From: Selaginella moellendorffii
Taxonomy: Eukaryota > Plantae > Lycopodiophyta
Assembly (NCBI RefSeq): GCF_000143415.4
Contig: NW_003314391.1
Location: 310,001-374,000 of the forward strand
Reading direction: 5' to 3'
DNA length: 64,000 nucleotides
Shown here: piece by piece, positions 1-64,000 of the stretch
How positions within the stretch are numbered: the first letter of the stretch is position 1
Layout of the letters: each line of letters starts with the position of its first letter
Program-made: the position numbers and the translations under genes
The notes under the pieces: generated by a model
What the model was told of the DNA's origin: nothing
The model's input: the letters and a program-made list of their open reading frames with translations, nothing else
Database searches by the model: none

Positions 1-1554
1 CATGGTGATCATAGTTGTCCACGAAACCACGTCCCTGAGAGGCATTTTAGAAAAGAGACTTTCAGCTTGGAACAAATGCCCAAGCTGGGCATATGCAGAA
101 ATGATAGAGTTCCACGATGCTGTATCCCGCATTGGCATTCTATCAAACAGTCCTCTCGCCTCGTCGATGAATCCAGCCTGAGAGAGCGCCGCTATAAGGC
201 AATTCCACGAGATTGGATCGCGCTCCGGCATCTCCAGAAAGAGATCCATCGCCTCGTCCAGAAGCCCATTCCCGGCAAATCCCGCAACCATGGCATTCCA
301 CGACACGAGATTCCTCTGCGGCATCTTCACGAACACCTCCCTCGCATCCTCCACGAAACCTCGCTCGCAAAACCCCACCAAGAGCGCCGTCCACGACACG
401 GAGTCGTGCTCCGGCATCGCCTCTTCGACCGTGCGCCTCGCCACGTCTAAGCTTCCGTGCTGCGAATATCCCACAACCATTGAGTTGTACGACACGAGAT
501 CCCTCTCTTGCATTGCGGAGGAGAAGAGCTTCTCGGCCTCGTCCAAGCTTTGGTTGTGTACGTACGCCGCAAGCATCGAGTTCCACGAGACGATGTCCGG
601 CTCTGGGATGCCGTCGAAGATCCGCTTGGCATCCGCGAGATGCCCTGGCCTGTGGGTGTACGCTGCGATCATCGCGTTCCAGGTGACGTTGTTCGTCCCG
701 GGCATCTTTTCCATGAGCGACAGTGCCTCGTCCACAAGGCCGTGGTGGGCGATTGTGCTGAGCAGCGTGTTAAACGAGATGAGATCCTTCTGGGGCATTT
801 GTTCAAACACAGTTCTCGCCTGGGAGATCTGGTTGCTCTGCGAGAACGCACAAAGTAGAGTGTTCCACGAGACGAGATTGTGCTGTGGCATCCGATTGAA
901 AGCCTCTGCGACGCTGGAGGTTTTTCCGGCTTGGCAGTAGGCACTCAAGAGAGTGTTCCACGACACAATGTCTCGCTCCTTCATCGCTTGAAACAACGTT
1001 TCCACTCCATGCAAATGCCCCAGCCGGGCATTTGTCGCAAGCATGATATTCCAAGTTACTGTGTCCTGCTGTGGCATTTTCTCAAACAAACTCATGGCCT
1101 CTTCCTCATGCCCAGCTTGTGTATAGGCTGATATCATTGAGTTCCATGAGACCACCACTCTTGGTTCCGGCATCAAATCAAAAAGTTGACGCGCTTCTTC
1201 AAGATGCCCTTTTTGGGCATATGCGGTGATCATGGTGTTCCACGAGACTGAGTTTCTTACGGGCATCTTGTCAAACATCTTCTTTGCCTGCTCGAGGCGA
1301 TTGTTAAGGACAAAAACAGATAACATGATGTTCCAGCTGAAAACATTCGGCTGGATTGTGTGCTCGAACACCTTTTGTGCATCCGCCACGCTCCCGCATT
1401 TGCCATACATGTCTATGAGGAGGTTTGAAAGGTAGAGCTTGCCGCTGTGCTCGCCACCAGCGATGGATTCGTGGATTTGCCTTCCCTCGAAGAGATTCCT
1501 CTTTTTCCCGCATTGCCGTAGCAAATCGGCATACTCGGACACTGAACAAGACAT
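1..1554 (-). CDS. PLS-class pentatricopeptide repeat (PPR) protein, 3' end beyond window
   Basis: ATG at 1554 (MSCSVSEYADLLRQCG...LYLSNLLIDMYGKCGSVADAQKVFE), followed by repeated ~31-aa 'vvSWt.mi.aYa..G....A..lFd.Mp' motifs. The segments I translated at both ends are in the same frame. Confidence 0.9.
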   Translation of the reverse strand, partial: MSCSVSEYADLLRQCGKKRNLFEGRQIHESIAGGEHSGKLYLSNLLIDMYGKCGSVADAQKVFEHTIQPNVFSWNIMLSVFVLNNRLEQAKKMFDKMPVRNSVSWNTMITAYAQKGHLEEARQLFDLMPEPRVVVSWNSMISAYTQAGHEEEAMSLFEKMPQQDTVTWNIMLATNARLGHLHGVETLFQAMKERDIVSWNTLLSAYCQAGKTSSVAEAFNRMPQHNLVSWNTLLCAFSQSNQISQARTVFEQMPQKDLISFNTLLSTIAHHGLVDEALSLMEKMPGTNNVTWNAMIAAYTHRPGHLADAKRIFDGIPEPDIVSWNSMLAAYVHNQSLDEAEKLFSSAMQERDLVSYNSMVVGYSQHGSLDVARRTVEEAMPEHDSVSWTALLVGFCERGFVEDAREVFVKMPQRNLVSWNAMVAGFAGNGLLDEAMDLFLEMPERDPISWNCLIAALSQAGFIDEARGLFDRMPMRDTASWNSIISAYAQLGHLFQAESLFSKMPLRDVVSWTTMITM

Positions 1555-1676
1555 CGGAAAAGTGTGATCTTGTCGACGCCAGGAATTCGTGAGATTCTTC
1601 TTATTACGTTACTGCTACTCCCTCTCTCTCGATCCGGCTATAAGACCTCCGGGAAATGCCACATCCTTGGTGGCAA

Positions 1677-2840
1677 ATGGCTCGTCAGGAAATGTCTCTC
1701 GTATCCTTCCTCCGCAGCAATGGAATCACTCACGTCCTCCGGAACGACGAATCACAGGTAAAAGCCTCCTATACTTTAGAAAGGGGACAAACGTATGATA
1801 CTGTATCTTCTTCTTTGTGATCTTCACTTGGAAAGGTGGAGACTAAGGTGCTCGAAGGAAAGATCGTTGGCTTGCTCTTCTCGGTGGAATCAAACAAGTC
1901 ATGCAGCACCTTCGTCAACAAGCTGCTGGGTATCTACGATGAAATCCAAAAGATTTCCACCGCTGGCGCTGGTGGTGTTGGATTCGAAGTGGTGTTTGTT
2001 TCGGGTGACACGGATGAGGCGAGCTTCAAGCAATCCATGAAGAAAATGCCTTGGCTGGCACTACCGTTCGACGTCAAAGGAGCAACGACTGCGAAGCTAG
2101 CTCGACGTTTCAAAGTGGAAGTGATGCCAAGCTTGGTCCTTGTTGATTCCAATGGAACAACATTGCTATCGAGATATGGTTACAGCTTGGTCACCAGGTT
2201 TGGATCGAAGGCTTTTCCTTTCGCGCAAGAACACATCCAAGACCTGGAAAAAGTGGAGGATCAAAACGCCAGCAAGCTTCCCGTGGAACTCAAAGATGGA
2301 ACGCACGAGCATGTCTTGCTGCTAGTGAAAGACCCCTATGACAACGCAATGTTTACTTGTGACAAATGCCAGGAGGATGGGTGTGGATGGTGTTACCATT
2401 GCAAGGAATGCTCCTACGATCTACACTTGGACTGCATCAAACCAGTCCCCAAAACACCTGTGAAGGAGATCAAGGATGCGAAGGACCAGATCAAGGATAA
2501 AAAGGATCAGATCAAGGATGCGAAGGACCAGATCAAGGATAAAAAGGATCAGATCAAGGATGCGAAGGGCCAGATCAAGGATAAAAAGGATCAGATCAAG
2601 GATGCGAAGGACCAGATCAAGGATAAAAAGGATCAGATCAAGGATGCAATGGATCAGATCAAGGATTCTCCATCCACGCAGATTGAAGGCAAAGCTGGTG
2701 CCATGATGGACACTTTCAAGCAAAGAAAAGGATCTACAAGCGTTGCCCTCATTAGTTTCGTTCTGATTCTTCTCGCATTGTTATGGGTTCTTGGTTTTCT
2801 TGGACGAAAGTTCTTCCTCGAGAAGAAGAATGCTGCATAA
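1677..2840 (+). CDS. Nucleoredoxin-like protein (thioredoxin-like + C1/DC1 domain + heptad repeats + C-terminal TM); exons 1677-1757, 1836-2840
   Basis: Exon 1 MARQEMSLVSFLRSNGITHVLRNDESQ, GT-AG intron, FEVVFVSGDTDE, MPWLALPF, C1 motif HEHVL...CDKC...YHCKECSYDLHLDC, hydrophobic C-terminal helix. Confidence 0.85.
2467..2666 (+). repeat. 21/42-nt coding tandem repeat (KDQIKDA/KDQIKDK)
   Basis: Repeated GATCAAGGATGCGAAGGACCA / GATCAAGGATAAAAAGGATCA units. Confidence 0.9.
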
Positions 2841-3037
2841 AATTCACTATAAAATTCATAACAGATAATTATTCCAATTTCAGTTTAAGATGATTTGCAA
2901 ATGTTTATTGTAAGTGGTAAAAAATTGAGATTTTGCTCGCTTTATATTCACATAAAAGCATGGAAAATGCTATGCTATGCTTGTGATATACTCCGTGGTG
3001 GTATATAAGATCCCATAATAGTTTTCATACTTCAAAC

Positions 3038-3857
3038 ATGGAATCAGTTTTGTCATTCATTGCAACTGAAGAGCGTGACTATGTCATTAGAAATGACGGA
3101 TCCAAGGTGAAAGAAATGGATATAATCATCTAAGTAACTATATTTCCAGGTGAGCATTCAAAGCCTCCAAGGATTCAAGTGCTATGGCTTGGCCTTCGTC
3201 GCACACTGGTATCCAACGGCTCGAGCGTTTGTGGACAAGCATCTGATCCCTCTCTACGAGCAAATCCGCGCCAGGCATGGCAAGAGATCGATCGAGATCA
3301 TCTTTGTCTCGGACGACTTGAACTACATCGAGTTCATGGAGTTCTTCCAGACTATGCCTTGGCTCGCACTGCCATTCCAAGACAGGAGGACGGAATTGAT
3401 TCTTAGCACCAAGCTAAACGTCCAAAGCATACCTGCGTTTGCAATCTTTGATGGCGATGGCAAGCTCTTGTTTAGAGAAGGCCGAAGCGTGATACTGCGC
3501 CATGGATTGCGAGCTTATCCCTTCACTCCACACCACGTCTCCAAGCTTGACGTGATCCAGCGAAAGCGAGCCTCCAAACTTCCAGCGGACGTGAAGCATC
3601 CACAGCACGAGCATACGCTCGATCTCGTCCGCGACTGGTATGACAACTTTGGGATGTTCGTTTGTGACGCTTGCTTGGACGAAGGAAACGGCTGGTTCTA
3701 CCACTGCGAGAGGTGCTCCTGGGATTTGCATCCTGCCTGTGCAAATCCAAAGTTCGATCTACAGAAGAGCGCCAGTACTTATTTTCGATGCTACATACCA
3801 GGAGCAAACATCTTCAAGAAAATGCTAAAGTTACAGCCAAAGGAGACGTCGACATAG
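3038..3857 (+). CDS. Nucleoredoxin-like protein (thioredoxin-like + C1 domain); exons 3038-3106, 3150-3857
   Basis: Exon 1 MESVLSFIATEERDYVIRNDGSK, 43-nt GT-AG intron, IEIIFVSDD, MPWLALPF, CDAC...YHCERCSWDLHPAC. Confidence 0.85.
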
Positions 3858-3869
3858 TTCTCGTTTCTC

Positions 3870-4510
3870 TAAAGGGAATTGGGAATTTTCTGTAAACAGC
3901 AATCTCCTTCTGCTCGTGTGACACCAGCTATGATAGTCTTTTGTATCTTTATGACCAAAAGAGCAGTACTTCTTGAGCTAAAGCAATGCATGGATTTGCA
4001 TTTAGTAACTATAGCAAGTGATGCCAAATTTTTAGAGATCTTTTAGAAAGAACATCACGAGACTGGAGTTCTATTACTAACTCCAATGTACCTCACTCTT
4101 TTGAGTCGCAAATCGAAAAGAATTTGTACTTCTAAGCCGTCTACAGCGTCAGACAGTGCAAGACGCTGTAGACAGGCAAGGAACTGCTTTCACACTAGAA
4201 ACTCTCATTCAAAGAACGAAAACAAAATTTAATTACAGATCGAGCAGAGACTCGAGTAAGAACAACGATATCATAAAGCATTAAATTACATCGAAACAAA
4301 GAGCACAGCAAGCTCACCTTGGTATGACAATTGAGCAATGACAGAGTTGTTTCTCGTAACATTATTCATGGACTTCACTGTTTCCATGAGTTTGAGACAC
4401 TGAGAAAAAAAGAAACGATAGAAAACGGTCAAGTGCTTCACTAAAACTGTTTTGCTCACTGCCAAGAGTGCGCAAGACTAGAGACCAGAATTGCAAACCT
4501 AGGGCGAGAT
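3870..4510 (-). pseudogene. Decayed duplicate of the aldo-keto reductase gene
   Basis: Patchy similarity to 6030-7650 (GAGTCGCAAATCGAA, GCGTCTACAGCGTCAGACA, AGCTCACCTTGGT, TTTCCATGAGTTTGAG) with large deletions. Confidence 0.7.
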
Positions 4511-5537
4511 TTAGTGACAATGCTGTTATCTTACCGTGTTTTTAGTTATCAGTCTCTTCTTTTCGGATGATGTTTCAATAAAATAAAAACTAAAGAAGTT
4601 GTTTATATTATATTTGTTATATCATGTTGCAGAAATTAAACTTAACTTCTAAAAACAACGTTACTATCACTAAAACCTTAGGACTTGGGTGCTTAAGTAA
4701 ACCAAAAAAATTAGATGGATCAAATTCAATTTCAATATGTTAATTAATGTATTTATACAACCATGTGGTTCTTCTTAATAGTAGTGTTTATTATTTAATA
4801 ACAAATTTAATTTACTAGAAATGATAAAAATTATTTATAAATTATAAACACAAGATTAATCTTGGGTAGAAATAAATTATAAAATTTAATCTAAATGAAG
4901 AACAACTTTTAAATTGTAAAATATCCCAGAATATTTAAACATATTCTCTTAGCCACATCAAATAAGAGTATAAAACTAAGTTCACTAACTTTGTCTCAGG
5001 CGACTTAAAACTATAAAGTGCGGAGACTGCCCTCTGCTCAATGGAATCAATACCTAAACTTGGAAACATGGAAGAGAATTTTGCTAGCTCAAGCAAAGCA
5101 AGCCACTTTGGTCGCTATCCCTGGTAACAATGAAATGAAATGCTAGATATCATGGATTCACTTTAGCTCATCGAATCCTGCCAAGAGTAATAGATCCGGC
5201 ACGTGAGAGCCACAGCCATGCCAACAGAACCATCCATTCGAGCAACTAGAACAATGCCTCGTTGCTGGCCCAAACTCTAAAAATGAAGGGAGAAGGTCAC
5301 TATACTGATCTAGTTGCTCTGCATTCCATCCCAAACAGTGAGGTATTTGATACAGCTGCATTGCATGCTCCCCATTAGAAATCATCAAGAATGCTACTTA
5401 AAAAAAAGAATACAAAGAGCCTGCTTATAGCCCTTTGAAATGGAGATGAATCTTGAAGCTTCTGTTAAACACAGATTCACTGGAGGGAAACAAATTTTGA
5501 AATGACAAAATCTTTCCGACTTTCACGTTTTGTACAT

Positions 5538-6030
5538 GGGACGACTTAGACTATGTCGAGTTCATGGAGTTCTTCGGTGCCTTCACTCGCACTGCCATTC
5601 CAACACAGGACGACGGAATCAGTTCTAAGCACCAAATTTTCCAAGCATTTGCAATGCGATCAGCTCTGGCCGGAGTGTGATACTGCGCCATGGATTCGCC
5701 ATGGAGCTTATCCTTGCAGCCCCCGAGCAAGATCGCCATAGCCTGAGAGCTCGTGTCGATCAACACCAATCTTGACGTGATCCAGCGAAACTAAGCCTCC
5801 AAACTTCCAGCGGACGTGAGCACACGCTGGATTTCGTCCGGCATCTGGTATGAAAGCTTTGGGAGGATGCAAGCACCTCTGGCAGTGGGAGAACCAGCCA
5901 TAGCGTCCAAGCAAGCGTCACAACGAAAATCCTGCCCTGTGCAAATCCAAAGTTTGATCTACACGAGAGCAAATCGAAAATGCTAAAACTTACAGCCAAA
6001 GGAGACGTCGACGTAGTTCTCGTTTCTCTA
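5538..6030 (+). pseudogene. Frameshifted copy of the 3' part of the nucleoredoxin-like gene at 3150-3857
   Basis: Collinear with ~3310-3870 (GGACGACTT...GAGTTCATGGAGTTCTTC, CTTGACGTGATCCAGCGAAA, GCAAATCCAAAGTT, GGAGACGTCGAC) with many indels. Confidence 0.85.
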
Positions 6031-7685
6031 CGGAGCTGGATTCGGGAATTTTCTGTGAACAGAATCTATCTCCTCCACCATTTCATCTGTTAGTGTGATA
6101 GCAGCTGCTTTTACTATGTCCATTAGCTGATAGTCCTTCGTAGCTCCAATCACAGCACTTGCAACCAGTGGATGCCTTAGTACAAAACCTGACCAAAGGA
6201 GAAGTTTTTCTTGAGCTCAAGCAATGCATGGATTTGCGTTGTAGGTACCTATAGCAAGCTCCACGGGGGTGATGCCATAGTTCTTAGAAATCTCTACGTA
6301 TGCCTGAAACGAGATAGTTTGGATCTTATAATAAGAAAATCCGAAATGTACGTACCTTGACAGCCGGTAACAGATTGGGTTTTCCAAGATCATACCGGCA
6401 TTCTGCCTCGGTGTAGCGTCCTGTATTATGGGTGTTTTTCTACGTTAGAGAGAGAAGATTGCGTAGTGACCTTTATAAAGATTTAAACGAGCATCAGCCG
6501 GACCTCCACCATCGTCAAGATATTTCGCAGTTAGCAAACCCATTGCCAAAGGACTGTAAGCCAGGAGGTTTATGCTGAAAGAACAAAGAAGAACACCGTT
6601 TACAGTCTACAAAGGTGATAAGCTCTTACCTTTCGTGATGGCAGCATTCGGCGAGACCATAATCAAAGGTTCGACACAGGAGGCTATATGCATTCTGTTC
6701 CAGATAGTTAGAATCCTCCACTTGGGCATATATAAACTTCTTCTTCTCCACTTACTTGGATCGAGAAAACTCGAGGCAGCCTGTTCTCGCGAGAAGCCCG
6801 GCAGAATTCCATGAGACCGTAAGGAGTTTCATTGCTAACTCCAATGTATCTTATCTGTTCAACTAGTCTGTTGAGTCGCAAATCGAAAGGGATTTGTACC
6901 TTGCCAGCGTCTACAGCGTCAGACAAAGCTTGCAGCTGCTCGTCCACAGGAACTGCTTTGATACGGCGTGAAGGATCGTAATCAACTTCTCCAAACATCG
7001 GTGTATAGCTATAGAAAACTCCCATTCTCAAGCAAAGCACACAAGCATAAAATGTTTTACTCACCGATCAGGCCAATGTATCTGATAGAGATCAATATGA
7101 TCCAAGCAAAGTCGCTGCAAGCTGCACGAAGGAACAAAAACCATGCCAGTAAGAACAATGGTACGAGAAGTAAAACCTTGTGTCAATAGCCGCCTTGATA
7201 TTATTCTTGTCCAAAGAGTGTGGTCCTCCACGAATCCAAGTCATTTGTCCCGAAGGCCCAGCTACCTTAAAAAAAAATATATAGAACCATGAAATGAAAG
7301 AATTTTGCTAGATCGAGCTCACCTTGGTCGCTATCACAATCTTGTCCCTGGCAATGTTACTCTCTCTGATCCATCGACCGAGGTAGACCTCACTCTTTCC
7401 ATGAGTTTGAGCTCTTTGAGGCACCGGGTACCTGCGAGCAAGGAGCAAAGGAGACGATCGAAAGCGAAGAAATGCTGGTTTTTACATCTCTGCCGTGTCG
7501 AAGAAGTTGATTCCAGCTTGCGTAGCGATGCTCAAGAGCTTGGCGGATTCACTATAGCTGTTCTGCTCACCAAATGTCATGGTTCCTGCCAGGAGCGCGC
7601 GAGATACGTGAGAATCAATCCAACGGGCTCACCAACCTAGGCAGAGCTTCGACACGGAGAGATCCGGCGCGAGAACCACAGCCAT
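6028..7685 (-). CDS. Aldo-keto reductase (Tas-like), multi-exon; start codon uncertain
   Basis: MAVVLAPDLSVSKLCLG, MFGEVDYDPSRR, IRYIGVSNETPYGLMEFC, last exon LRHPLVASAVIGATKDYQL...IDSVHRKFPNPAP* with stop at 6028-6030. Confidence 0.85.
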
Positions 7686-7788
7686 GCTAACACGAAAACC
7701 CTAATGGGATAGAGATAGGCAAAATGCCCAGGCTGGGCATCTAGACATTCTTGTTTGGCACCAGTATGATCACCGAAGAGCTGGCTAA

Positions 7789-10026
7789 ATGCCCGACGCA
7801 GTGGCTGATCTTGCCACTCGCCTCCGATGTTGCTCCTGCATTGTGGCCGGAGAGCAAATCCACAGGGAGATCAAAGCATCCGCTCTCGAGCACAACAGGT
7901 ACCTTGCAAACTTGCTCGTCCAAATGTATGGCAAGCTTGATAGATTGGGCGAAGCACGCGCTGTCTTTGATAGCATCCACGCTCCCGATGCCTTCTCTTG
8001 GAGTATTATGATCGCGTGCTACACGAAAAGCGGCCAGATCGAAGCTGCGAGGCGCCTTTTTGATGCTGCTGGGGCTGATCCGGGGGTCGTGTCATGGAAC
8101 ACCATGATCACGGCATATGCCCGAATTGGGGATCTCAGCGAGGCCAAGAAGCTTTTCCAGCAAATGCCGAATCCCAATGCTGTTACGTGGACGGCGATCC
8201 TCACAGCCGTTGCGGAGAACAGCTCGCTCCAGGAAACGCGAGAACTGTTTGATGCAATGCCAGAGAGAAATCTTTCATCGTGGAACGTAATGCTTAATGC
8301 ATATGCCCGAACTGGGCACTTGGGCGAATCCGAAAACTTGTTCTGCTCTTGCCCTGAGAGAAACATTCGGACTTGGAACGCTTTACTGCATGCATGGGTC
8401 CAAAACGGAAATGTTCTTGATGCCCAAGACGTGTTCTCACGGATGCCCGAGAGAGATGCTGTGTCGTGGACGGATATGCTCACGGCGTATGCCACCTTTG
8501 GGCATACTGAAGATGCCAAGAATCTGTTTAGACAGATGCCAGAGAAAAACACTGTCGCGTGGAACATTATGATAAACGCATTATCTCAAGTTGGTAGTTC
8601 GAACGAGGCTAAGGAATATTTCGACAAGGCTCCGAATCCAAATGTAGTGACCTGGAACTCTATGATCCTTGCGTATATCCGTTCTGGATATACAGCGGAG
8701 GCGAGGCGGCTCTTTGATTCGATGCCAATGCGAGATTTGATAACTTGGAACTCAATGATCCAAGCATATGCCGATGCCTTAGATTCCCACAATGCCGATG
8801 CTCTCTTTGATCGATCCCCACAACACAATGTGGTGTCGCGGACCACAATGTTGGTCATGTATGCCGAGGTGGGGCATCTGGACGATGCCAAACGAATCTT
8901 TGACACGATGCCAAGCAAGAACATTGTGTCATGGACAGCGCTGCTGCAGGCATATGCCGAGGCTGGGAATCTCGAAGATGCCGAGGGGATATTTCACCGG
9001 ATGCCCGAGTGGAATAGCGTGACGTGGAATGCGATGGTTGGTGGATATGGCGCTGCTGGAAATGTAGAGAAAGCGGAATCCATGTTCAGCGGGATGCCGG
9101 AGAGTGACGTGTCGTCGTGGAACGTTATGCTGGAGGTATATACCGCCAATGGGCATCTTGGGGACGCAAAGGCACTGTTTGATAGAATGCCGTGTTGGAC
9201 TCAAACATCTTGGAATATTCTTCTAGCGGCGTACGCGGAGGGTTCTTTGGTAGAGGAGATGCTTTGGTTTCTCGACTCCATGCCTGGAAGAAACGTTGCC
9301 AGCTGGACGATTGCGATGGCGACACTTGGCGCGAATGGGCATCTTGATGAGGCGGAGAGAATCTTCGGTTTGATGCCAGAGCACGACCTCGTGTGCTGTA
9401 CGGTGATGCTCACGGTATTGGTACACCACAGGAAGTGTTACAAAGCAAAGCTCTTTTTTGAAAAGATTCCAGAGCGCAGCCAGGTATCTTGGAACACGAT
9501 GCTGGAAGCATATGCCCTGTCGCGGGATATCCATGGCGCGAGAATCTTTTTCGAGCGCATGGAGGCGCGGGAGCCGGTGGCGTGGGGCAGTGTGATTGGA
9601 TCTTACGCAAACGCTGGCCTCATGGAATCCGCCATGGCACTCTTCCGTACCATGGCCATGGAGGCTCTAGCTCCCGACGAGATTATCTTCCTCAGCGTTC
9701 TCTCGGCTTGCAATCATGCCGGATCGCTGGAACAGGGCTTGCGCTGCTTCATGTCGATGATTGCAGACTATGGATCGGCGCCGCGGAGAGAGCACTACAC
9801 TTGCTTGATCGATCTTCTCGGCCGGGCGGGGGAATTACTCGATGCGGAGGAGATCATTAGCAAGATGCCATTCAAGCCGGATGCCACGTCCTGGGGGTCG
9901 CTGCTGAGCTCCTGCGCAGGGGTGAGAGAGATCGATCGAGGGACGAGGAGAGCCAGGGCGGCATTCCAATCCAGTGATAGCTCCAGCCCCTATATTTCCC
10001 TCGCTAATATGCGCTCCAGAAATTAG
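7789..10026 (+). CDS. PLS/E-type PPR protein (single exon, no DYW domain)
   Basis: 745-aa ORF of tandem 31-aa PPR motifs ending with EHYTCLIDLLGRAGEL...MPFKPD..SWGSLLSSC. Confidence 0.92.
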   Translation: MPDAVADLATRLRCCSCIVAGEQIHREIKASALEHNRYLANLLVQMYGKLDRLGEARAVFDSIHAPDAFSWSIMIACYTKSGQIEAARRLFDAAGADPGVVSWNTMITAYARIGDLSEAKKLFQQMPNPNAVTWTAILTAVAENSSLQETRELFDAMPERNLSSWNVMLNAYARTGHLGESENLFCSCPERNIRTWNALLHAWVQNGNVLDAQDVFSRMPERDAVSWTDMLTAYATFGHTEDAKNLFRQMPEKNTVAWNIMINALSQVGSSNEAKEYFDKAPNPNVVTWNSMILAYIRSGYTAEARRLFDSMPMRDLITWNSMIQAYADALDSHNADALFDRSPQHNVVSRTTMLVMYAEVGHLDDAKRIFDTMPSKNIVSWTALLQAYAEAGNLEDAEGIFHRMPEWNSVTWNAMVGGYGAAGNVEKAESMFSGMPESDVSSWNVMLEVYTANGHLGDAKALFDRMPCWTQTSWNILLAAYAEGSLVEEMLWFLDSMPGRNVASWTIAMATLGANGHLDEAERIFGLMPEHDLVCCTVMLTVLVHHRKCYKAKLFFEKIPERSQVSWNTMLEAYALSRDIHGARIFFERMEAREPVAWGSVIGSYANAGLMESAMALFRTMAMEALAPDEIIFLSVLSACNHAGSLEQGLRCFMSMIADYGSAPRREHYTCLIDLLGRAGELLDAEEIISKMPFKPDATSWGSLLSSCAGVREIDRGTRRARAAFQSSDSSSPYISLANMRSRN

Positions 10027-10038
10027 GGTTTTTCGGGG

Positions 10039-13000
10039 ATGGAGGTGGAGGTGAGGCGCGTTGCCAGCAGCGATGTCGGCTTCGTTGCGCTCCCGATGCA
10101 TGTAATTTACCTTCTCCAGCAAGGCGACGCGCATTTCACTTCCCTCCTGGTGCTGGAATTGAAGATTTCGCGTCCAGCGGCAGGCGATGGAGCCGCATTG
10201 GTTCCCTGGTTCGTGGCTTGGAGCGGCGCCACCTCCAATTCCATTTTCATCGAGGTATGTTCGTGGAGTTCCTGGGGGTGATCTTTCTTTCTTAGCACAA
10301 GCTTTGATGAAGGAAGGTTGCGGAGAGTCTAGCGCAATGCCTGGGGCTACCTGATCGAGCGAAGGTCACAGTTCGTGTTCGTATCGATTTACCACAAGCA
10401 CAGACTGTTCTAGTGGAGCCAGCGACGGAGGACGATTCGGAGATTTTGGAGCTCCACGCTGACTACCTTGAGACTCATATCTTAAACGAGGTATCCAGTT
10501 CGAACATATAGTCTTCTCGGTCTATTTTTTTGTCCTTCTATGTTGCTTCTAAGTTTTCTTATTCCAGGTTGGAGTGCTACAGGAGGGACGCCAGTTTCCT
10601 GTGTCAGTTCCAGGACAAGGGGTACTTGTGTTGCTTGCAAAATCCATCACTCCAAGGTCAGTGGTGAGTGTGTAGATTTATTCTGGTGTGAACCATAGAC
10701 TCGTCCTCATGGCAATCCTTTTCAGGTAAGACTCACGCGAGGGACGGAACTAGTTGTGTCTATCAAGAAGCGCCAACAGAACATCAAGCAAGGCCCGCAA
10801 TTTGGAAAAAGTATCTGGCTGCGAATCCAGGATATTGACGAGTCACTACATCAAGTTTGCAATATCGGAGGCAAAGAGCTCGCAGTTATTCCTACCGCTG
10901 CGGTTTACGTAAATTCAAGTACAGCGGAACGAGTCACCGTGGCAAATGGACAGTGGGTGCTGGTGAGAACAAGCCAGTCCTTTCCGAATGAAGAAACGAC
11001 TGATGAGCAGAAAAAGGTAACTAGATCGGCAGCTGTTCGTGTGATTTATTGGAGCGGAGCCACCGATGGCCATGCTGTGGTCTCAGCGCCTTTGCGGCAG
11101 TATTTGGGTGTTCAGCTCCACGGAGGTATAGCTTTTATATTCAATTTCAGCTTTTATATTCGCTTTTTTTTCTGCAGGGTTGTGTCTTCAATCCTTTCAC
11201 CAAACTAATCTGCTGCAAGCAACGAGTGTTCGCGTAACTCCGGTTATGTTTCACTCAGAAGAAAATCAAACAGATGGGAAGCAGCTCAAGCAAGTGATTT
11301 CTTCCGAGACAGTGGACGATAAGCTTACCTTGATTAGAGCTTGGATAAAAGCCCAACGAAGGACGTTGCACAACGCTTTCGGCGGTAATGATGGTACTTC
11401 CTGGCCGGCAACATCCTTGATAGCGCTTTCGGAAGCGCCTGCCAACAGACAGAAAAAAGAATCGATTTTTTTGTTGAGCCTACAGTGCGGAGGGCAGATG
11501 GACAACAATATGCTTGTACTCGACGCCCGCATACTAGACGACGAGAAGCCTGTCTTGGATTTACGGATTGAGCGTCTCCAGTATTTGTTCACGATTAGTA
11601 AGGAGGACCGTGACGTCGATATGCCTTCTTTCAAATCAGTCTGGGTTAAAGGAAGCGCTGACGAAGCTTTACAGCGTACGTGTTCCTGTTCTTGCTTGAT
11701 TGTTTTTCTTACAATTTTTTTTTCAGGACTTACCCTCCTGTTAACTCCAACTAGTCTGCAAAAGCTACGAGACATGGAAGTTGCGGTACCTGTTGGTATT
11801 CTTCTGTATGGACCAGCAGTAAGGAGACAGAAATATTACCCTTTGTGGAATGACGCCGTTGTGTTTGCAGGCGTGTGGAAAAACTCAGCTAGCTTTGTCT
11901 CTGGCACGGGAGCTCGGTGAAAACAAACAAATACAAGCGCATCGGTTTGTTATTATGTCTTTCCCCATTACGTGTTTTCTAACGCAATGGATTTGCTTGA
12001 CATAGGGTGATTCTGAAATGTGCTGAGCTTGTTGGTGAAGCAGAAAGTCCAACAAAACGCCGTCTGAAGGAAGCAGTTCTGGGAGCCATTCAGCATGCGC
12101 CTTCTTTGGTGGTGCTCGATGACCTGGACGCTCTTTTCTCGATTCATGAAGAAGGAGGAGTTGATATGTCAGCCACTTCTCTCGCGGAGTACCTTTCAGA
12201 TGTGATGGACAATGCTCAGGTGAAAGGTTCAGGCAACTTTAAAGTTTTACGTGCTCTTTTTTCTGTTCCACAGAGAACGGCTTCTGTCGCGTTTCTTGCA
12301 ACTGCAAGTGGACCAAAATCTCTTCCACTTTCTCTGCGCTCGTCAGGTATTCTACCTTCCAAGGCTAAACACGTTCACTTTGGACACTGATAATGCAGGA
12401 CGATTTGATTTTAGCGTTGAGCTAGAACCCCCTGGTATTCGTGAGCGAGAAGGCATTCTCGAGCAAATTATCGCAAGCCGAGGTTTTGAGTGTCCAAAAA
12501 CTATAACGAGTAGAGTGGCTGCCAAATGTGATGGATACGATGCAAATGATCTGGTAATGTGGTTTAGCTCATACTGTACTAGGTGCTGATTACTCATGGA
12601 ATCAGGAAATTATGGTGGACAGAGCTTTGCATGCTTCATCTGCCCGATATCTCGCAAAAAAGGCGGAGACGGAAACGGGCCGCAATTTTCACTTGACAGA
12701 CAGCGACCTGAACGACGCACTTCAAGGCCTTGTTCCGGCAGCACTCAAAGGAGTTGCCAAGGCGGGGAAAACTGGACCGATACTGGGATGGGATGATGTA
12801 GGTGGCCTGCAAGAAGTTTGCCGTGTGATTAGAGAGGTACTATTAACGTTGATTTGGATATCATCTGCCTCACTAGACTCGTATATTTGCAGCTGTTGGA
12901 ACTACCTGTGAGGTACCCAAAGCTTTTTGCTAGTGCACCTTTGCGGTTGCGTACTGGCGTTCTTCTATACGGTCCTCCTGGATGCGGAAAAACGCATGTT

Positions 13001-13978
13001 GTTGCGGCAGCTGCTGCGGCGTGCTCCCTCCGTTTTATTCCAGTGAAAGGTCCAGAGCTTCTTGACAAATACATTGGTGCTTCTGAAAAGGCGGTATGCT
13101 CTTTGAAAATATTTTGGGCTAGACCTTTGTTCCTTGTCCATCCAGGTTCGTGACGTTTTCGCGAGAGCAGCTGCGGCTGCTCCTTGCATCCTGTTCTTTG
13201 ACGAGTTCGACGCTATTGCTCCCAAGCGTGGTCACGACAATACCGGTGTTACAGATCGGGTTGTGAACCAGGTACACGAACTTTTAAGCCATTGCATTAA
13301 TAACTGTAGCATGCAGCTTCTAGCTGAGCTTGACGGGGTCTCAGCTTTAACGGGTGTTTTTACGTTCGCTGCTACCAAGTCAGTCAGCCTCTTATGAGAG
13401 TTGTTTGTGTAGCACTAATCGTTCTTTCTCTTGTAGCCGTCCTGATCTGATTGATGCGGCGCTGCTTCGACCTGGGCGACTCGACCATCTTTTGTTTTGC
13501 GATTTTCCTTCACAGGCCGAGAGGCTTGACATCCTACGTGTACTCTCCCGACATGTACGTACGCTTTCTTTTTGTTTTCTTTCTCTTGGCAGGCTTAACT
13601 TGATTTCCTTTTAAACAGCTTTCAATGGAAGATGACATTGACCTGCAGTACTTATCGCGTTTCTCAGAGGGTTTCAGTGGAGCAGATCTGAAAGCTGTTC
13701 TCTCAGACGCAGAACTAGAAGCAGTCCATTCGGCAATTGAAAGGCCAAGAGAAAAACACAACCAGCGCCCTGTAATAACGATGGAAATGCTCAAGTCAGC
13801 ACTTGCGCGGGCCATCCCGCTACAGGAGGCAGAAAGGAAGCGATTCGCCAGCATATACAGTACATTTACAAGCGGCAGATCGTCATCTAAGGTCCGTTGC
13901 TCTTACGTGTTTTGTTTTTCATCGTCTTGACGTTCTGGTTGATAGGATTCCAAGGGAAAGAAAGCAACGCTGGCCTAG
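10039..13978 (+). CDS. PEX1: Peroxisome biogenesis AAA ATPase PEX1 (multi-exon)
   Basis: N-terminal [31 protein letters not shown]; D2 [83 protein letters not shown]; ends GKKATLA*. Confidence 0.93.
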
Positions 13979-15104
13979 GAAAGAGAGAAGCAGACAAGCA
14001 CTCGGGTGAATGTATCTATCTTCGTGGACAGTAACATCAGGGCTTTTGCTAGAGGTATGTGAGGGTCGTGTTCCTTGCAAAAATGATTCGTCAACTGTAA
14101 CACCTGATCTGCAGGCCTACTTTGGGCTTCCTGATCATGCGAAAGTGGCTTGTACTGACGTGCCACCTCTACGAGTTTCCTGCCAAGGTTTGTAGGTAGC
14201 TAGCTTATATAAAAGCATTTCGCGTCACAAACTTAAGCTCAAAGCTCTCTTGTGCTGTGACAAAGTGATGGCCTGTTCCCAGGCCATAGCACAAGCGAGT
14301 GATAGTGTGAAGGTCTCTAAAAGCTGTGGCTTGTCTCCCTTCTGCGTGCTGACGTAGAAAAATTCACTGCAAGAATCCTCTCAAGGCCGTACGAGCTCTC
14401 CTGGTACGTGCTGGTTGTTTTCATTGTGATTGCCTGCCGAGAGCTGTGTGTGTATGTTCTCTATAATGGTCTTGTGTCGTCTTGTGCGATCTAAGGCTGC
14501 CTGGCTGGTTGGCGTCCTTCGCGTGAGCGTCTTGTATTCTCTTTTCTGTCCTTTTGGCTATGGCCACTATTAGAATGATAGCGTGGTTTAATTTGTCTCT
14601 AACGCCATGCTTGTTACGTCCTTACAGGTTTGTTGTGGAGAGCAATGTCTCTTTCTCCATTCGGGTCCACGAAGTTATGGGACATGCATGCCGGCTTCTT
14701 GCTGCTGGCATTTCCCCAGGGAAGGAAAAGCGACATACAGAAGTAAGTGGAGCTATACTCATTTAAGCATTGCGCAGCCGGAGAGACTTTGCCAACTGTT
14801 AAAGGGAAAGCAATGCTTTGCTTGAAGCAACAAACAGGTAACAAGATCCATTTCTAAATTATGATCGTCACACTGAGCATTCCCGTCCAGCTCCCGGCTT
14901 TGGAGCGTTTGGAGCGGTTCTCACTGTTTTATTCCACTGAAGTTACTACTTTGCTAAGCTAGCTGCAACAGTAGATCGAGTGCTAAGCAGCAGAGATAGT
15001 GCTCTCTGGTCCCCCAAGAGACGCGGGCCACAAGGAGAAGCTTTTCATGATACCCGGTAAAAGGTTCGTCCTGCAAAAGCAACCACCAATGCGTGGCTTG
15101 AAAC

Positions 15105-15884
15105 TTGGGGCGGTGTCGGCTCCAGAGAACTTGCGGTGTGCATTGCGCCAGTTCACTCTCAGTTCCGAGGGAGAGTGGCAGACGCATTTTTCCACCGCCA
15201 GCTGCTGATCAAAATCTCACTGTCAGTGTGACTCCACCCTGCAAAAACTGGGAGAAACTCGACTCCGAATTAAGAGAACAAATGGTGGAGGATTGCAGAT
15301 CCGAGCTCCAACAAGCTCCCGAAAGGCAAAGGACAAGAGAATTCACGAGCGAGCAGGCAGAGTTAGACGTTTTCGAGAGAGAGAAGGAAGAAGACACGAC
15401 ACGATCAGTAGCAGCAGCAGCAGCACCGGCCTTGAATTTGGAAACAAGGGAACCTAGGATCACATTTCTTCCGGCGGTGCAAGCAAGTGATAATTACACT
15501 GCTCGAGCTCAGCGGAGCATATCACCACCCAGGAAGTTCGCAAACCCGGCCCTCCTAGGTTCCTTTATTCCCAAACACAAGACAGAAGCCAGAGGTCCGT
15601 GTCTGGATGGATGGATCAAACCAAGAACGGAGTTCTTACAAGTCAAGGCGGCCCCCAACGAGAACAAGTGCTCAAGCGAAAGAAGTCTGATCGAGAAGAA
15701 CCATAGTTCGCAGATCCAGAAGAAGAACAGAAGAAGAAGAAGAAGAAGAAGAAGGAGAAGGAGAAGAAGAAGAAGAAGATCTTCGTTTCGACAAGAGGGA
15801 AGAAGAAGCAGATCTTCGTTTCAATCAACAAGAAGGAAGAAGAACACCAAACAAGAAAGAAGAAAACAAGCAGCAAATAGCTAA
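15105..15884 (+). CDS. Hypothetical ORF (possible last exon of an unknown gene) with Arg-rich end from a GAA microsatellite
   Basis: 259-codon open frame, no recognisable family; possible upstream exons at 14.3-15.0 kb. Confidence 0.3.
   Translation: MGRCRLQRTCGVHCASSLSVPRESGRRIFPPPAADQNLTVSVTPPCKNWEKLDSELREQMVEDCRSELQQAPERQRTREFTSEQAELDVFEREKEEDTTRSVAAAAAPALNLETREPRITFLPAVQASDNYTARAQRSISPPRKFANPALLGSFIPKHKTEARGPCLDGWIKPRTEFLQVKAAPNENKCSSERSLIEKNHSSQIQKKNRRRRRRRRRRRRRRRRRSSFRQEGRRSRSSFQSTRRKKNTKQERRKQAANS
15719..15778. repeat. (GAA)n microsatellite
   Basis: Run of AGAAGAAGA units. Confidence 0.85.
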
Positions 15885-16523
15885 ACACACGATTCAACAG
15901 ACACTGAGGCGACGGATCCTTGCACGCGAACTATTTATCCTCCGGCGAAGATGCTGGCGGTGCAAAGCAGGGGAGGCTCCATCTCCGGCTCTCTGTCTCT
16001 CTTTCACACACAGGGAGAGAAAAGAAAAACTTTCCATATTCATTAAAAAATTGAAGCTCTTACCGTTTCGAGAAAGCCCCTGTTTACGCGACCCGCGCAT
16101 CGAAGCCGTCCATTCTCAGAGAGCTTTCCATTTATATCCATGTCACGTCGCTATCGCCACCATTAAAACCAGCTTCCCGGAGCGCATTACGCTACACTAG
16201 CACCAAAGATTTCCATTTCCTCGCATTGCAATTTTTGAGAGTCAGTGCCACGGCTTCTAGGGTTTTTGTATCCAACGGCAAGCATCACGCCACGTGGAGC
16301 GGCATGAAGGCGCCAGTTAATCTTGTTAACTTTTTGCTTAATCCATTAACCATGGGTTAGTCAGCCTTTTATTTCGCGGATTTATTAATATAAACACCCT
16401 GGAAAACATTTCCCAGGGCCGTGAAATGCAACGAGACGAGAGAGTGACGAGAGAGACGCTCGTTCTTTTTGTTCTTCCTTCTTCCTGTTGCTGCTTTTTC
16501 GTGGCTCCCCGGAGTGATCTTGC

Positions 16524-17261
16524 TCACTTCTTGGAGCGGCGGGGCCGCTTGGATCCCCACACCTCGAATCTGGCGGCGGGGCAGCCACACCGAGCTCGAA
16601 AAACCAGCACCGCCCGCCCGTTTGGAGGAGCCATCCTCTTGAGCTCCGCCTCCAGCTCCTTTTGATCCTGCGCCAGCTGCAGCCCCTTGTCCAGCAGCAC
16701 AGCGTTGGTCGGCGGCGAGCTCTTGACGCACTCCTCCGTCTCGAGCTGGATGTCGCACTCCATGGCGTTTTTCAGCCCCTTGCACGACGGGTTGCCGCAC
16801 TTCCTCGACTTAAACTGGTACAGCTCCCACATCCCGATCACCGACGCCGAGGTGAGCACCGCCGCCAGCGCGTAGGCGACGGGAGCCTCGTACACGACCT
16901 CGCCGATGAAGAGGAACGTTGCCGGGAGGATCTCGATGATCTCGTTGCACACCAGCTTGAAGTATGGCGTGAAGAGGAAGGCGCAGGCGGCGAGAGCCAC
17001 CAAGAGGATGAGGATGTCGATGGCGGCGGTGGAGCAGCGGTCGCAAGGTGGCGATGATTGGTGGTGGTGGCTGTTTACGCCGCCGCCGCCACCATTTGCT
17101 TGCTTCTTTGATCTAACTGGTTTGTACCTGGTTGTGCTGCTGCTACTGCTGGTGCTGCTCGAGGAGCCGAAGGTCAGACGGTCCGAGAGCATGACGGACT
17201 TCACCATTCCACACTGCCGCTTGATGATTCTGCAAGCTCTTGACAGGCTCCGGCAGACCAT
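16524..17261 (-). CDS. At5g19025-like membrane protein ('ribosomal protein L34e superfamily' plant family)
   Basis: PCDRCSTAAIDILILL, two hydrophobic segments, KCGNPSCKGLKNAMECDIQLETEECVK, LEAELKRMAPPNGRAVLVFRARCGC. Confidence 0.85.
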   Translation of the reverse strand: MVCRSLSRACRIIKRQCGMVKSVMLSDRLTFGSSSSTSSSSSTTRYKPVRSKKQANGGGGGVNSHHHQSSPPCDRCSTAAIDILILLVALAACAFLFTPYFKLVCNEIIEILPATFLFIGEVVYEAPVAYALAAVLTSASVIGMWELYQFKSRKCGNPSCKGLKNAMECDIQLETEECVKSSPPTNAVLLDKGLQLAQDQKELEAELKRMAPPNGRAVLVFRARCGCPAARFEVWGSKRPRRSKK

Positions 17262-18084
17262 CCCCGCGTGCCAAGGCTAGGGCTGGAAAACACGAAAAGA
17301 GAAACTTAGTTTGGTCCCTTCTCCTCAAGGCACAGCACAAGAAAACCGCTAGAACAGAGTCCAAACAATCTAAGATTGACAAAAGGAGAGAATCTGAGCT
17401 GGAAAACACAGAGAAACTTAGTTTGAAAGAAAGCTCTCAAGGCATTTTAGAGGTGTAACGACAACCAGCAAGAAAACCACGAGAACAAAGTATCGAAAAA
17501 ACTCTAGATTGACAAGATGTGATCTCAAATCCCAGAAACCACAGTGCTCACAGAAAGAGTTGAAAAAAGAAAAGAAAGACACGAGAGTAAAATCAAGGAC
17601 AAAAGAAAAGACCACACAAACGATGAACGTTCCCAGAAAGAGTCAATCGGCAATGGATTCCGCGAGACGCAAGCTCACAAAGAAAGAGTTGCCCTAAAAA
17701 TCGAGATCTCAATTTCGCCATGCAATCCGGCTGCTCCGGCAGTGACACATACCTAGAAATGCGATCTGATCGCGCAAGATCCACGCAACAAAACCCTCGC
17801 CCTCGCGATCGCGCGACCCCGAATTCCGCCTCCGGCCGAAAGATTTGTGGCCAATTGGCGATGAGCCGATGAGCCTGGAAGAACCGCGGCTATGGCGCGC
17901 GGCTCGCCATCGGCATCGGCATCGCTAGCGCCATCGCAGCAGCACAGCCTCGGAAAGAATGTAAACCAGGAGAAAACGGACAAAGCAAAGACGAAAGAAA
18001 GAGATGAGGGCAAATGGAAGGAGAAAGTAAACGCGATTAATGACCTTTAGGGCTTTTTGCTGACGTATGCCCTAAAAGTCCCGT

Positions 18085-20292
18085 TTAAATCGCTTGCTCT
18101 AGGTTTAAGGGTCTTCGAGCAATGGTGTTTGCTAGAGCTACACACGAGCTCCCATTTCGTGGATCGATCGAGAGGATGTTCTTGGCGATATCTCGACCAA
18201 CATTTAGATTCGAGCTTCTCTCGCAAGATGCGAGGAGTGATCCACAAACCACAACGTCGGCGATGAATGGCATGTTGTCTATCAAATCTCTCGCCTCTCC
18301 AAGCTTGCCGGATCTCCCGAGAGCGTCAACCAGGCTGCAATAGTGTTCTTTGGACGCCACCATTTCATAGTTCTCGCCCATGGAGGAAAAGTAGGACAAG
18401 CTCTCGGATACGAGGCCGGCATGGCTGCATCCGGCGAGAATCTTTGAAAATGCCGCGGGATTCAGCTCGATTCCCTCCATTTCCATGCTCCTGAAGGCCT
18501 GGGTGGCAATGGATCTCCCCGCGAATCTGGAATATGCCGCGACCATGGTACACCACGACGTGGCGTCCCGCCTTGGCATCCTCTCAAAAGTGAGCTTTGC
18601 CGCGAGGAGATGCCCGTTCTGGGCATATGCCGCGACCATGGTGTTCCACGTCACCATGTCCCGCCATGGTAGCACCGCAAAGGTCGCCTCGGCTTGTTTG
18701 AGGTGAAGATTCTGTGAATATGCTGCTATGATCGCGTTCCAGGCCACCACGTCGCGCTCGCGGATGCCGTCGAAAGCTTCCTTCGCGCGGTCCAGATGCC
18801 CCCCGTGGCCGTAGGACGCAACCATAGCCGTGCACGTGGCGGCATTTTGTAAGGGCATGCGTCCAAACACCTGCTCGGATTCGTGCACGTGTCCTTGGAG
18901 TCCGTACGCTGCGATGAGGGACGTACACGACACGATGTCGTGCTCGGGCATGGAATCGAACACCAGCCTGGCCTGCTCCAGTTGACCCTTCTCGGAATAT
19001 GCGGTGACCAGCGTCGTCCAAGATGCGAGATTCCACTCCGGCATCAAGTCAAACCGCGACTTGGCATCTTCCAGATGGCCGCCCTGGGCAAATGCCGTCA
19101 AGAGCGCATTCCAGGAAAGAATATCTCTTTCGTTCATCGAGTCGAAAAGTCGTGATGCCGCGTTGGTCTCTCCGTACCGTCCGTACGCGCCAATCATGGT
19201 GTTCCCGCTGACCACATTGAATTCCGGCATGGCGTCCAGCGTGGCCCTAGCGGCGTCAATGACACCATCGCCGGCATATGCGCCCAGCATCAAGCTCCAC
19301 GAGGCAATGTCGCGCATGGGCATTTGCCGGAATAGGCTCTCCGATTCCCGCATATGCCCGGCTTGGGCATATGCCATTAGCATCGCGTTCCACGAGAAAA
19401 CGTCGTGCGTGGCCATTTCGTCAAACAGACGCTTCGCCTCATTCACGTTACCATGCTGTGCATGCATTGTAAGTACCGCATTGTACGACACTATGGTAAA
19501 CTCGGGAGATTCGTCAAAGATTCTCAACGCCTCGCTAATATGCCCTGCCTGGGCATATGCCGAGACCATGGCCGTCCAGGTCACCACGTCGCGGTCGGGC
19601 ATTCTATCAAAAACTACTTTTGCCTCGTCAAGATGCCCGCTTAAGGCATATGCCGAGAGCATCGACGTCCACGCACGCAAATCTCTCTGTGGCATTCTAT
19701 CGAAATAATCCTTTGCTTCGCTGACTAAACCATTTGTTCCAAATGCCTGGATGATTGTGTTCCAAGCAATTGGATCTGGATCTACGAGCCCATCAAATAA
19801 GAGCTTTGCTTTCGTGAGATCTCCTTTTTGGGCATAGAGGGATATCAAAGTCGTCCATGATACCATGCCCTTGACGGGCATTTGATCGAACAATCTCTGC
19901 GTTTCCTCGATAGATCCAAGACGAGCATACGCGGCGATCATCGAATTCCAGCACACCGAATTCTTCCAAGGGATTCGATCGAAGAAGTTTCTGGCCTGAT
20001 CGAGGCTGCCGCTATCAACGTAGGCGGACAGCATGATACCCCACGAGAAGGAATTGGGGCGGCGAATGGAATCAAACACCGATCGAGCTTCATCGATCGC
20101 TCCACACTTTCCATACAATTCGACGATGAGATTGGAGAGATACCTGTTCTGCGAATGCTGGCTCGCAGCGACGCGAGAGTGAGCGTCCCGGGCTCTCGAC
20201 ACATCACAAAGAACTCCACAGGATCTAATCAAGGTCGCGAGCTCGTCAACCTCGCAAAGCTCTTGAGATTTGGACTTTACGAGAGGTTTCAT
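18085..20292 (-). CDS. PLS/E-type PPR protein (single exon, no DYW domain)
   Basis: ATG at 20292; tandem PPR motifs; EHYCSLVDALGRSGKL...MPF. Confidence 0.92.
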   Translation of the reverse strand: MKPLVKSKSQELCEVDELATLIRSCGVLCDVSRARDAHSRVAASQHSQNRYLSNLIVELYGKCGAIDEARSVFDSIRRPNSFSWGIMLSAYVDSGSLDQARNFFDRIPWKNSVCWNSMIAAYARLGSIEETQRLFDQMPVKGMVSWTTLISLYAQKGDLTKAKLLFDGLVDPDPIAWNTIIQAFGTNGLVSEAKDYFDRMPQRDLRAWTSMLSAYALSGHLDEAKVVFDRMPDRDVVTWTAMVSAYAQAGHISEALRIFDESPEFTIVSYNAVLTMHAQHGNVNEAKRLFDEMATHDVFSWNAMLMAYAQAGHMRESESLFRQMPMRDIASWSLMLGAYAGDGVIDAARATLDAMPEFNVVSGNTMIGAYGRYGETNAASRLFDSMNERDILSWNALLTAFAQGGHLEDAKSRFDLMPEWNLASWTTLVTAYSEKGQLEQARLVFDSMPEHDIVSCTSLIAAYGLQGHVHESEQVFGRMPLQNAATCTAMVASYGHGGHLDRAKEAFDGIRERDVVAWNAIIAAYSQNLHLKQAEATFAVLPWRDMVTWNTMVAAYAQNGHLLAAKLTFERMPRRDATSWCTMVAAYSRFAGRSIATQAFRSMEMEGIELNPAAFSKILAGCSHAGLVSESLSYFSSMGENYEMVASKEHYCSLVDALGRSGKLGEARDLIDNMPFIADVVVCGSLLASCERSSNLNVGRDIAKNILSIDPRNGSSCVALANTIARRPLNLEQAI

Positions 20293-20361
20293 GATCACAC
20301 AACTTCATGAGATATTTGCGTGTATAAAAAAAAATCGAAGCACTCGTATCAATCTCTAGGC

Positions 20362-21594
20362 CTACGAGTTGATCGCGCGGCAATTCGATCGAACCTGCGT
20401 GGCTTCCGAGTTGACGACGCTGGTGAGCTTGACAAACGCTCGCGAGAATGTGTCGAAGAACAATCCCTGGTTCTGAGCAAACTTGGAAGTGTAGATCGAG
20501 GTCCTGGGATCGCTCTGGACAGCGGCATCAAGCGCGAAGAGCACCCGCCGCGAGGCAGCGTCCTTGAAGAACATGTTGTCGAATCTAAACATGGTTGAAT
20601 CGTTTGGGATGGCCGTGATGTTGAGGTAGAACTTTGGACTCGGGCACAACACTCGCAACGCCATCGAGTACATGAGATCCATCTTGGTATCAACGCTTGG
20701 ATAGAGCCGGTTGACAACGCTCAAGCAGTGCCCAACTCCAAGAGTGTGAGCTCCTGGAACCAAGTATATCACCAAGTATATCAGCCAAAGAGAAGGAAGA
20801 GCCGCTCGATCGATCGAAAGAAACTAGAGACTAAGACCAAGGAAACTATGGGAGAACACACTCACCGAGAAGAGACACAGCCTCTTGCGGGTTAATTCCC
20901 ATGGACGCGAAGTCTTGGAGAATTTCCTCCACGGAAGAAGTGGCAGTGGCAAGCTTGCGATTAGCGGTAGCGAGGTCCGCTCTCGTGCTATCTTTGCGAC
21001 CCGTTAGAACAGGAATGTTTGGTCCTCCAGCCTGCAAATTCTCGCTAAGGCAAACAAAGAAAAGAGAGGAAAGGAAAGATCTTCTTACCAGCAAGATGGA
21101 GTCTCGAGCAGCTAGAGCGATGATGTCAGCGCAAGAGACAGTGCGCGGGCAGCTCCCCTCCAACGACGCCTTGATCCTATCGATGAAATCCACGCGACGA
21201 ATGCCAAAGTTCTTGGGAGATTCCAGCTCGCTCTGAAACTGTGCAGTGGAATCCAAGATGATCGATGCATCGCAGCCCTGGAAAGCACAGAAGAATCGTC
21301 TAGATGATCCAAGAACACCTGTAAGGAAAGAATCCATACCATGACATCGCAATCGTGGAAGGCGAGGCGAAGCAATGCCGCTCCAGCGGTGGGATCTTGC
21401 ATGAGGAGCGTCATGAGCGTCTGGCGCACGATGGTCTCGGCATTGGGGCAGCTGGATCCGTAGTATCCCAATCGCAGTGAGGTGGAAGTGGAATTTCCCA
21501 GAGCTTGCGCCCGCGGTGACGACTCCTGATCCACTGCGCGGCAAGAGATTGCGAGGAGGAGGAGGAGAAGCAACGCGAAAGACGCCATTGCCAT
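20362..21594 (-). CDS. Class III secretory peroxidase (4 exons)
   Basis: Signal peptide, YYGSSCPNAETIV, LLRLAFHDCDV, GCDAS, VSCADIIALAARDS, LLGAHTLG, VRSNCRAIN*. Confidence 0.93.
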
Positions 21595-24500
21595 CGATCG
21601 CTCCCGATCGAATGTACGAAGAGAAGGTTGCCGCCCTCCTGCTCAGCGGTGGCGCCCAGCGCGCGATTATGAATCCATGGCGCAGCCAAATCCATTACGC
21701 TAGCAGTTGGATGGAGGCAGGGCGCGCTCGGCTGACTTCACGCAACGGGCAGTTCGTCCGTGAAGCGCCACCGTCTGGAATCTTTTCTATGAATTTTAGG
21801 GTTCCTCCTTTTGCGTTTGAGAGTGGATTCTCATGCCTTGTTCCAGAGCTTTGATGAATCTCTTCTTCTCTGGCCGCTAGAGCGGAGCAAGCCTTGAGGA
21901 ATCCTGGATTTGCCAACTGGTCTGAAGAAGCTATGTCAGTCTTCTCAGCCTGATATCTTTCCTTCGTTTTGATACTAAAACCGATGGAGCCGCTCCGACG
22001 AAAACATGAACTTGCGCAGACCAATGATCCGCTCGCTGAGCGTGGCACCTCTACGCTTTGGGAGGAGCATTTGATACTTGTATAGTACAGTAACTAGGGA
22101 TTTCATTGGTACACTTGGCCTCATGAAGGAAATTCGGGCTCCAAAAGCTTGACAATCTGAAAGCACATGTTCTTGTTTATTTTGCCGACATTTTCTTTCT
22201 TATGGTGAGGGATGTTCAATGTGTTTCTTTTTCCTGGTGAGATACTAGTTTTCTTGGCTCAGTGTAGGGGTGTCAGCACAAGAACTTTACAAGAAAAGGA
22301 TTTCGCACTGTACTTGCAGCTGTGCAGGAAGCATGCAATCCCCGTACAAGACGAAATAGCAAGATACGCTACTGTCAATGATTTCCAAGGTGAAATGGGA
22401 AGGTCTTGGAAGGTCCTCATCCACTTTTTCTATACCAGTTAGATGAGGGTAATGGCAGTGAGTAATGGTTGAGATAGGATTTTTAAAACATCCAAGCATG
22501 GACAAAGAGTTCAAGTGATCTGTGATGGTAAGCTAATAGAGTAGTTCATAATCCATGAGGGGTCTTAGAAATAGAAGCAATGACCAATGCAGGGCAAAAA
22601 AAAAACAATAATTTAGATGGTTTTTAAGGGTAGTGTTCATTATTTTGAGGTGATTGTGACACCAAGTTGGTTTTCTATATAACATCATCCATGGAATAAA
22701 AGTTGTCTTATGACATGTTTTCACCAACTTTTGAGTAAGAATATTGGTTTTGGACTAACCTTTTCAACATTTGAATGATAGACTGATATCATTAAAATGC
22801 AAACACACTTTAAACTTGCTTACATGGAATGTTGAATAAAATTTTAAACTAGCTAACAAGTCTAAAGTGTAAATAAAATCCCTTAAAAATTGTCTAAAGC
22901 CCACAACACTATAGGGACAATTAACAATTTAATAATATTAATTTGCCAATTGTCTCATTCTTGAGTTTGTCTTATGTTCAACTTTGCCAAATTCAAACAA
23001 TCACATATGTACTCTTGAACAACCAATTAAGTATCACTCAAACCTAAGAATGTTTAACTTTAAGTATTTTAAGATAATTGGAATAAAAAAGCACTTTTAT
23101 TGATGTCTTTTCCCTCTATATCATAGAATTAATTTTTCACCACTTTATAGTAATTAAGGTGGACAACCAAACTTCACATCTAGATTCATATTTGAAAGTG
23201 AATAAATTAACCTCTAAAATTCCTTATGTGTTCGGTGGGATTAAGATCTATTGTTTCTTGTTTTAAAATAATGAATATAATATATTAAATATAAATTTTT
23301 AAATTTAAACTTTCAAAAAATTCACCCAACTCAATATTATATAAACTCAAAGATGTTTAATTAAGATTTTTAACTAATTGAAAAAAAAGTGTAATCCTTT
23401 CCTTTTATATTGCCTAAAAGATCATCTTTTGAGTCATTATTTTTTACTACTTATAAAATAACAACATATTTCAATGTGTTCCAGCCATGCCATAAAAAGA
23501 AATTAGATATATTTACCGCAGGTACGAGCTCCAAAGGTAAATAACTCTCCTTAAATTGTTTGACAAACTGTTTAGCCAAAGAGCCTTGGTTTATGGAGAA
23601 AGAGGCCACTTGTTTCCTCCCATTTTCTCCTTGGCCTTGTTCCGGTTGAAGGCCCAGAATTGGACCAGGTCCATGGCACCCATCCTCGTTAGCACAGTAG
23701 AACCCACGCACAAAAACATAATCTCATGATACTTCTCACGCCCCATATATCTTCCAGGAATGCACGTTTGTGCCAGTCATCAGTAAGCTCACTGGAAGGC
23801 TACAAGCAGCACTACGAGACACTTGCGGACGTACCACTGCCTGTTTCACACTACCCTTGTAAAACCTTAGAAGACTCTTTAGTATACAGAAATCGAGATC
23901 TTTGGCAGTGTCCTGGACTAGACCGAACTTTCATGGATGTTTTTCTTGCAAGTTTCACGTAGATTGGGATGGCAGTGTGGAAATGCAAGATCTTAAAACC
24001 CAATACACCTTATATAAAAAACTGAAAGGAAAAACTATTGACCAAGCACAAAGATGCTTTACATCACCAACAACCTCATCTCTATGTACACTCATGCGGC
24101 AATGGCTGGAGGCCACCTAGCAGACAGTCTCATCAGGCATCATTGTCCCATGATCCCTGCAAGACAACAGCCATCTGGCGTCAAGAACAGCGAGAGCAGA
24201 ATACAATTGGAGGAATCGCGAGCTGCAATTCAGCGTCTCCTACAGGATCTAGAACGGCTCACAGGTAACCTCGAGGAAAGACAAGGAAAGAAATCACTGA
24301 CAAAAGAGACTGCGGAAGCTGCTCCTAAAGAGGAAGATGCTGCAGACGAAGAGAACGAGGACGATCTTCTGGGATTAAGGAGAGAGCAGCTGCTACGATG
24401 CCTGAGCTTGCAAACGTGGTGGCGCCAGTAGGAACCCGTACTGCGATCAAATTTTGGTACGCGGACCGCCTCAACTACTCGCTTGACAATTTGCCGTCCA

Positions 24501-24754
24501 AGGAGCAGGTTCTGCTCGTGCATTGCGATGGATGATCCTGCTGAAGAGCTGCCTTTTGAGATCAACTGGACGCCGAGGTACTACAGGTGTGAAAGGTTGG
24601 AATGAAATGCCCTTTATAAGGCAATACGCTTCTGCTTTTGATGCATTGAACCATGGGCATAATAGCTTGACAAGATTTCTCTGCGTCTGGAAGGCATGAG
24701 TTTCTTAGTTTCAAGCCGGAGAGAATTCTCGGAAAGAGAAGAAAACGTGAACAC

Positions 24755-24860
24755 CTGTACCATGACATCGCAATCGTGGAACAGCTGGAGCCAATCGCAG
24801 CGGTTCTTACCAAGAGACTGCGAGGGCCGAGGAGGGAAAGCAGAGATCGCTCCTGATTTC
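24755..24860 (-). pseudogene. Peroxidase exon-1 fragment
   Basis: CCATGACATCGCAATCGTGGAA is identical to the sequence at ~21339-21360 (FHDCDVM); flanks are unrelated. Confidence 0.6.
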
Positions 24861-25282
24861 CCAGCCAAAATAGTTAGTATCGCTCCTGATTAGCCAGTAT
24901 AGCCTTCTAGTTTCGACACTCAGATAGTTGAGCTCCGAGCAGGGAAGGACGTTTTGCAGCGTGGAGCAGCAGCGATGAACTTCGTAGTTTTGTACAAGCA
25001 GCAGCAGTGGAACTCTTCTCGTCATCTTCGCGGGTTACTACTGCCTTAGAAGACGCCACATTTAAAACAAGACAAAGAAAAACAACATGAGAATCTCGAA
25101 TGCAGCAGCTGCAGCACAAAATGTTCGAGATCCACCTTGTCGAACAGCGATCCCAATTTAAAAGCTGGAAGGAGCGGCTGACTGATAACAATGATGAACA
25201 AGTTTTCACGAGAAGAGTTCCCTAACTTGGCACATAGAAAGGACCGCTAAAACCGTGCGCAATACAAACTGCCCATCATCCC

Positions 25283-26557
25283 TTATGCGGCACCTTCCCT
25301 CTTCATCTTCCTCGTCGTCCTCGTCGTCCTCCTCGTCCTCCTCGTCATCTTGTGGTGCCTAAAAGAAAACAAAGAGTCTGTAGAACGCACTTTTCGAGAG
25401 TAACTTACCTCCTCCTCCCACGGTAGATGCACCTGGCTCTTCCTGATCTTGGCATACGCAGTTTCACCATGATCATCGTCCTCGACGAACAAAAAGTTCT
25501 GGATGAGCTGCAGGATGTTGAGACACTCGTCGAAGCTCTGGTATGGAGCGCTGAGCTTGTCGACCACCATGCGAAACAGCCAGTTCTCACCGCAGTTGAG
25601 CCTCTCCAGGACGATCCTCTTGACAGCGGGCGAGTACGCAATGGCCAGCTCGATCCAGGGCTCTGGAATCTGGAGACGTCGCAGCCAGTTCTTGGGGATC
25701 TCCCCCATCTACACAATGACACGACAACAAACAATGGAGGCTTCCAAAGTGAATCCAAAAAAGCTTACCTTCCAGGTACCCGAGTTTAGAACATGGCAGG
25801 AGCTGACCGAGAAAGTCCCGGCATCCAAGTCGATGATGTAGACGTACTCCATCATGAGATCAAGCTCCGGCTGCTCCATCACGGGCTCTCGATTTGACAC
25901 GAACACGCCGAGCTCGAGCAAGCGAAACCAGAGTCGCTCGTGGGACTCGATGTTCCGGCACAGGAACGCCCATCCGTTTCCTCCTCCCAGTTTCTTCTCG
26001 GCCTCGTTCCGGATGAAGGCCCGGAACTGGACCGGGTCGTCAAGAATGGCAGCCATGGTCGCTATCACAGCATCACCCACGCTCCTGATGGAGTGATACT
26101 GCATCCGCCCCATATCTTCCAGGTATTCTCGTTTGCGCCGGTCATCACCACCAAGCGTGTAGTCGCGGACAGCGTCGATGATCGCGTCCGAGGGTTGATG
26201 CTCGCTTCTCTCTTTACCTCCGCACTGTCGAGCAAGAGTTAGACGGGAAGCAGAAAAGATGAAAGCTTGAGCCTGATCAGAGAGAGGAAGAAAGATGAGA
26301 GCTTGAGCCTGATCAAAGAGAGGAAGAAAGATGAGAGCTTGAGCCTGATCAGAGAGAGGAAGAAAGTTGAGAGAGGGGAGAGAGATCACCTGGATGAAGA
26401 CGGCCTTGTCGAGCAGGCGCCTCCACTCTTCCGGGTCCGGATGATCCGCGAGCAGCGCTACGAGACGCTCGCCGACGTACTCGAGCTGCCCCCACTGCTT
26501 GTAGAGAAGATAGTAGACGCCTTTGTAACGGTACGAGATCCACGCTCGCATCCCCAT
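25283..26557 (-). CDS. Hypothetical multi-exon protein of unknown function
   Basis: ATG 26557. GT-AG bounded exons at ~26557-26390, 26224-25769, 25709-25407 and 25358-25283. Motifs MGMRAWISYRYKGVYYLLY and MEYVYIIDLD. Confidence 0.55.
26258..26368. repeat. 36-bp tandem repeat x3 in intron
   Basis: GATGAGAGCTTGAGCCTGATCAGAGAGAGGAAGAAA repeated. Confidence 0.85.
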
Positions 26558-27089
26558 GGCCAGACACCCTTCTAACTTCTAAGACCCTAGAAGTATACCA
26601 TCTCGTACTTGATCAAGCAACTACAATCACACTTCGATCTTTTTTTTTAGGCACCAGCAGGAAAATGGCAAGCTCGGATTTGGACGGGGAATAAAGATCT
26701 CGAACTTTCACTAAGTTCTCGGTCTAAGTTCGTAAGATTTTTCTCTTTCTCGACGAGAGGTACTCAGGAGATGAAAAACACTATGAATTGATCATGAGCA
26801 CGCCCCTGTAAATTCACAAACGTAGGCACAAAACTTTAGAACAGGCAGAAAACCTTAGAACACAAAGTTTAGAACTCGCACAGAGGAAAATGGAAAAAGC
26901 TTCGAACCTCCTTAGTGAAGCAACAAATTTCTCATATGCTTCCTCTCATCCAGCTCCTACTCCACAGCCTTCAACACAACCGGAAGAACTGTGAGCTCAC
27001 AAAGCGAAAAGCTGTCACATTATAATTATAGTGTGACAACACAAACAGCTGCTGCTGCTGTTAAACGTTGTGGTGGCTTACCCGCCATC

Positions 27090-27300
27090 ACTCTGGTTGC
27101 GGTTCTCCAGGCGCTCGCTTGACCGCCATTCCAAAGGCAAGGCTCGAAGCGAAGTTCCCAGTCACCACCTCCAGCTCCTTGGATGAATACTTTTGAGCCG
27201 AGCCTTTCAGTGCCAGAGCGAAAGCACGCTCAACTTTGTCAAGCCTGTGCTTCCAGATCATCAGCATGACCAAGCCGAGCGAATGCTCTGCGACCACCCT
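27090..27300 (-). pseudogene. Receptor-like kinase juxtamembrane fragment
   Basis: Hydrophobic stretch followed by AQKYSSKELEVVTGNFAS, resembling the PRKFSYKEL..AT.NFS motif of lectin RLKs. Confidence 0.4.
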
Positions 27301-27419
27301 GACCAGAGTGGAGAGACATGACCCTGTACAGCAACATCAACCTGACAACGCCGCTGAAGCTCTGGTGGCTGCTGCTTACTCCCGCAGGCCACCAGCGCGG
27401 ATATGACTTGCTCGGAACC

Positions 27420-28410
27420 TGCCTTGGAAATAGTCACGGATTTAAATCGGCACTTGAAAGAAGGCATAGCCCTTACTTCGTTGATATCTTGAGCCTTCGG
27501 CTATTGTATCCAGGCCTTGATCCTAACCACAAATTCACTGTTAGACAATAGAAAAGAATAAAAGCAAAGTGTCAGTCAACTTTACCTGTCTAGCTGAGTA
27601 GTAAAAGCTGAGTCCAGCTGATCCAGCTATGCTCAATCGGGATAAGCAGAAGCTGACAAAAAATACCTCAGTGAAAAGCAATGCTAATGAGTTACTTGTC
27701 ACCATTGACAAGCTGGGACAGCTGAAACCTGGAGTATCAGCATAGCCCCTCTAAATGGCAGATGCAAGAGACAAACGTGCCGCATCGTGTGTTGTCCGGA
27801 TCCAGTTCAATACGACACCTCATTTACGCGAATGACTTCATCGTCAACTTCGTCTAGTGCCTGTACACGCGACAATTGAAGTTAGTATCAGGTTCCGACT
27901 CCACTTGGTCTGATGTTTTATCTTCGAGGAGATGAAGCCCCATACCAGTCTCTACACTGCATATGTATGGTTTATATCCCCACTCAGATATCTTTCACCT
28001 GAAAACTAAAAATGAACCTTCTATCAGCTTTGCAGAAACGAAAAGAAAGAAATAAACGGGTACCTCCTGAGTAACAAGACCCGCCTTGTTGAGCACCACT
28101 GCGAGAGGTATTCCAGTCGATTCGGCTTCACTAAGAACCTATTCAGTATCACAGGATCCAAGCGCGGCCTATTGAGTGAGAGTTCCCGAGATTAAAACAC
28201 TATCAGACTCTTCTCCTGATCTTCTTGAGAAGTGCTCTCACCACGCAAAGAAGCTTAATCCCTGTTCTAAATCCCTGCGCCGACGTTGCCTGCCCGACTG
28301 CTCGATCCTCAGTTGAAAGATTGTCGAATCGCTGCACATCGGGCAATGTCGTTACATCACGCACCTAGACACTTGCTTGGAATCACCCCGCCGCAGCCGA
28401 TCGTGGAGCT
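27420..28410 (-). pseudogene. RsgA/EngC-type ribosome-biogenesis GTPase relic (introns retained, frameshifted)
   Basis: EAESTGIPLAVVLNK, EWGYKPYICSVETGMG, GQHTMRHV, ADTPGFS fragments. Confidence 0.75.
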
Positions 28411-28565
28411 GCTTCCTGGCTGGGCCGTGCGCATTCCTCCTGCCTCATGGCACCATCGGCAGCCGCGTGTCACGAAGCCCAACGAACACCAAGAACCCTA
28501 AAAACTATTTTCGCGGGATTGGTGCCCTAAAAATCAAAGTTTTAGGGTTTTGGAGGGAGAGAAAT

Positions 28566-29360
28566 ATGAAATGAGTTGTCATCGAGGCTCAGGTGAGTTC
28601 TTCGATTCCAATCGAGCAATCGATCGATTGACAATCGGCGCAGCACGTAGAATCTCTGGATGTGCTGCTGTAAGGCCTGTGGGAGGGACAGCGCGAGGGT
28701 CTCAAAACCCACGAAATATGCCTCAAGAGTAATCCGATTTCCTTTCTTTCGCGGATTTTAGAGCTTTGGAATCTCTTGAAACAGGCACCGTGGCTTCGGA
28801 GCTCAATCTACTGTGTGATCTCTCCAAGTGACCTCACATTTGGTATGTTGTTCTTTCTCCGTGCAAGAAGTAAGAAGTAGACGTTACTCATTCTCAGTTT
28901 CTTTGTTTTCTTCCTTCCTCGAGGACTATGAAGCACATAGGAGGAGCAATGAGAGGCACTGGTGCCGAGCAGCTGCCCGCCTTGGTACGCAACATTGTGG
29001 AGTCCAAGATGAGCAACAATGCTCTTCGTTTCTTCTACGCCGTCGGCTACAAGATGGACTACGAGCTTCTCCGCGATGGTTTTGCGTACCACTTCCAGAG
29101 AGCCTTTCCGATCACGGTCACAGTAACTTCAGTGTGTAGGCTTCCCAAGCAGCACTCGATCGACGAAGCGACACCAGTCACGCCAAACATTCAGCTTGTC
29201 GAGGTTACGGCTCCCACCACCGCTGACAACTTTAGCGATGTTGTCCTGGCAATCTCCCGTAAGCTTTCATTTCTTCGTTTCCTTTTCCTTTTTTTTTGGT
29301 TTTGTCATCGCTGACGAACTTATCCAGGCTTGTAAATTTGTCCAAGGCTTGAGCATCGCG
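28566..29360 (+). pseudogene. MED18: Mediator subunit 18 homolog, probably pseudogenised
   Basis: HVESLDVLL*GL...REGLKTHEICLKS has an in-frame TAA; KHIGGAMRGTGAEQLPALVR...FFYAVGYKMDYELLRDGFAYHF...IQLVEVTAP. Confidence 0.75.
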
Positions 29361-29692
29361 TTTGAATCATTGCAAAGATATTTGGTTATTATAACGCACT
29401 TTTAACTTTCCTCTTAGAACAGGGCATACATACATACACACATACACCTAGCTATTTAAGTAAGGCATCCGAGCGTCGCAAGGTAATTTGTGGTGTTCTT
29501 TCCCTTCTTTATGCAACAGGATCGGTTTGTTTTTATGATGGAACAGGTAGCTCTTGAGAGAAATTCGATGTTCTAAATTCTTGCCTTTTTGGTTCCCATT
29601 TTCAATCAAGGTGAGTCTTGAATTTCTCTCAGTTCAATAACTGATATGTAAAATACAGGGAAAGCGTTTTTACCCTTTGAGACGATTGCTTG

Positions 29693-30134
29693 TTACACTT
29701 CGTACAGGTCTTGAACGATCGTCTTCATCTTTTTGCTGCCCCGGGGCCTCTCGATCGGCTTGTCCATCTTCTTGTCATACTGGGCACGAAACTCGTTATT
29801 CGAGCTCCACCTGAACGAAGAATGGTAAGAAAACAAAAGAAACGAAAAGGAGAAACGGAGAAACTTACGGTGTGTCCCATCGGCTTGTGTCCTCGTTGAC
29901 GAGATGCGTCCACTTGACGCGGCCACGCCGGCCAAAACCCTTGACCTGCATCACCTTGGGCAGTAACTTCTTGTCCAGCTTGTCCTCACCAGTCGGCTCT
30001 GAAAAGTCCCTCTTGTAGATGGGCTCATTGTCCGACTGGAAGAAAGGTCCCTTCTTGTAGTCCCTTTGCAAAAACTTCCTCTTTGGAGCCGCCACCTCCC
30101 TTGCGCTATCGTCTTCTTTCTTGCGCTCTTCCAT
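29693..30134 (-). pseudogene. MFAP1: MFAP1 (splicing factor) C-terminal fragment
   Basis: [56 protein letters not shown]; N-terminal region absent. Confidence 0.75.
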
Positions 30135-30171
30135 CTTTCTTCTCCCACAAAACCCTAAGGTGTACCCTTAA

Positions 30172-30555
<384 letters not shown>

Positions 30556-30699
30556 CTTCCCTTTGTGATCCCAAGCGAGGGGATAGTCATCCTTGGACAA
30601 CCACCACAGATCTTAATCTCCACAAATTGACCAAAACACTACATTTACCCAAGTGGAATACAGCCCACAACTTTTGTTGCCCTCCCTGCCAAGAAAACC

Positions 30700-32257
30700 A
30701 TGGCTTCCAGCAAGGTCCATGTCTTGGCGTTTCCAGCGCCCGCGCAAGGCCATATCTCCCCAATGATCCATCTCTGCAAGTTAATCGCTCAAGACCCAAG
30801 CTTCACAATCTCCTGGGTCAATATCGACAGCCTCCACGACGAATTCATGAAGCACTGGGTGGCGCCGGCGGGGCTGGAAGATCTGCGCCTCCATTCCATC
30901 CCATTCTCGTGGAAGCTCCCGCAAGGAATCGACGCCCATGCTTTGGGAAATATTGCGGACTGGTCCACGGCAGCTGCGCGAGAGCTCCCCGGAGGCCTCG
31001 AGGATTTGATCCGCAAGCTCGGCGAGGAGGGCGATCCGGTCAGTTGTATCGTCTCGGATTACGGTTGCGTTTGGACCCAGGACGTGGCAGATGTATTTGG
31101 AATCCCCAGTGTCACTCTTTGGTCGGGCAACGCGGCATGGACGAGCTTGGAGTATCACATTCCACAGCTTCTGGAGAAAGATCACATTTTTCCTAGCAGA
31201 GGTATGAATCTCCGTTCTTCCCCTGTTCTTCCCTTGGACTTCCAAATTTCCCCTGTTCTTCCCTTTGGAATTAACATTTCCTCTGTTCTTTCCTTTCCTA
31301 TGTTCAAATTTCTGAGATTCGCACGCAGGGAGAGCTTCTGCGGACGAGGCCAATTCCGTGATCATCGATTACGTCCGAGGAGTCAAGCCTCTCCGCCTGG
31401 CCGATGTGCCTGATTACCTGCTGGCCTCTGAGGGCCAGGAGGCGTGGAAGGAGATTTGCATCAAGCGCTCTCCAGCCGTGAAGCGCGCGCGATGGGTCCT
31501 CGTCAATTCCTTCTACGACCTCGAGGCGCACACCTTCGATTTCATGGCCAGCGAGCTCGGGCCTCGATTCATCCCCGCGGGGCCACTGTTCTTGCTCGAC
31601 GATTCCAGGAAGAATGTGGTGCTTCGCCCCGAGAACGAGGATTGCCTTCGCTGGATGGATACGCAGGAGCCTGGATCGGTGCTCTACATCTCGTTTGGCA
31701 GCATCGCGGTGCTGAGCGTGGAGCAATTCGAGGAGCTCGTGGGAGCTCTCGAGGCATCAAAGAAGCCATTCTTGTGGGTGATTCGATCCGAGCTCGTGGT
31801 CGGCGGACTCTCCACCGAATCTTACAATGGATTTTACGAGAGGACCAAGAACCAGGGATTCATCGTTTCCTGGGCGCCACAGCTGAGAGTTCTCGCCCAT
31901 CCCTCCATGGGAGCGTTTCTCACTCACTGCGGATGGAATTCTGTCCAGGAGAGCATAGCGAATGGCATTCCAATGCTGGGGTGGCCTTGCGGGGGCGACC
32001 AAATCACCAACTCTAAGTTCATCGTGGAGGACTGGAAGATCGGGGTTAGATTCTCCAAGACAGTGGTGCAGGGATTGATCGGGCGAGAAGAGATCGAAGA
32101 TGGCATAAAAAAGGTGATGGATAGCGACGAGGGGAAGAAGATGAAGGAGAGAGTGGAGAACTTGAAGATCCTTGCAAGAAAAGCTATGGACAAAGAGCAT
32201 GGGAAATCGTTTCGTGGCCTCCAAGCATTCTTGGAAGATCTCAAAGCTTTGAGCTAA
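30700..32257 (+). CDS. UDP-glycosyltransferase (GT1); exons 30700-31201, 31330-32257
   Basis: HVLAFPAPAQGHISPM, VSCIVSD, VLYISFGS, PSPG box WAPQLRVLAHPSMGAFLTHCGWNSVQESIANGIPMLGWPCGGDQ. Confidence 0.93.
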
Positions 32258-32384
32258 AGCAGTGAAATCCAGTTTCTAGCATGGAGTGCTAGAGATCTAC
32301 ATGCCCATTAGCCCAGACAGGATTGGAAAAGATTTGGGCTCGTTTGCTACGTGGATGCGCCACTCTTAACGGATCTACTCGCGG

Positions 32385-32640
32385 ATGATGCAGGCTTATG
32401 GCGAGATTGGCGATCTAGAACTCTCCCTGTTTCGGAAGATGCCACAGTGGAACCTCTTGTGGAATACCATGCTCACGGCCTATGCGGAGAATGGTCGCGT
32501 GGAGGACGCGAAACGAATGTTTTACGCTGTTCCTGTGGAGAACACAGTCTCGTGGAACTCCATGCTCCAAGCTTACTTTCTTGCTGGTTCCACAAGATGC
32601 CTTGCAAAGACGTGATCTCCTGGAACGTTAACACGCTATG
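32385..32640 (+). pseudogene. PPR gene fragment
   Basis: MMQAYGEIGDL...WNTMLTAYAENGRVEDAKRMF...VSWNSMLQAY, then frameshifted. Confidence 0.7.
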
Positions 32641-32939
32641 CGTGGCCGCAAGCAGAGAGAGCAACCACGAAAGCTATGGCATCGAAAGCTATGGCATCAG
32701 CTGAGATGACGATGTTCCATGATATCTCGCCATCTTGTCAAACACTTCCAAAGCTTGAACCATTGAGAATGCTCTGGTGAGGAATCTAGTGGAAGATTGA
32801 CGTTGCCTCTTTCAGCTGGCTGATCTGGATGTAAGATGCGAGCATCATCGACCACGTCACAGCATTTGGTTCTGGATGTTTGCTCCAATCTCTTTCCATC
32901 TTCAAGGAATCCTTTGTGACTAAATCTTTGGACCACCGA

Positions 32940-33602
32940 TGTTAAGCACCAGGTCAGGATAATAAGATAAAGAAAGGGCTTTACAATTAAGTGATCACCC
33001 CTTTAGTTAGTTGGCCTAGGGTGTAAGGGATAGGATCCTAACATTGGTATCGGAGCCTAGTTCAATTCTTGTGGCTGATGAGTGGGGCAGAATATTCTGA
33101 AGGAATATTTAACATGGTGGATCTAGAGGGAGAACCAAGGTTTGGTAGACCCTAAAAGAAGGACCATGGTGATCAGATGGTGGCCTAAGTATGATCGCGG
33201 ACGATCATTCCCTGACAAGGGGGAAGATTGTTAGGCACCAGATCAGGATAATAGGATAAAGAAAGGGCCCTACAATTAAGTAGACCCTAAGAGAAGGACC
33301 ATGGTGACCGGATGGTGGCCTAAGTATGATCGCGGACGATCATTCCCTGACAAGGGGGAAGATTGTTAGGCACCAGATCAGGATAATAGGATAAAGAAAG
33401 GGCCCTACAATTAAGTAAACCCTAAGAGAAGGACCATAGTGACTGGATGGTGGCCTAAGTATGATCGCGGACAATCATTCCCTGACGAGGGGGAAGATTG
33501 TTAAGCACCAGATCAGGATAATAGGATAAGGAAAGGGCCCTACAAGTAAGTGATCACCCCTTTAGCCAGTTGGCTTAGGGTGTAAGGGATAGGATCCTAA
33601 CA
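32940..33602 (+). mobile_element. TRIM (terminal-repeat retrotransposon in miniature) with internal 135-bp tandem duplications
   Basis: 104-bp LTRs 32940-33043 and 33499-33602 (TGTTA...TAACA), PBS TGGTATCGGAGC at 33045, PPT GAGGGGGAAGA, 5-bp TSD ACCGA (32935-32939 / 33603-33607). Confidence 0.92.
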
Positions 33603-35218
33603 ACCGAGTTCCAGCTTGTCACATTTTCTGAAAAACCATTCTTGTGCATATTCCATTGTGGTGTTTTGAAAAAAATATTGTTTAAGATGTGCTTAATATA
33701 GATTTTGAATATCCACATCCATAAAGTGGAAAGAGGTATCCATTTATGTGAAAGTATGGAATACAAGGCACATAACTTCTAGAAAATTGACTTTCTAGAG
33801 ATTTTCATAATATTAAACGTTAATATGTATTTTGCTAAAATTTTTGAGGCTCTTTATATCAAAACACCCCATTATTTTTGGCCAAAACTCTATCTATCTA
33901 TCTATCCATCTATATATATAAATAAAGCTAAACATTTTTGGGCTGTCAGTTCTAGCCAATTCAGCATATTGCAAGCTTGTATTATATGGATTCTACATTC
34001 ACACTTTAATATGTGGGGCAACTCATGATATAGTCACTTGTGAGCTGTCAACCATGAAATAAACACATGCAATTTTCAACACATATGCATAGGCTGTACG
34101 CAGATTTGGGTGGCCTAAATGCATTAGGAGTGACAATGCTCCTGAACATAATGTAGTAGAGGACAATATGGAACATTGTCGGGGTCCTTAGGACAGGAGT
34201 TTTATTAGTGGGACGTCAACAAGAAACCAGGCTTGCCTCTAATATTTTCTTGCACATGTTCATCACTATTAACCTCCCTGCCTTGCAACACATCAAACAC
34301 TTGTGGCATGGATTATACAAGTGCAAGATGTGGTTCTACAAACACCTATTTGAGTATATGGAGGATATTGGCATCTTGGTGTTCCCAATACATGGCACAA
34401 GTAGAGTTTGTGATGTGTTTTTGTGCTGTATCTTGCCAAAGACATATCTCACTAGGCTGCTACATGGAATTTACACAAGGTACATTCATATTGGTGTGGT
34501 AAGTTCTTCAGGCCATCTCATGTACTAACAAACTAGTTTTAGCCTTTGGAGCACAAGCTTGGGTAAGCCTTCCTTTTGGAGATGATATGCATAAACATTC
34601 ACACCACTTCTAGAATTGTTCAGCCACTGTCTTCAAGGGATATAAAAGATATGCTAGGTTCAATGTTTATGAATGTTGAAGGTGCAACACTCCCTCAAGT
34701 ATTAATTCCCTTTTTTCTATCAACCAAAGCATGCTTAATGTTTTAGGAACTTGTTGTTGTGAGGAATTGGTCTTTTCTAATGTATCAACAAAACCTTAAT
34801 CTTGATTAGTAATATCTCATTCACTTGGATTTGTCTATAAAATATGCAATAGCTAATGTTGAAGGTGTGGCTCTTCTAGTTTATATTGACATTGCTCTTC
34901 CTTTTGAAACACTAGTCAAGAGGTGAGTGCTCAAGAAATTGCAACTATTGTTGTTTTAAGCTAACTAACAGTTGGCTAACTCTTTTTATTAATAAAAGTT
35001 CTTTGTTCCCTTGTTGTCTACCACATGGCCCTTGTCCTGGGTTTACCAATCAAATTGAATTTGCACCAGTAACAATTTAATACATCTTGAAATTGTGATT
35101 GATTGCGGCAATTATTAGGATATGGTTAAAAATGTTCATGTTTTTCTAGGGTTTGAACTATCATGTGTTTGTTTCATTTTTGTGGAGGAAGTAGAGCTTT
35201 GATCTTTCATATTTTACT

Positions 35219-36450
35219 TGTAAGCCAACCTATGGGAAGTGTAACCGAACTTTAAGTTCAATCTAATCCGGGGAGGGGGATTGGGAGAGAATTTGGGAAT
35301 CTGTTAATGGATGGTTAACACTTTATTGCTTGTGCAACGAATTATTGAAACTAAGTAAGACCAAGTAGGAGCTAGTGCAATAAGCGGGAACATTAGCAAA
35401 GGAACTTAACTAAGGTCAAGGCCGTGATGGTCAAATAAACATGATAAGGAAAAATTGGAAAGGAAAAATTTGTCAAGCAACCAAGCACACTAAGTTCCTA
35501 ACATCCCTTGGTATAACAAGATTTGATTATGGGACCCTCTAAATCCCAAGCTTTGGGTGCAACACTTGCTTTGGGACATCGAGGGGGAAACATCGTGGTT
35601 TAATGGTCCGGTATGGGTACCCTTACTCCCCCACTTCCATCCCGAGGGAAAGGCCTAATCCCTTAGGAAGGGCGAGGACTAATGAGCCGTAATATACTCA
35701 AGTGGGGTAAAACTCCACATGAGCCGGGAGCACTGCAGTTGATTTCCCTTCCGAGAGTGGGAGTTGCTTTTGAGCACTTCCTTAAATGGCCCCTTTGGTA
35801 CCACCTGAGTCCATGCTCACTCCCACCCAAGGCCCCTAAGCCTTAGCCTCAACCCCAAGCCAGTTTGGAAGCACCACTGTTTAAGACTGGTTCCTAGACC
35901 TCACTATCCCTACTATACTTTTGGACCCCCTGCAGCCCCCCTCTCCCCCTGGGAGACACATGCTTTGGGCTTTCATCTCATGACCTGTATTAGTATTTGG
36001 ATTTGGTCTCAGATTCGATCTTGGACTCGATCTTGAACTCGACCTTAGACCCGGTCTCAAACTCGATCTCAGACTGAATCTTGGACTTGGTCTTAGACTA
36101 GAGCTTGGACTCGATCTCATATCCGACCTTGGACTCTGTTTCGGACTTGATCTCAGACTCGGTCTCAGACCCAATCTCAGATCTTGGACTCGGTCTCGAA
36201 CTCGGTCTTGAACTCAATCTCAGACTCGATCTTGAACTCGGTCTCAAACTTGGTCTTAGAGTCGGTCTCGGACTCGATCTCAAACTTGGTCTCATCCGAT
36301 GAACTCTTTATCATTTCTGTCATGCTTTTGGGGATCCTTTAGCTTACAACACCTCAGGGAGTTGATTCTTTACAACTTCACCACCTATAAAAGAAGTTTG
36401 ATGCCCACATCAAATGTCTCTTTTTAATCTTACGACTTGTTGACCATATC
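35219..36450 (-). mobile_element. Degenerate LTR and PPT region related to the 39961-57712 element, reverse orientation
   Basis: Reverse complement of the LTR hexamer repeats and of CCTACTATACTTTTGG / GCTTTGGGCTTTCA. 36375-36416 matches the PPT region at ~55950-55991. No TSD found. Confidence 0.65.
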
Positions 36451-37188
36451 TTTAGAGGCATCCCCCTACTTAGTAGTGTGTCTAAATTAGCCTCCCCGGC
36501 CAAGAGCCCATGACAATGGAGTATAAGTGTCCATATACCCCTCCCCTTACCAAGCTCTAGTATGGGGTTGGGGCTTGAACCTAGCCTTGCTTTACTAGAA
36601 GGTTGGGACTTGAACCCAACTCTGTAGAATATATTTACATATTTAACATCCATATGGGGAGTTGGGCGTAGTTCCCTATGCTTAGTTGACTTAAATAACC
36701 CATGTTAATTAGCTTACTGTCGGTGCACCTTTGGGTCCCAACATATGATATTGCTCAATTTCTCAATTAGATTATTGAATTTTGCATAAGTACATAGAGT
36801 TTTACTTTGCAAAAATTCCTCCACTAAATCTTGCGCGTTCACTAGTTTCTCCTCCGGTTCCTATGTTGTTTCGTAGTGTGGAAATTCTGTCCACTTCACA
36901 TGAAACTCTCTCACCTTGCGTCCTTGTCATTTGCTCTGTGCGCATTGAGGATGGCCTTGACTTCGTATTCCCCTTTCCTTTGGATAACCTTAGGTAAAAG
37001 TCTTATTTGGTCCTTGCGAAGCTGAAGTAGTTTCTATGGTTATATCCTTTTAAAATGAAATTAAGAATATCAAGAGAGAGGTAGGTTATGTGACTAGTTG
37101 ACAGTAACTATCCCATAACTAAAGATTTCATCATGCATATAAACTACCAAAACCAATCTACGTATACTACCCCAGACCCAAAGACTAA

Positions 37189-37911
37189 TATAAGCTCATG
37201 AATTTGGATTTCTTGAGAGGTCATCCAACCTAGTACTAGGACACTTAACCCCAAATATCCCAAAACCCTTAACTGATTAAAAGAAAAGATGCACTTTTGT
37301 TCATGGGCTTTTCCCCATTATATTTAAATCCTGCCTCTTGAGTTGTTTTCTAGATTGTTTCTTGAGTTGTTCTCTTTGGTTACTTACAATCCACCACACT
37401 TATCTAGGAAGTCACCCAACCTAGTACTATTCAAACCTAAAGACACTTAACCCCAAATATCCCAAAAATTTTAAACAATTAAAGGGTGCACTTTTGGGCA
37501 TTTTCCCACTATATTTGAATCCCTATGGATCATCTCTCGAGTTGTTTTCTTTGGTTGTTTACAATCCATTACACTTCCTTACAAATTCATGCTTTTATGA
37601 ATGGAAATTGAGAGCCACAGCTCTTTCTCAAGCCTACTCTTACAAATTGAACATATAGTGGGATTCCCTTAACCAACCAATAAAGTCCGATTCAAAACCA
37701 TTTTTATACCAAATGTAAGCTTTTAAATATAAACTTCTCGAGAGGTCATCCAGCCCAGTATTATTCAAACCCAAGGATTCTTAACCCCAAGTACCCCAAA
37801 ATCCTTAACTGATTGAAAAAAAGAGTGCACTCTTGTTTATGTATCATTTCCCTTTATATTTTAACCTTAATAGATTATTATTTTTTAAGTTGTTCTTTTT
37901 GGTTGCTTACA
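37189..37911 (-). mobile_element. Degenerate 5S-rRNA-containing TRIM (Cassandra-like)
   Basis: ~200-bp LTRs 37714-37911 (TGTAAGC...GCTTACA) and 37189-37388, plus a partial copy 37404-37563. Each carries antisense 5S-like G[A/G]GTCA[C/T]CCAACCTAGTACTA...CTTAAC. PBS-like TGGTAT follows the 5' LTR on the minus strand; flanks ACTAA/ACAAA are a near-TSD. Confidence 0.7.
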
Positions 37912-38999
37912 ACAAAGAAATGGATAATACCACAATCATAAACAAAGATATCTTAAAGATAACAGAGTATTAGTAAATAAATCTTAAATTAGAACACAAA
38001 AGTATTCCAATTAAATTATCATCTGATAAACTAAGATTATGGGATAAGAACCACCAAGATCATCATAGTTTAAAGGCATAGGATTAAGTATTTCAAATTC
38101 AATAATAAAACTTAACTACCAAAGATTCCAAATATCATGCTAAACAACTTATGAAAGATAACTCAAAAAACACAAAATATTAACTATAAAACAAGTAAAA
38201 TTCTCATGAATGTATCATCTAAAGGAAATAACATCCCAACCTATCAAAAATAACTTTAGCAACAATTAACATATCAAAATGAATATTGCAAAAGTAGGTA
38301 AACACCTGTTCATGCAAAGTATTGCACCAGCTAATCTGAATAGATCCCAATCAACAATATGAAAGAATTAGAGTTGCTTAAGTAAGCATCAGAAACATTT
38401 TATTGATATCTTAAACCTAAAAGATCAATCCAAAGTAAACCACAAAGAATATATAGTAATGCAAAAAGCAAAAAAATATCAAAATAATAATTAATCATCA
38501 TGAAAGATAAGATGCACAATTATCATTAAATAGCAATTTATGATCCTGAAAAATAGCAAATCATTCAACTTCAATAATAATCAAGGAAAACCTCTAATAA
38601 GAAAAATCAACTATCCTAAATGACAGTCGATCATCACCAATGATTGTTAAATGTGAGAACTAACTTAAATATTAGAACTAATGAGCCAAAATGCCTCCCC
38701 TAATAACTGCAAATAAATTGAAAAATGAGTATGGAAACTCAAAAAACCAAATGCTCACAAAAGTTTATAATTGAGTCTTAAATAACCATGACTACATATC
38801 TTACATAACTAATTTCAATATCAAAGAAGAAATCATTGTATGACTGACAATATCCTTTGACACATCTATAAGCCAAACTTCATATCACTTATGAATATAA
38901 CTTTGATATGCTTGGCTTTTGGTTTGATGCACATATGCTCTTTATTAGTTTTACATTACCCCTGCACTCTTCTTACTATACTTTTGGAACCACCTTGCA

Positions 39000-39955
39000 T
39001 TCTTATCACATGGACAAATAGTCCAAAGGGGCAAAGGTTGCCCATATAGAACAAAGAATAATCAAGTGTCGAAGTAACACTTGCAAGAATAGTCCTTATA
39101 GGTAAGACATGAATACAAGTTGTATTCTGACGAACTGGCACCTCAAAAATGGAACCTTATAAGTTGTTGGATTAGTGAAGTCTAAAAAGCTAAATGACTC
39201 AAGTGGAGTTAAAGAATGATCTTAAAGGACTGGTAGAAGCATTTGAACTGAGGTGTGTCGTACCCCATGAAAGATAGGGAGGATCATAAGATCCAAATAT
39301 GATAACAGTGGGTATCTCATTGATGCTATACTAAAGTTGTGGGAAAAGTGTTTCTAAAAGAAAATAACTTTGGCACAAAGTTGTGTATGAATACTATAGT
39401 GCAATGCTAATTGATAGTTGGCATGAAAAATGACTGCTTTAGTCTTGGCAAAGACTCAAACATGAATGGTAAGTGTTGTAAGGGTAGGCTTGTAAAGCCA
39501 ATGGTGTGGAGACACCGAATGTGCCAAGGTGTGATGCCTTGAGGTCAAATTAACGGGTTCATGAGAACCTTCTCCCAAAGGAATTCTAATAGAAATGGGA
39601 ATGGCATAACCTAAGCAAGAAAGCATATGGTTGGAGTGTGGTGACTCAAATAATGATGGAGGTGTGAAAGCACTAGCAATGAGTTGTAGAACTTGACAAC
39701 TATGAGGCAACTAAGCAAAATGTGCAAAATAATTGATTAAGTTGGTAGAAGGTAATTACTTAAAACTTTTTATTGGGATAAGGAAGTTGGACATACTTTT
39801 ATGGGGGATAAATTGCTTATGTTGCAATATAATAAGTCAATGTCGAAAAAAGGAATGCTTATTGTCAAATAAAGCCATAATTGGGACACCCAAACACTCT
39901 AAAACACCAGAAAGTGGTGTTTGATGTCGTGAGGGCATTAGATAAGGCCTAAGGG
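39000..39955 (+). mobile_element. Older copy of the same LTR family's internal region (target of the 39961 insertion), continuing after 57717
   Basis: Collinear with ~42300-43262; 57718-57900 continues the homology with ~43266-43450. Confidence 0.8.
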
Positions 39956-40189
39956 ACTGCTGTGAGACACAAAGTCCCTAGGCCCCAGAGTGGAGCTGGA
40001 GGGGTGCCACGTGGTAGTGGCCGAAGCGAAAGCCAAACGAGCGTAAAACGTTTGGACTAAAAGCTTCGACTTGAAAGGTTGAGAGCGGGAGTGGAACTCC
40101 CAACAAAGTGTTCAAGGAACGAGCACGAAGCGAGCAATAAGCGAGGCTCCAAAAAGGGACCCAAAGAGACCAACACATGACACGTGGAA

Positions 40190-40762
40190 GTGTCTGAGAT
40201 GGACCCGAGTTGGAGTCCGAAGTGGAGTCCGAGATGGAGTCCGAGATGGAGTCCGAGGTGGAGTCCGAGGTGGAGTCCGAGGCGGACCCGAGATGGACCC
40301 GAGATGGAGTCCGAGGTGGAGTCCGAGGTGGACCCGAGATGGACCCGAAATGGAGTCCGAGATGGAGTCCGAGATGGAGTCCGAGATGGACCCGAGATGG
40401 ACCCGAGATGGACCCGAGATGGGACCCGAGATGGACCCGAGACGGAGTCCGAGGCGGACCCGAGACGGAGTTCGAGGTGGAGTCCGAGATGGAGTCCGAG
40501 ATGGACCCGAGATGGAGTCCGAGATAGAGTCCGAGTTGGAGTCCGAGATGGACCCGAGATGGAGTCCAAAGTCGAGACCGGGACCAAGACCGAGACCGGG
40601 ACCGAGACCGAGACCGAGACTGAGATCGGGACCGAGACCGAGACTGAGACCGAGATCGGGACCGAGACCGAGACCGAGGCCGAGCCCAAGTCCAAGTCCG
40701 AGTCCGAGTCCGAGTCCGAGTCCAAGTCCGAGTCCGAGTCCGAGTTCGAGTCCGAGTCCGGA
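40190..40762. repeat. Hexamer/12-mer tandem repeats inside the 5' LTR (GAGTCC/GAGATG/GACCGA); also at 56220-56710
   Basis: Repeated GGAGTCCGAGAT, GGACCCGAGAT, GACCGA and GAGTCC units; copy number differs between the two LTRs. Confidence 0.9.
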
Positions 40763-43700
40763 GCCTGAGAGGGTGAAAGCCCAAAGCGTTCGTCTCCCAG
40801 ACCCTGGGGGGTTTGGTGAGCTCCAAAAGTATAGTAGGGGGAGGACTGCAGTGGAGCTAGTTTGGCCAGGAAAGGTCAGTTTGGCCCAGGAAGGCCGGAC
40901 CCAGTGTTGGGTGATGAGCTGCCCATTGGGAAGTCCAAAACTAGAGTGAACATGGACTGACAAGCGGGGTAGCTTGGTGAAGTGTTCAAGAGCCGGCTCT
41001 AGTTCCCCCGGGAGATCGACTGGCCGATGCTCCCAGTCCAAGTGTGGGTGGCACTACCTACTTGGATACCAGGTGTGGCTCAACGGAACCTCGCTCTAAG
41101 CCCATGGTTAGAGCACCTAAAGGCGAGAGGTGGGGAGAGTACCTAGGTGGCTCGCATAAGGCCACGGTGTTCCGAAATGGTGTCCCAAAGTCCCAGACTG
41201 TGGAAAGGAAGAGGGGTAGCCCTTTGGTGGGGTGACCAAGGACACAGTCACACAGTGAGGAAGTCCTCGAGGATAGTGGGACTTAGTGGTCGGGCCGGTG
41301 GGCCTTGATCCAGTGGCAGTGTTGGCGAACACAGCCAAGGACAGAAAGGGACTTGGTGGGGACCAGAACAGAGATATTGGGGAAGGCTATTCCCCATGTC
41401 TGTAGGCATCCTAAGGAGGTTAAGGAGTGGATCTGGGATGATCCCTCATGGACGGATGACCCAGTCTTTGAGAGACGGGATTGGAATGCAGGTGGTGTTG
41501 GACCACCAGTGTGACCAAGGTAATTGGGCATGGCCTTAGCGTAACGGGCCGATACGTCGGTGGTACCTTGGGGTGTCGATCATGGGATCGGACACGTGGA
41601 GCACTTGGACCAAGTGCTAAGGTTGAGTGGCATGGATGCCATTCTCGGGGCTAGCAAGCCCCAAGTCCTGAGTTGGACTTATGGAGGTTGTGAATGAGAC
41701 TCCTCCAAGTGGTCGGGGGTGTGGTTAAGTGACTAAAATAGAATGGAAAAATTAGTCGCTTACAACTTGGTATCGGAGCCGTTCCTTAGTCCGACTTTTA
41801 TTGGTGCTAAAGTATATCACCATTGATGTTGGCATCGAAAGGTCCTAGGAGTGGGCCTATCCTTGAGGAGTAGCAGGTCGGGAAGACATGGCTCTCCATT
41901 ACAGTTCCTGTGTGAACTTGTAGGTGAGGTGGTGGATAGAAAAGGGCCAATAATGGAACGACTTTGGGATCTTGGGAACAGTATAAGGGTTTCCTCAGAG
42001 AGCTGAGGATGTGATCCAGATGAGCGTTTGATGCAGCAAACGAGCTAATGTAGTTGTGGTAAACAACTATAGTTGGGATCACGAGAAAGATGCAGACTCC
42101 AAAACAATAAAGGAGTCACAAGATTACCCTTATATGGTTGAGGCTGGTACTCATAAATTTGAGTCCGGAATTGTTGACCGTGGGAGGTCAAATACAAAAG
42201 AGGACACTAGTCCTTGAAATGGTAAGCAGGGCTACCTTTAATAAATGCTGGAACAACCCAAGGAGTTGGGGGGTGTACTTAGAGATGAGTTGGTATTCTC
42301 ATCGCATGGACAAGTAGTCATAAGGGGCAAAGGTTGCCCCCAGAGAACAAAATCAAGTGTCAGAGTAACACTTGTGAAAATAGTCCTTTTGAGTAGGACA
42401 GGAATGCAAGAAGTGTATTCCAGTGAGTTAGTGCCTCACAAGTAGGACCTTACGGGTCTGTGGATTAACCAAGTCCAAAACTGCTGGATGACTCAAGTAG
42501 AGTCAAGAGATGGTCCTAAAAGGACCGATGGAAGCATTTGGACTGAGGTGTGTTGTACCCCACAAAAGATGGGGGGGGATCATAAGATCCAAGGATGAGA
42601 GCAAAGGGTATCTTATCGATGGCAAAATGTGCCATGTTAAAGTCGTGGGAAAGGTGTTCCCAAAAAGAAAACAACTTTGACACAAAGTTGTGTGTGACCT
42701 CTATGATGCAGTGTTAACGGATGGTTGGCATGAGAAAGCGTGGTATTGGTCTTGGCAAAGACTTAGACACAAAGAAGAAGTGTCATAGAGGTAGGCTCGT
42801 GGAGCCGATGGTGTGGAGACACCAAATGTGCCAAGGTGTGATACCTTGAGGCTATGTTGGTGGGTTCATGAGAACCCCTTGCCAAAGGAATCCCAATAGA
42901 AATGGGAATGACATAGCCTAAGCTGCAGAGCATGCAGTTGAAGTGTGGTGACCCAGATAATGATGGAGGTGTGGAAGTACCAGCAATGAGTTGTAGGACT
43001 TGACAACTACGAGGCAACTAAGCAAGAGGTGCCAAATAATTGGTTAAACGGGTAGAAGGTAGCTACCCAAGCCTTCTTAATGGCATAGGAAAGTTGGATA
43101 TACCCTTATGGGGGATGAGTTGCTTATGTTGCGATATAGTAAGTCAATGTCATAAAAGGAAATACTCATTGTCAAGGAAGCCGTCATTGGGACACTCGAA
43201 CACTCTAGAACACCAAGAGGTGGTGTTTGATGTCGTGAGGGCAGTAGATAAGGCCCAAGAGACTAAGTCCCTAGCGAACGATGGATAGTAGGTGCTATCC
43301 AAATGTCCAAGGTGGCGAGACAGGAGAAGACTGTCTACTCGAATTGGACAAAGCCAAAAATGGAATTTTGGCAAGGCTAGTGATAGGCATGCAAAGGCCC
43401 GTAAGCAACAACGTAATCCCGGTGTGTGGGATTATAGGGTGAGCATACCTGGGTTGAGGAACCACTCCCTAGGCTATCGGGTAGGTTCATCCCTAAGAAT
43501 ACTTGCTAAGGCATGATAGAAAGTGCAAAGCTATCCTCATGGTTTGGAGGAGAATGACCGAAGGAAAGGTGTGAAGCCAAAAGCAAGAAGTAAGGGGATA
43601 GAACCGAACCATAGGAATTGAAGGGCATAACCAAGGTTGGTTATGCTAGCTGGGAGTGGAGAATCATGTGGGGGCTCGAGGGTGTTACTGCTAGCAACCG

Positions 43701-45577
43701 TGATGCCATGGAGAGTCTAAAATATGGAATTGTCCATGTTAGACTATATGGTAATTGGAAAGCTTGCAAAAAGGGGGGCCTTAGCAAGCTAAGGGACAGA
43801 GTTCCTTCAAAGTTTCCAAAGAGGATTCTAGGTAGCGTAGTACCTAGAAAGGCCAAGCGTAAATGGTTCAAGGAACGCGCGAAATCAGAGTGGCGCAGCA
43901 AAAGCGTGGTCTTGAAGCTTGCCATGAGGCAAGGCTATCAAGGTTAGGGAAGTAGTTCCCGAGTGTTCAAAGAGAAGGCTTTGAACGAAAGTCGATGATT
44001 AAGGGCTTTCACGCTTGTAGGAACCATGTTACAGTGGTCGGAGGACTTGCCAAAGCGAGATTGGCAAGTCAAGGGAACAAATACCCTAGTTGAAGGTGAT
44101 AACTTCAAAAAAGGGTGGGCCATGGGGCCAAGCATGGAGGAGTCAATGCATGATCACAGGCTTGTCAAGTGAGAAGACTTGGCAGTGGGGAGGAACTAGG
44201 TTCCTAAGCTGTGATCTATAGCGCGCTTTAAATATAAGTTGGTGCACCGGCGTGGGGAGTCACGCCAGGCATCCGGTGTGATGCCGTCTGTAGATGCATA
44301 TACGAAGGTTGGGTTCGAGTCCCGACCCTTTAGTGTTTGGGTTCGAGTCCCAAATCACTAGGGCGTGTGGAGAAGGGAGAAAAAGACAAACTCGAGGATT
44401 CAAGCTTAGGAAAGTAAACTTGAGAGGTTCAAGGTTAGGACTGTATTCCTAACCTTGATGTGAGCAGTAGCGACTATAAAAGTAGGACTTAGAATGTTTT
44501 TAGATGGATCCCTAATACAAAATATATTGCAATACATTGTCATTCTGCCTATCTCTTTGGCTTTTCACAGCAATGTCTTACTTACCCACCGCCTTCAAGG
44601 GATCAAAGGTGTGGGACTAGCACCTTCAAGCACTTGTTCACAGTCTCTACTTGGCTTGGCACAAGCAGATAAGTGCACTCATTTCGTAGTGTAATTTTAG
44701 TTTTAGGGACTAAATTAGATTTGAAACTCCTAGGAAGATCTCGTGTGGACGTTTCCTCCCAGTTTAGAGATTTCAGGAGTTTTCACTGGCGACCACGGTG
44801 GGATAGGCGAAGTGAAGAGCACCCAAAGAATGAAGATTGGCAGCCTTGGCTACAACTAGAAGACGAAGCTGAAGTCAAGAATCAAGGGAAAAATCGAAAA
44901 GAAACAAAAAGAAGAAAACAAAACGAAAAAGAAGAAAATCGACAAAATCCTAGAGCAAGAAGCATGGAAATCATGCTAGAGACCAAACGTTTGAAGGCTA
45001 CGATCATCTAGAGATCGCCCACTTCTCGAAAAGTCCAAGAATCTTCCATAACCGCCTCTTGGTGAGAGGTCAAAGACGAAGAATATTCTATGCATCAGAA
45101 TATTTGAAGAATCTCCGACAAAAAAATCAGAGCAAACAAGTGCTAACAAGCATGAAAACATGAAGAATGAAAAAGCACGACTGCCCATTTGGAGACACAA
45201 GCTGTACAAGATACGAAGACTGCCTTTTGTGTGGTTTCAGAAATTGTGCAAAACCGTACAAGCAATGCTATCCAAAATGGCGATGTGACACTTGCAAGCA
45301 AGCAAAAGCAAGACTCCGAATCAAGGATGAAAATGCCACAGCGGAGGAGAGTAGGAAACGAGAAGAAATAGCCCAAGAAAACGACACCAAAAAGAGAAAC
45401 GATAGTTTAGAACAAGCAGCGAAACAAAGCTTTAGTTGCTTACAAAAACTTCAAGAAACAATTCTGCGACTCTTCTACAAATTGTCTAGCAAATAGGAAG
45501 GATGCAAAAATGAGGAAATGTTGAAAGAAAAATATGTTTACTTCGATTTCTTTGCAACTCGAAGAACCCTGACTTAG

Positions 45578-48500
45578 GTGTATCGCGGACACCTCTTTCA
45601 ACAAACGATTGTTGAATTTCTAGGCATACACAAACATGAAACTTTTCAACCATTAACGCTTGCTTTCAATACTGATTTGACGAGAGTCATAGCAGCAACA
45701 GAGTGTGGAATTTTTGAACCACAAGTTCGTTGGTTTGTGGACACTCTTAAATTTAGAGATTTCGAAGAGAACGCGGAATTACTTTATCGGCTTCTTCAAA
45801 GTCCTCTCCGTGTAACGCTACCAACAAACACTCTTATCGAATTATATGCTATAGCATATTGGCACCGTTTAGGACAGACGAGAATAGCTGGAGAATTAAA
45901 GGACGCCCTGGATGACCTCAAGGACGACAAGATGCCAGGGGAGGACGGCATGCCACCAGCCTTCTACAAACAAAACTGGGATTGGATCGGACCAGAAGTT
46001 CTCAAGATGTGGCAAGAAACCATGCGAGCTGGAAAGTGGCCAGAAGGAGCTACGGATGGGATCATTGCGCTGATACCAAAAAAAGGAGATATGTCCCACC
46101 TCAAGAACTGGAGGCCCATCTCTATGCTGAACACCATGTACAAGATCGTAGCAAAAGCCTTGGCATCACGCCTCAAGCCTCTACTCCCAGAAACGATCAA
46201 GGAGACGCAGAACGGGTTCGTGGAGGGTAGGCAAATCGTGGACAATCTCCTAACAGTGCTGCTGGCGCAAGAACACACCAAAGACATGGCAGAGCAGATT
46301 ACAATCATTCTCCTGGACTTTGAAAAAGCTTACGACCGGGTGGATTGGAAAGTTCTCCAGGCCATAATGATCAAGCAAGGAGTTCCTCTGCAGTTTGTGG
46401 AATGGACAGCATCCCTGTACCACTCGGCATCGAGCAGGGTTACGATCAATGGAACCATGGGACAGTCCTTCAAACTTGAAAGATCAGTCCGCCAAGGATG
46501 CCCCCTCGCACCATACCTGTTCCTGTTTGTTGCAGATGCTCTGGCCTACTACCTCGCCCGACCACAGGGTCCAAAAGGTATGCCCCTTCCAGGCTGCGGC
46601 GCCGCGCTTCAGGACATGAACCAAGCCTCAAAGGAGGACCTCCTATCCTCAGCCTTTGCAGACGACACAAGCCTGATCGTGGAGGGATCACCGGAGAACC
46701 TCTCAAGCGTCAAAAGGGACCTGGACTTTTTCAATGAGGCCATGGGATCGAGAATAAACTGGCACAAATCGGTAGGACTATGGCTCCCCCCCAGCAGACC
46801 TCCAACATGGGGCACGGAGCTGGGCTTCAAATGGCTGGACACGGAGGAGACCACCCGCTACCTTGGATTCCAAGTGGGACGCCAGTATGATCCAGAACCC
46901 CAGAACCAAAAAGCAGTAACAAAACTAAGGGATCAACTCAAGTTCTGGGCGAGCAGAAAACTATCGTTCTCAGCACGCTGCGTGGTGGCTAACAGCATCC
47001 TACTTGGAGCGATCTGGTTCCTGGCAGCATGCTGGAACATGGACAAGCGAACGATCCAGGAAATGAACCAACTCATTCGAACCTATGTCTGGAAAGGCTC
47101 CTCCTGCGTGTCGCGTGGTGGAGCAAAGGTCAACTGGCGGTCAGTAACACTTCCGAAGCACGAAGGTGGCCTCAATATTATTGACATCGAAGAACAATGC
47201 AAGGCTCTTCTCTTCAAAATTTTCACAAGGATGCTCATGCCTGGCCACCAACCATGGAGAATACTGCTGCGAGCACAATTTTTGAAAGTCCTCCCGGACA
47301 GGAACGAGCACACCAGACAAAACTGGGCGCCAGACGAACAATGGCTCTTCTCAGACACCAAACTCAAAATGACAAAGGCTCACACGTTCTCAGGAAAGCT
47401 GTTCAAGCTCTGGAGGCAATTCAAGTGCAAGCTGGAACGTAAACCACCTCGTACCAAAGAACAACTGGACCGGCAGCCAATTTTCCTAAGCAAACTCTTC
47501 GCTGTCAACGGTAAAACGCTCGGAGCTTCAGAGGATCGTGGCCTGGACCAGACATGCAGAGACCTGCACAGAGCAGGGATGAGAACCTTCGCAGAGGCAG
47601 ACACCATGATCCAGCCCAACCAGACGGCCCACAATCGCGACCGCATCAGTACTTTCTACGGATTAACCATCTCAGAACACAGGATGCGTAAATTCCAGAC
47701 AGCCTTTTTAGCAGCCAAACACGCATGCCTTGAACGACTAAACCTGCAAGAGGATCAACACCATCGTTGGTGGAAGCTGGACGAATCGATCGTATGCACC
47801 CTCCCCAACATGGCATCGGGACTAGTCTTCAAGGCAGGACAGGCTGGACGCTTGTACCCCATCGTTACCCCCGAGTACGAGGACCTCCCCGACATGAGTA
47901 GGGCCAAACCGATCAGAGTGATTCAAATGGAGAAAAAAACTGCCAACGTTGATCCACTGATCCCAAAAAACCAATATGCCCGCCTCTACTGGTTCCGCCA
48001 ACAAACCCTGGACGAACTCAAGTGGGATCCTGCAGAGTGGCATTGGAGGGGAACCACGTGCAAGGACTTCTTCCAGTACGAGACCAAGCTGGGCCGCAAG
48101 CTGATCAGGGTGCCAACTCGATCCTCCCTCATCCGGAAAGCAAAGGCCCAACAGATCCGTTCCAGGAACCACTCACACTGCATCAACAAGATCTGGAAAG
48201 GGTGCTGGTCAGCTAAGAACCGCTACTTCATGTGGCTGGCCCAACAAGAACGTCTTCCCTCCCTGGTCGCCATACATCTTCCGAACACAGCCTGCAAGAC
48301 CTGTGGCGCCACAGAAACACAGCGACACATCTTATGGGAATGTCCGGCAGCACAGGAAGTATGGGAAGGTGCAGCAGCGGTGCTCAAACAAACGTCAACC
48401 GGAGGAGCTGCAATCACATACGAATCAGCGCTCTGGGGTAGCTTCATCCAAGGAAAGACAAAGAATCCTGATGCATGGAAGTGGAGACACAATGAGGCCC

Positions 48501-48967
48501 CACACTTTGATCAACTCAACCAAACTCGGACACACATTACGCACCTCCACCAGGAGCTCTTTGATGCGCTTCGGGGATGCACACTAGCAGAGATATGGAA
48601 GGCTCGCTGCGCCAGGCTGTTCCAGGACACGGACCCCTCGGCTCGAGCAACTATCTCAAAGGTTTGGTCCAGACTGATCGTCTCACTCGCGGCCCGCCTG
48701 GACACGCTGATCAAACGAGGCGAGGAAGGGAAGATAGCGAAGGAGAAGAAGCTGTGGCCGTTTTTTAGAGGAAGAAGCGAGGCTGGCGAAGAAGAATGGA
48801 CGTGGAAGCCACCAATATGGATTTGGCAGCACATGTTCAGGAACGAAAGCACGTGTACCTCCCCGAGTCGACAGAGTTCCACATCAGGAACTTCGGAAGC
48901 TTGTAGCTCAGACATCACGGACTCGAGTACCAGTTCTACTTCGTCCCCCTCGTCCCACCCCCCCTAA
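45578..48967 (+). CDS. L1/Tx1-type LINE ORF2 (RT + zf-RVT), 5'-truncated (no endonuclease), in frame with ~105 unrelated upstream codons; no ATG at the ORF start
   Basis: KMPGEDG, IALIPKKG..NWRPISMLN..YKIVAK, QNGFVEGR, LDFEKAYDRV, VRQGCPLAP, FADD, RYLG, CKTCG..ETQRHILWEC. LINE homology starts at ~45893. Confidence 0.9.
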   Translation: MYRGHLFQQTIVEFLGIHKHETFQPLTLAFNTDLTRVIAATECGIFEPQVRWFVDTLKFRDFEENAELLYRLLQSPLRVTLPTNTLIELYAIAYWHRLGQTRIAGELKDALDDLKDDKMPGEDGMPPAFYKQNWDWIGPEVLKMWQETMRAGKWPEGATDGIIALIPKKGDMSHLKNWRPISMLNTMYKIVAKALASRLKPLLPETIKETQNGFVEGRQIVDNLLTVLLAQEHTKDMAEQITIILLDFEKAYDRVDWKVLQAIMIKQGVPLQFVEWTASLYHSASSRVTINGTMGQSFKLERSVRQGCPLAPYLFLFVADALAYYLARPQGPKGMPLPGCGAALQDMNQASKEDLLSSAFADDTSLIVEGSPENLSSVKRDLDFFNEAMGSRINWHKSVGLWLPPSRPPTWGTELGFKWLDTEETTRYLGFQVGRQYDPEPQNQKAVTKLRDQLKFWASRKLSFSARCVVANSILLGAIWFLAACWNMDKRTIQEMNQLIRTYVWKGSSCVSRGGAKVNWRSVTLPKHEGGLNIIDIEEQCKALLFKIFTRMLMPGHQPWRILLRAQFLKVLPDRNEHTRQNWAPDEQWLFSDTKLKMTKAHTFSGKLFKLWRQFKCKLERKPPRTKEQLDRQPIFLSKLFAVNGKTLGASEDRGLDQTCRDLHRAGMRTFAEADTMIQPNQTAHNRDRISTFYGLTISEHRMRKFQTAFLAAKHACLERLNLQEDQHHRWWKLDESIVCTLPNMASGLVFKAGQAGRLYPIVTPEYEDLPDMSRAKPIRVIQMEKKTANVDPLIPKNQYARLYWFRQQTLDELKWDPAEWHWRGTTCKDFFQYETKLGRKLIRVPTRSSLIRKAKAQQIRSRNHSHCINKIWKGCWSAKNRYFMWLAQQERLPSLVAIHLPNTACKTCGATETQRHILWECPAAQEVWEGAAAVLKQTSTGGAAITYESALWGSFIQGKTKNPDAWKWRHNEAPHFDQLNQTRTHITHLHQELFDALRGCTLAEIWKARCARLFQDTDPSARATISKVWSRLIVSLAARLDTLIKRGEEGKIAKEKKLWPFFRGRSEAGEEEWTWKPPIWIWQHMFRNESTCTSPSRQSSTSGTSEACSSDITDSSTSSTSSPSSHPP

Positions 48968-49054
48968 AAATCTTGAAGAGCTCTTTCCCGGTTTCGAGCG
49001 TGTCGAAATCGGACTCTATGGTTTATAGAGGCTAAACTAAATAAAACCCCATTG
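45893..49054 (+). mobile_element. 5'-truncated non-LTR retrotransposon ending at a 26S rDNA target sequence
   Basis: RT ORF, ~87-nt 3' UTR with stem-loops, no poly(A); followed directly by ACAAAGTCGGACTAGA (49055-49070). Confidence 0.85.
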
Positions 49055-49070
49055 ACAAAGTCGGACTAGA

Positions 49071-50707
49071 AAGTTTAGCGAGAAGAGGAGCGCCTTGAGA
49101 GTCGACTTTCGTGCTTGATCCAGAGTAGGAGTAGGACTAGGAGAGCAATAAGGACGATGCTGAGAGCAAGCCGTGCCTTGGTTTCACTGGATTTGCATGT
49201 TCCATGAGCGAGAAAGCGTCAAGAGTACTCTTTTAGTCACTGCAAGCTCTCCACATGGATTTCCCACGATTCCTTTTCACGGCTGGAGAGAGCACATCCC
49301 CACGATCATTCTGAGTCCAAGAACAGGCGATTTGGAGCCAGGAATCAGGAGATCAAGGCGACCCTATCTCTGGTGGCGGCTAGGGTTATGGACGACCTAG
49401 GGATTGCGGCGGCGGCTGAACCACGTACCTTTTCACTGATTGCAACGGTGGGAAGATAGATCCTCCGAAGGAGCACACGCCAGCAAAACTTCGTGGCAAT
49501 CCAACGGTTCACGAGCAAGATCCAAACGTTCAAATTTCGGAACATGGTTCAAGTTGGGGGCTTTGGAGTCCACGGTTGCTGGAACTTCTTCCAAGGACAC
49601 TAGCTGCACAGAACCTCATCGGCAGCGTCCTTCCTTCCTCATTCACTTGGGGTTCGGAGTTTTGGGGTCCGGAGAGCCAAGCTCCACCTAAGGAGGGGAC
49701 AACTCGCTTGGCGCCGGTACGGCTGCTCGTTTGAATATGCAAAGGACACTATTCTCCGACACGCACCGGGTCCTTCAAACTACGTGGCAGCACTTCCCTA
49801 CCCTCCGATTGTACACCTAGTCCCAATCGGCAAAGGAACAACTTTCGACGGCACACTGAAGTCCCAATTTGTACGGTACAGCTGTGTTGGCTGATCCCTT
49901 TCTTGCCTTGGTTGTGGATCCACCATGATCAAGGCACTCGGAGCAACGCCATTTGATGCATGGGATGTTTCGAGGGGCACGGCTCGTGTCAGAAGCTGCA
50001 TCAGGCTAGCTTGTTGGAGTACGGAAACGTAGCTTCAACCCGGATCCGAAAGGAGCGGCTCGCCTTTGGTTGTGATTCCAGATGGATAGCGCCAAGGGTA
50101 CGGCTACACTGGTATGAGGCCGTGGGACTGGCGTGGCGGCACTACACTTGCACGGCCTGATGGGAGGCTGGAAACAGCAATCCCAGTTGGAGGGGATCAG
50201 TCACACAGCAGCGAGGAGAGGACTCCCAGGCAGCAGCAGCATCACCATTACCGGAGACGGCACACTCCTCCTCAGTTCACCGCACTGTGGGATCCAGGAC
50301 AGTACATCTCCAGGGGCTTCTTATATCTCTGGAAAACTGTAGGCGTCATACAGATGGAGATCAAGCAAGGGCGGTGTACCTTCACTGATCTCACGATCGA
50401 CTCAAGTCCTTCACATCTGTAGATGCAACCACATGGGAGAGATGAGGCTGGGGACCATGGATAAGGCGCGAAGTTCACCACCACTACGGATAGGGAGCAC
50501 GCGTTTGCGGAGTGAGTGGCATGGCTTTGGGCAGCACAGAACCGGACACTAGTTCCTTGATCTGATCTGCACAGAACCGAACCGCACTCTAGTTCTAGGG
50601 ATCCTCCCCTCTTCTCAACCCCCCCATATGCTCTTTGCCAGTTTCGAGCATGTCGAAACTGGACCTCTATGGTTTTTCAAGAGGATAAATATGAAAAGCC
50701 CCCATTG
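49071..50707 (+). mobile_element. Non-autonomous 1.64-kb retroelement, copy 1 (LINE-related 3' tail)
   Basis: Flanked on both sides by rDNA-derived 16-17-nt repeats; 3' tail homologous to the LINE 3' UTR; no long ORF. Confidence 0.8.
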
Positions 50708-50724
50708 ACAAAGTCGGACTAGAG

Positions 50725-52373
50725 GGAGAAAACCCTAAGTTTAGCGAGAAGAGGAGCGCCTTGAGAGTCGACTTTCGTGCTTGATCCAGAGTAGGAGTAG
50801 GACTAGGAGAGCAATAAGGACGATGCTGAGAGCAAGCCGTGCCTTGGTTTCACTGGATTTGCATGTTCCATGAGCGAGAAAGCGTCAAGAGTACTCTTTT
50901 AGTCACTGCGAGCTCTCCACATGGATTTCCCACGATTCCTTTTCACGGCTGGAGAGAGCACATCCCCACGATCATTCTGAGTCCAAGAACAGGCGATTTG
51001 GAGCCAGGAATCAGGAGATCAAGGCGACCCTATCTCTGGTGGCGGCTAGGGTTATGGACGACCTGGGGATTGCGGCGGCGGCTGAACCACGTACCTTTTC
51101 ACTGATCGCAACGGTGGGAAGATAGATCCTCCGAAGGAGCACACGCCAGCAAAACTTCGTGGCAATCCAACGGTTCACGAGCAAGATCCAAACGTTCAAA
51201 TTTCGGAACATGGTTCAAGTTGGGGGCTTTGGAGTCCACGGTTGCTGGAACTTCTTCCAAGGACACTAGCTGCACAGAACCTCATCGGCAGCGTCCTTCC
51301 TTCCTCATTCACTTGGGGTTCGGAGTTTTGGGGTCCGGAGAGCCAAGCTCCACCTAAGGAGGGGACAACTCGCTTGGCGCCGTTACGGCTGCTCGTTTGA
51401 ATATGCAAAGGACACTATTCTCCGACACGCACCGGGTCCTTCAAACTACGTGGCAGCACTTCCCTACCCTCCGATTGTACACCTAGTCCCAATCGGCAAA
51501 GGAACAACTTTCGACGGCACACTGAAGTCCCAATTTGTACGGTACAGCTGTGTTGGCTGATCCCTTTCTTGCCTTGGTTGTGGATCCACCATGATCAAGG
51601 CACTCGGAGCAACGCCATTTGATGTATGGGATGTTTCGAGGGGCACGGCTCGTGTCAGAAGCTGCATCAGGCTAGCTTGTTGGAGTACGGAAACGTAGCT
51701 TCAACCCGGATCCGAAAGGAGCGGCTCGCCTTTGGTTGTGATTCCAGATGGATAGCGCCAAGGGTACGGCTACACTGGTATGAGGCCGTGGGACTGGCGT
51801 GGCGGCACTACACTTGCACGGCCTGATGGGAGGCTGGAAACAGCAATCCCAGTTGGAGGGGATCAGTCACACAGCAGTGAGGAGAGGACTCCCAGGCAGC
51901 AGCAGCATCACCATTACCGGAGACGGCACACTCCTCCTCAGTTCACCGCACTGTGGGATCCAGGACAGTACATCTCCAGGGGCTTCTTATATCTCTGGAA
52001 AACTGTAGGCGTCATACAGATGGAGATCAAGCAAGGGCGGTGTACCTTCACTGATCTCACGATCGACTCAAGTCCTTCACATCTGTAGATGCAACCACAT
52101 GGGAGAGATGAGGCTGAGGACCATGGATAAGGCGCGAAGTTCACCACCAGTACGGATAGGGAGCACGCGTTTGCGGAGTGAGTGGCATGGCTTTGGGCAG
52201 CACAGAACCGGACACTAGTTCCTTGATCTGATCTGCACAGAACCGAACCGCACTCTAGTTCTAGGGATCCTCCCCTCTTCTCAACCCCCCCATATGCTCT
52301 TTGCCAGTTTCGAGCATGTCGAAACTGGACCTCTATGGTTTTTCAAGAGGATAAATATGAAAAGCCCCCATTG
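50725..52373 (+). mobile_element. Non-autonomous 1.65-kb retroelement, copy 2
   Basis: About 8 substitutions versus copy 1; ~12 nt longer at the 5' end (GGAGAAAACCCT, giving a telo-box); flanked by ACAAAGTCGGACTAGAG. Confidence 0.8.
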
Positions 52374-52380
52374 ACAAAGT

Positions 52381-52420
<40 letters not shown>

Positions 52421-52425
52421 GATTC

Positions 52426-52477
<52 letters not shown>

Positions 52478-52478
52478 T

Positions 52479-52561
<83 letters not shown>

Positions 52562-52595
52562 ACCGTTTACCCGCGCTTGGTTGAATTTCTTCACT

Positions 52596-52629
<34 letters not shown>

Positions 52630-53095
52630 CGTCAACATCCGCAGGGACCATCGCAATGCTTTGTTTTAATTAAACAGTCGGATTCCCCTTGTCCGTTCCA
52701 GTTCTGAGTCGGTTGTTCGATGCCTAGGGAATGCCCCCCGCGGGGAGGGGCGTTCTGCGTCCGTCACCAGGTCGGCACGCCGGGGCCCGCCCTCGCCGCG
52801 CAAGCAGCTCGGGCAGACCGCCAGCAGCCTACAGGGTCAAGCTGCAGACCCCTAAGCCCAACCCTCAGAGCCAATCCTTTTCCCGAAGTTACGGATCCAT
52901 TTTGCCGACTTCCCTTACCTACATTGTTCCATCGACTAGAGGCTGCTCACCTTGGAGACCTGATGCGGTTATGAGTACGACCGGGCAAGCTCAGCACTCG
53001 CTCCTCCAGATTTTCAAGGACCGCCGGGGGCGCACCGGACACCGCAGGACGTGCGGTGCTCTGCCGGCCGTGAGACCCTATCTCCGGTTGAACCG
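52374..53095 (-). rRNA. 26S (LSU) rRNA gene fragment, orphan and non-functional
   Basis: Reverse complement of conserved LSU rRNA: GTCAAGCTCAACAGGGTCTTCTTTCCCCGCTGATT, CTAATTAGATGACGAGGCATTTGGCTACCTTAAGAGAGTCATAGTTAC, TTTCCCGAAGTTACGGATCCATTTTGCCGACTTCCCTT. Confidence 0.95.
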
Positions 53096-56000
53096 AGACA
53101 ACAATACAAGTATCAACAACCAGATAATTTGGAAGAACAAGATCACGATGATGAACTGGAAATTATCCCAGAAACCGAATGGAAGAAAAGCAAGAAAATA
53201 CATAAAGCAATTCAAGCTGAATTGCAAGCACAAGATCCAGAAACAATCAAAGAACACGACAAACAATCAAACAATCAAGAAACAAGAAGTTTTACCCAAG
53301 AGGAGCTGGTACCTGTTCAGCAGAAAGAAAAGTTTCATGTGGAAGAGCAAGCTGAAGCAAGGTTGAAGCAAAACCTGGTGGAAGATGAACAGCCTGATCA
53401 GATTGAGCAACCAGCAGAAGAAGACGAAGACCTGCAGTGGATAAAGGAGTTTCAGACGCAGGAACTTGAGGTGGTGCTTCCGAAGTTTTGTGAGCAGACG
53501 GAGCAGAAGAAAAATTCAGTGCCAAAGTTTGACGTGGAATAGGCAGCAGCTGGTCAAGCTGGCTTGGAGCAGAAAGCTGTTGTGAAGAAGAAAGAAGAAG
53601 ATGTTAGACAACAAAGAGGTGTAGAAGTTCAGAACCTTGTGGAGCAGCCATCAAGAGGAGCCGTATACCCAGGCCAAAGTTTGAACTTGAAGGTGGCTGG
53701 TGTGAAGTTGGTGAAGAGACGAGGAAGTGTGTTTCTCAGGTTCTGGTGGGACAGAGGCAAGCTGGTTGCATCCTTTGTAGCTCTGTAGGAGTAGAGGAAG
53801 TAAGTAGTAAAGCAGCAAAACTGAAAGCCGTCCAGGAGAAGTTGTGGCTGTTTCAAGTCGGATGTTTAAAGTTTCGAGAAGAGGCGTTTGTGCAACTGAT
53901 CTCGGGAAGAAGCTGGTCAAATTCAGATCACAAGACTTTGAGGAAGCAGCTCAGACTTATAAAGAGGAGGAAGAGGAGGAGGAGCCACATGAGGGAGCAG
54001 CTACCCACGATGCAGCAATGGAGCAGTGACTGCGGGACGCAGCACAAGGCAGTCGTGGGAGAGTGGAGAAGGTAGAAAAAGACAAGCTCGAGGATTCAAG
54101 CTTAGGAAAGTAAACTTGAGAGGTTCAAGGTTAGGACTGTATTCCTAACCTTGACGTGAGCAGTAGCGACTATAAAAGTAGGACTTAGAATGTTTTTAGA
54201 TGGATCCCTAATACAAAATACATTGCAATACATTGTCATTCTACCTATCTCTTTGGCTTTTCACAGCAATGTCTTACTTACCCACCGCCTTCAAGGGATC
54301 AAAGGCGTGGGACTAGCACCTTCAAGCACTTGTTCACAGTCTCTACTTGGCTTGGCACAAGCAGATAAGTGCATTCATTTCGTAGTGTAGTTTTAGTTTT
54401 AGGGACTAGATTAGATTTGAAACTCCTAGGAAGATCTCGTGTGGACGTTTCCTCCCAGTTTAGAGATTTCAGGAGTTTTCAGCGTGGTGATGGTTTGGAA
54501 TATGAGGACACTCATATTTCGGTGGTCATGGACTCTCAGTGGGGAAACTGGTTTGGGCACACCGCCAAGCGAAGGATGCCTCGGAGTCGTGATGCACGGT
54601 TAGATTGCTTAGTGTGAAAGCTCAGCATATCTAACTTGAACGCTTTGGTGCAAGTGGCACCAAGGACGTGGTGAGTGAGATGGGGACACCTAATCTCAGT
54701 TGCTATGAACCCTTGGCCATAAGGGTTGGCTTGGGTGCACCGCCAAGTGTGGGGGATGCCCCCGGGGTTATAGTCAACAATTTGAAGGTCTAGAAGACCT
54801 AGTACCTATTGGCAAACTTGTTAAGGTGCCGAGGTGAGATCACTAGGTGATCTTGTGGCTAAATAAGGACAATGTCTTTGTTTGGGTTAAGGAATAAGGT
54901 TCCTAGTTCAAAGTGTTGATTTGAACTATTGGTGATGGTGTGGCTTGGTCAAGGTGACCAAGTGGGAAAAGCACCTTAGGGAAGTAAGCTATGTCATTGC
55001 GATGGCATAGTGTGAGCAAGGAAAGTAGTCTCTATAAGAGACCCATGGGAGGGTCACAAGTTAGGCCGTGGATAGAGCCCACAGCAGAAGGTGCCAAAGA
55101 GACTTACTAGGGGTGAACACCCTAGTCTTGGCAAAGCAAAGCCTTTGCTATGGAATCAAAGGAATACCTCAAAGAGGGAGGTAGACATTCGGTGTTGCTG
55201 GGTGCAACAATCAACGGATAGGAGCAAAAGATGAGTGGCCAGGATAGGGCCGTGGAATCCCTTGGAAGGAATCCAAGTGGCAAAGTTAGGCGAGGAACAC
55301 TAATGTGTTGGACGCTAACAAATTGCGGGAAAAGAAGTGTGTTTCCAAGGATGGATTCCGAATTGCTCCGATTTGGCAAAAGTGGAAGCTCCAAGGGAGG
55401 GAGCAGTAAGGTAGCCAAATGATAGGGCCATGGACAGCCCTAGCACAAAGTATGATAAATGGAACTTAGTGCCCAAGGTGGCACGAAATAGAAGAGAGGA
55501 TGATGGTGCCCTCAAGTAATGAACTTCCTAGGATGGGGAAGTGGAGTTGCACAATCGGTGCAATGCAAGGTGTTGGAGACACCTAGGAAATTGACTTCCA
55601 AAAGTCAAAAGGGTAAAAGTTTCAAGGTGCAAAACATTCAATAGATGGAAATTGAAATTACTCTAGAAGGAGTAGTGGGATTGACGTAGAGAAGGGTCTC
55701 TAAGAGGTTTAGCGGGAACTAAACCAATAAAAGGAGAGAACCACTACATGTGGTCCAATCAGTCTCTAAGTTGGAGAAACTACCCTCCTTAGAGGATGGG
55801 CAAGGCATGGTGAGCCTTTGGTGTCAAACCATTGAGGAATATGCAAAAGGCATGGTGAGCCTTCAATGTCAAACCCTTGACAAATATTGGCTAGGTGCCA
55901 AGGATGGAAATGGTAACACATGCGGGTGCTACTTTATAAAATGGTTTACCGTTCGATGAGGACATCGAACTTCGTCTATGGGTGGTGGAGTTGTGAGACA

Positions 56001-59000
56001 CAAAGTCCCTAGGCCCCAGAGTGGAGCTGGAGGGGTGCCACGTGGTAGTGGCCGAAGCGAAAGCCAAACGAGCGTAAAACGTTTGGACTAAAAGCTCCGA
56101 CTTGAAAGGTTGAGAGCGGGAGTGGAACTCCCAACAAAGTGTTCAAGGAACGAGCACGAAGCGAGCAATAAGCGAGGCTCCAAAAAGGGACCCAAAGAGA
56201 CCAACACATGACACGTGGAAGTGTCCGAGATGGACCCGAGTTGGAGTCCGAAGTGGAGTCCGAGATGGAGTCCGAGATGGAGTCCGAGATGGAGTCCGAG
56301 GTGGAGTCCGAGGTGGAGTCCGAGGCGGACCCGAGATGGACCTGAGATGGAGTCCGAGGTGGAGTCCGAGGTGGACCCGAGATGGACCCGAAATGGAGTC
56401 CGAGATGGAGTCCGAGATGGACCCGAGATGGAGTCCGAGATGGAGTCCGAGATGGACCCGAGATGGACCCGAGATGGGACCCGAGATGGACCCGAGACGG
56501 AGTCCGAGGCGGACCCGAGACGGAGTCCGAGGTGGAGTCCGAGATGGAGTCCGAGATAGAGTCCGAGTTGGAGTCCGAGATGGACCCGAGATGGAGTCCA
56601 AAGTCGAGACCGGGACCAAGACCGAGACCGGGACCGAGACCGAGACCGAGACCGAGATCGGGACCGAGAACGAGGCCGAGCCCAAGTCCGAGTCCGACTC
56701 CGAGTCCGGAGCCTGAGAGGGTGAAAGCCCAAAGCGTTCGTCTCCCAGACCCTGGGGGGTTTGGTGAGCTCCAAAAGTATAGTAGGGGGAGGACTGTAGT
56801 GGAGCCAGTTTGGCCAGGAAAGGCCAGTTTGGCCCAGGAAGGCCGGACCCAGTGTTGGGTGATGAGCTGCCCACTGGGAAGTCCAAAACTAGAGTGAACA
56901 TGGACCGACAAGTGGGGTAGATTGGTGAAGTGTTCAAGAGCCGGCTCTAGTTCCCCCGGGAGATCGACTGGCCGATGCTCCCATTCCAAGTGTGGGTGGC
57001 ACTACCTACTTGGATACCAGGCGTGGCTCAACGGAACCTCGCTCTAAGCCCATGGCTAGAGCACCTAAAGGCGAGAGGTGGGGAGAGTACCCAGGTGGCT
57101 CACATAAGGCCACGGTGTTCCGAAATGGTGTCCCAAAGTCCCAGACTGTGGAAAGGAAGAGGGGTAGCCCTCTGGTGGGGTGACCAAGGACACAGTCACA
57201 CAGTGAGGAAGTCCTCGAGGATAGTGGGACTTAGTGGTCGGGCCGGTGGGCCTTGATCCAATGGCAGTGTTGGCGAACACAGCCAAGGATAGAAAGGGAC
57301 TTGGTGGGGACCAGAACAGAGATATTGAGGAAGGCTATTCCCCATGTCTGTAGGCATCCTAAGGAGGTTAAGGAGTGGATCTGGGATGATCCCTCATGGA
57401 CGGATGACCCAGTCTTTGAGAGACGGGATTGGAATGCAGGTGGTGTTGGACCACCAGTGTGACCAAGGTAATTGGGCATGGCCTTAGCGTAACGGGCCGA
57501 TATGTCGGTGGTACCTTGGGGTGTCGATCATGGGATCGGACACGTGGAGCACTTGGACCAAGTGCTAAGGTTGAGTGGCATGGATGCCATTCTTGGGGCT
57601 AGCAAGCCCCAAGTCCTGAGTTGGACTTATGGAGGTTGTGAATGAGACTCCTCCAAGTGGTCGGGGGTGTGGTTAAGTAACTAAAGTAGAATGGAAAAAT
57701 TAGTCGCTTACAACTGCGTCCCTAGCAAATGATGGATAGGAAGTGCTATCCAAATGTCTAAGGTTGCGGAGATGGGAGAAGTCCGTCTACCCGAATTGAA
57801 CAAAGCCAAAAATTGATTTTAGCAAGGCTAGTGATAGGCATATAAAGGCTCATAAGTAACAATGTTAATTCTGATATATAAGATTATAAAGTGTAGCACA
57901 CGTGGTTTTGACCCTTTATCCTATGGTGATTTACCATAGGATAACACCATGAAGCGGAACCTAAATTCTTTTTGTGCCACGTGACAGATGCCACGTGTCA
58001 CATGCCACGTGTCTATGCCACGTGTCCATAGGAACCCGAGGTTCAGGGCCTTGGGCCACAAAACAAAGGAACGGTGCCAAACTCCCAAGCATGGAGCCAA
58101 GGAGTGACGGAACCGAACCACAGAGCAACTCCCAAGCATAAAGCCCAAGGAGCGAAAGGACAGGAGCCCGAAGCAACTTGGAACAGTCCTAGAGTAACCA
58201 GCATCCCAATGCTAGGACTAGCACGCAAAACGGAGCCAAACGAAGTCTAGCGCTATTTCAGCATACTGGTGGCCTAATGCGAGGACATGGGTACTCTACC
58301 AGCTAGCATGGAATGGAACTTGGGCTTAGACCCAAGCCGGACGCAGAACAAAGACAGGCACGCAAGCGGGAGCTAGACTATGCCTCAGGTTGGTCAGCCA
58401 TGCTCGACCTACCCACTATCCCTACTATACATTTGGAACCCCCCAAAGCCAGCCCCCCCCCTGAGGAACACACGCTTTGGGCTTTCACCCCAAGCCTCCC
58501 TTAGTATCAGAAGTTAGTCTCTAGGACAAGCTCGAAACTTACCAAATATGGAATGTCTTTAAATTGCGAATTTGGACACAGGACGAACACCATTGTGTTC
58601 AAGCCAATCTCTACATTCCGTAGATATGCCAAATGAGCAAATCTGGACACTTTCCATAAATAGCATTTGGGACTGAAATAAGACTAACACAAAGGGCATG
58701 ATAGCGAGGGTGTTTGGCAGACACAGTAAGCTATCATCTAGTGATATTGAGGGACCAATCTCAATATCACGGGGGTTCTTGATACTAGCAAGTGCAAGAC
58801 AATGACACAAGTTTCTCAAACCAGGCCGAGTATGCTCAACAAGAAACACATAGGGTTCCTACCTTATGTTTATCCAATCTAAGTGCATGTTCATTGACCA
58901 GTTTCTCAACTAGCTCAAGTGGTAAACTGATAATGGGTCCAGCAATACCGACCTCCTGCCATCGTGGCAGTAAGGAAAGAATATCCGAAAGGACTAGCCG

Positions 59001-59459
59001 ACAGGTAACTTTCGATACCCAAAGTCACATTCGCAACACTCTCCCCTAGGGAAGATCGACGTCCTCGTCGATGCATACTCGAGTCTAGAATACCGCCAAG
59101 GAAACAACTTTAGGAAAAGTTCACGGTATTCACACTATGTGAGAAATGCACCAACTTAAATGAGTTAGGGGGAAACCTCTTTGTCTAACGCGGATGCGCT
59201 ACCAGCTCAGACACCTTCCGGCCATCGCCAACAAGGAAATGACCAACGGAGTCAGCCACCCTTGCTGCTCTGGAAGTCACCCAGCTTACAAAAGTGTGAT
59301 ACGCCCCTGCCTGCAGGAACATAGAGAGAGAAGCCAGAGGCCCCAACCCTCCTGAGCAAAGAAACCAAACCCGTCGGTAAGGTTTAGATAGATTACTATA
59401 AACAGGCAGTTCGAGTTGTTTACACGGTCACGCCCTTTCACGAGAACAAGGAACATCGA

Positions 59460-60090
59460 CAGAGAGGCGGGTTATGTGACCAGTCGACAGTAGCTACCCC
59501 ATGACTAGAGATTTCACCATGCATACGAAGTGCCGAAGCCAGTCTGCCTATATCAGCCCAAAACTCAAACGATCACCAAACGAATGGACCATATCAAAGT
59601 CCGAGACACATGAATATCTCAGAAGCTTCAAGTATCAAGTGATTATTATCTTAGACGTAGACCAGAAAAGTATTCTAAGCAAGTTATCATCCGATAAACT
59701 AGTAGTATAGTACAGGAACCACCAAAATCATCATGTTTGGAAAACATAGGATTGACTATCCAACAAAATTCAATAGCAAGTATATCATCAAGTAAACTCA
59801 AGGATGAAACTTAACTACCGAAGATAGCAGACAGTAAGGCAACAACTTACTAAAGATAACTCAAAGAAAACAAAGTATCATTGACTGACAAGCACAATGC
59901 TTGCAAATGTATCACCTGAAGGAAATAACATCCCAACCTATCAGAACTAACTCGAGTAATAATCAATAGAACAGAATGAATGCGGTAAGATCAACAAACA
60001 CCCATTCATGCCAACTATCACACTAGCCAATTCGAATAGATCCCAGCTAACAACACTAACGAACTCAAGTTGCCTAAGCAAGTGTTAACA
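59460..60090. repeat. Dispersed repeat homologous to 37080-38400
   Basis: Shared GTTATGTGAC.AGT.GACAGTA.CTA, AAGGAAATAACATCCCAACCTATCA and AATAGATCCCA blocks. Confidence 0.7.
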
Positions 60091-60099
60091 ACATCCTAA

Positions 60100-60462
60100 G
60101 GCCCACAGGCTCGACCACTAAATCCCATTGTCCTCTGGGATTTCCTCACCACATGATTGTGTCCTTGATCACTACACCAAAGGATTGTTCTTCTTCCTTT
60201 CCACAGTCTGGGACTTTGGGATAACATTTTGAAACACCATAGCCCTATGCGAGCTTTATAGGTACTCTCCCCACCTTCTGCCTTTGGGTGCTCTAACCAT
60301 GAGCTTAGAGCGAGGTTCTATTGAGCCATGCTAGATATCCAAGTAAATAGTGCCACCCATGCTTGGATTGGGAGCATCGACCATTCGATCTCCTAAGGGA
60401 ACTAGAGCTAGCTTTTGAACACTTAACCAAGCTACCTCACTTATCGGTCTGTATTCACTCTC
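60100..60462 (-). mobile_element. LTR fragment of the 39961 family, inverted
   Basis: Reverse complement of ~40940-41300 (TTTCCACAGTCTGGGACTTTGGG, GCTTAGAGCGAGGTT). Confidence 0.8.
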
Positions 60463-63221
60463 ACATTTTGCTCTAAAATGGATCAATTGAAAAGCAAGCA
60501 TTCAATGATTCAATGATGCAATGGTAGCAAGATGTTACTTTGACCAACACTAGGAGATCTACACTTGGTTGAGCAGTATGAGATGGATATTCTAGGACTT
60601 CTTATGGGGGTGGCACATGCCTAATCTTAAGGGCAACAACCAGGCTCACTAAGATCATGAGGCATATATGGATGCTCTTATAAGCACAAAAAGAATTAGT
60701 AGAAAGCCAAAAAACTGGTATGAAAAGGGCATCTAAACTGAAGTTTTTATTTATAATTTAATTACATTTAAAAGTTTTAAGTAATTATTAATTTCTACTT
60801 TTACCAGCTATTTTATAGAATAAACTGGAAATGCCAAAGACCGTTTCAAAAGTGGATACACTCAGAATTTAACTCATATTAATTTCTAGATAGAAAATTA
60901 AATTATTGCATAAATTGCACAATCTTTACATCCTTATATAGCATCCTCTCAGATCCGTACTCTTGGATGTTCTTGGTGGCCAATCAATTGAAAAGGAAAA
61001 GGGGTAATATTTTGCATTTGTGACTCCAACCTGTGGCCCAAAGCTTAATTGAGCCAAGCTCAATTAAATTTTTTATTGTTAGTAAATGAAAAAGCCATAA
61101 GGAAGGAAGAACTTTATGAGATGAAAAAACTCCTTGAATTATATAGAGTTGGCAAGAGAAAAAACATAAAACAAAAAAAAACCCTATGCAAGCTATTGTG
61201 CTCAAGACATTTCTGGTCTCCACCTCTTTCAGAGGCCTCCTCTCCAGCTTGAGCATGCCACACCCCAACAAAGGAAAAAGAAATAAAACTTTTAAAACTC
61301 TTCAGAGTCACCATCTTAGAAGATCTTGCCCCAACCTCTTTCATATCACCTGATCCAGGAGGTTGACACATGAGAATTAAAAACAGGTATCTTTACATCA
61401 GTTTTTTTACCTGATGTTTGCAATATCCACCTCGAAAGAGTGGCCTAAGTGGTTTCTACACTGCAAAAAGACCCTTCTCCTTGTACTGCCATTGCATTCC
61501 CTTCTTGTGCACGACCATGGCTACAGACACAGCCATGTTGGAGCTATAACATCCAGGATGAAACTGGAAAGTGCGCTGAAGAAAAAAAAAACTCTTGCTG
61601 CCCTTGGAAACATAAGCAGGAATAACTGCAAGTAGCAAGCGAGCTCGCTCTATCTTTGTTGCTCCCTATTGCAAGCCGAGGTCCAGGGATTGTAGCTACC
61701 ATTCTGTGGGGGGAGCAAGTACATCACCATGTAGTTCTCTAGAAAGAAGCTCCTATGCTGTATGAAAGTTGACTGAACTTTGTAGTTGGTAGCACGTTTT
61801 TCTAAAGTTGTGATACTTCATTTTTAACACACAATCTGCTTTAAAAGCCTTCAGCAATGCAGCGTTGGAGTTCCATTGGAGATGAATTCCTGCAGCTCTC
61901 AATATAACACCCCAAAGAACATCTTTTCTTCCAATCTCTTGGATTCGCATTTGCCATTGCTGCCAGATCATCTACAGAGATCACTCTTTCGAAGCTCTGT
62001 GCCTACATTTCATTCACCAGCAATCCTCAACATGATTTTTCCCACAACCATGGTTACTGAGTCTCCCCTGGACCTGTAATCTTGAGCCTCTGTAGATGAT
62101 TATTTATGGCCATTTCTATAAATTCCACCAAGTTCTAGTTGTAGAGATGGAAGCATTCAAGGTTCTTCTTTGATCTTGATATCTCAATCTGCTTGGCCCG
62201 TGAATCCTCCTCCTCAAGCACAAGAGATGATGTCCATCCCAGGCTCCAAGTTTGTCAGTGCAGTTCCACCATATGGGAAGCCATACTTCACATCAAGCCA
62301 ACAGGGCATTGGACAGATGGTAGAACAAATTCCATTGTTGCTAACCTTTTCTTGAGCCTTACACCAAATTTCCAATGCATAGCATGTATCCAAGATATCC
62401 AATTTACTTGTCAACACATCTGAAGTGCTATTAATTTTTCAAATCTCAAGTGTTAGGTGATGTCAGTAATGATAATTCTTCAATGATATAAATTTGATTC
62501 ATAATATGAGTCAAGTTATATCCATAAGTGTGAACATTAACTGCAAACACTGCTCAATAATATTTAGAGCACGTGCCTATAGTTTAGGTTCTTGCACAAC
62601 ACAAAATAAATTTATAGATGAGGATCCATCCAATTTAACAGCATATTTAATATGGTAATATAACATGCCTTATTTATACTCTTTAAAGTTCTAGTAACGA
62701 ATCTAAAACATGTATGAAATATTGATGAGAATGCATCCTTTATATAAAATTTGAAGAAATTAATATTATATCTCTAATAACTTAAACATTGACATGAGCT
62801 AGTTATATTATCATTAAAATATAAAAAATAAAGAATTATGATTGAGATAAAATATATTTTTTATCATGATAAGATAAAATAGGATCTATGATATACTGAT
62901 ATGGTGATAGTGATATGATGATGTGGTGATTTAAGTTATTTGGAATGAATGGCTGCAAGTTAGCTGCCAAGATTATAGTTAAAGTAGCCATTGTTTGTGC
63001 TGAGCATGGGAGTGATTGAATGCACAAGAGATTGAGAGCAAATGATCATTTACACGAGATTTAGGATGCAAGTGATTGAGCATGCAAAAAATTGAGTTGA
63101 GGGCACGAAAGATTTAGTGCAAGATCTAGAAGGGTGATGAAGAACTATGCTACTTGGAATTTATCTAGAGGTATGACATCACTCTTAATCTTGTGTTTGC
63201 CACATTAACATTTAGTATGTT

Positions 63222-63434
63222 NNNNNNNNNNNNNNNNNNNNNNNNNNNNNNNNNNNNNNNNNNNNNNNNNNNNNNNNNNNNNNNNNNNNNNNNNNNNNNN
63301 NNNNNNNNNNNNNNNNNNNNNNNNNNNNNNNNNNNNNNNNNNNNNNNNNNNNNNNNNNNNNNNNNNNNNNNNNNNNNNNNNNNNNNNNNNNNNNNNNNNN
63401 NNNNNNNNNNNNNNNNNNNNNNNNNNNNNNNNNN
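63222..63434. other. Assembly gap
   Basis: Run of N. Confidence 1.
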
Positions 63435-64000
63435 GAAAGGCAAAGTTTTTTGGTAATGCTTTGCTTTAGTGTTTAGGATTATGCATTTTTGTTCTTATTT
63501 TCTCATTCTTTTTTAGATCTAAATTTGTATTAGCTTTTTGCAAGATCTAGAATTTTAAATATAGTTGTGTTTAGATTTGCTCTTCTTTTGATCTTCATTG
63601 CATTCTCTTCTTCTACTATACCTCGCTGTCATTGATCAAAAAGGATATCACTTGAGATTGCTAATATTGCTTCATTAGATCAAACTTTTGGTGCTATAGG
63701 GTGTAATTATGTTGGTGTTACACCCATCCTTGGTGTGTTCCCGTCTCTAACTTCTGTGGGACATGATTACATAGCTTATCATGTTCTCAATGTTTTTCCA
63801 TCTTTTGTTGATGTGAAGGATGATTGTGCATTGATTGGTGTGCTATGGATGATGCAGTCTAGTTCTTGGAGAATGTTTGAGGATGAATTTATAGGAAGAT
63901 GATGTGTATGAGCTTGAATGGATTCTAGATAGAACTTGATTATTATAGAAATAGTTTTGGATATGAAGTGGAGATTTCACGGGGTAGGTGTCAATCATTC

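Follow-up and report, generated by a model that had tools for sequence, protein, structure and literature searches.

LINEs with a specific target are found in the clades with a restriction-like endonuclease, in the Tx1 group and in the R1 clade (PMC4640811), and the rDNA-specific LINEs in the reviewed literature are animal elements, while a literature search for a native rDNA-specific LINE of plants found none. R1 of insects, represented by R1Bm and the Drosophila R1, resembles the LINE of Selaginella moellendorffii described here in the possession of an APE endonuclease and in the occupation of a fixed nucleotide of the LSU rRNA gene. The endonuclease of R1Bm is itself sequence-specific (PMC1919474). 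R1 builds tandem arrays at its target, in which the copies are split by the target-site duplication and tail-bearing non-autonomous R2/R1 SIDEs are interspersed, and the stacked arrangement with non-autonomous elements is thus already known from insect R1 (PMC3414825). Moreover, poly(A) is missing from both R1 and the Selaginella LINE, and stringent recognition of the 3' UTR is a trait that the two would share. The duplication measures 14 bp in R1 versus 15-17 nt in the Selaginella system. The 3' junction of R1 is located 60 bp 3' of the R2 site (PMC3414825), whereas the Selaginella site is located 163 nt 3' of it and is used antisense to the rRNA. The Selaginella reverse transcriptase (RT) is similar to L1 ORF2p and is accompanied by a plant-type zf-RVT, a lineage unlike that of R1. 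In addition, the R1-type partner is an internally deleted derivative with a ribozyme, whereas the Selaginella partner is an unrelated 1.65-kb body, which is apparently self-transcribed.

R2 is likewise rDNA-specific, retrotransposes by target-primed reverse transcription and carries a structured 3' UTR recognised by its RT, as is proposed for the Selaginella LINE. It differs from the latter in its single ORF with a C-terminal restriction-like endonuclease in place of APE, and it inserts at TTAAGG/TAGCCA in the sense orientation with co-transcription with the rRNA, whereas the R2 site next to the Selaginella elements is intact. The Tx1 group (Tx1L, Keno and Mutsu) is composed of L1-related APE elements targeting multicopy sequences (PMC4640811, PMC3747384). 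These elements have been described in animals, with targets that include Tx1D, U2 snRNA, 5S rDNA and microsatellites; the nearest relatives found for the Selaginella LINE are of plant origin. Ordinary plant L1 elements share with it the order of APE, RT and zf-RVT as well as the two ORFs, but they are typically dispersed and mostly poly(A)-ended, whereas the Selaginella LINE has no A-tail and resides at one fixed nucleotide. In a stringent monocot L1 lineage, the non-autonomous SINE partner reportedly has the 3' end of the LINE. Against this background, it is likely that R1-like homing to LSU rDNA arose independently in a land-plant L1 lineage, with a new site, antisense orientation, an own promoter instead of co-transcription by RNA polymerase I, transcribed non-autonomous partners and the re-targeting of copies of the site outside rDNA arrays.

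Stacked elements and an orphan 26S rDNA fragment

The window, that is, the whole stretch of 64,000 nucleotides analysed, harbors a 5'-truncated LINE of the lineage termed LINE1 (45887..49054, plus strand), which was recognised from the ORF list, the translation and Pfam. Its open frame (45893-48967) is stop-free over 1024 codons according to the ORF list and translation, and includes RVT_1 at about 46073-46876 (Pfam 4.6e-30) and zf-RVT at about 48158-48364 (Pfam 5.8e-08). This copy is devoid of APE and ORF1, while other copies extend upstream into the APE domain. The LINE terminates in a conserved 3' tail (48980..49054, plus strand) with an invariant GCTCTTT, a 9-bp hairpin formed by pairing of 48989-48997 with 49003-49011, and the end ...CCCCATTG. 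This tail is common to the LINE and to the two non-autonomous elements A and B that follow it, and it is conserved across 14 aligned tails, for which RNAalifold gave 9 pairs, including 4 in which both partners have changed (covariation). All 14 tails end in ...CATTG, ...GTTTA or ...ATTTA, with no A-run.

Element A (49071..50707, plus strand) is 1637 nt long and contains no ORF above 102 aa, and element B (50725..52373, plus strand), with 1649 nt, is apparently full length. They are 99.5% identical, with 8 substitutions, and are repeated with a period of 1666 nt, while A is short of the first 12 nt of B. In BLAST, the last ~78 nt, namely the structured 3' tail, were the only part of either element to match the LINE, and a sensitive blastn search against every LINE in the window and seven loci gave no longer match. 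The body is not assembled from the 5' and 3' ends of the LINE, so that the elements are not SIDE-like. The 1.65-kb sequence contains T-runs, and no Rfam family reached the threshold within 49071-52373; a pol III-type head as in SINEs was not found, which distinguishes A and B from the SINE partners of plant L1. In RNA-seq, a depth of 44-97 was observed across the body of A on one strand only, and the LINE showed a depth of about zero; RNA reads and one contig from a different run also showed a 5' end of the B type. Judged from one RNA-seq run, which provides the sense and the start, A and B appear to have a transcription start at their own 5' end and to be read in their own sense, and not together with the rRNA.

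Between and behind these elements, the 16-mer ACAAAGTCGGACTAGA is present in exactly three copies (49055-49070, 50708-50723 and 52374-52389), and no further copy with up to 2 mismatches was detected in the window; none of 100 shuffled sequences yielded three matches. Every copy directly follows a retroelement end, namely CCCCATTG at 49054 and CCCCCATTG at 50707 and 52373. The first copy (49055..49070, plus strand) is a target-site duplication of 16 nt of antisense 26S rDNA, after which element A starts, whereas the second (50708..50724, plus strand) and the third are 17-mers with a final G. The third (52374-52390, plus strand) represents the original target copy, that is, the first 17 nt of an rDNA fragment into which it continues seamlessly in the antisense direction. 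The sequence-only reading had placed the 16/17-mer immediately 3' of the LINE and both 1.65-kb elements and had regarded its third copy as continuous with antisense 26S rDNA. Exact matches starting at 49055, 50708 and 52374 agree with the former, and the latter is borne out by an Rfam match to LSU_rRNA_eukarya on the minus strand (52428-52931, 529.6 bits), which a forced alignment extends through the 17-mer to model position 2442.

The orphan fragment as a whole (52374..53096, minus strand, 722 bp) corresponds approximately to Rfam LSU 1720-2442, and no other rDNA was found in the window by Rfam. It ends at 53096, while the rDNA of loci L002 and L003 runs past the equivalent point. The R2 site had been described as uninterrupted, and it reads TGGCTA/CCTTAA antisense at 52536/52537; the duplicated stretch, as had also been stated, is located 146-162 nt downstream of it in the rRNA sense, with the insertion point 163 nt downstream.

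The near identity of A and B and their regular period of 1666 nt are also what a tandem duplication, an unequal crossover or an assembly artefact, affecting the A-B pair or the whole stack, would produce. In a reads comparison covering 45000-50760, with the conserved rDNA core left out, no independent contig bridged the junctions at 45899, 49054 and 53096 among the 15 of 62 loose ends that were listed. The two 5' ends differ by 12 nt and the duplications measure 16 and 17 nt, which crossover between repeats would not yield. Furthermore, comparable mixed stacks with other truncation points are present in the independent Sanger assembly, and contigs of other runs display the 16-mer with either a truncated A or a truncated LINE behind it, or the 16-mer after the tail of the sister lineage. 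Such an origin is therefore considered very improbable, and successive insertion at one target is the preferred reading of the stack.

Lineage of the LINE

The earlier assignment to L1-type LINEs is supported by the recovery of full-length relatives with ORF1 and APE. Locus L003 contains a 749-aa ORF1 followed by an ORF2 with three domains, Exo_endo_phos (APE), RVT_1 and zf-RVT, and APE and RT are present in L001 as well. The domain composition is that of plant-type L1 (N-terminal APE, RVT_1, C-terminal zf-RVT and a separate ORF1), and the poly(A) or A-rich 3' end of plant-type L1 is missing. Among solved structures, human L1 ORF2p is the best match, with 1e-42 versus 1e-16 for R2, and no match to the endonuclease chains of R1Bm or TRAS1 was obtained at E<=0.001. 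Five rDNA-associated elements form one clade (SH-aLRT 100) in a tree that is composed of database hits only, most of them unnamed, and contains no R1 or Tx1 references, and the nearest relatives found are plant sequences. By sequence comparison, the RT is plant-L1-like and belongs to a Selaginella clade of its own. An R1 assignment does not fit the site 163 nt 3' of the R2 site and the L1 ORF2p-like relatives, in a tree without an R1 reference, and an R2 assignment fits neither APE at the N-terminus of ORF2 nor the intact R2 site. In L007, the nearest Selaginella LINE outside the clade, no 3' end was recognisable.

Site preference and proposed mechanism

Junctions were compared between the window and six further S. 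moellendorffii loci, which were reached via gene models and constitute a small, non-random sample. The same 15-17-mer (a 15-mer plus 0-2 nt) follows 13 of the 15 element 3' ends. These on-site ends belong to two LINE lineages, whose proteins share about 50% identity, and to two non-autonomous families with four tail types altogether, and the 5' truncation point of the next element differs at each on-site junction. Many independent copies, distinguished by their tails and truncations, are thus found at one nucleotide of the rRNA gene. The junction recurs in L001, L002, L003 and L005. Four arrays run into antisense rDNA, and do so at one nucleotide, Rfam LSU 2442/2443, 163 nt 3' of the intact R2 site, and the LSU strand is opposite to the LINE in all four, which upholds the antisense insertion proposed from the sequence. 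Re-insertion at the regenerated target, a further element of that proposal, is supported by the 15-17-nt duplication between stacked elements at 13 of 15 junctions.

Two of the eight sampled copies of the window LINE family, in L004 and L006, have other 3' flanks, which are unrelated and have only ACAA(AG) in common with the target. No target-site duplication is visible at either locus, and the remainder of a split 16-mer, as would be left by a later transposon interrupting it, was not found downstream within these loci. The preference for the 26S rDNA site is strong, not absolute; sequence-specific targeting as originally claimed holds for 13 of the 15 junctions, on one nucleotide, and fails for L004 and L006.

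Both off-target flanks start with ACAA or ACAAAG and, with no poly(A), terminal pairing probably matters, which has led us to consider that there is no recognition of a long sequence and that priming occurs at short ACAA(AG)/TTGT microhomology, the rDNA site being favoured by its thousands of copies. ACAAAG, nevertheless, occurs 64 times in the 64-kb window (about once per kb), several times within the rDNA itself, and no element occupies any other ACAAAG site of the rDNA pieces. With a motif so frequent, short priming homology does not suffice to account for matches to a single nucleotide, and 13 of 15 junctions from two lineages only ~50% identical in protein coincide on that nucleotide, so this explanation is regarded as unlikely. 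Another proposal would treat the 15-17-mer as the elements' own rDNA-derived 3' terminus and ascribe the stacks and the continuity with rDNA to recombination or 3' transduction. The 15-17-mer does follow every stacked element, and all four arrays reaching rDNA show it only 3' of the elements. At the non-rDNA loci, however, the ends read ...CATTG+ACAA(AG) and the remainder of the 15-mer is missing, contrary to the possibility, raised at the outset, that the 17-mer is internal to the element there; one and the same 15-mer follows tails as unlike as CATTG and GTTTA, and the length of the repeat, between 15 and 17 nt, is variable in the manner expected of a staggered cut. This proposal has accordingly been assigned a very small probability.

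An rDNA flank on the 5' side of the elements had been suggested as a check, and none was found in the seven loci by Rfam and by a search for downstream rDNA plus the duplication, although the latter used an approximate plant 25S pattern, which makes its negative result a weak one. Since no array shows 5'-side rDNA, the duplication is never seen flanking a single insertion in intact rDNA; all sampled loci are orphan or decayed rDNA pieces.

With recognition of the rDNA target as the favoured explanation, it is probable that target-primed reverse transcription is the route by which a Selaginella-specific L1-type clade retrotransposes, and that this clade strongly prefers one 26S rDNA site. The endonuclease would nick the rRNA-sense strand after ...GACTTTGT, at LSU model 2442/2443, and the nicked 3' end would prime cDNA synthesis on an RNA ending in ...CATTG (...GTTTA in the sister lineage), probably aided by base pairing to a short read-through stretch (ACAA...). 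The second strand would be cut 15-17 nt away, whereby each insertion would come to lie antisense to the rRNA, flanked by a target-recreating 15-17-nt duplication; the recreated target would be hit again by later insertions, leading to head-to-tail stacks. Targeting of this kind predicts ACAAAGTCGGACTAG directly 3' of the tail motif. Meanwhile, the RT may recognise the conserved structured 3' tail, and it is proposed that the tail-bearing, non-coding A and B are thereby mobilised in trans.

If true, the plant L1 clade would constitute a convergent origin of sequence-specific targeting by APE, and its antisense orientation separates targeting from rRNA co-transcription, which offers a natural way to ask whether selection favours rDNA homing for the sake of expression or only because it does no harm. 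The clade would also represent a natural retrotransposon of plants in which a safe-harbour address is built in. Plant genome engineers are said, in a bioRxiv preprint, to be adopting R2 from animals as a means of writing DNA into 25S rDNA, and an enzyme and RNA tail that are native to plants and directed at a defined rDNA address would be candidates for such a tool.

Host LTR retrotransposons of the stack

The whole stack resides in the internal region of an LTR retrotransposon termed Z (44368..54481, plus strand), the LTRs of which (44368-44785 and 54064-54481) are 418 bp long, 97.4% identical and bounded by TG...CA, with a 5-bp duplication, GCGTG, at 44363-44367 and 54482-54486. Z is contained in turn in an outer LTR retrotransposon, X (39961..57712, plus strand), with LTRs at 39961-41764 and 55992-57712 that are ~92% identical, a primer-binding site TGGTATCGGAGC starting at 41768, and a 5-bp duplication, ACTGC, at 39956-39960 and 57713-57717. 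Rather than belonging to an rDNA array, the rDNA piece of the window locus is an orphan within nested LTR retrotransposons.

The 7.2-kb stack with its 722 bp of rDNA is located inside Z without a duplication of its own. At its 5' junction (45891..45899, plus strand), GAGAATTAA is common to the LINE and the host LTR element and represents an 8-9-nt microhomology, in that LINE contigs match from 45891, while the match to host-family contigs extends as far as 45899, where these diverge as loose ends. The junction of the LINE with non-LINE DNA at 45887-45899 refines the earlier reading. The continuation of the host-family contig past 45899 aligns to 53097 when anchored at its start, and only 0.14% of window positions score equally; free local alignment of the 30-mer of the host empty site with the right flank scored 10 against a window-wide best of 13, which is the chance level, so that only the start-anchored test is significant. 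The stack and the rDNA were probably placed in Z as one clean insertion, with no duplication and the 8-9 nt of 5' microhomology. The most likely route would be a LINE cDNA that read through into its rDNA flank and was captured at a DNA break, and this capture may have preceded or followed the arrival of A and B.

Two candidates were rejected in the course of the analysis. Positions ~45887 and 53096, where BLAST matches at other loci stop, were considered as shared unit boundaries; they are private to the window locus, since other LINE copies extend upstream and other rDNA pieces extend further. The repeat at 39961-41767 and 55992-57715, which adjoins the LINE in L003, was considered as its 5' part and is an LTR, as revealed by its TG...CA ends, primer-binding site and 5-bp duplication.

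The rDNA junction and its recurrence at related loci

Exact copies of the 16-mer ACAAAGTCGGACTAGA begin at three window positions (49055, 50708 and 52374); no further copy was found in the window at up to two mismatches, and none of 100 shuffled controls reached three matches. Each copy directly abuts the 3' end of a retroelement, namely a LINE ending in ...AACCCCATTG at 49054 and two non-coding elements stacked behind it, termed A and B, which terminate in ...GCCCCCATTG at 50707 and 52373, respectively. The third copy passes seamlessly into minus-strand large-subunit (LSU) rDNA, which was identified by Rfam as LSU_rRNA_eukarya at 52428-52931 (minus strand, 529.6 bits), and a forced alignment to the Rfam LSU model takes the rDNA homology across the 17-mer as far as model position 2442. 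Since the R2 site lies uninterrupted between 52536 and 52537, corresponding to model positions 2279 and 2280, the insertion point is located 163 nt 3' of it in the rRNA sense. The sequence-only reading had described element ends followed by a 16-17-nt rDNA sequence whose last copy runs into antisense 26S rDNA; its coordinates were all correct, and the three exact 16-mers together with the Rfam and forced LSU alignments confirmed the observation.

The nearest proteins to the window LINE are S. moellendorffii gene models (86-95% identity); outside Selaginella, the identity is about 30-40%, and the few named matches there are from plants. Seven S. moellendorffii loci (L001-L007) were reached via matching gene models. 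The head-to-tail series in L001 comprises two copies of the LINE, a second-lineage fragment and one more element, each followed by the 15-mer, and the stack in L002, composed of a LINE, a 214-bp LINE 3' fragment, a LINE with a different truncation point and a non-autonomous element, gives way to antisense LSU at exactly the nucleotide seen in the window. The full-length copy with ORF1 and an APE endonuclease whose recovery had been proposed was found in L003, where a second-lineage element encodes an ORF1 of 749 aa and an ORF2 of 1499 aa (APE, RT and zf-RVT), shares about 50% protein identity with the window LINE, and ends in ...GGCCCCGTTTA, followed by the 17-mer and then antisense LSU. A third family (45% identity) displays the same 15-mer/antisense-LSU junction in L005, adjoining about 4 kb of LSU. 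In total, 13 element ends of four tail types are followed by ACAAAGTCGGACTAG and 0-2 more target bases, the 5' truncation point of the downstream neighbour differing every time, and elements and LSU lie on opposite strands in all four arrays reaching rDNA. The five rDNA-associated elements group as a single clade (SH-aLRT 100), itself split into two sub-lineages, in a tree built from 31 RT-containing proteins, and the best match among solved structures is by far human L1 ORF2p (1e-42 versus 1e-16 for R2).

The rDNA at two of these loci is itself irregular. In L002, an antisense LSU piece beside the array (13334-14758) leads straight into a compressed SSU rRNA match (14097-14758, model 1-1831), and this segment is a scrambled rDNA pseudo-unit adjoining a host gene with an S1 domain. 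In L005, the roughly 4.1 kb at 11955-16074 spans LSU model 1-2442, about 1.6 kb above expectation, with no 5.8S or SSU following the LSU; this unit probably carries additional insertions.

The LINE, its putative partners and their common tail

The window LINE (45887-49054) is 5'-truncated and contains an open frame of 1024 codons (45893-48967) with RVT_1 (4.6e-30) and zf-RVT domains, while copies on S. moellendorffii scaffolds, which are 91-96% identical, reach further 5' and include an Exo_endo_phos (APE) domain. A (49071-50707) and B (50725-52373) are non-autonomous, possess no ORF larger than 102 aa, and differ from each other by 8 substitutions and 12 additional 5' nt in B. In a sensitive blastn comparison, their likeness to the LINE was confined to the final ~78 nt, beyond which nothing else matched in the seven fetched loci. 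The tail common to all three consists of an invariant GCTCTTT and a 9-bp hairpin, in which four of the nine pairs vary on both sides across families with pairing preserved. A and B are read, from sequence, as putative non-autonomous partners bearing the LINE's recognition tail.

In L002, a non-coding element of 2.06 kb carries the tail of the sister lineage to which the L003 element belongs, and its sole common stretch with A and B is the short 5' block TTGAGAGTCGACTT. This 14-nt block (window 49095-49108 and 50761-50774; L002 11317-11330) lies about 25-45 nt from the element 5' ends, is common to non-autonomous elements with tails of both LINE lineages, was not found in the fetched LINEs, and may belong to a promoter or head that these elements have in common.

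In a single 2026 RNA-seq run, A was covered at a depth of 44-97, with first mates exclusively on the minus strand, and the LINE body at a depth of 0-2. For most stranded libraries, minus-strand first mates at this position correspond to RNA of the same sense as the element. The unmatched 5' read ends on A, up to 19 nt long, resemble the 5' terminus of B, and the non-autonomous partner therefore appears, from seven reads of this run, to be transcribed, seemingly from its own start.

Target preference and comparison with R1

Two copies of the window LINE family are situated outside rDNA, in L004 (11249), where the tail is followed by ACAAAGGGTATG..., and in L006 (13473), where it is followed by ACAATAGGCAGG.... 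Neither copy shows a visible duplication, and the flank in L006 belongs to a different repeat, of which L005 holds a copy as well. Because the rest of the 15-mer, sought within each locus, was not found behind these tails, the 15-mer is target DNA and not part of the element, which removes the alternative that the 17-mer is a fixed internal segment. Random 3' flanks had likewise been considered; with 13 ends at the target and these two elsewhere, the elements strongly prefer the site, though not exclusively. Off target, both flanks begin with ACAA(AG), as the rDNA target itself does, which suggests that the last bases of the template RNA pair with a primer strand ending in ...TTGT. Such short pairing alone cannot explain the pile-up at one nucleotide, since ACAAAG occurs about once per kb.

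From the anatomy of the arrays and the one-strand RNA-seq coverage of A, we infer a route of cleavage, priming and recognition in which the APE would nick the rRNA-sense strand 3' of ...GACTTTGT, the nicked end would prime reverse transcription of an RNA recognised via its tail hairpin, and a second-strand cut 15-17 nt away would generate the duplication. As the duplication recreates the target, elements would build up head to tail; antisense insertion would preclude a ride on the rRNA transcript, so that an own promoter would be needed.

The anatomy is the same as that of insect R1, whose APE endonuclease is itself sequence-specific (PMC1919474). R1, which is placed in the stringent class, generates a 14-bp duplication and forms tandem arrays at its target with the duplication between copies, interspersed with non-autonomous elements bearing the R1 tail (PMC3414825). 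In contrast with R1, the Selaginella lineage is a plant-type L1 with zf-RVT in a clade of its own, its insertion site is new, its elements are antisense to the rRNA, and its partner is not assembled from the LINE's ends and is seemingly transcribed independently. Reviews assign target-specific LINEs to the R1 clade, the Tx1 group and the clades with a restriction-like endonuclease (PMC4640811), and no plant or Selaginella case emerged from the literature searches. The system is of a known, R1-like kind in a new form.

The ectopic locus within nested LTR retrotransposons

The proposal of a plant L1-type LINE re-inserting at its regenerated 26S target is supported with caveats, among them the off-target copies and the window locus itself, which is not an rDNA array. 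Rfam detected no other rDNA across the 64-kb window, and the rDNA fragment ends at 53096, while in L002 and L003 the rDNA runs on. The stack is hosted by an inner LTR retrotransposon (44368-54481; 418-bp LTRs at 44368-44785 and 54064-54481, 97.4% identical, with TG...CA ends and a 5-bp duplication GCGTG), which is nested in an outer one (39961-57712; primer-binding site at 41768, 5-bp duplication ACTGC) with LTRs of about 1.8 kb, about 92% identical, that contain 12-bp repeat arrays at 40137-40770 and 56168-56725. Neither internal region contains an ORF of at least 130 aa, the threshold of the list, other than the LINE frame. In L003, the LINE-rDNA block is likewise bordered by copies of the outer LTR, which there face in opposite directions.

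Contigs from other inner-element copies follow the window as far as 45899 and then continue with different sequence, which aligns to the window from 53097 onwards when its first base is fixed as the start of the alignment; 53097 is exactly where the score is highest, and an equal score is attained at only 0.14% of window positions. The 7.2 kb from ~45891-45900 to 53096 is thus one clean insertion, with no duplication and no host-sequence deletion detectable at alignment resolution, and with microhomology of 8-9 nt (GAGAATTAA) at the LINE joint and no more than 2 nt at the rDNA joint. Given that the host sequence picks up again at the very next nucleotide, a switch of template while the LTR element was being reverse-transcribed is the less likely origin. 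We read the event instead as capture at a DNA break, either of LINE cDNA whose synthesis had continued into the rDNA flank or of a DNA fragment from an inserted rDNA unit. The check for rDNA on the 5' flank revealed none in any of the four arrays reaching rDNA (that side of L003 being concealed by an LTR insertion), a result that fits 3' read-through. A and B may have been present before capture or may have inserted afterwards at the ectopic target.

Several other repeats were observed in the window. The left flank of the outer element (38999-39958) recurs uninterrupted inside it at 42295-43417 with 79% identity, and the two represent a repeat family, one copy of which is the target of the outer element. 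Diverged repeats at 65-1278 and 18529-19707, 60-77% identical and spaced at multiples of 93 nt, resemble arrays of protein repeats of ~31 residues and may represent minus-strand pentatricopeptide-repeat genes. Tandem repeats are located at 2425-2697 (period 21 nt, coding-like, AGATCAAGGAT...), 33145-33549 (period 135 nt, three copies, 92-98% identical) and 35985-36291 (period 12 nt, ~25 units).

Follow-up and report, generated by a model that had tools for sequence, protein, structure and literature searches.

A non-coding element that shares its termini and 26S rDNA landing site with an L1-type LINE in Selaginella moellendorffii

Organization of the LINE and partner block

The window (the whole 64-kb stretch of S. 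moellendorffii DNA analyzed here, to whose positions all coordinates refer unless another locus is named) contains a block of retroelements abutting a fragment of a ribosomal RNA gene. The block begins with a 5'-truncated copy of an rDNA-targeting L1-type LINE of a family that we term F1 (45887..49054, plus strand), which retains reverse transcriptase (RT) and zf-RVT domains (RVT_1 and zf-RVT matches in ORF 45578-48967) and has no APE domain here. From position 45887 the DNA is 96% identical to two stretches of another locus (L001 5143-8325 and 9313-12497), and a full-length F1 copy in S. moellendorffii (L007 9241-17626) matches both Exo_endo_phos and RVT_1, i.e., the APE domain is present. 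The 3' tail of the window copy (48975..49054, plus strand; 102.6 bits with our covariance model, folded with RNAfold) consists, in order, of a GCTCTTT motif, hairpin 1 (48988-49012), hairpin 2 (49014-49030), an A-rich spacer and the terminal CCCCATTG.

The LINE tail is followed on the plus strand by a 16-bp 26S rDNA target sequence, the first copy of a target-site duplication (49055..49070), and then by a slightly 5'-truncated copy of a non-coding element, partner A (49071..50707, plus strand), in which the AAACCCT leader is missing and whose tail (50630-50707) includes hairpin 1 at 50638-50662 and hairpin 2 at 50664-50684. A second copy of the target (50708..50723, plus strand) separates this unit from partner A copy 2 (50724..52373, plus strand; hairpin 1 at 52304-52328), which opens with a 13-nt leader, GGGAGAAAACCCT, made up of variable purine-rich extras and the AAACCCTAAG start. 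The third copy of the target (52374..52389, plus strand) runs on into a fragment of a large-subunit (25S/26S/28S) rRNA gene that is antisense to the elements and lies outside any intact rDNA unit (52390..53093, minus strand). On the minus strand, positions 1891-2388 of the Rfam model LSU_rRNA_eukarya match this fragment at 52428-52931; the fragment also aligns at 93% identity with L004 15334-16069, where 26S sequence extends further.

The 16-mer, ACAAAGTCGGACTAGA, stands directly 3' of all three tails (at 49055, 50708 and 52374; three matches vs. 0.01 expected by chance), and these target-site duplications lie between the LINE and the first partner A unit and between the two units. About a dozen more target junctions, with 0-3 mismatches, were found in three S. 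moellendorffii loci (L001, L007 and L004), the first two of which overlap on one scaffold. One rRNA gene position has been hit repeatedly with a constant target duplication, a feature reminiscent of R elements. Some F1 copies sit outside rDNA, so the preference for rDNA is not absolute; these copies end in CCCCATTGACAA(AG), so that the RNA carries target letters.

The block is flanked by 425-bp direct repeats that are 97% identical (44361-44785 and 54057-54481). The block might accordingly lie within an LTR retrotransposon, although a search revealed no target duplication, clear TG...CA ends or copies elsewhere for these repeats. A further locus, L002, was considered as a member of the system and rejected, as it holds a different LINE outside rDNA that has neither the target site nor DNA similarity to the block.

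Partner A as an independent non-coding element

Partner A is 1,637-1,650 nt long and its two window copies are 99.5% identical. The public S. moellendorffii assembly contains a third copy (L007 7562-9193, 97.6% identity), which is located between two LINE copies and has yet another 5' junction. The 5' junctions of the window copies themselves differ (0 vs. 13 extra nucleotides), and contigs of sequencing runs X1 and X17 place partner A behind the tail of a LINE of the second family (F2), with 17-nt and 10-nt junction variants, so that five or more different 5' junctions and at least three upstream contexts were observed. The copies are young. Partner A is also found in contigs from many small assemblies of several studies; we presume the runs to be RNA-seq, and the contigs are no proof of a transcript. 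A contig of run X1 stops at 50702 and passes into Illumina adapter, which hints at a molecule stopping 5 nt short of the end of the element, though contigs cannot fix RNA ends.

The initial annotation saw neither LINE homology nor a long ORF in the body of the partner, and our searches agree. Comparison of the body with the LINE by blastn (word size 7) and by tblastx, the latter as suggested in that annotation, revealed no similarity, and at neither the nucleotide nor the translated level does the full-length F1 copy (L007 9241-17626), its 5' UTR and ORF1 included, contain any part of the unit outside the shared termini. The longest ATG-initiated ORF is 102 aa and the longest ORF overall is put at 102-143 aa; none of the ORFs matches Pfam, and an exact-protein look-up returned no called gene anywhere for the 102-aa ORFs. 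A search of Rfam at E-values up to 1 identified no tRNA, 5S or 7SL head and no ribozyme, its sole match being at chance level (E 0.84).

The 1.65-kb unit is therefore an independent element, as first annotated, and not the UTR of a LINE, because it is bounded by target-site duplications, has differing 5' junctions, occurs behind the tail of another LINE family and is absent from the full-length LINE. Its description as half of a LINE/SINE-like pair is supported with a qualification: the sharing is confined to the termini and the tail types track the LINE families (see below), but a strict SINE has a tRNA-, 5S- or 7SL-derived head with an internal Pol III promoter and is shorter than ~600 bp, and partner A has no such head and measures 1.65 kb. 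On these grounds partner A is not SINE-like in the strict sense and stands nearer to SIDEs or to long non-coding retroposons, although it also departs from the definition of a SIDE, which comprises only the 5' and 3' parts of its own autonomous element joined by deletion.

Shared termini and the folded tail

Partner A matches the full-length F1 LINE over only ~10-17 nt at the 5' end, where both have the start GGAAACCCTA, and ~80-100 nt at the 3' end, leaving a body of ~1.5 kb unmatched; the two tails are 80% identical over ~80 nt. A new observation here is that the LINE 5' start, AAACCCTA(A/G)G, is also carried by partner A. A second new observation concerns partner B (L004 13289-15347), a 2.06-kb non-coding distant relative of partner A known from one decayed copy only. 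Partner B is homologous to partner A (75% identity in the 5' head and 59% in an internal block) and to no LINE, and it carries the tail type of F2, the B-F2 tail identity being 77% compared with 62-66% for cross pairs. If the LINE machinery reads the tail, one would expect a second LINE family to have its tail matched by a second non-coding element, as is seen here. The four tail lineages compared all keep GCTCTTT, GTTT and CCC..TT unchanged. A scan of 217 kb of sequence with the tail covariance model detected no tails beyond those already known, and thus no 3' end for a third LINE family (L001 from 12522).

The positions originally annotated for hairpin 1 in the LINE and in both partner copies are exact, and in F1 and partner A alike its stem measures 10 bp and its loop 5 nt. 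It is part of both the MFE and the centroid structure that RNAfold predicts for each of the three window tails, the z-score being -1.7 in the case of the LINE and -3.1 in that of partner A. The second hairpin (CTCTAT/ATAGAG in the LINE, CCTCT/AGAGG in partner A) and the terminal motif, with no poly(A), were likewise found in both tails as had been described. Both proposed compensatory changes are present (at pair 3 the LINE has G-C and partner A has A-U; at pair 4 they have G-U and G-C, respectively), with one caveat. Pair 3, the single double change between the LINE and partner A, amounts to a pair of CpG transitions; it is seen again in F1_L005, a LINE copy that has decayed, and so can arise neutrally.

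When all four tail lineages are compared, hairpin 1 is kept in each (90% of cells paired vs. at most 57% for slid controls), three of its pairs have changed on both sides, including an A-U to U-A transversion pair, and the 5-nt loop is retained in F1, A and F2 despite different inner stem sequences; RNAfold recovers the hairpin independently in F2. In a shuffle control the number of double-change pairs was not exceptional (212/500 and 73/500 in two counts, with only four lineages). We consider the covariation of hairpin 1 suggestive, the sample of four lineages being too small for significance. In the contig of one run, pair 2 of hairpin 1 is disrupted by a G>A substitution at 50661.

Proposed mobilization and relation to known systems

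That the LINE and partner A have the same start motif, the same folded tail and the same 16-letter site makes it most likely that partner A borrows the LINE enzymes. We are fairly confident that partner A is a non-coding retroposon that is non-autonomous and owes its genomic copies to the proteins of F1, the L1-type family targeting 26S rDNA, F1 being the proposed rather than the established family among the LINEs. The non-coding parasite of a rDNA-targeted RT envisaged in the initial annotation is thus supported as regards its lack of coding capacity, its target and its matching tail; its mobilization by the LINE RT in trans is what we infer from these features.

The partner RNA would start at the LINE-like AAACCCTA(A/G)G, possibly a telo-box-like internal promoter element, and a AAACCCTAA motif within the first ~60 nt is a candidate part of the promoter. 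It would end in a LINE-like tail of ~80 nt made up of GCUCUUU, a hairpin of 9-10 bp with 5 nt in its loop, a second one whose loop is UGGUUU, and a closing A-rich spacer and CCCCAUUG. By analogy with stringent LINEs, the LINE ORF2 protein may recognize this tail in trans. To judge from the junction sequences, the APE endonuclease of the LINE would nick the 26S sense strand after ...GACTTTGT, and the 3' end of the RNA, able to carry a target-derived ACAAAG, would sit on the nick so that reverse transcription could begin. A second nick 16 bp away would yield the 16-bp duplication, which re-creates the landing site and so would allow elements to stack head-to-tail.

How the tail is recognized admits a different answer, to which we give a modest but real chance: the LINE machinery may move the partner by reading primary-sequence motifs (GCUCUUU, UGGUUU and CCCC(A/G)UU), or through pairing of the target-derived ACAAAG 3' end with the nicked target, and not by way of the hairpin. 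The invariant motifs of the four tail lineages and the CCCCATTGACAA(AG) ends of the F1 copies outside rDNA are consistent with this, as is a covariation signal that is not statistically decisive; set against them are the survival of the stem despite double changes at three pairs and the constancy of the 5-nt loop in F1, A and F2 while the inner stem diverged.

Two further explanations dispense with an independent mobilized family. The 1.65-kb unit could be what is left of an autonomous element (a decayed LINE, or a SIDE-style internal-deletion derivative of F1), as it has both termini in common with F1 in the way that SIDEs do with R2 (PMC3414825). We regard this as improbable, since apart from the termini the unit has no nucleotide or translated similarity to full-length F1, 5' UTR and ORF1 included, its copies are 97.6-99.5% identical yet without a long ORF, and its distant relative B is also non-coding and homologous to A and not to any LINE. 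About equally improbable, or slightly more so, is that the two units arose from one chance insertion by tandem duplication at the DNA level, through unequal crossing-over between the 16-bp repeats, with no actively mobilized family. The window copies are adjacent and 99.5% identical, and the repeated 16-mers would favor such an exchange; however, their 5' junctions differ by 13 nt, and unequal exchange alone leaves unexplained the other junctions and other upstream neighbors in L007 and in the X1 and X17 contigs. We therefore retain LINE-mediated retroposition of partner A as the preferred reading.

A broader and more speculative possibility, which we consider less likely than not but far from negligible, is that A and B represent a long-lived non-coding retroposon lineage that co-diversified with rDNA-homing L1-type LINE families in lycophytes, A keeping the F1 tail and B the F2 tail, with LINE and partner transcribed from a shared telo-box-like 5' start. 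If so, the shared start would allow both to be expressed although antisense in rDNA, and the co-diversified lineage would be a tractable plant system for studying the specificity of LINE-RNA recognition and targeted insertion. The system brings together a single fixed landing site, two or more LINE families whose tails can be told apart and two matching non-coding partners, and so offers natural swap experiments for tail recognition. The 5' start and ~80-nt tail could also serve as a compact RNA cassette for targeted insertion at a safe-harbor-like plant rDNA site.

LINE/partner pairs with a common structured 3' tail are the main evidence on template choice by stringent LINEs, and the eel UnaL2/UnaSINE1 is a stringent LINE/SINE pair with a common 3' stem-loop. 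As in such pairs, the 3' sharing of partner A with an L1-clade LINE is limited to the last tens of nucleotides, includes a hairpin with suggestive compensatory changes and involves no poly(A); unlike them, partner A has no tRNA, 5S or 7SL head, is 1.65 kb long and also shares the LINE 5' start, LINE and partner are both site-specific for one 26S rDNA position, and the host is a lycophyte. Examples from plants are few, with three pairs listed by Ohshima (2012, PMC3472496), where a 3' stem-loop is shared by the L1-clade LINE1-1_ZM and ZmSINE2/ZmSINE3, as well as sorghum SINEs.

The SIDEs of Drosophila rDNA are short internally deleted R2 and R2/R1 elements (Eickbush and Eickbush, 2012, PMC3414825). 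Like them, partner A is non-autonomous, would depend on a rDNA-site-specific non-LTR element whose 5' and 3' ends it keeps, and has the same rDNA site and target duplication as the autonomous element along with TPRT-like variation at its 5' junctions. SIDEs are short, arise by deletion, have a 5' HDV-like ribozyme and are co-transcribed with 28S, whereas partner A is antisense to the rRNA, has no ribozyme match in Rfam and has a 1.6-kb body unrelated to the LINE.

In Selaginella itself, PLE-X, of the Chlamys group of Penelope-like elements (PLEs), targets 28S rDNA (Craig et al., 2021, PMC8557442); it thus shares with F1 both the host genus and the habit of occupying a precise position within the gene for large-subunit rRNA. 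PLE-X belongs to another retroelement class, the PLEs, and has no identified endonuclease; the accessible text contains no mention of a non-autonomous PLE-X partner, and within the searchable literature this Penelope-like element was the only site-specific rDNA element of plants that we found. The pairing of F1 and partner A is most likely a plant case of a parasite of a parasite, of the kind known from animals and maize as stringent LINE/SINE pairs and the R1/R2 SIDEs.

Organization of the LINE and 26S stack

Reading of the sequence together with a repeat finder showed that the plus strand of the window between 48000 and 53000 is a head-to-tail stack of a LINE, two copies of a 1.65-kb non-coding unit (partner A) and 26S sequence. 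The LINE ORF (45578-48967, stop codon at 48965-48967) is followed by a tail that ends at 49054 in CCCCATTG, and then by a 16-mer, ACAAAGTCGGACTAGA (49055-49070). Identical 16-mers follow unit copy 1 (49071-50707, 1,637 nt) at 50708-50723 and unit copy 2 (50737-52373) at 52374-52389; both units lie on the plus strand, and copy 2 is preceded by a 13-letter insert, GGGAGAAAACCCT (50724-50736). The stack ends in a minus-strand fragment of eukaryotic LSU rRNA identified with Rfam (52390 to about 53093; match at 52428-52931, model positions 1891-2388). The 16-mer occurs three times, versus 0.01 expected by chance, and as it is antisense 26S sequence it represents a target-site duplication. The elements are antisense relative to the rRNA, and the rDNA unit in the window is not intact, its 26S portion being only about 700 bp.

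The block of LINE, partner and 26S sequence has borders at about 45887-45893 and about 53093, and is flanked in its entirety by 425-bp direct repeats of 97% identity (44361-44785 and 54057-54481), for which no target duplication or clear LTR ends were seen and of which no copy was present in any of the loci compared; the host of the block may be an LTR-like element or another repeat. A repeat of ~1.8 kb with internal tandem arrays of 12-bp period (39961-41770 and 55990-57715; 40190-40770) recurs at L002, L003 and L006 and is an unrelated dispersed family.

The window LINE ORF matched RVT_1 and zf-RVT, the endonuclease domain being absent, and its closest protein is from S. moellendorffii (86% identity). 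Two copies on S. moellendorffii GL377636.1 (L001) match it at 96% DNA identity from window position 45887 on only, and the window copy is therefore 5'-truncated. A full-length copy of this family, F1 (L001 up to 8325, equivalent to L007 9241-17626), encodes ORF1 and ORF2, the latter with Exo_endo_phos plus RVT_1 domains, making F1 an APE-type, L1/Tx1-like LINE. Full-length LINEs have, where their 5' ends join the flank (L007 9194-9240; L001 12483-12521), two or three degenerate 15-16-nt target copies in a row, spaced by 1-9 letters (C, A, CGAGAGAGG), which may be extremely 5'-truncated insertions or 5'-junction stutter.

The site preference of F1 is strong, yet not absolute, as some copies lie outside rDNA (L003, L005, and L006). 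These have CCCCATTGACAA(AG) as their final letters, followed by unrelated flanks, with a 10-bp duplication of its own in the L006 copy. That ACAA(AG) is kept after CCCCATTG in these copies (L003 11249-11254, L005 10996-10999, L006 11677-11682) argues that the 3' end of the template RNA includes target-derived letters. Such letters might base-pair with the target once it is nicked, as has been proposed for other site-specific APE-type LINEs. Placed from the junctions, the first nick would cut the sense strand of the 26S gene after ...GACTTTGT, and the second would lie 16 bp upstream of it. A usable target would be kept beside the 26S side at each insertion, and elements would therefore stack.

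Partner A as an independent element

The 1.65-kb unit is an independent element on six grounds. The alternative raised with the initial annotation, that it is the long UTR of a single LINE family, is excluded by the flanking duplications, junction variants, additional copies and comparison with F1. The unit has the target duplication at both borders, and 13 nt set the 5' junction of one window copy apart from that of the other despite an identity of 99.5%. A third copy in a public assembly (L007 7562-9193, 97.6% identical) is flanked by an F1 tail on one side and by the 5' end of the full-length F1 copy on the other, and has a different 5' junction (CAGACTAGA then GAGAGGAAACCCT). When contigs of four public sequencing runs were compared against window 48600-50736, those of X1 and X17 had the unit preceded by a different LINE tail (...GGCCCCGTTTA plus target), with junction inserts GAGAGAAAAAAAACCCT (17 nt) and GGAGAACCCT (10 nt). 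The at least five junction variants in three upstream contexts are the pattern expected of target-primed reverse transcription. As the initial annotation had noted, the body lacks LINE homology, full-length F1 matching its termini only (blastn at word size 7; tblastx), and lacks a long ORF, the longest that starts with ATG reaching 102 aa in the two window units and 143 aa in their L007 counterpart. Pfam gave no match for the unit, and Rfam identified no tRNA, 5S or 7SL head, nor any other family.

The 5' end is also shared. In full-length F1, three degenerate target copies precede the first letters, AGAGGGATGGAAACCCTAGGCG (L007 from 9241); the partner opens with purine-rich extras that vary between copies and then has AAACCCTAAGTTTAGCG, giving a common start of (GG)AAACCCTA(A/G)G (window 50724-50745 and L007 7549-7570 for the partner, L007 9241-9262 for the LINE). 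Window copy 1 lacks this start, its first letters being AAGTTT, and so is slightly 5'-truncated. The shared start holds AAACCCTAA, known in plants as the telo box, a cis-acting motif that characterizes 5' regions of genes expressed in cycling cells (PMC3022908); here it may be an internal promoter element.

Most partner words were present in 20 listed runs from seven studies, mostly small assemblies (20-57 million letters) that are tentatively taken for RNA. The partner was covered by contigs of 1.5-1.9 kb at depth >100 in X1 and X6, and by shorter contigs (up to ~520 nt, depth roughly 1,600-2,300) in X16, which is compatible with transcription, not proof of it. A 1,860-nt X1 contig stops at window position 50702, 5 nt short of the partner end, and continues into Illumina adapter, which hints at a discrete molecule end.

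The 3' tail hairpins and a second partner

The coordinates and sequences initially annotated for the tails were all correct. LINE and partner alike have hairpin 1 (10-bp stem, 5-nt loop), pairs 3 and 4 being G-C and G-U in the LINE but A-U and G-C in the partner, and both have hairpin 2 and the terminal CCCCATTG, poly(A) being absent. RNAfold placed hairpin 1 in the MFE and centroid structures of every window tail, and RNAalifold recovered it complete from an alignment of 12 tails (nine F1 copies, A, the second LINE family F2, and B, a distant relative of A), in which 90% of cells pair versus ≤57% in slid controls. Three pairs have changes on both sides: columns 15-38 (C-G to U-A in F2), 16-37 (G-C to A-U in A and, independently, in the dead copy F1_L005) and 23-30 (A-U to U-A in F2 and B). 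Wobble variation occurs at three more. A second alignment, with six rows that represent the lineages and include an internal hairpin duplicate of B, agreed with this, and for the F2 tail alone RNAfold predicts a stem of 9 bp and a loop of 5 nt. One X16 contig has G>A at 50661, disrupting pair 2.

The stem-loop had been described as covarying. The helix is probably real and well conserved, and double changes are present, but formal covariation is not established, as the double-change count among only four lineages was not exceptional against shuffles (212/500 and 73/500 in two controls). The LINE-partner G-C to A-U change involves CpG dinucleotides on both arms and can arise by neutral methyl-CpG decay, as the same change in dead F1_L005 shows.

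A 5'-truncated F2 piece (L001 8326-8980) has a tail ending in GGCCCCGTTTA, followed by the same 26S target. On GL377582.1 (L004) a stack comprises F1, an F1 fragment, F1, element B and antisense 26S. Element B (13289-15347; 2,059 nt, non-coding, longest ORF 78 aa) is a distant relative of A, with 75% identity over the first ~60 nt and 58-59% over an internal block of ~240-290 nt, and has no similarity to any LINE body. It contains an internal ~300-bp tandem duplication of 77% identity (L004 13447-13747 and 13784-14083) and a second, upstream GCTCTTT-plus-hairpin-1 module (L004 15233-15273). Its tail is of F2 type: tail identities are 80% for A-F1 and 77% for B-F2, versus 62% for F1-F2, 63% for F1-B, 65% for A-F2 and 66% for A-B. 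The non-coding lineage thus has two branches, each with a tail matching a different LINE family. With B represented by one decayed copy, this matching is the strongest comparative argument for the tail as the functional link.

Proposed mobilization and comparison with known systems

The reading of the unit as a non-coding parasite of the rDNA-targeted LINE is supported, and we infer that the partner is mobilized in trans by the LINE and that the hairpin is the feature recognized by the LINE machinery. The 5' start common to F1 and the partner, and the second tail type (F2) with its second partner (B), are new relative to the initial annotation.

Stringent-type L1-clade LINEs are documented in plants, where a 3' stem-loop with compensatory changes is common to LINE1-1_ZM, ZmSINE2/3 and sorghum SINEs, and an L1/SINE pair is likewise known in Chlamydomonas (PMC3472496). 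Selaginella rDNA-specific LINEs or partners were not described in the full-text literature searched; 28S-targeted Penelope-like elements of Selaginella are reported as the first plant rDNA-specific TE (PMC8557442). Drosophila SIDEs are non-autonomous parasites of rDNA-specific LINEs (PMC3414825); unlike them, the Selaginella partner has a body unrelated to the LINE, has no ribozyme family match in Rfam and is antisense to the rRNA. In contrast to the SINE pairs, it is without a small-RNA head, is 1.65 kb long and has a 5' start in common with its LINE.
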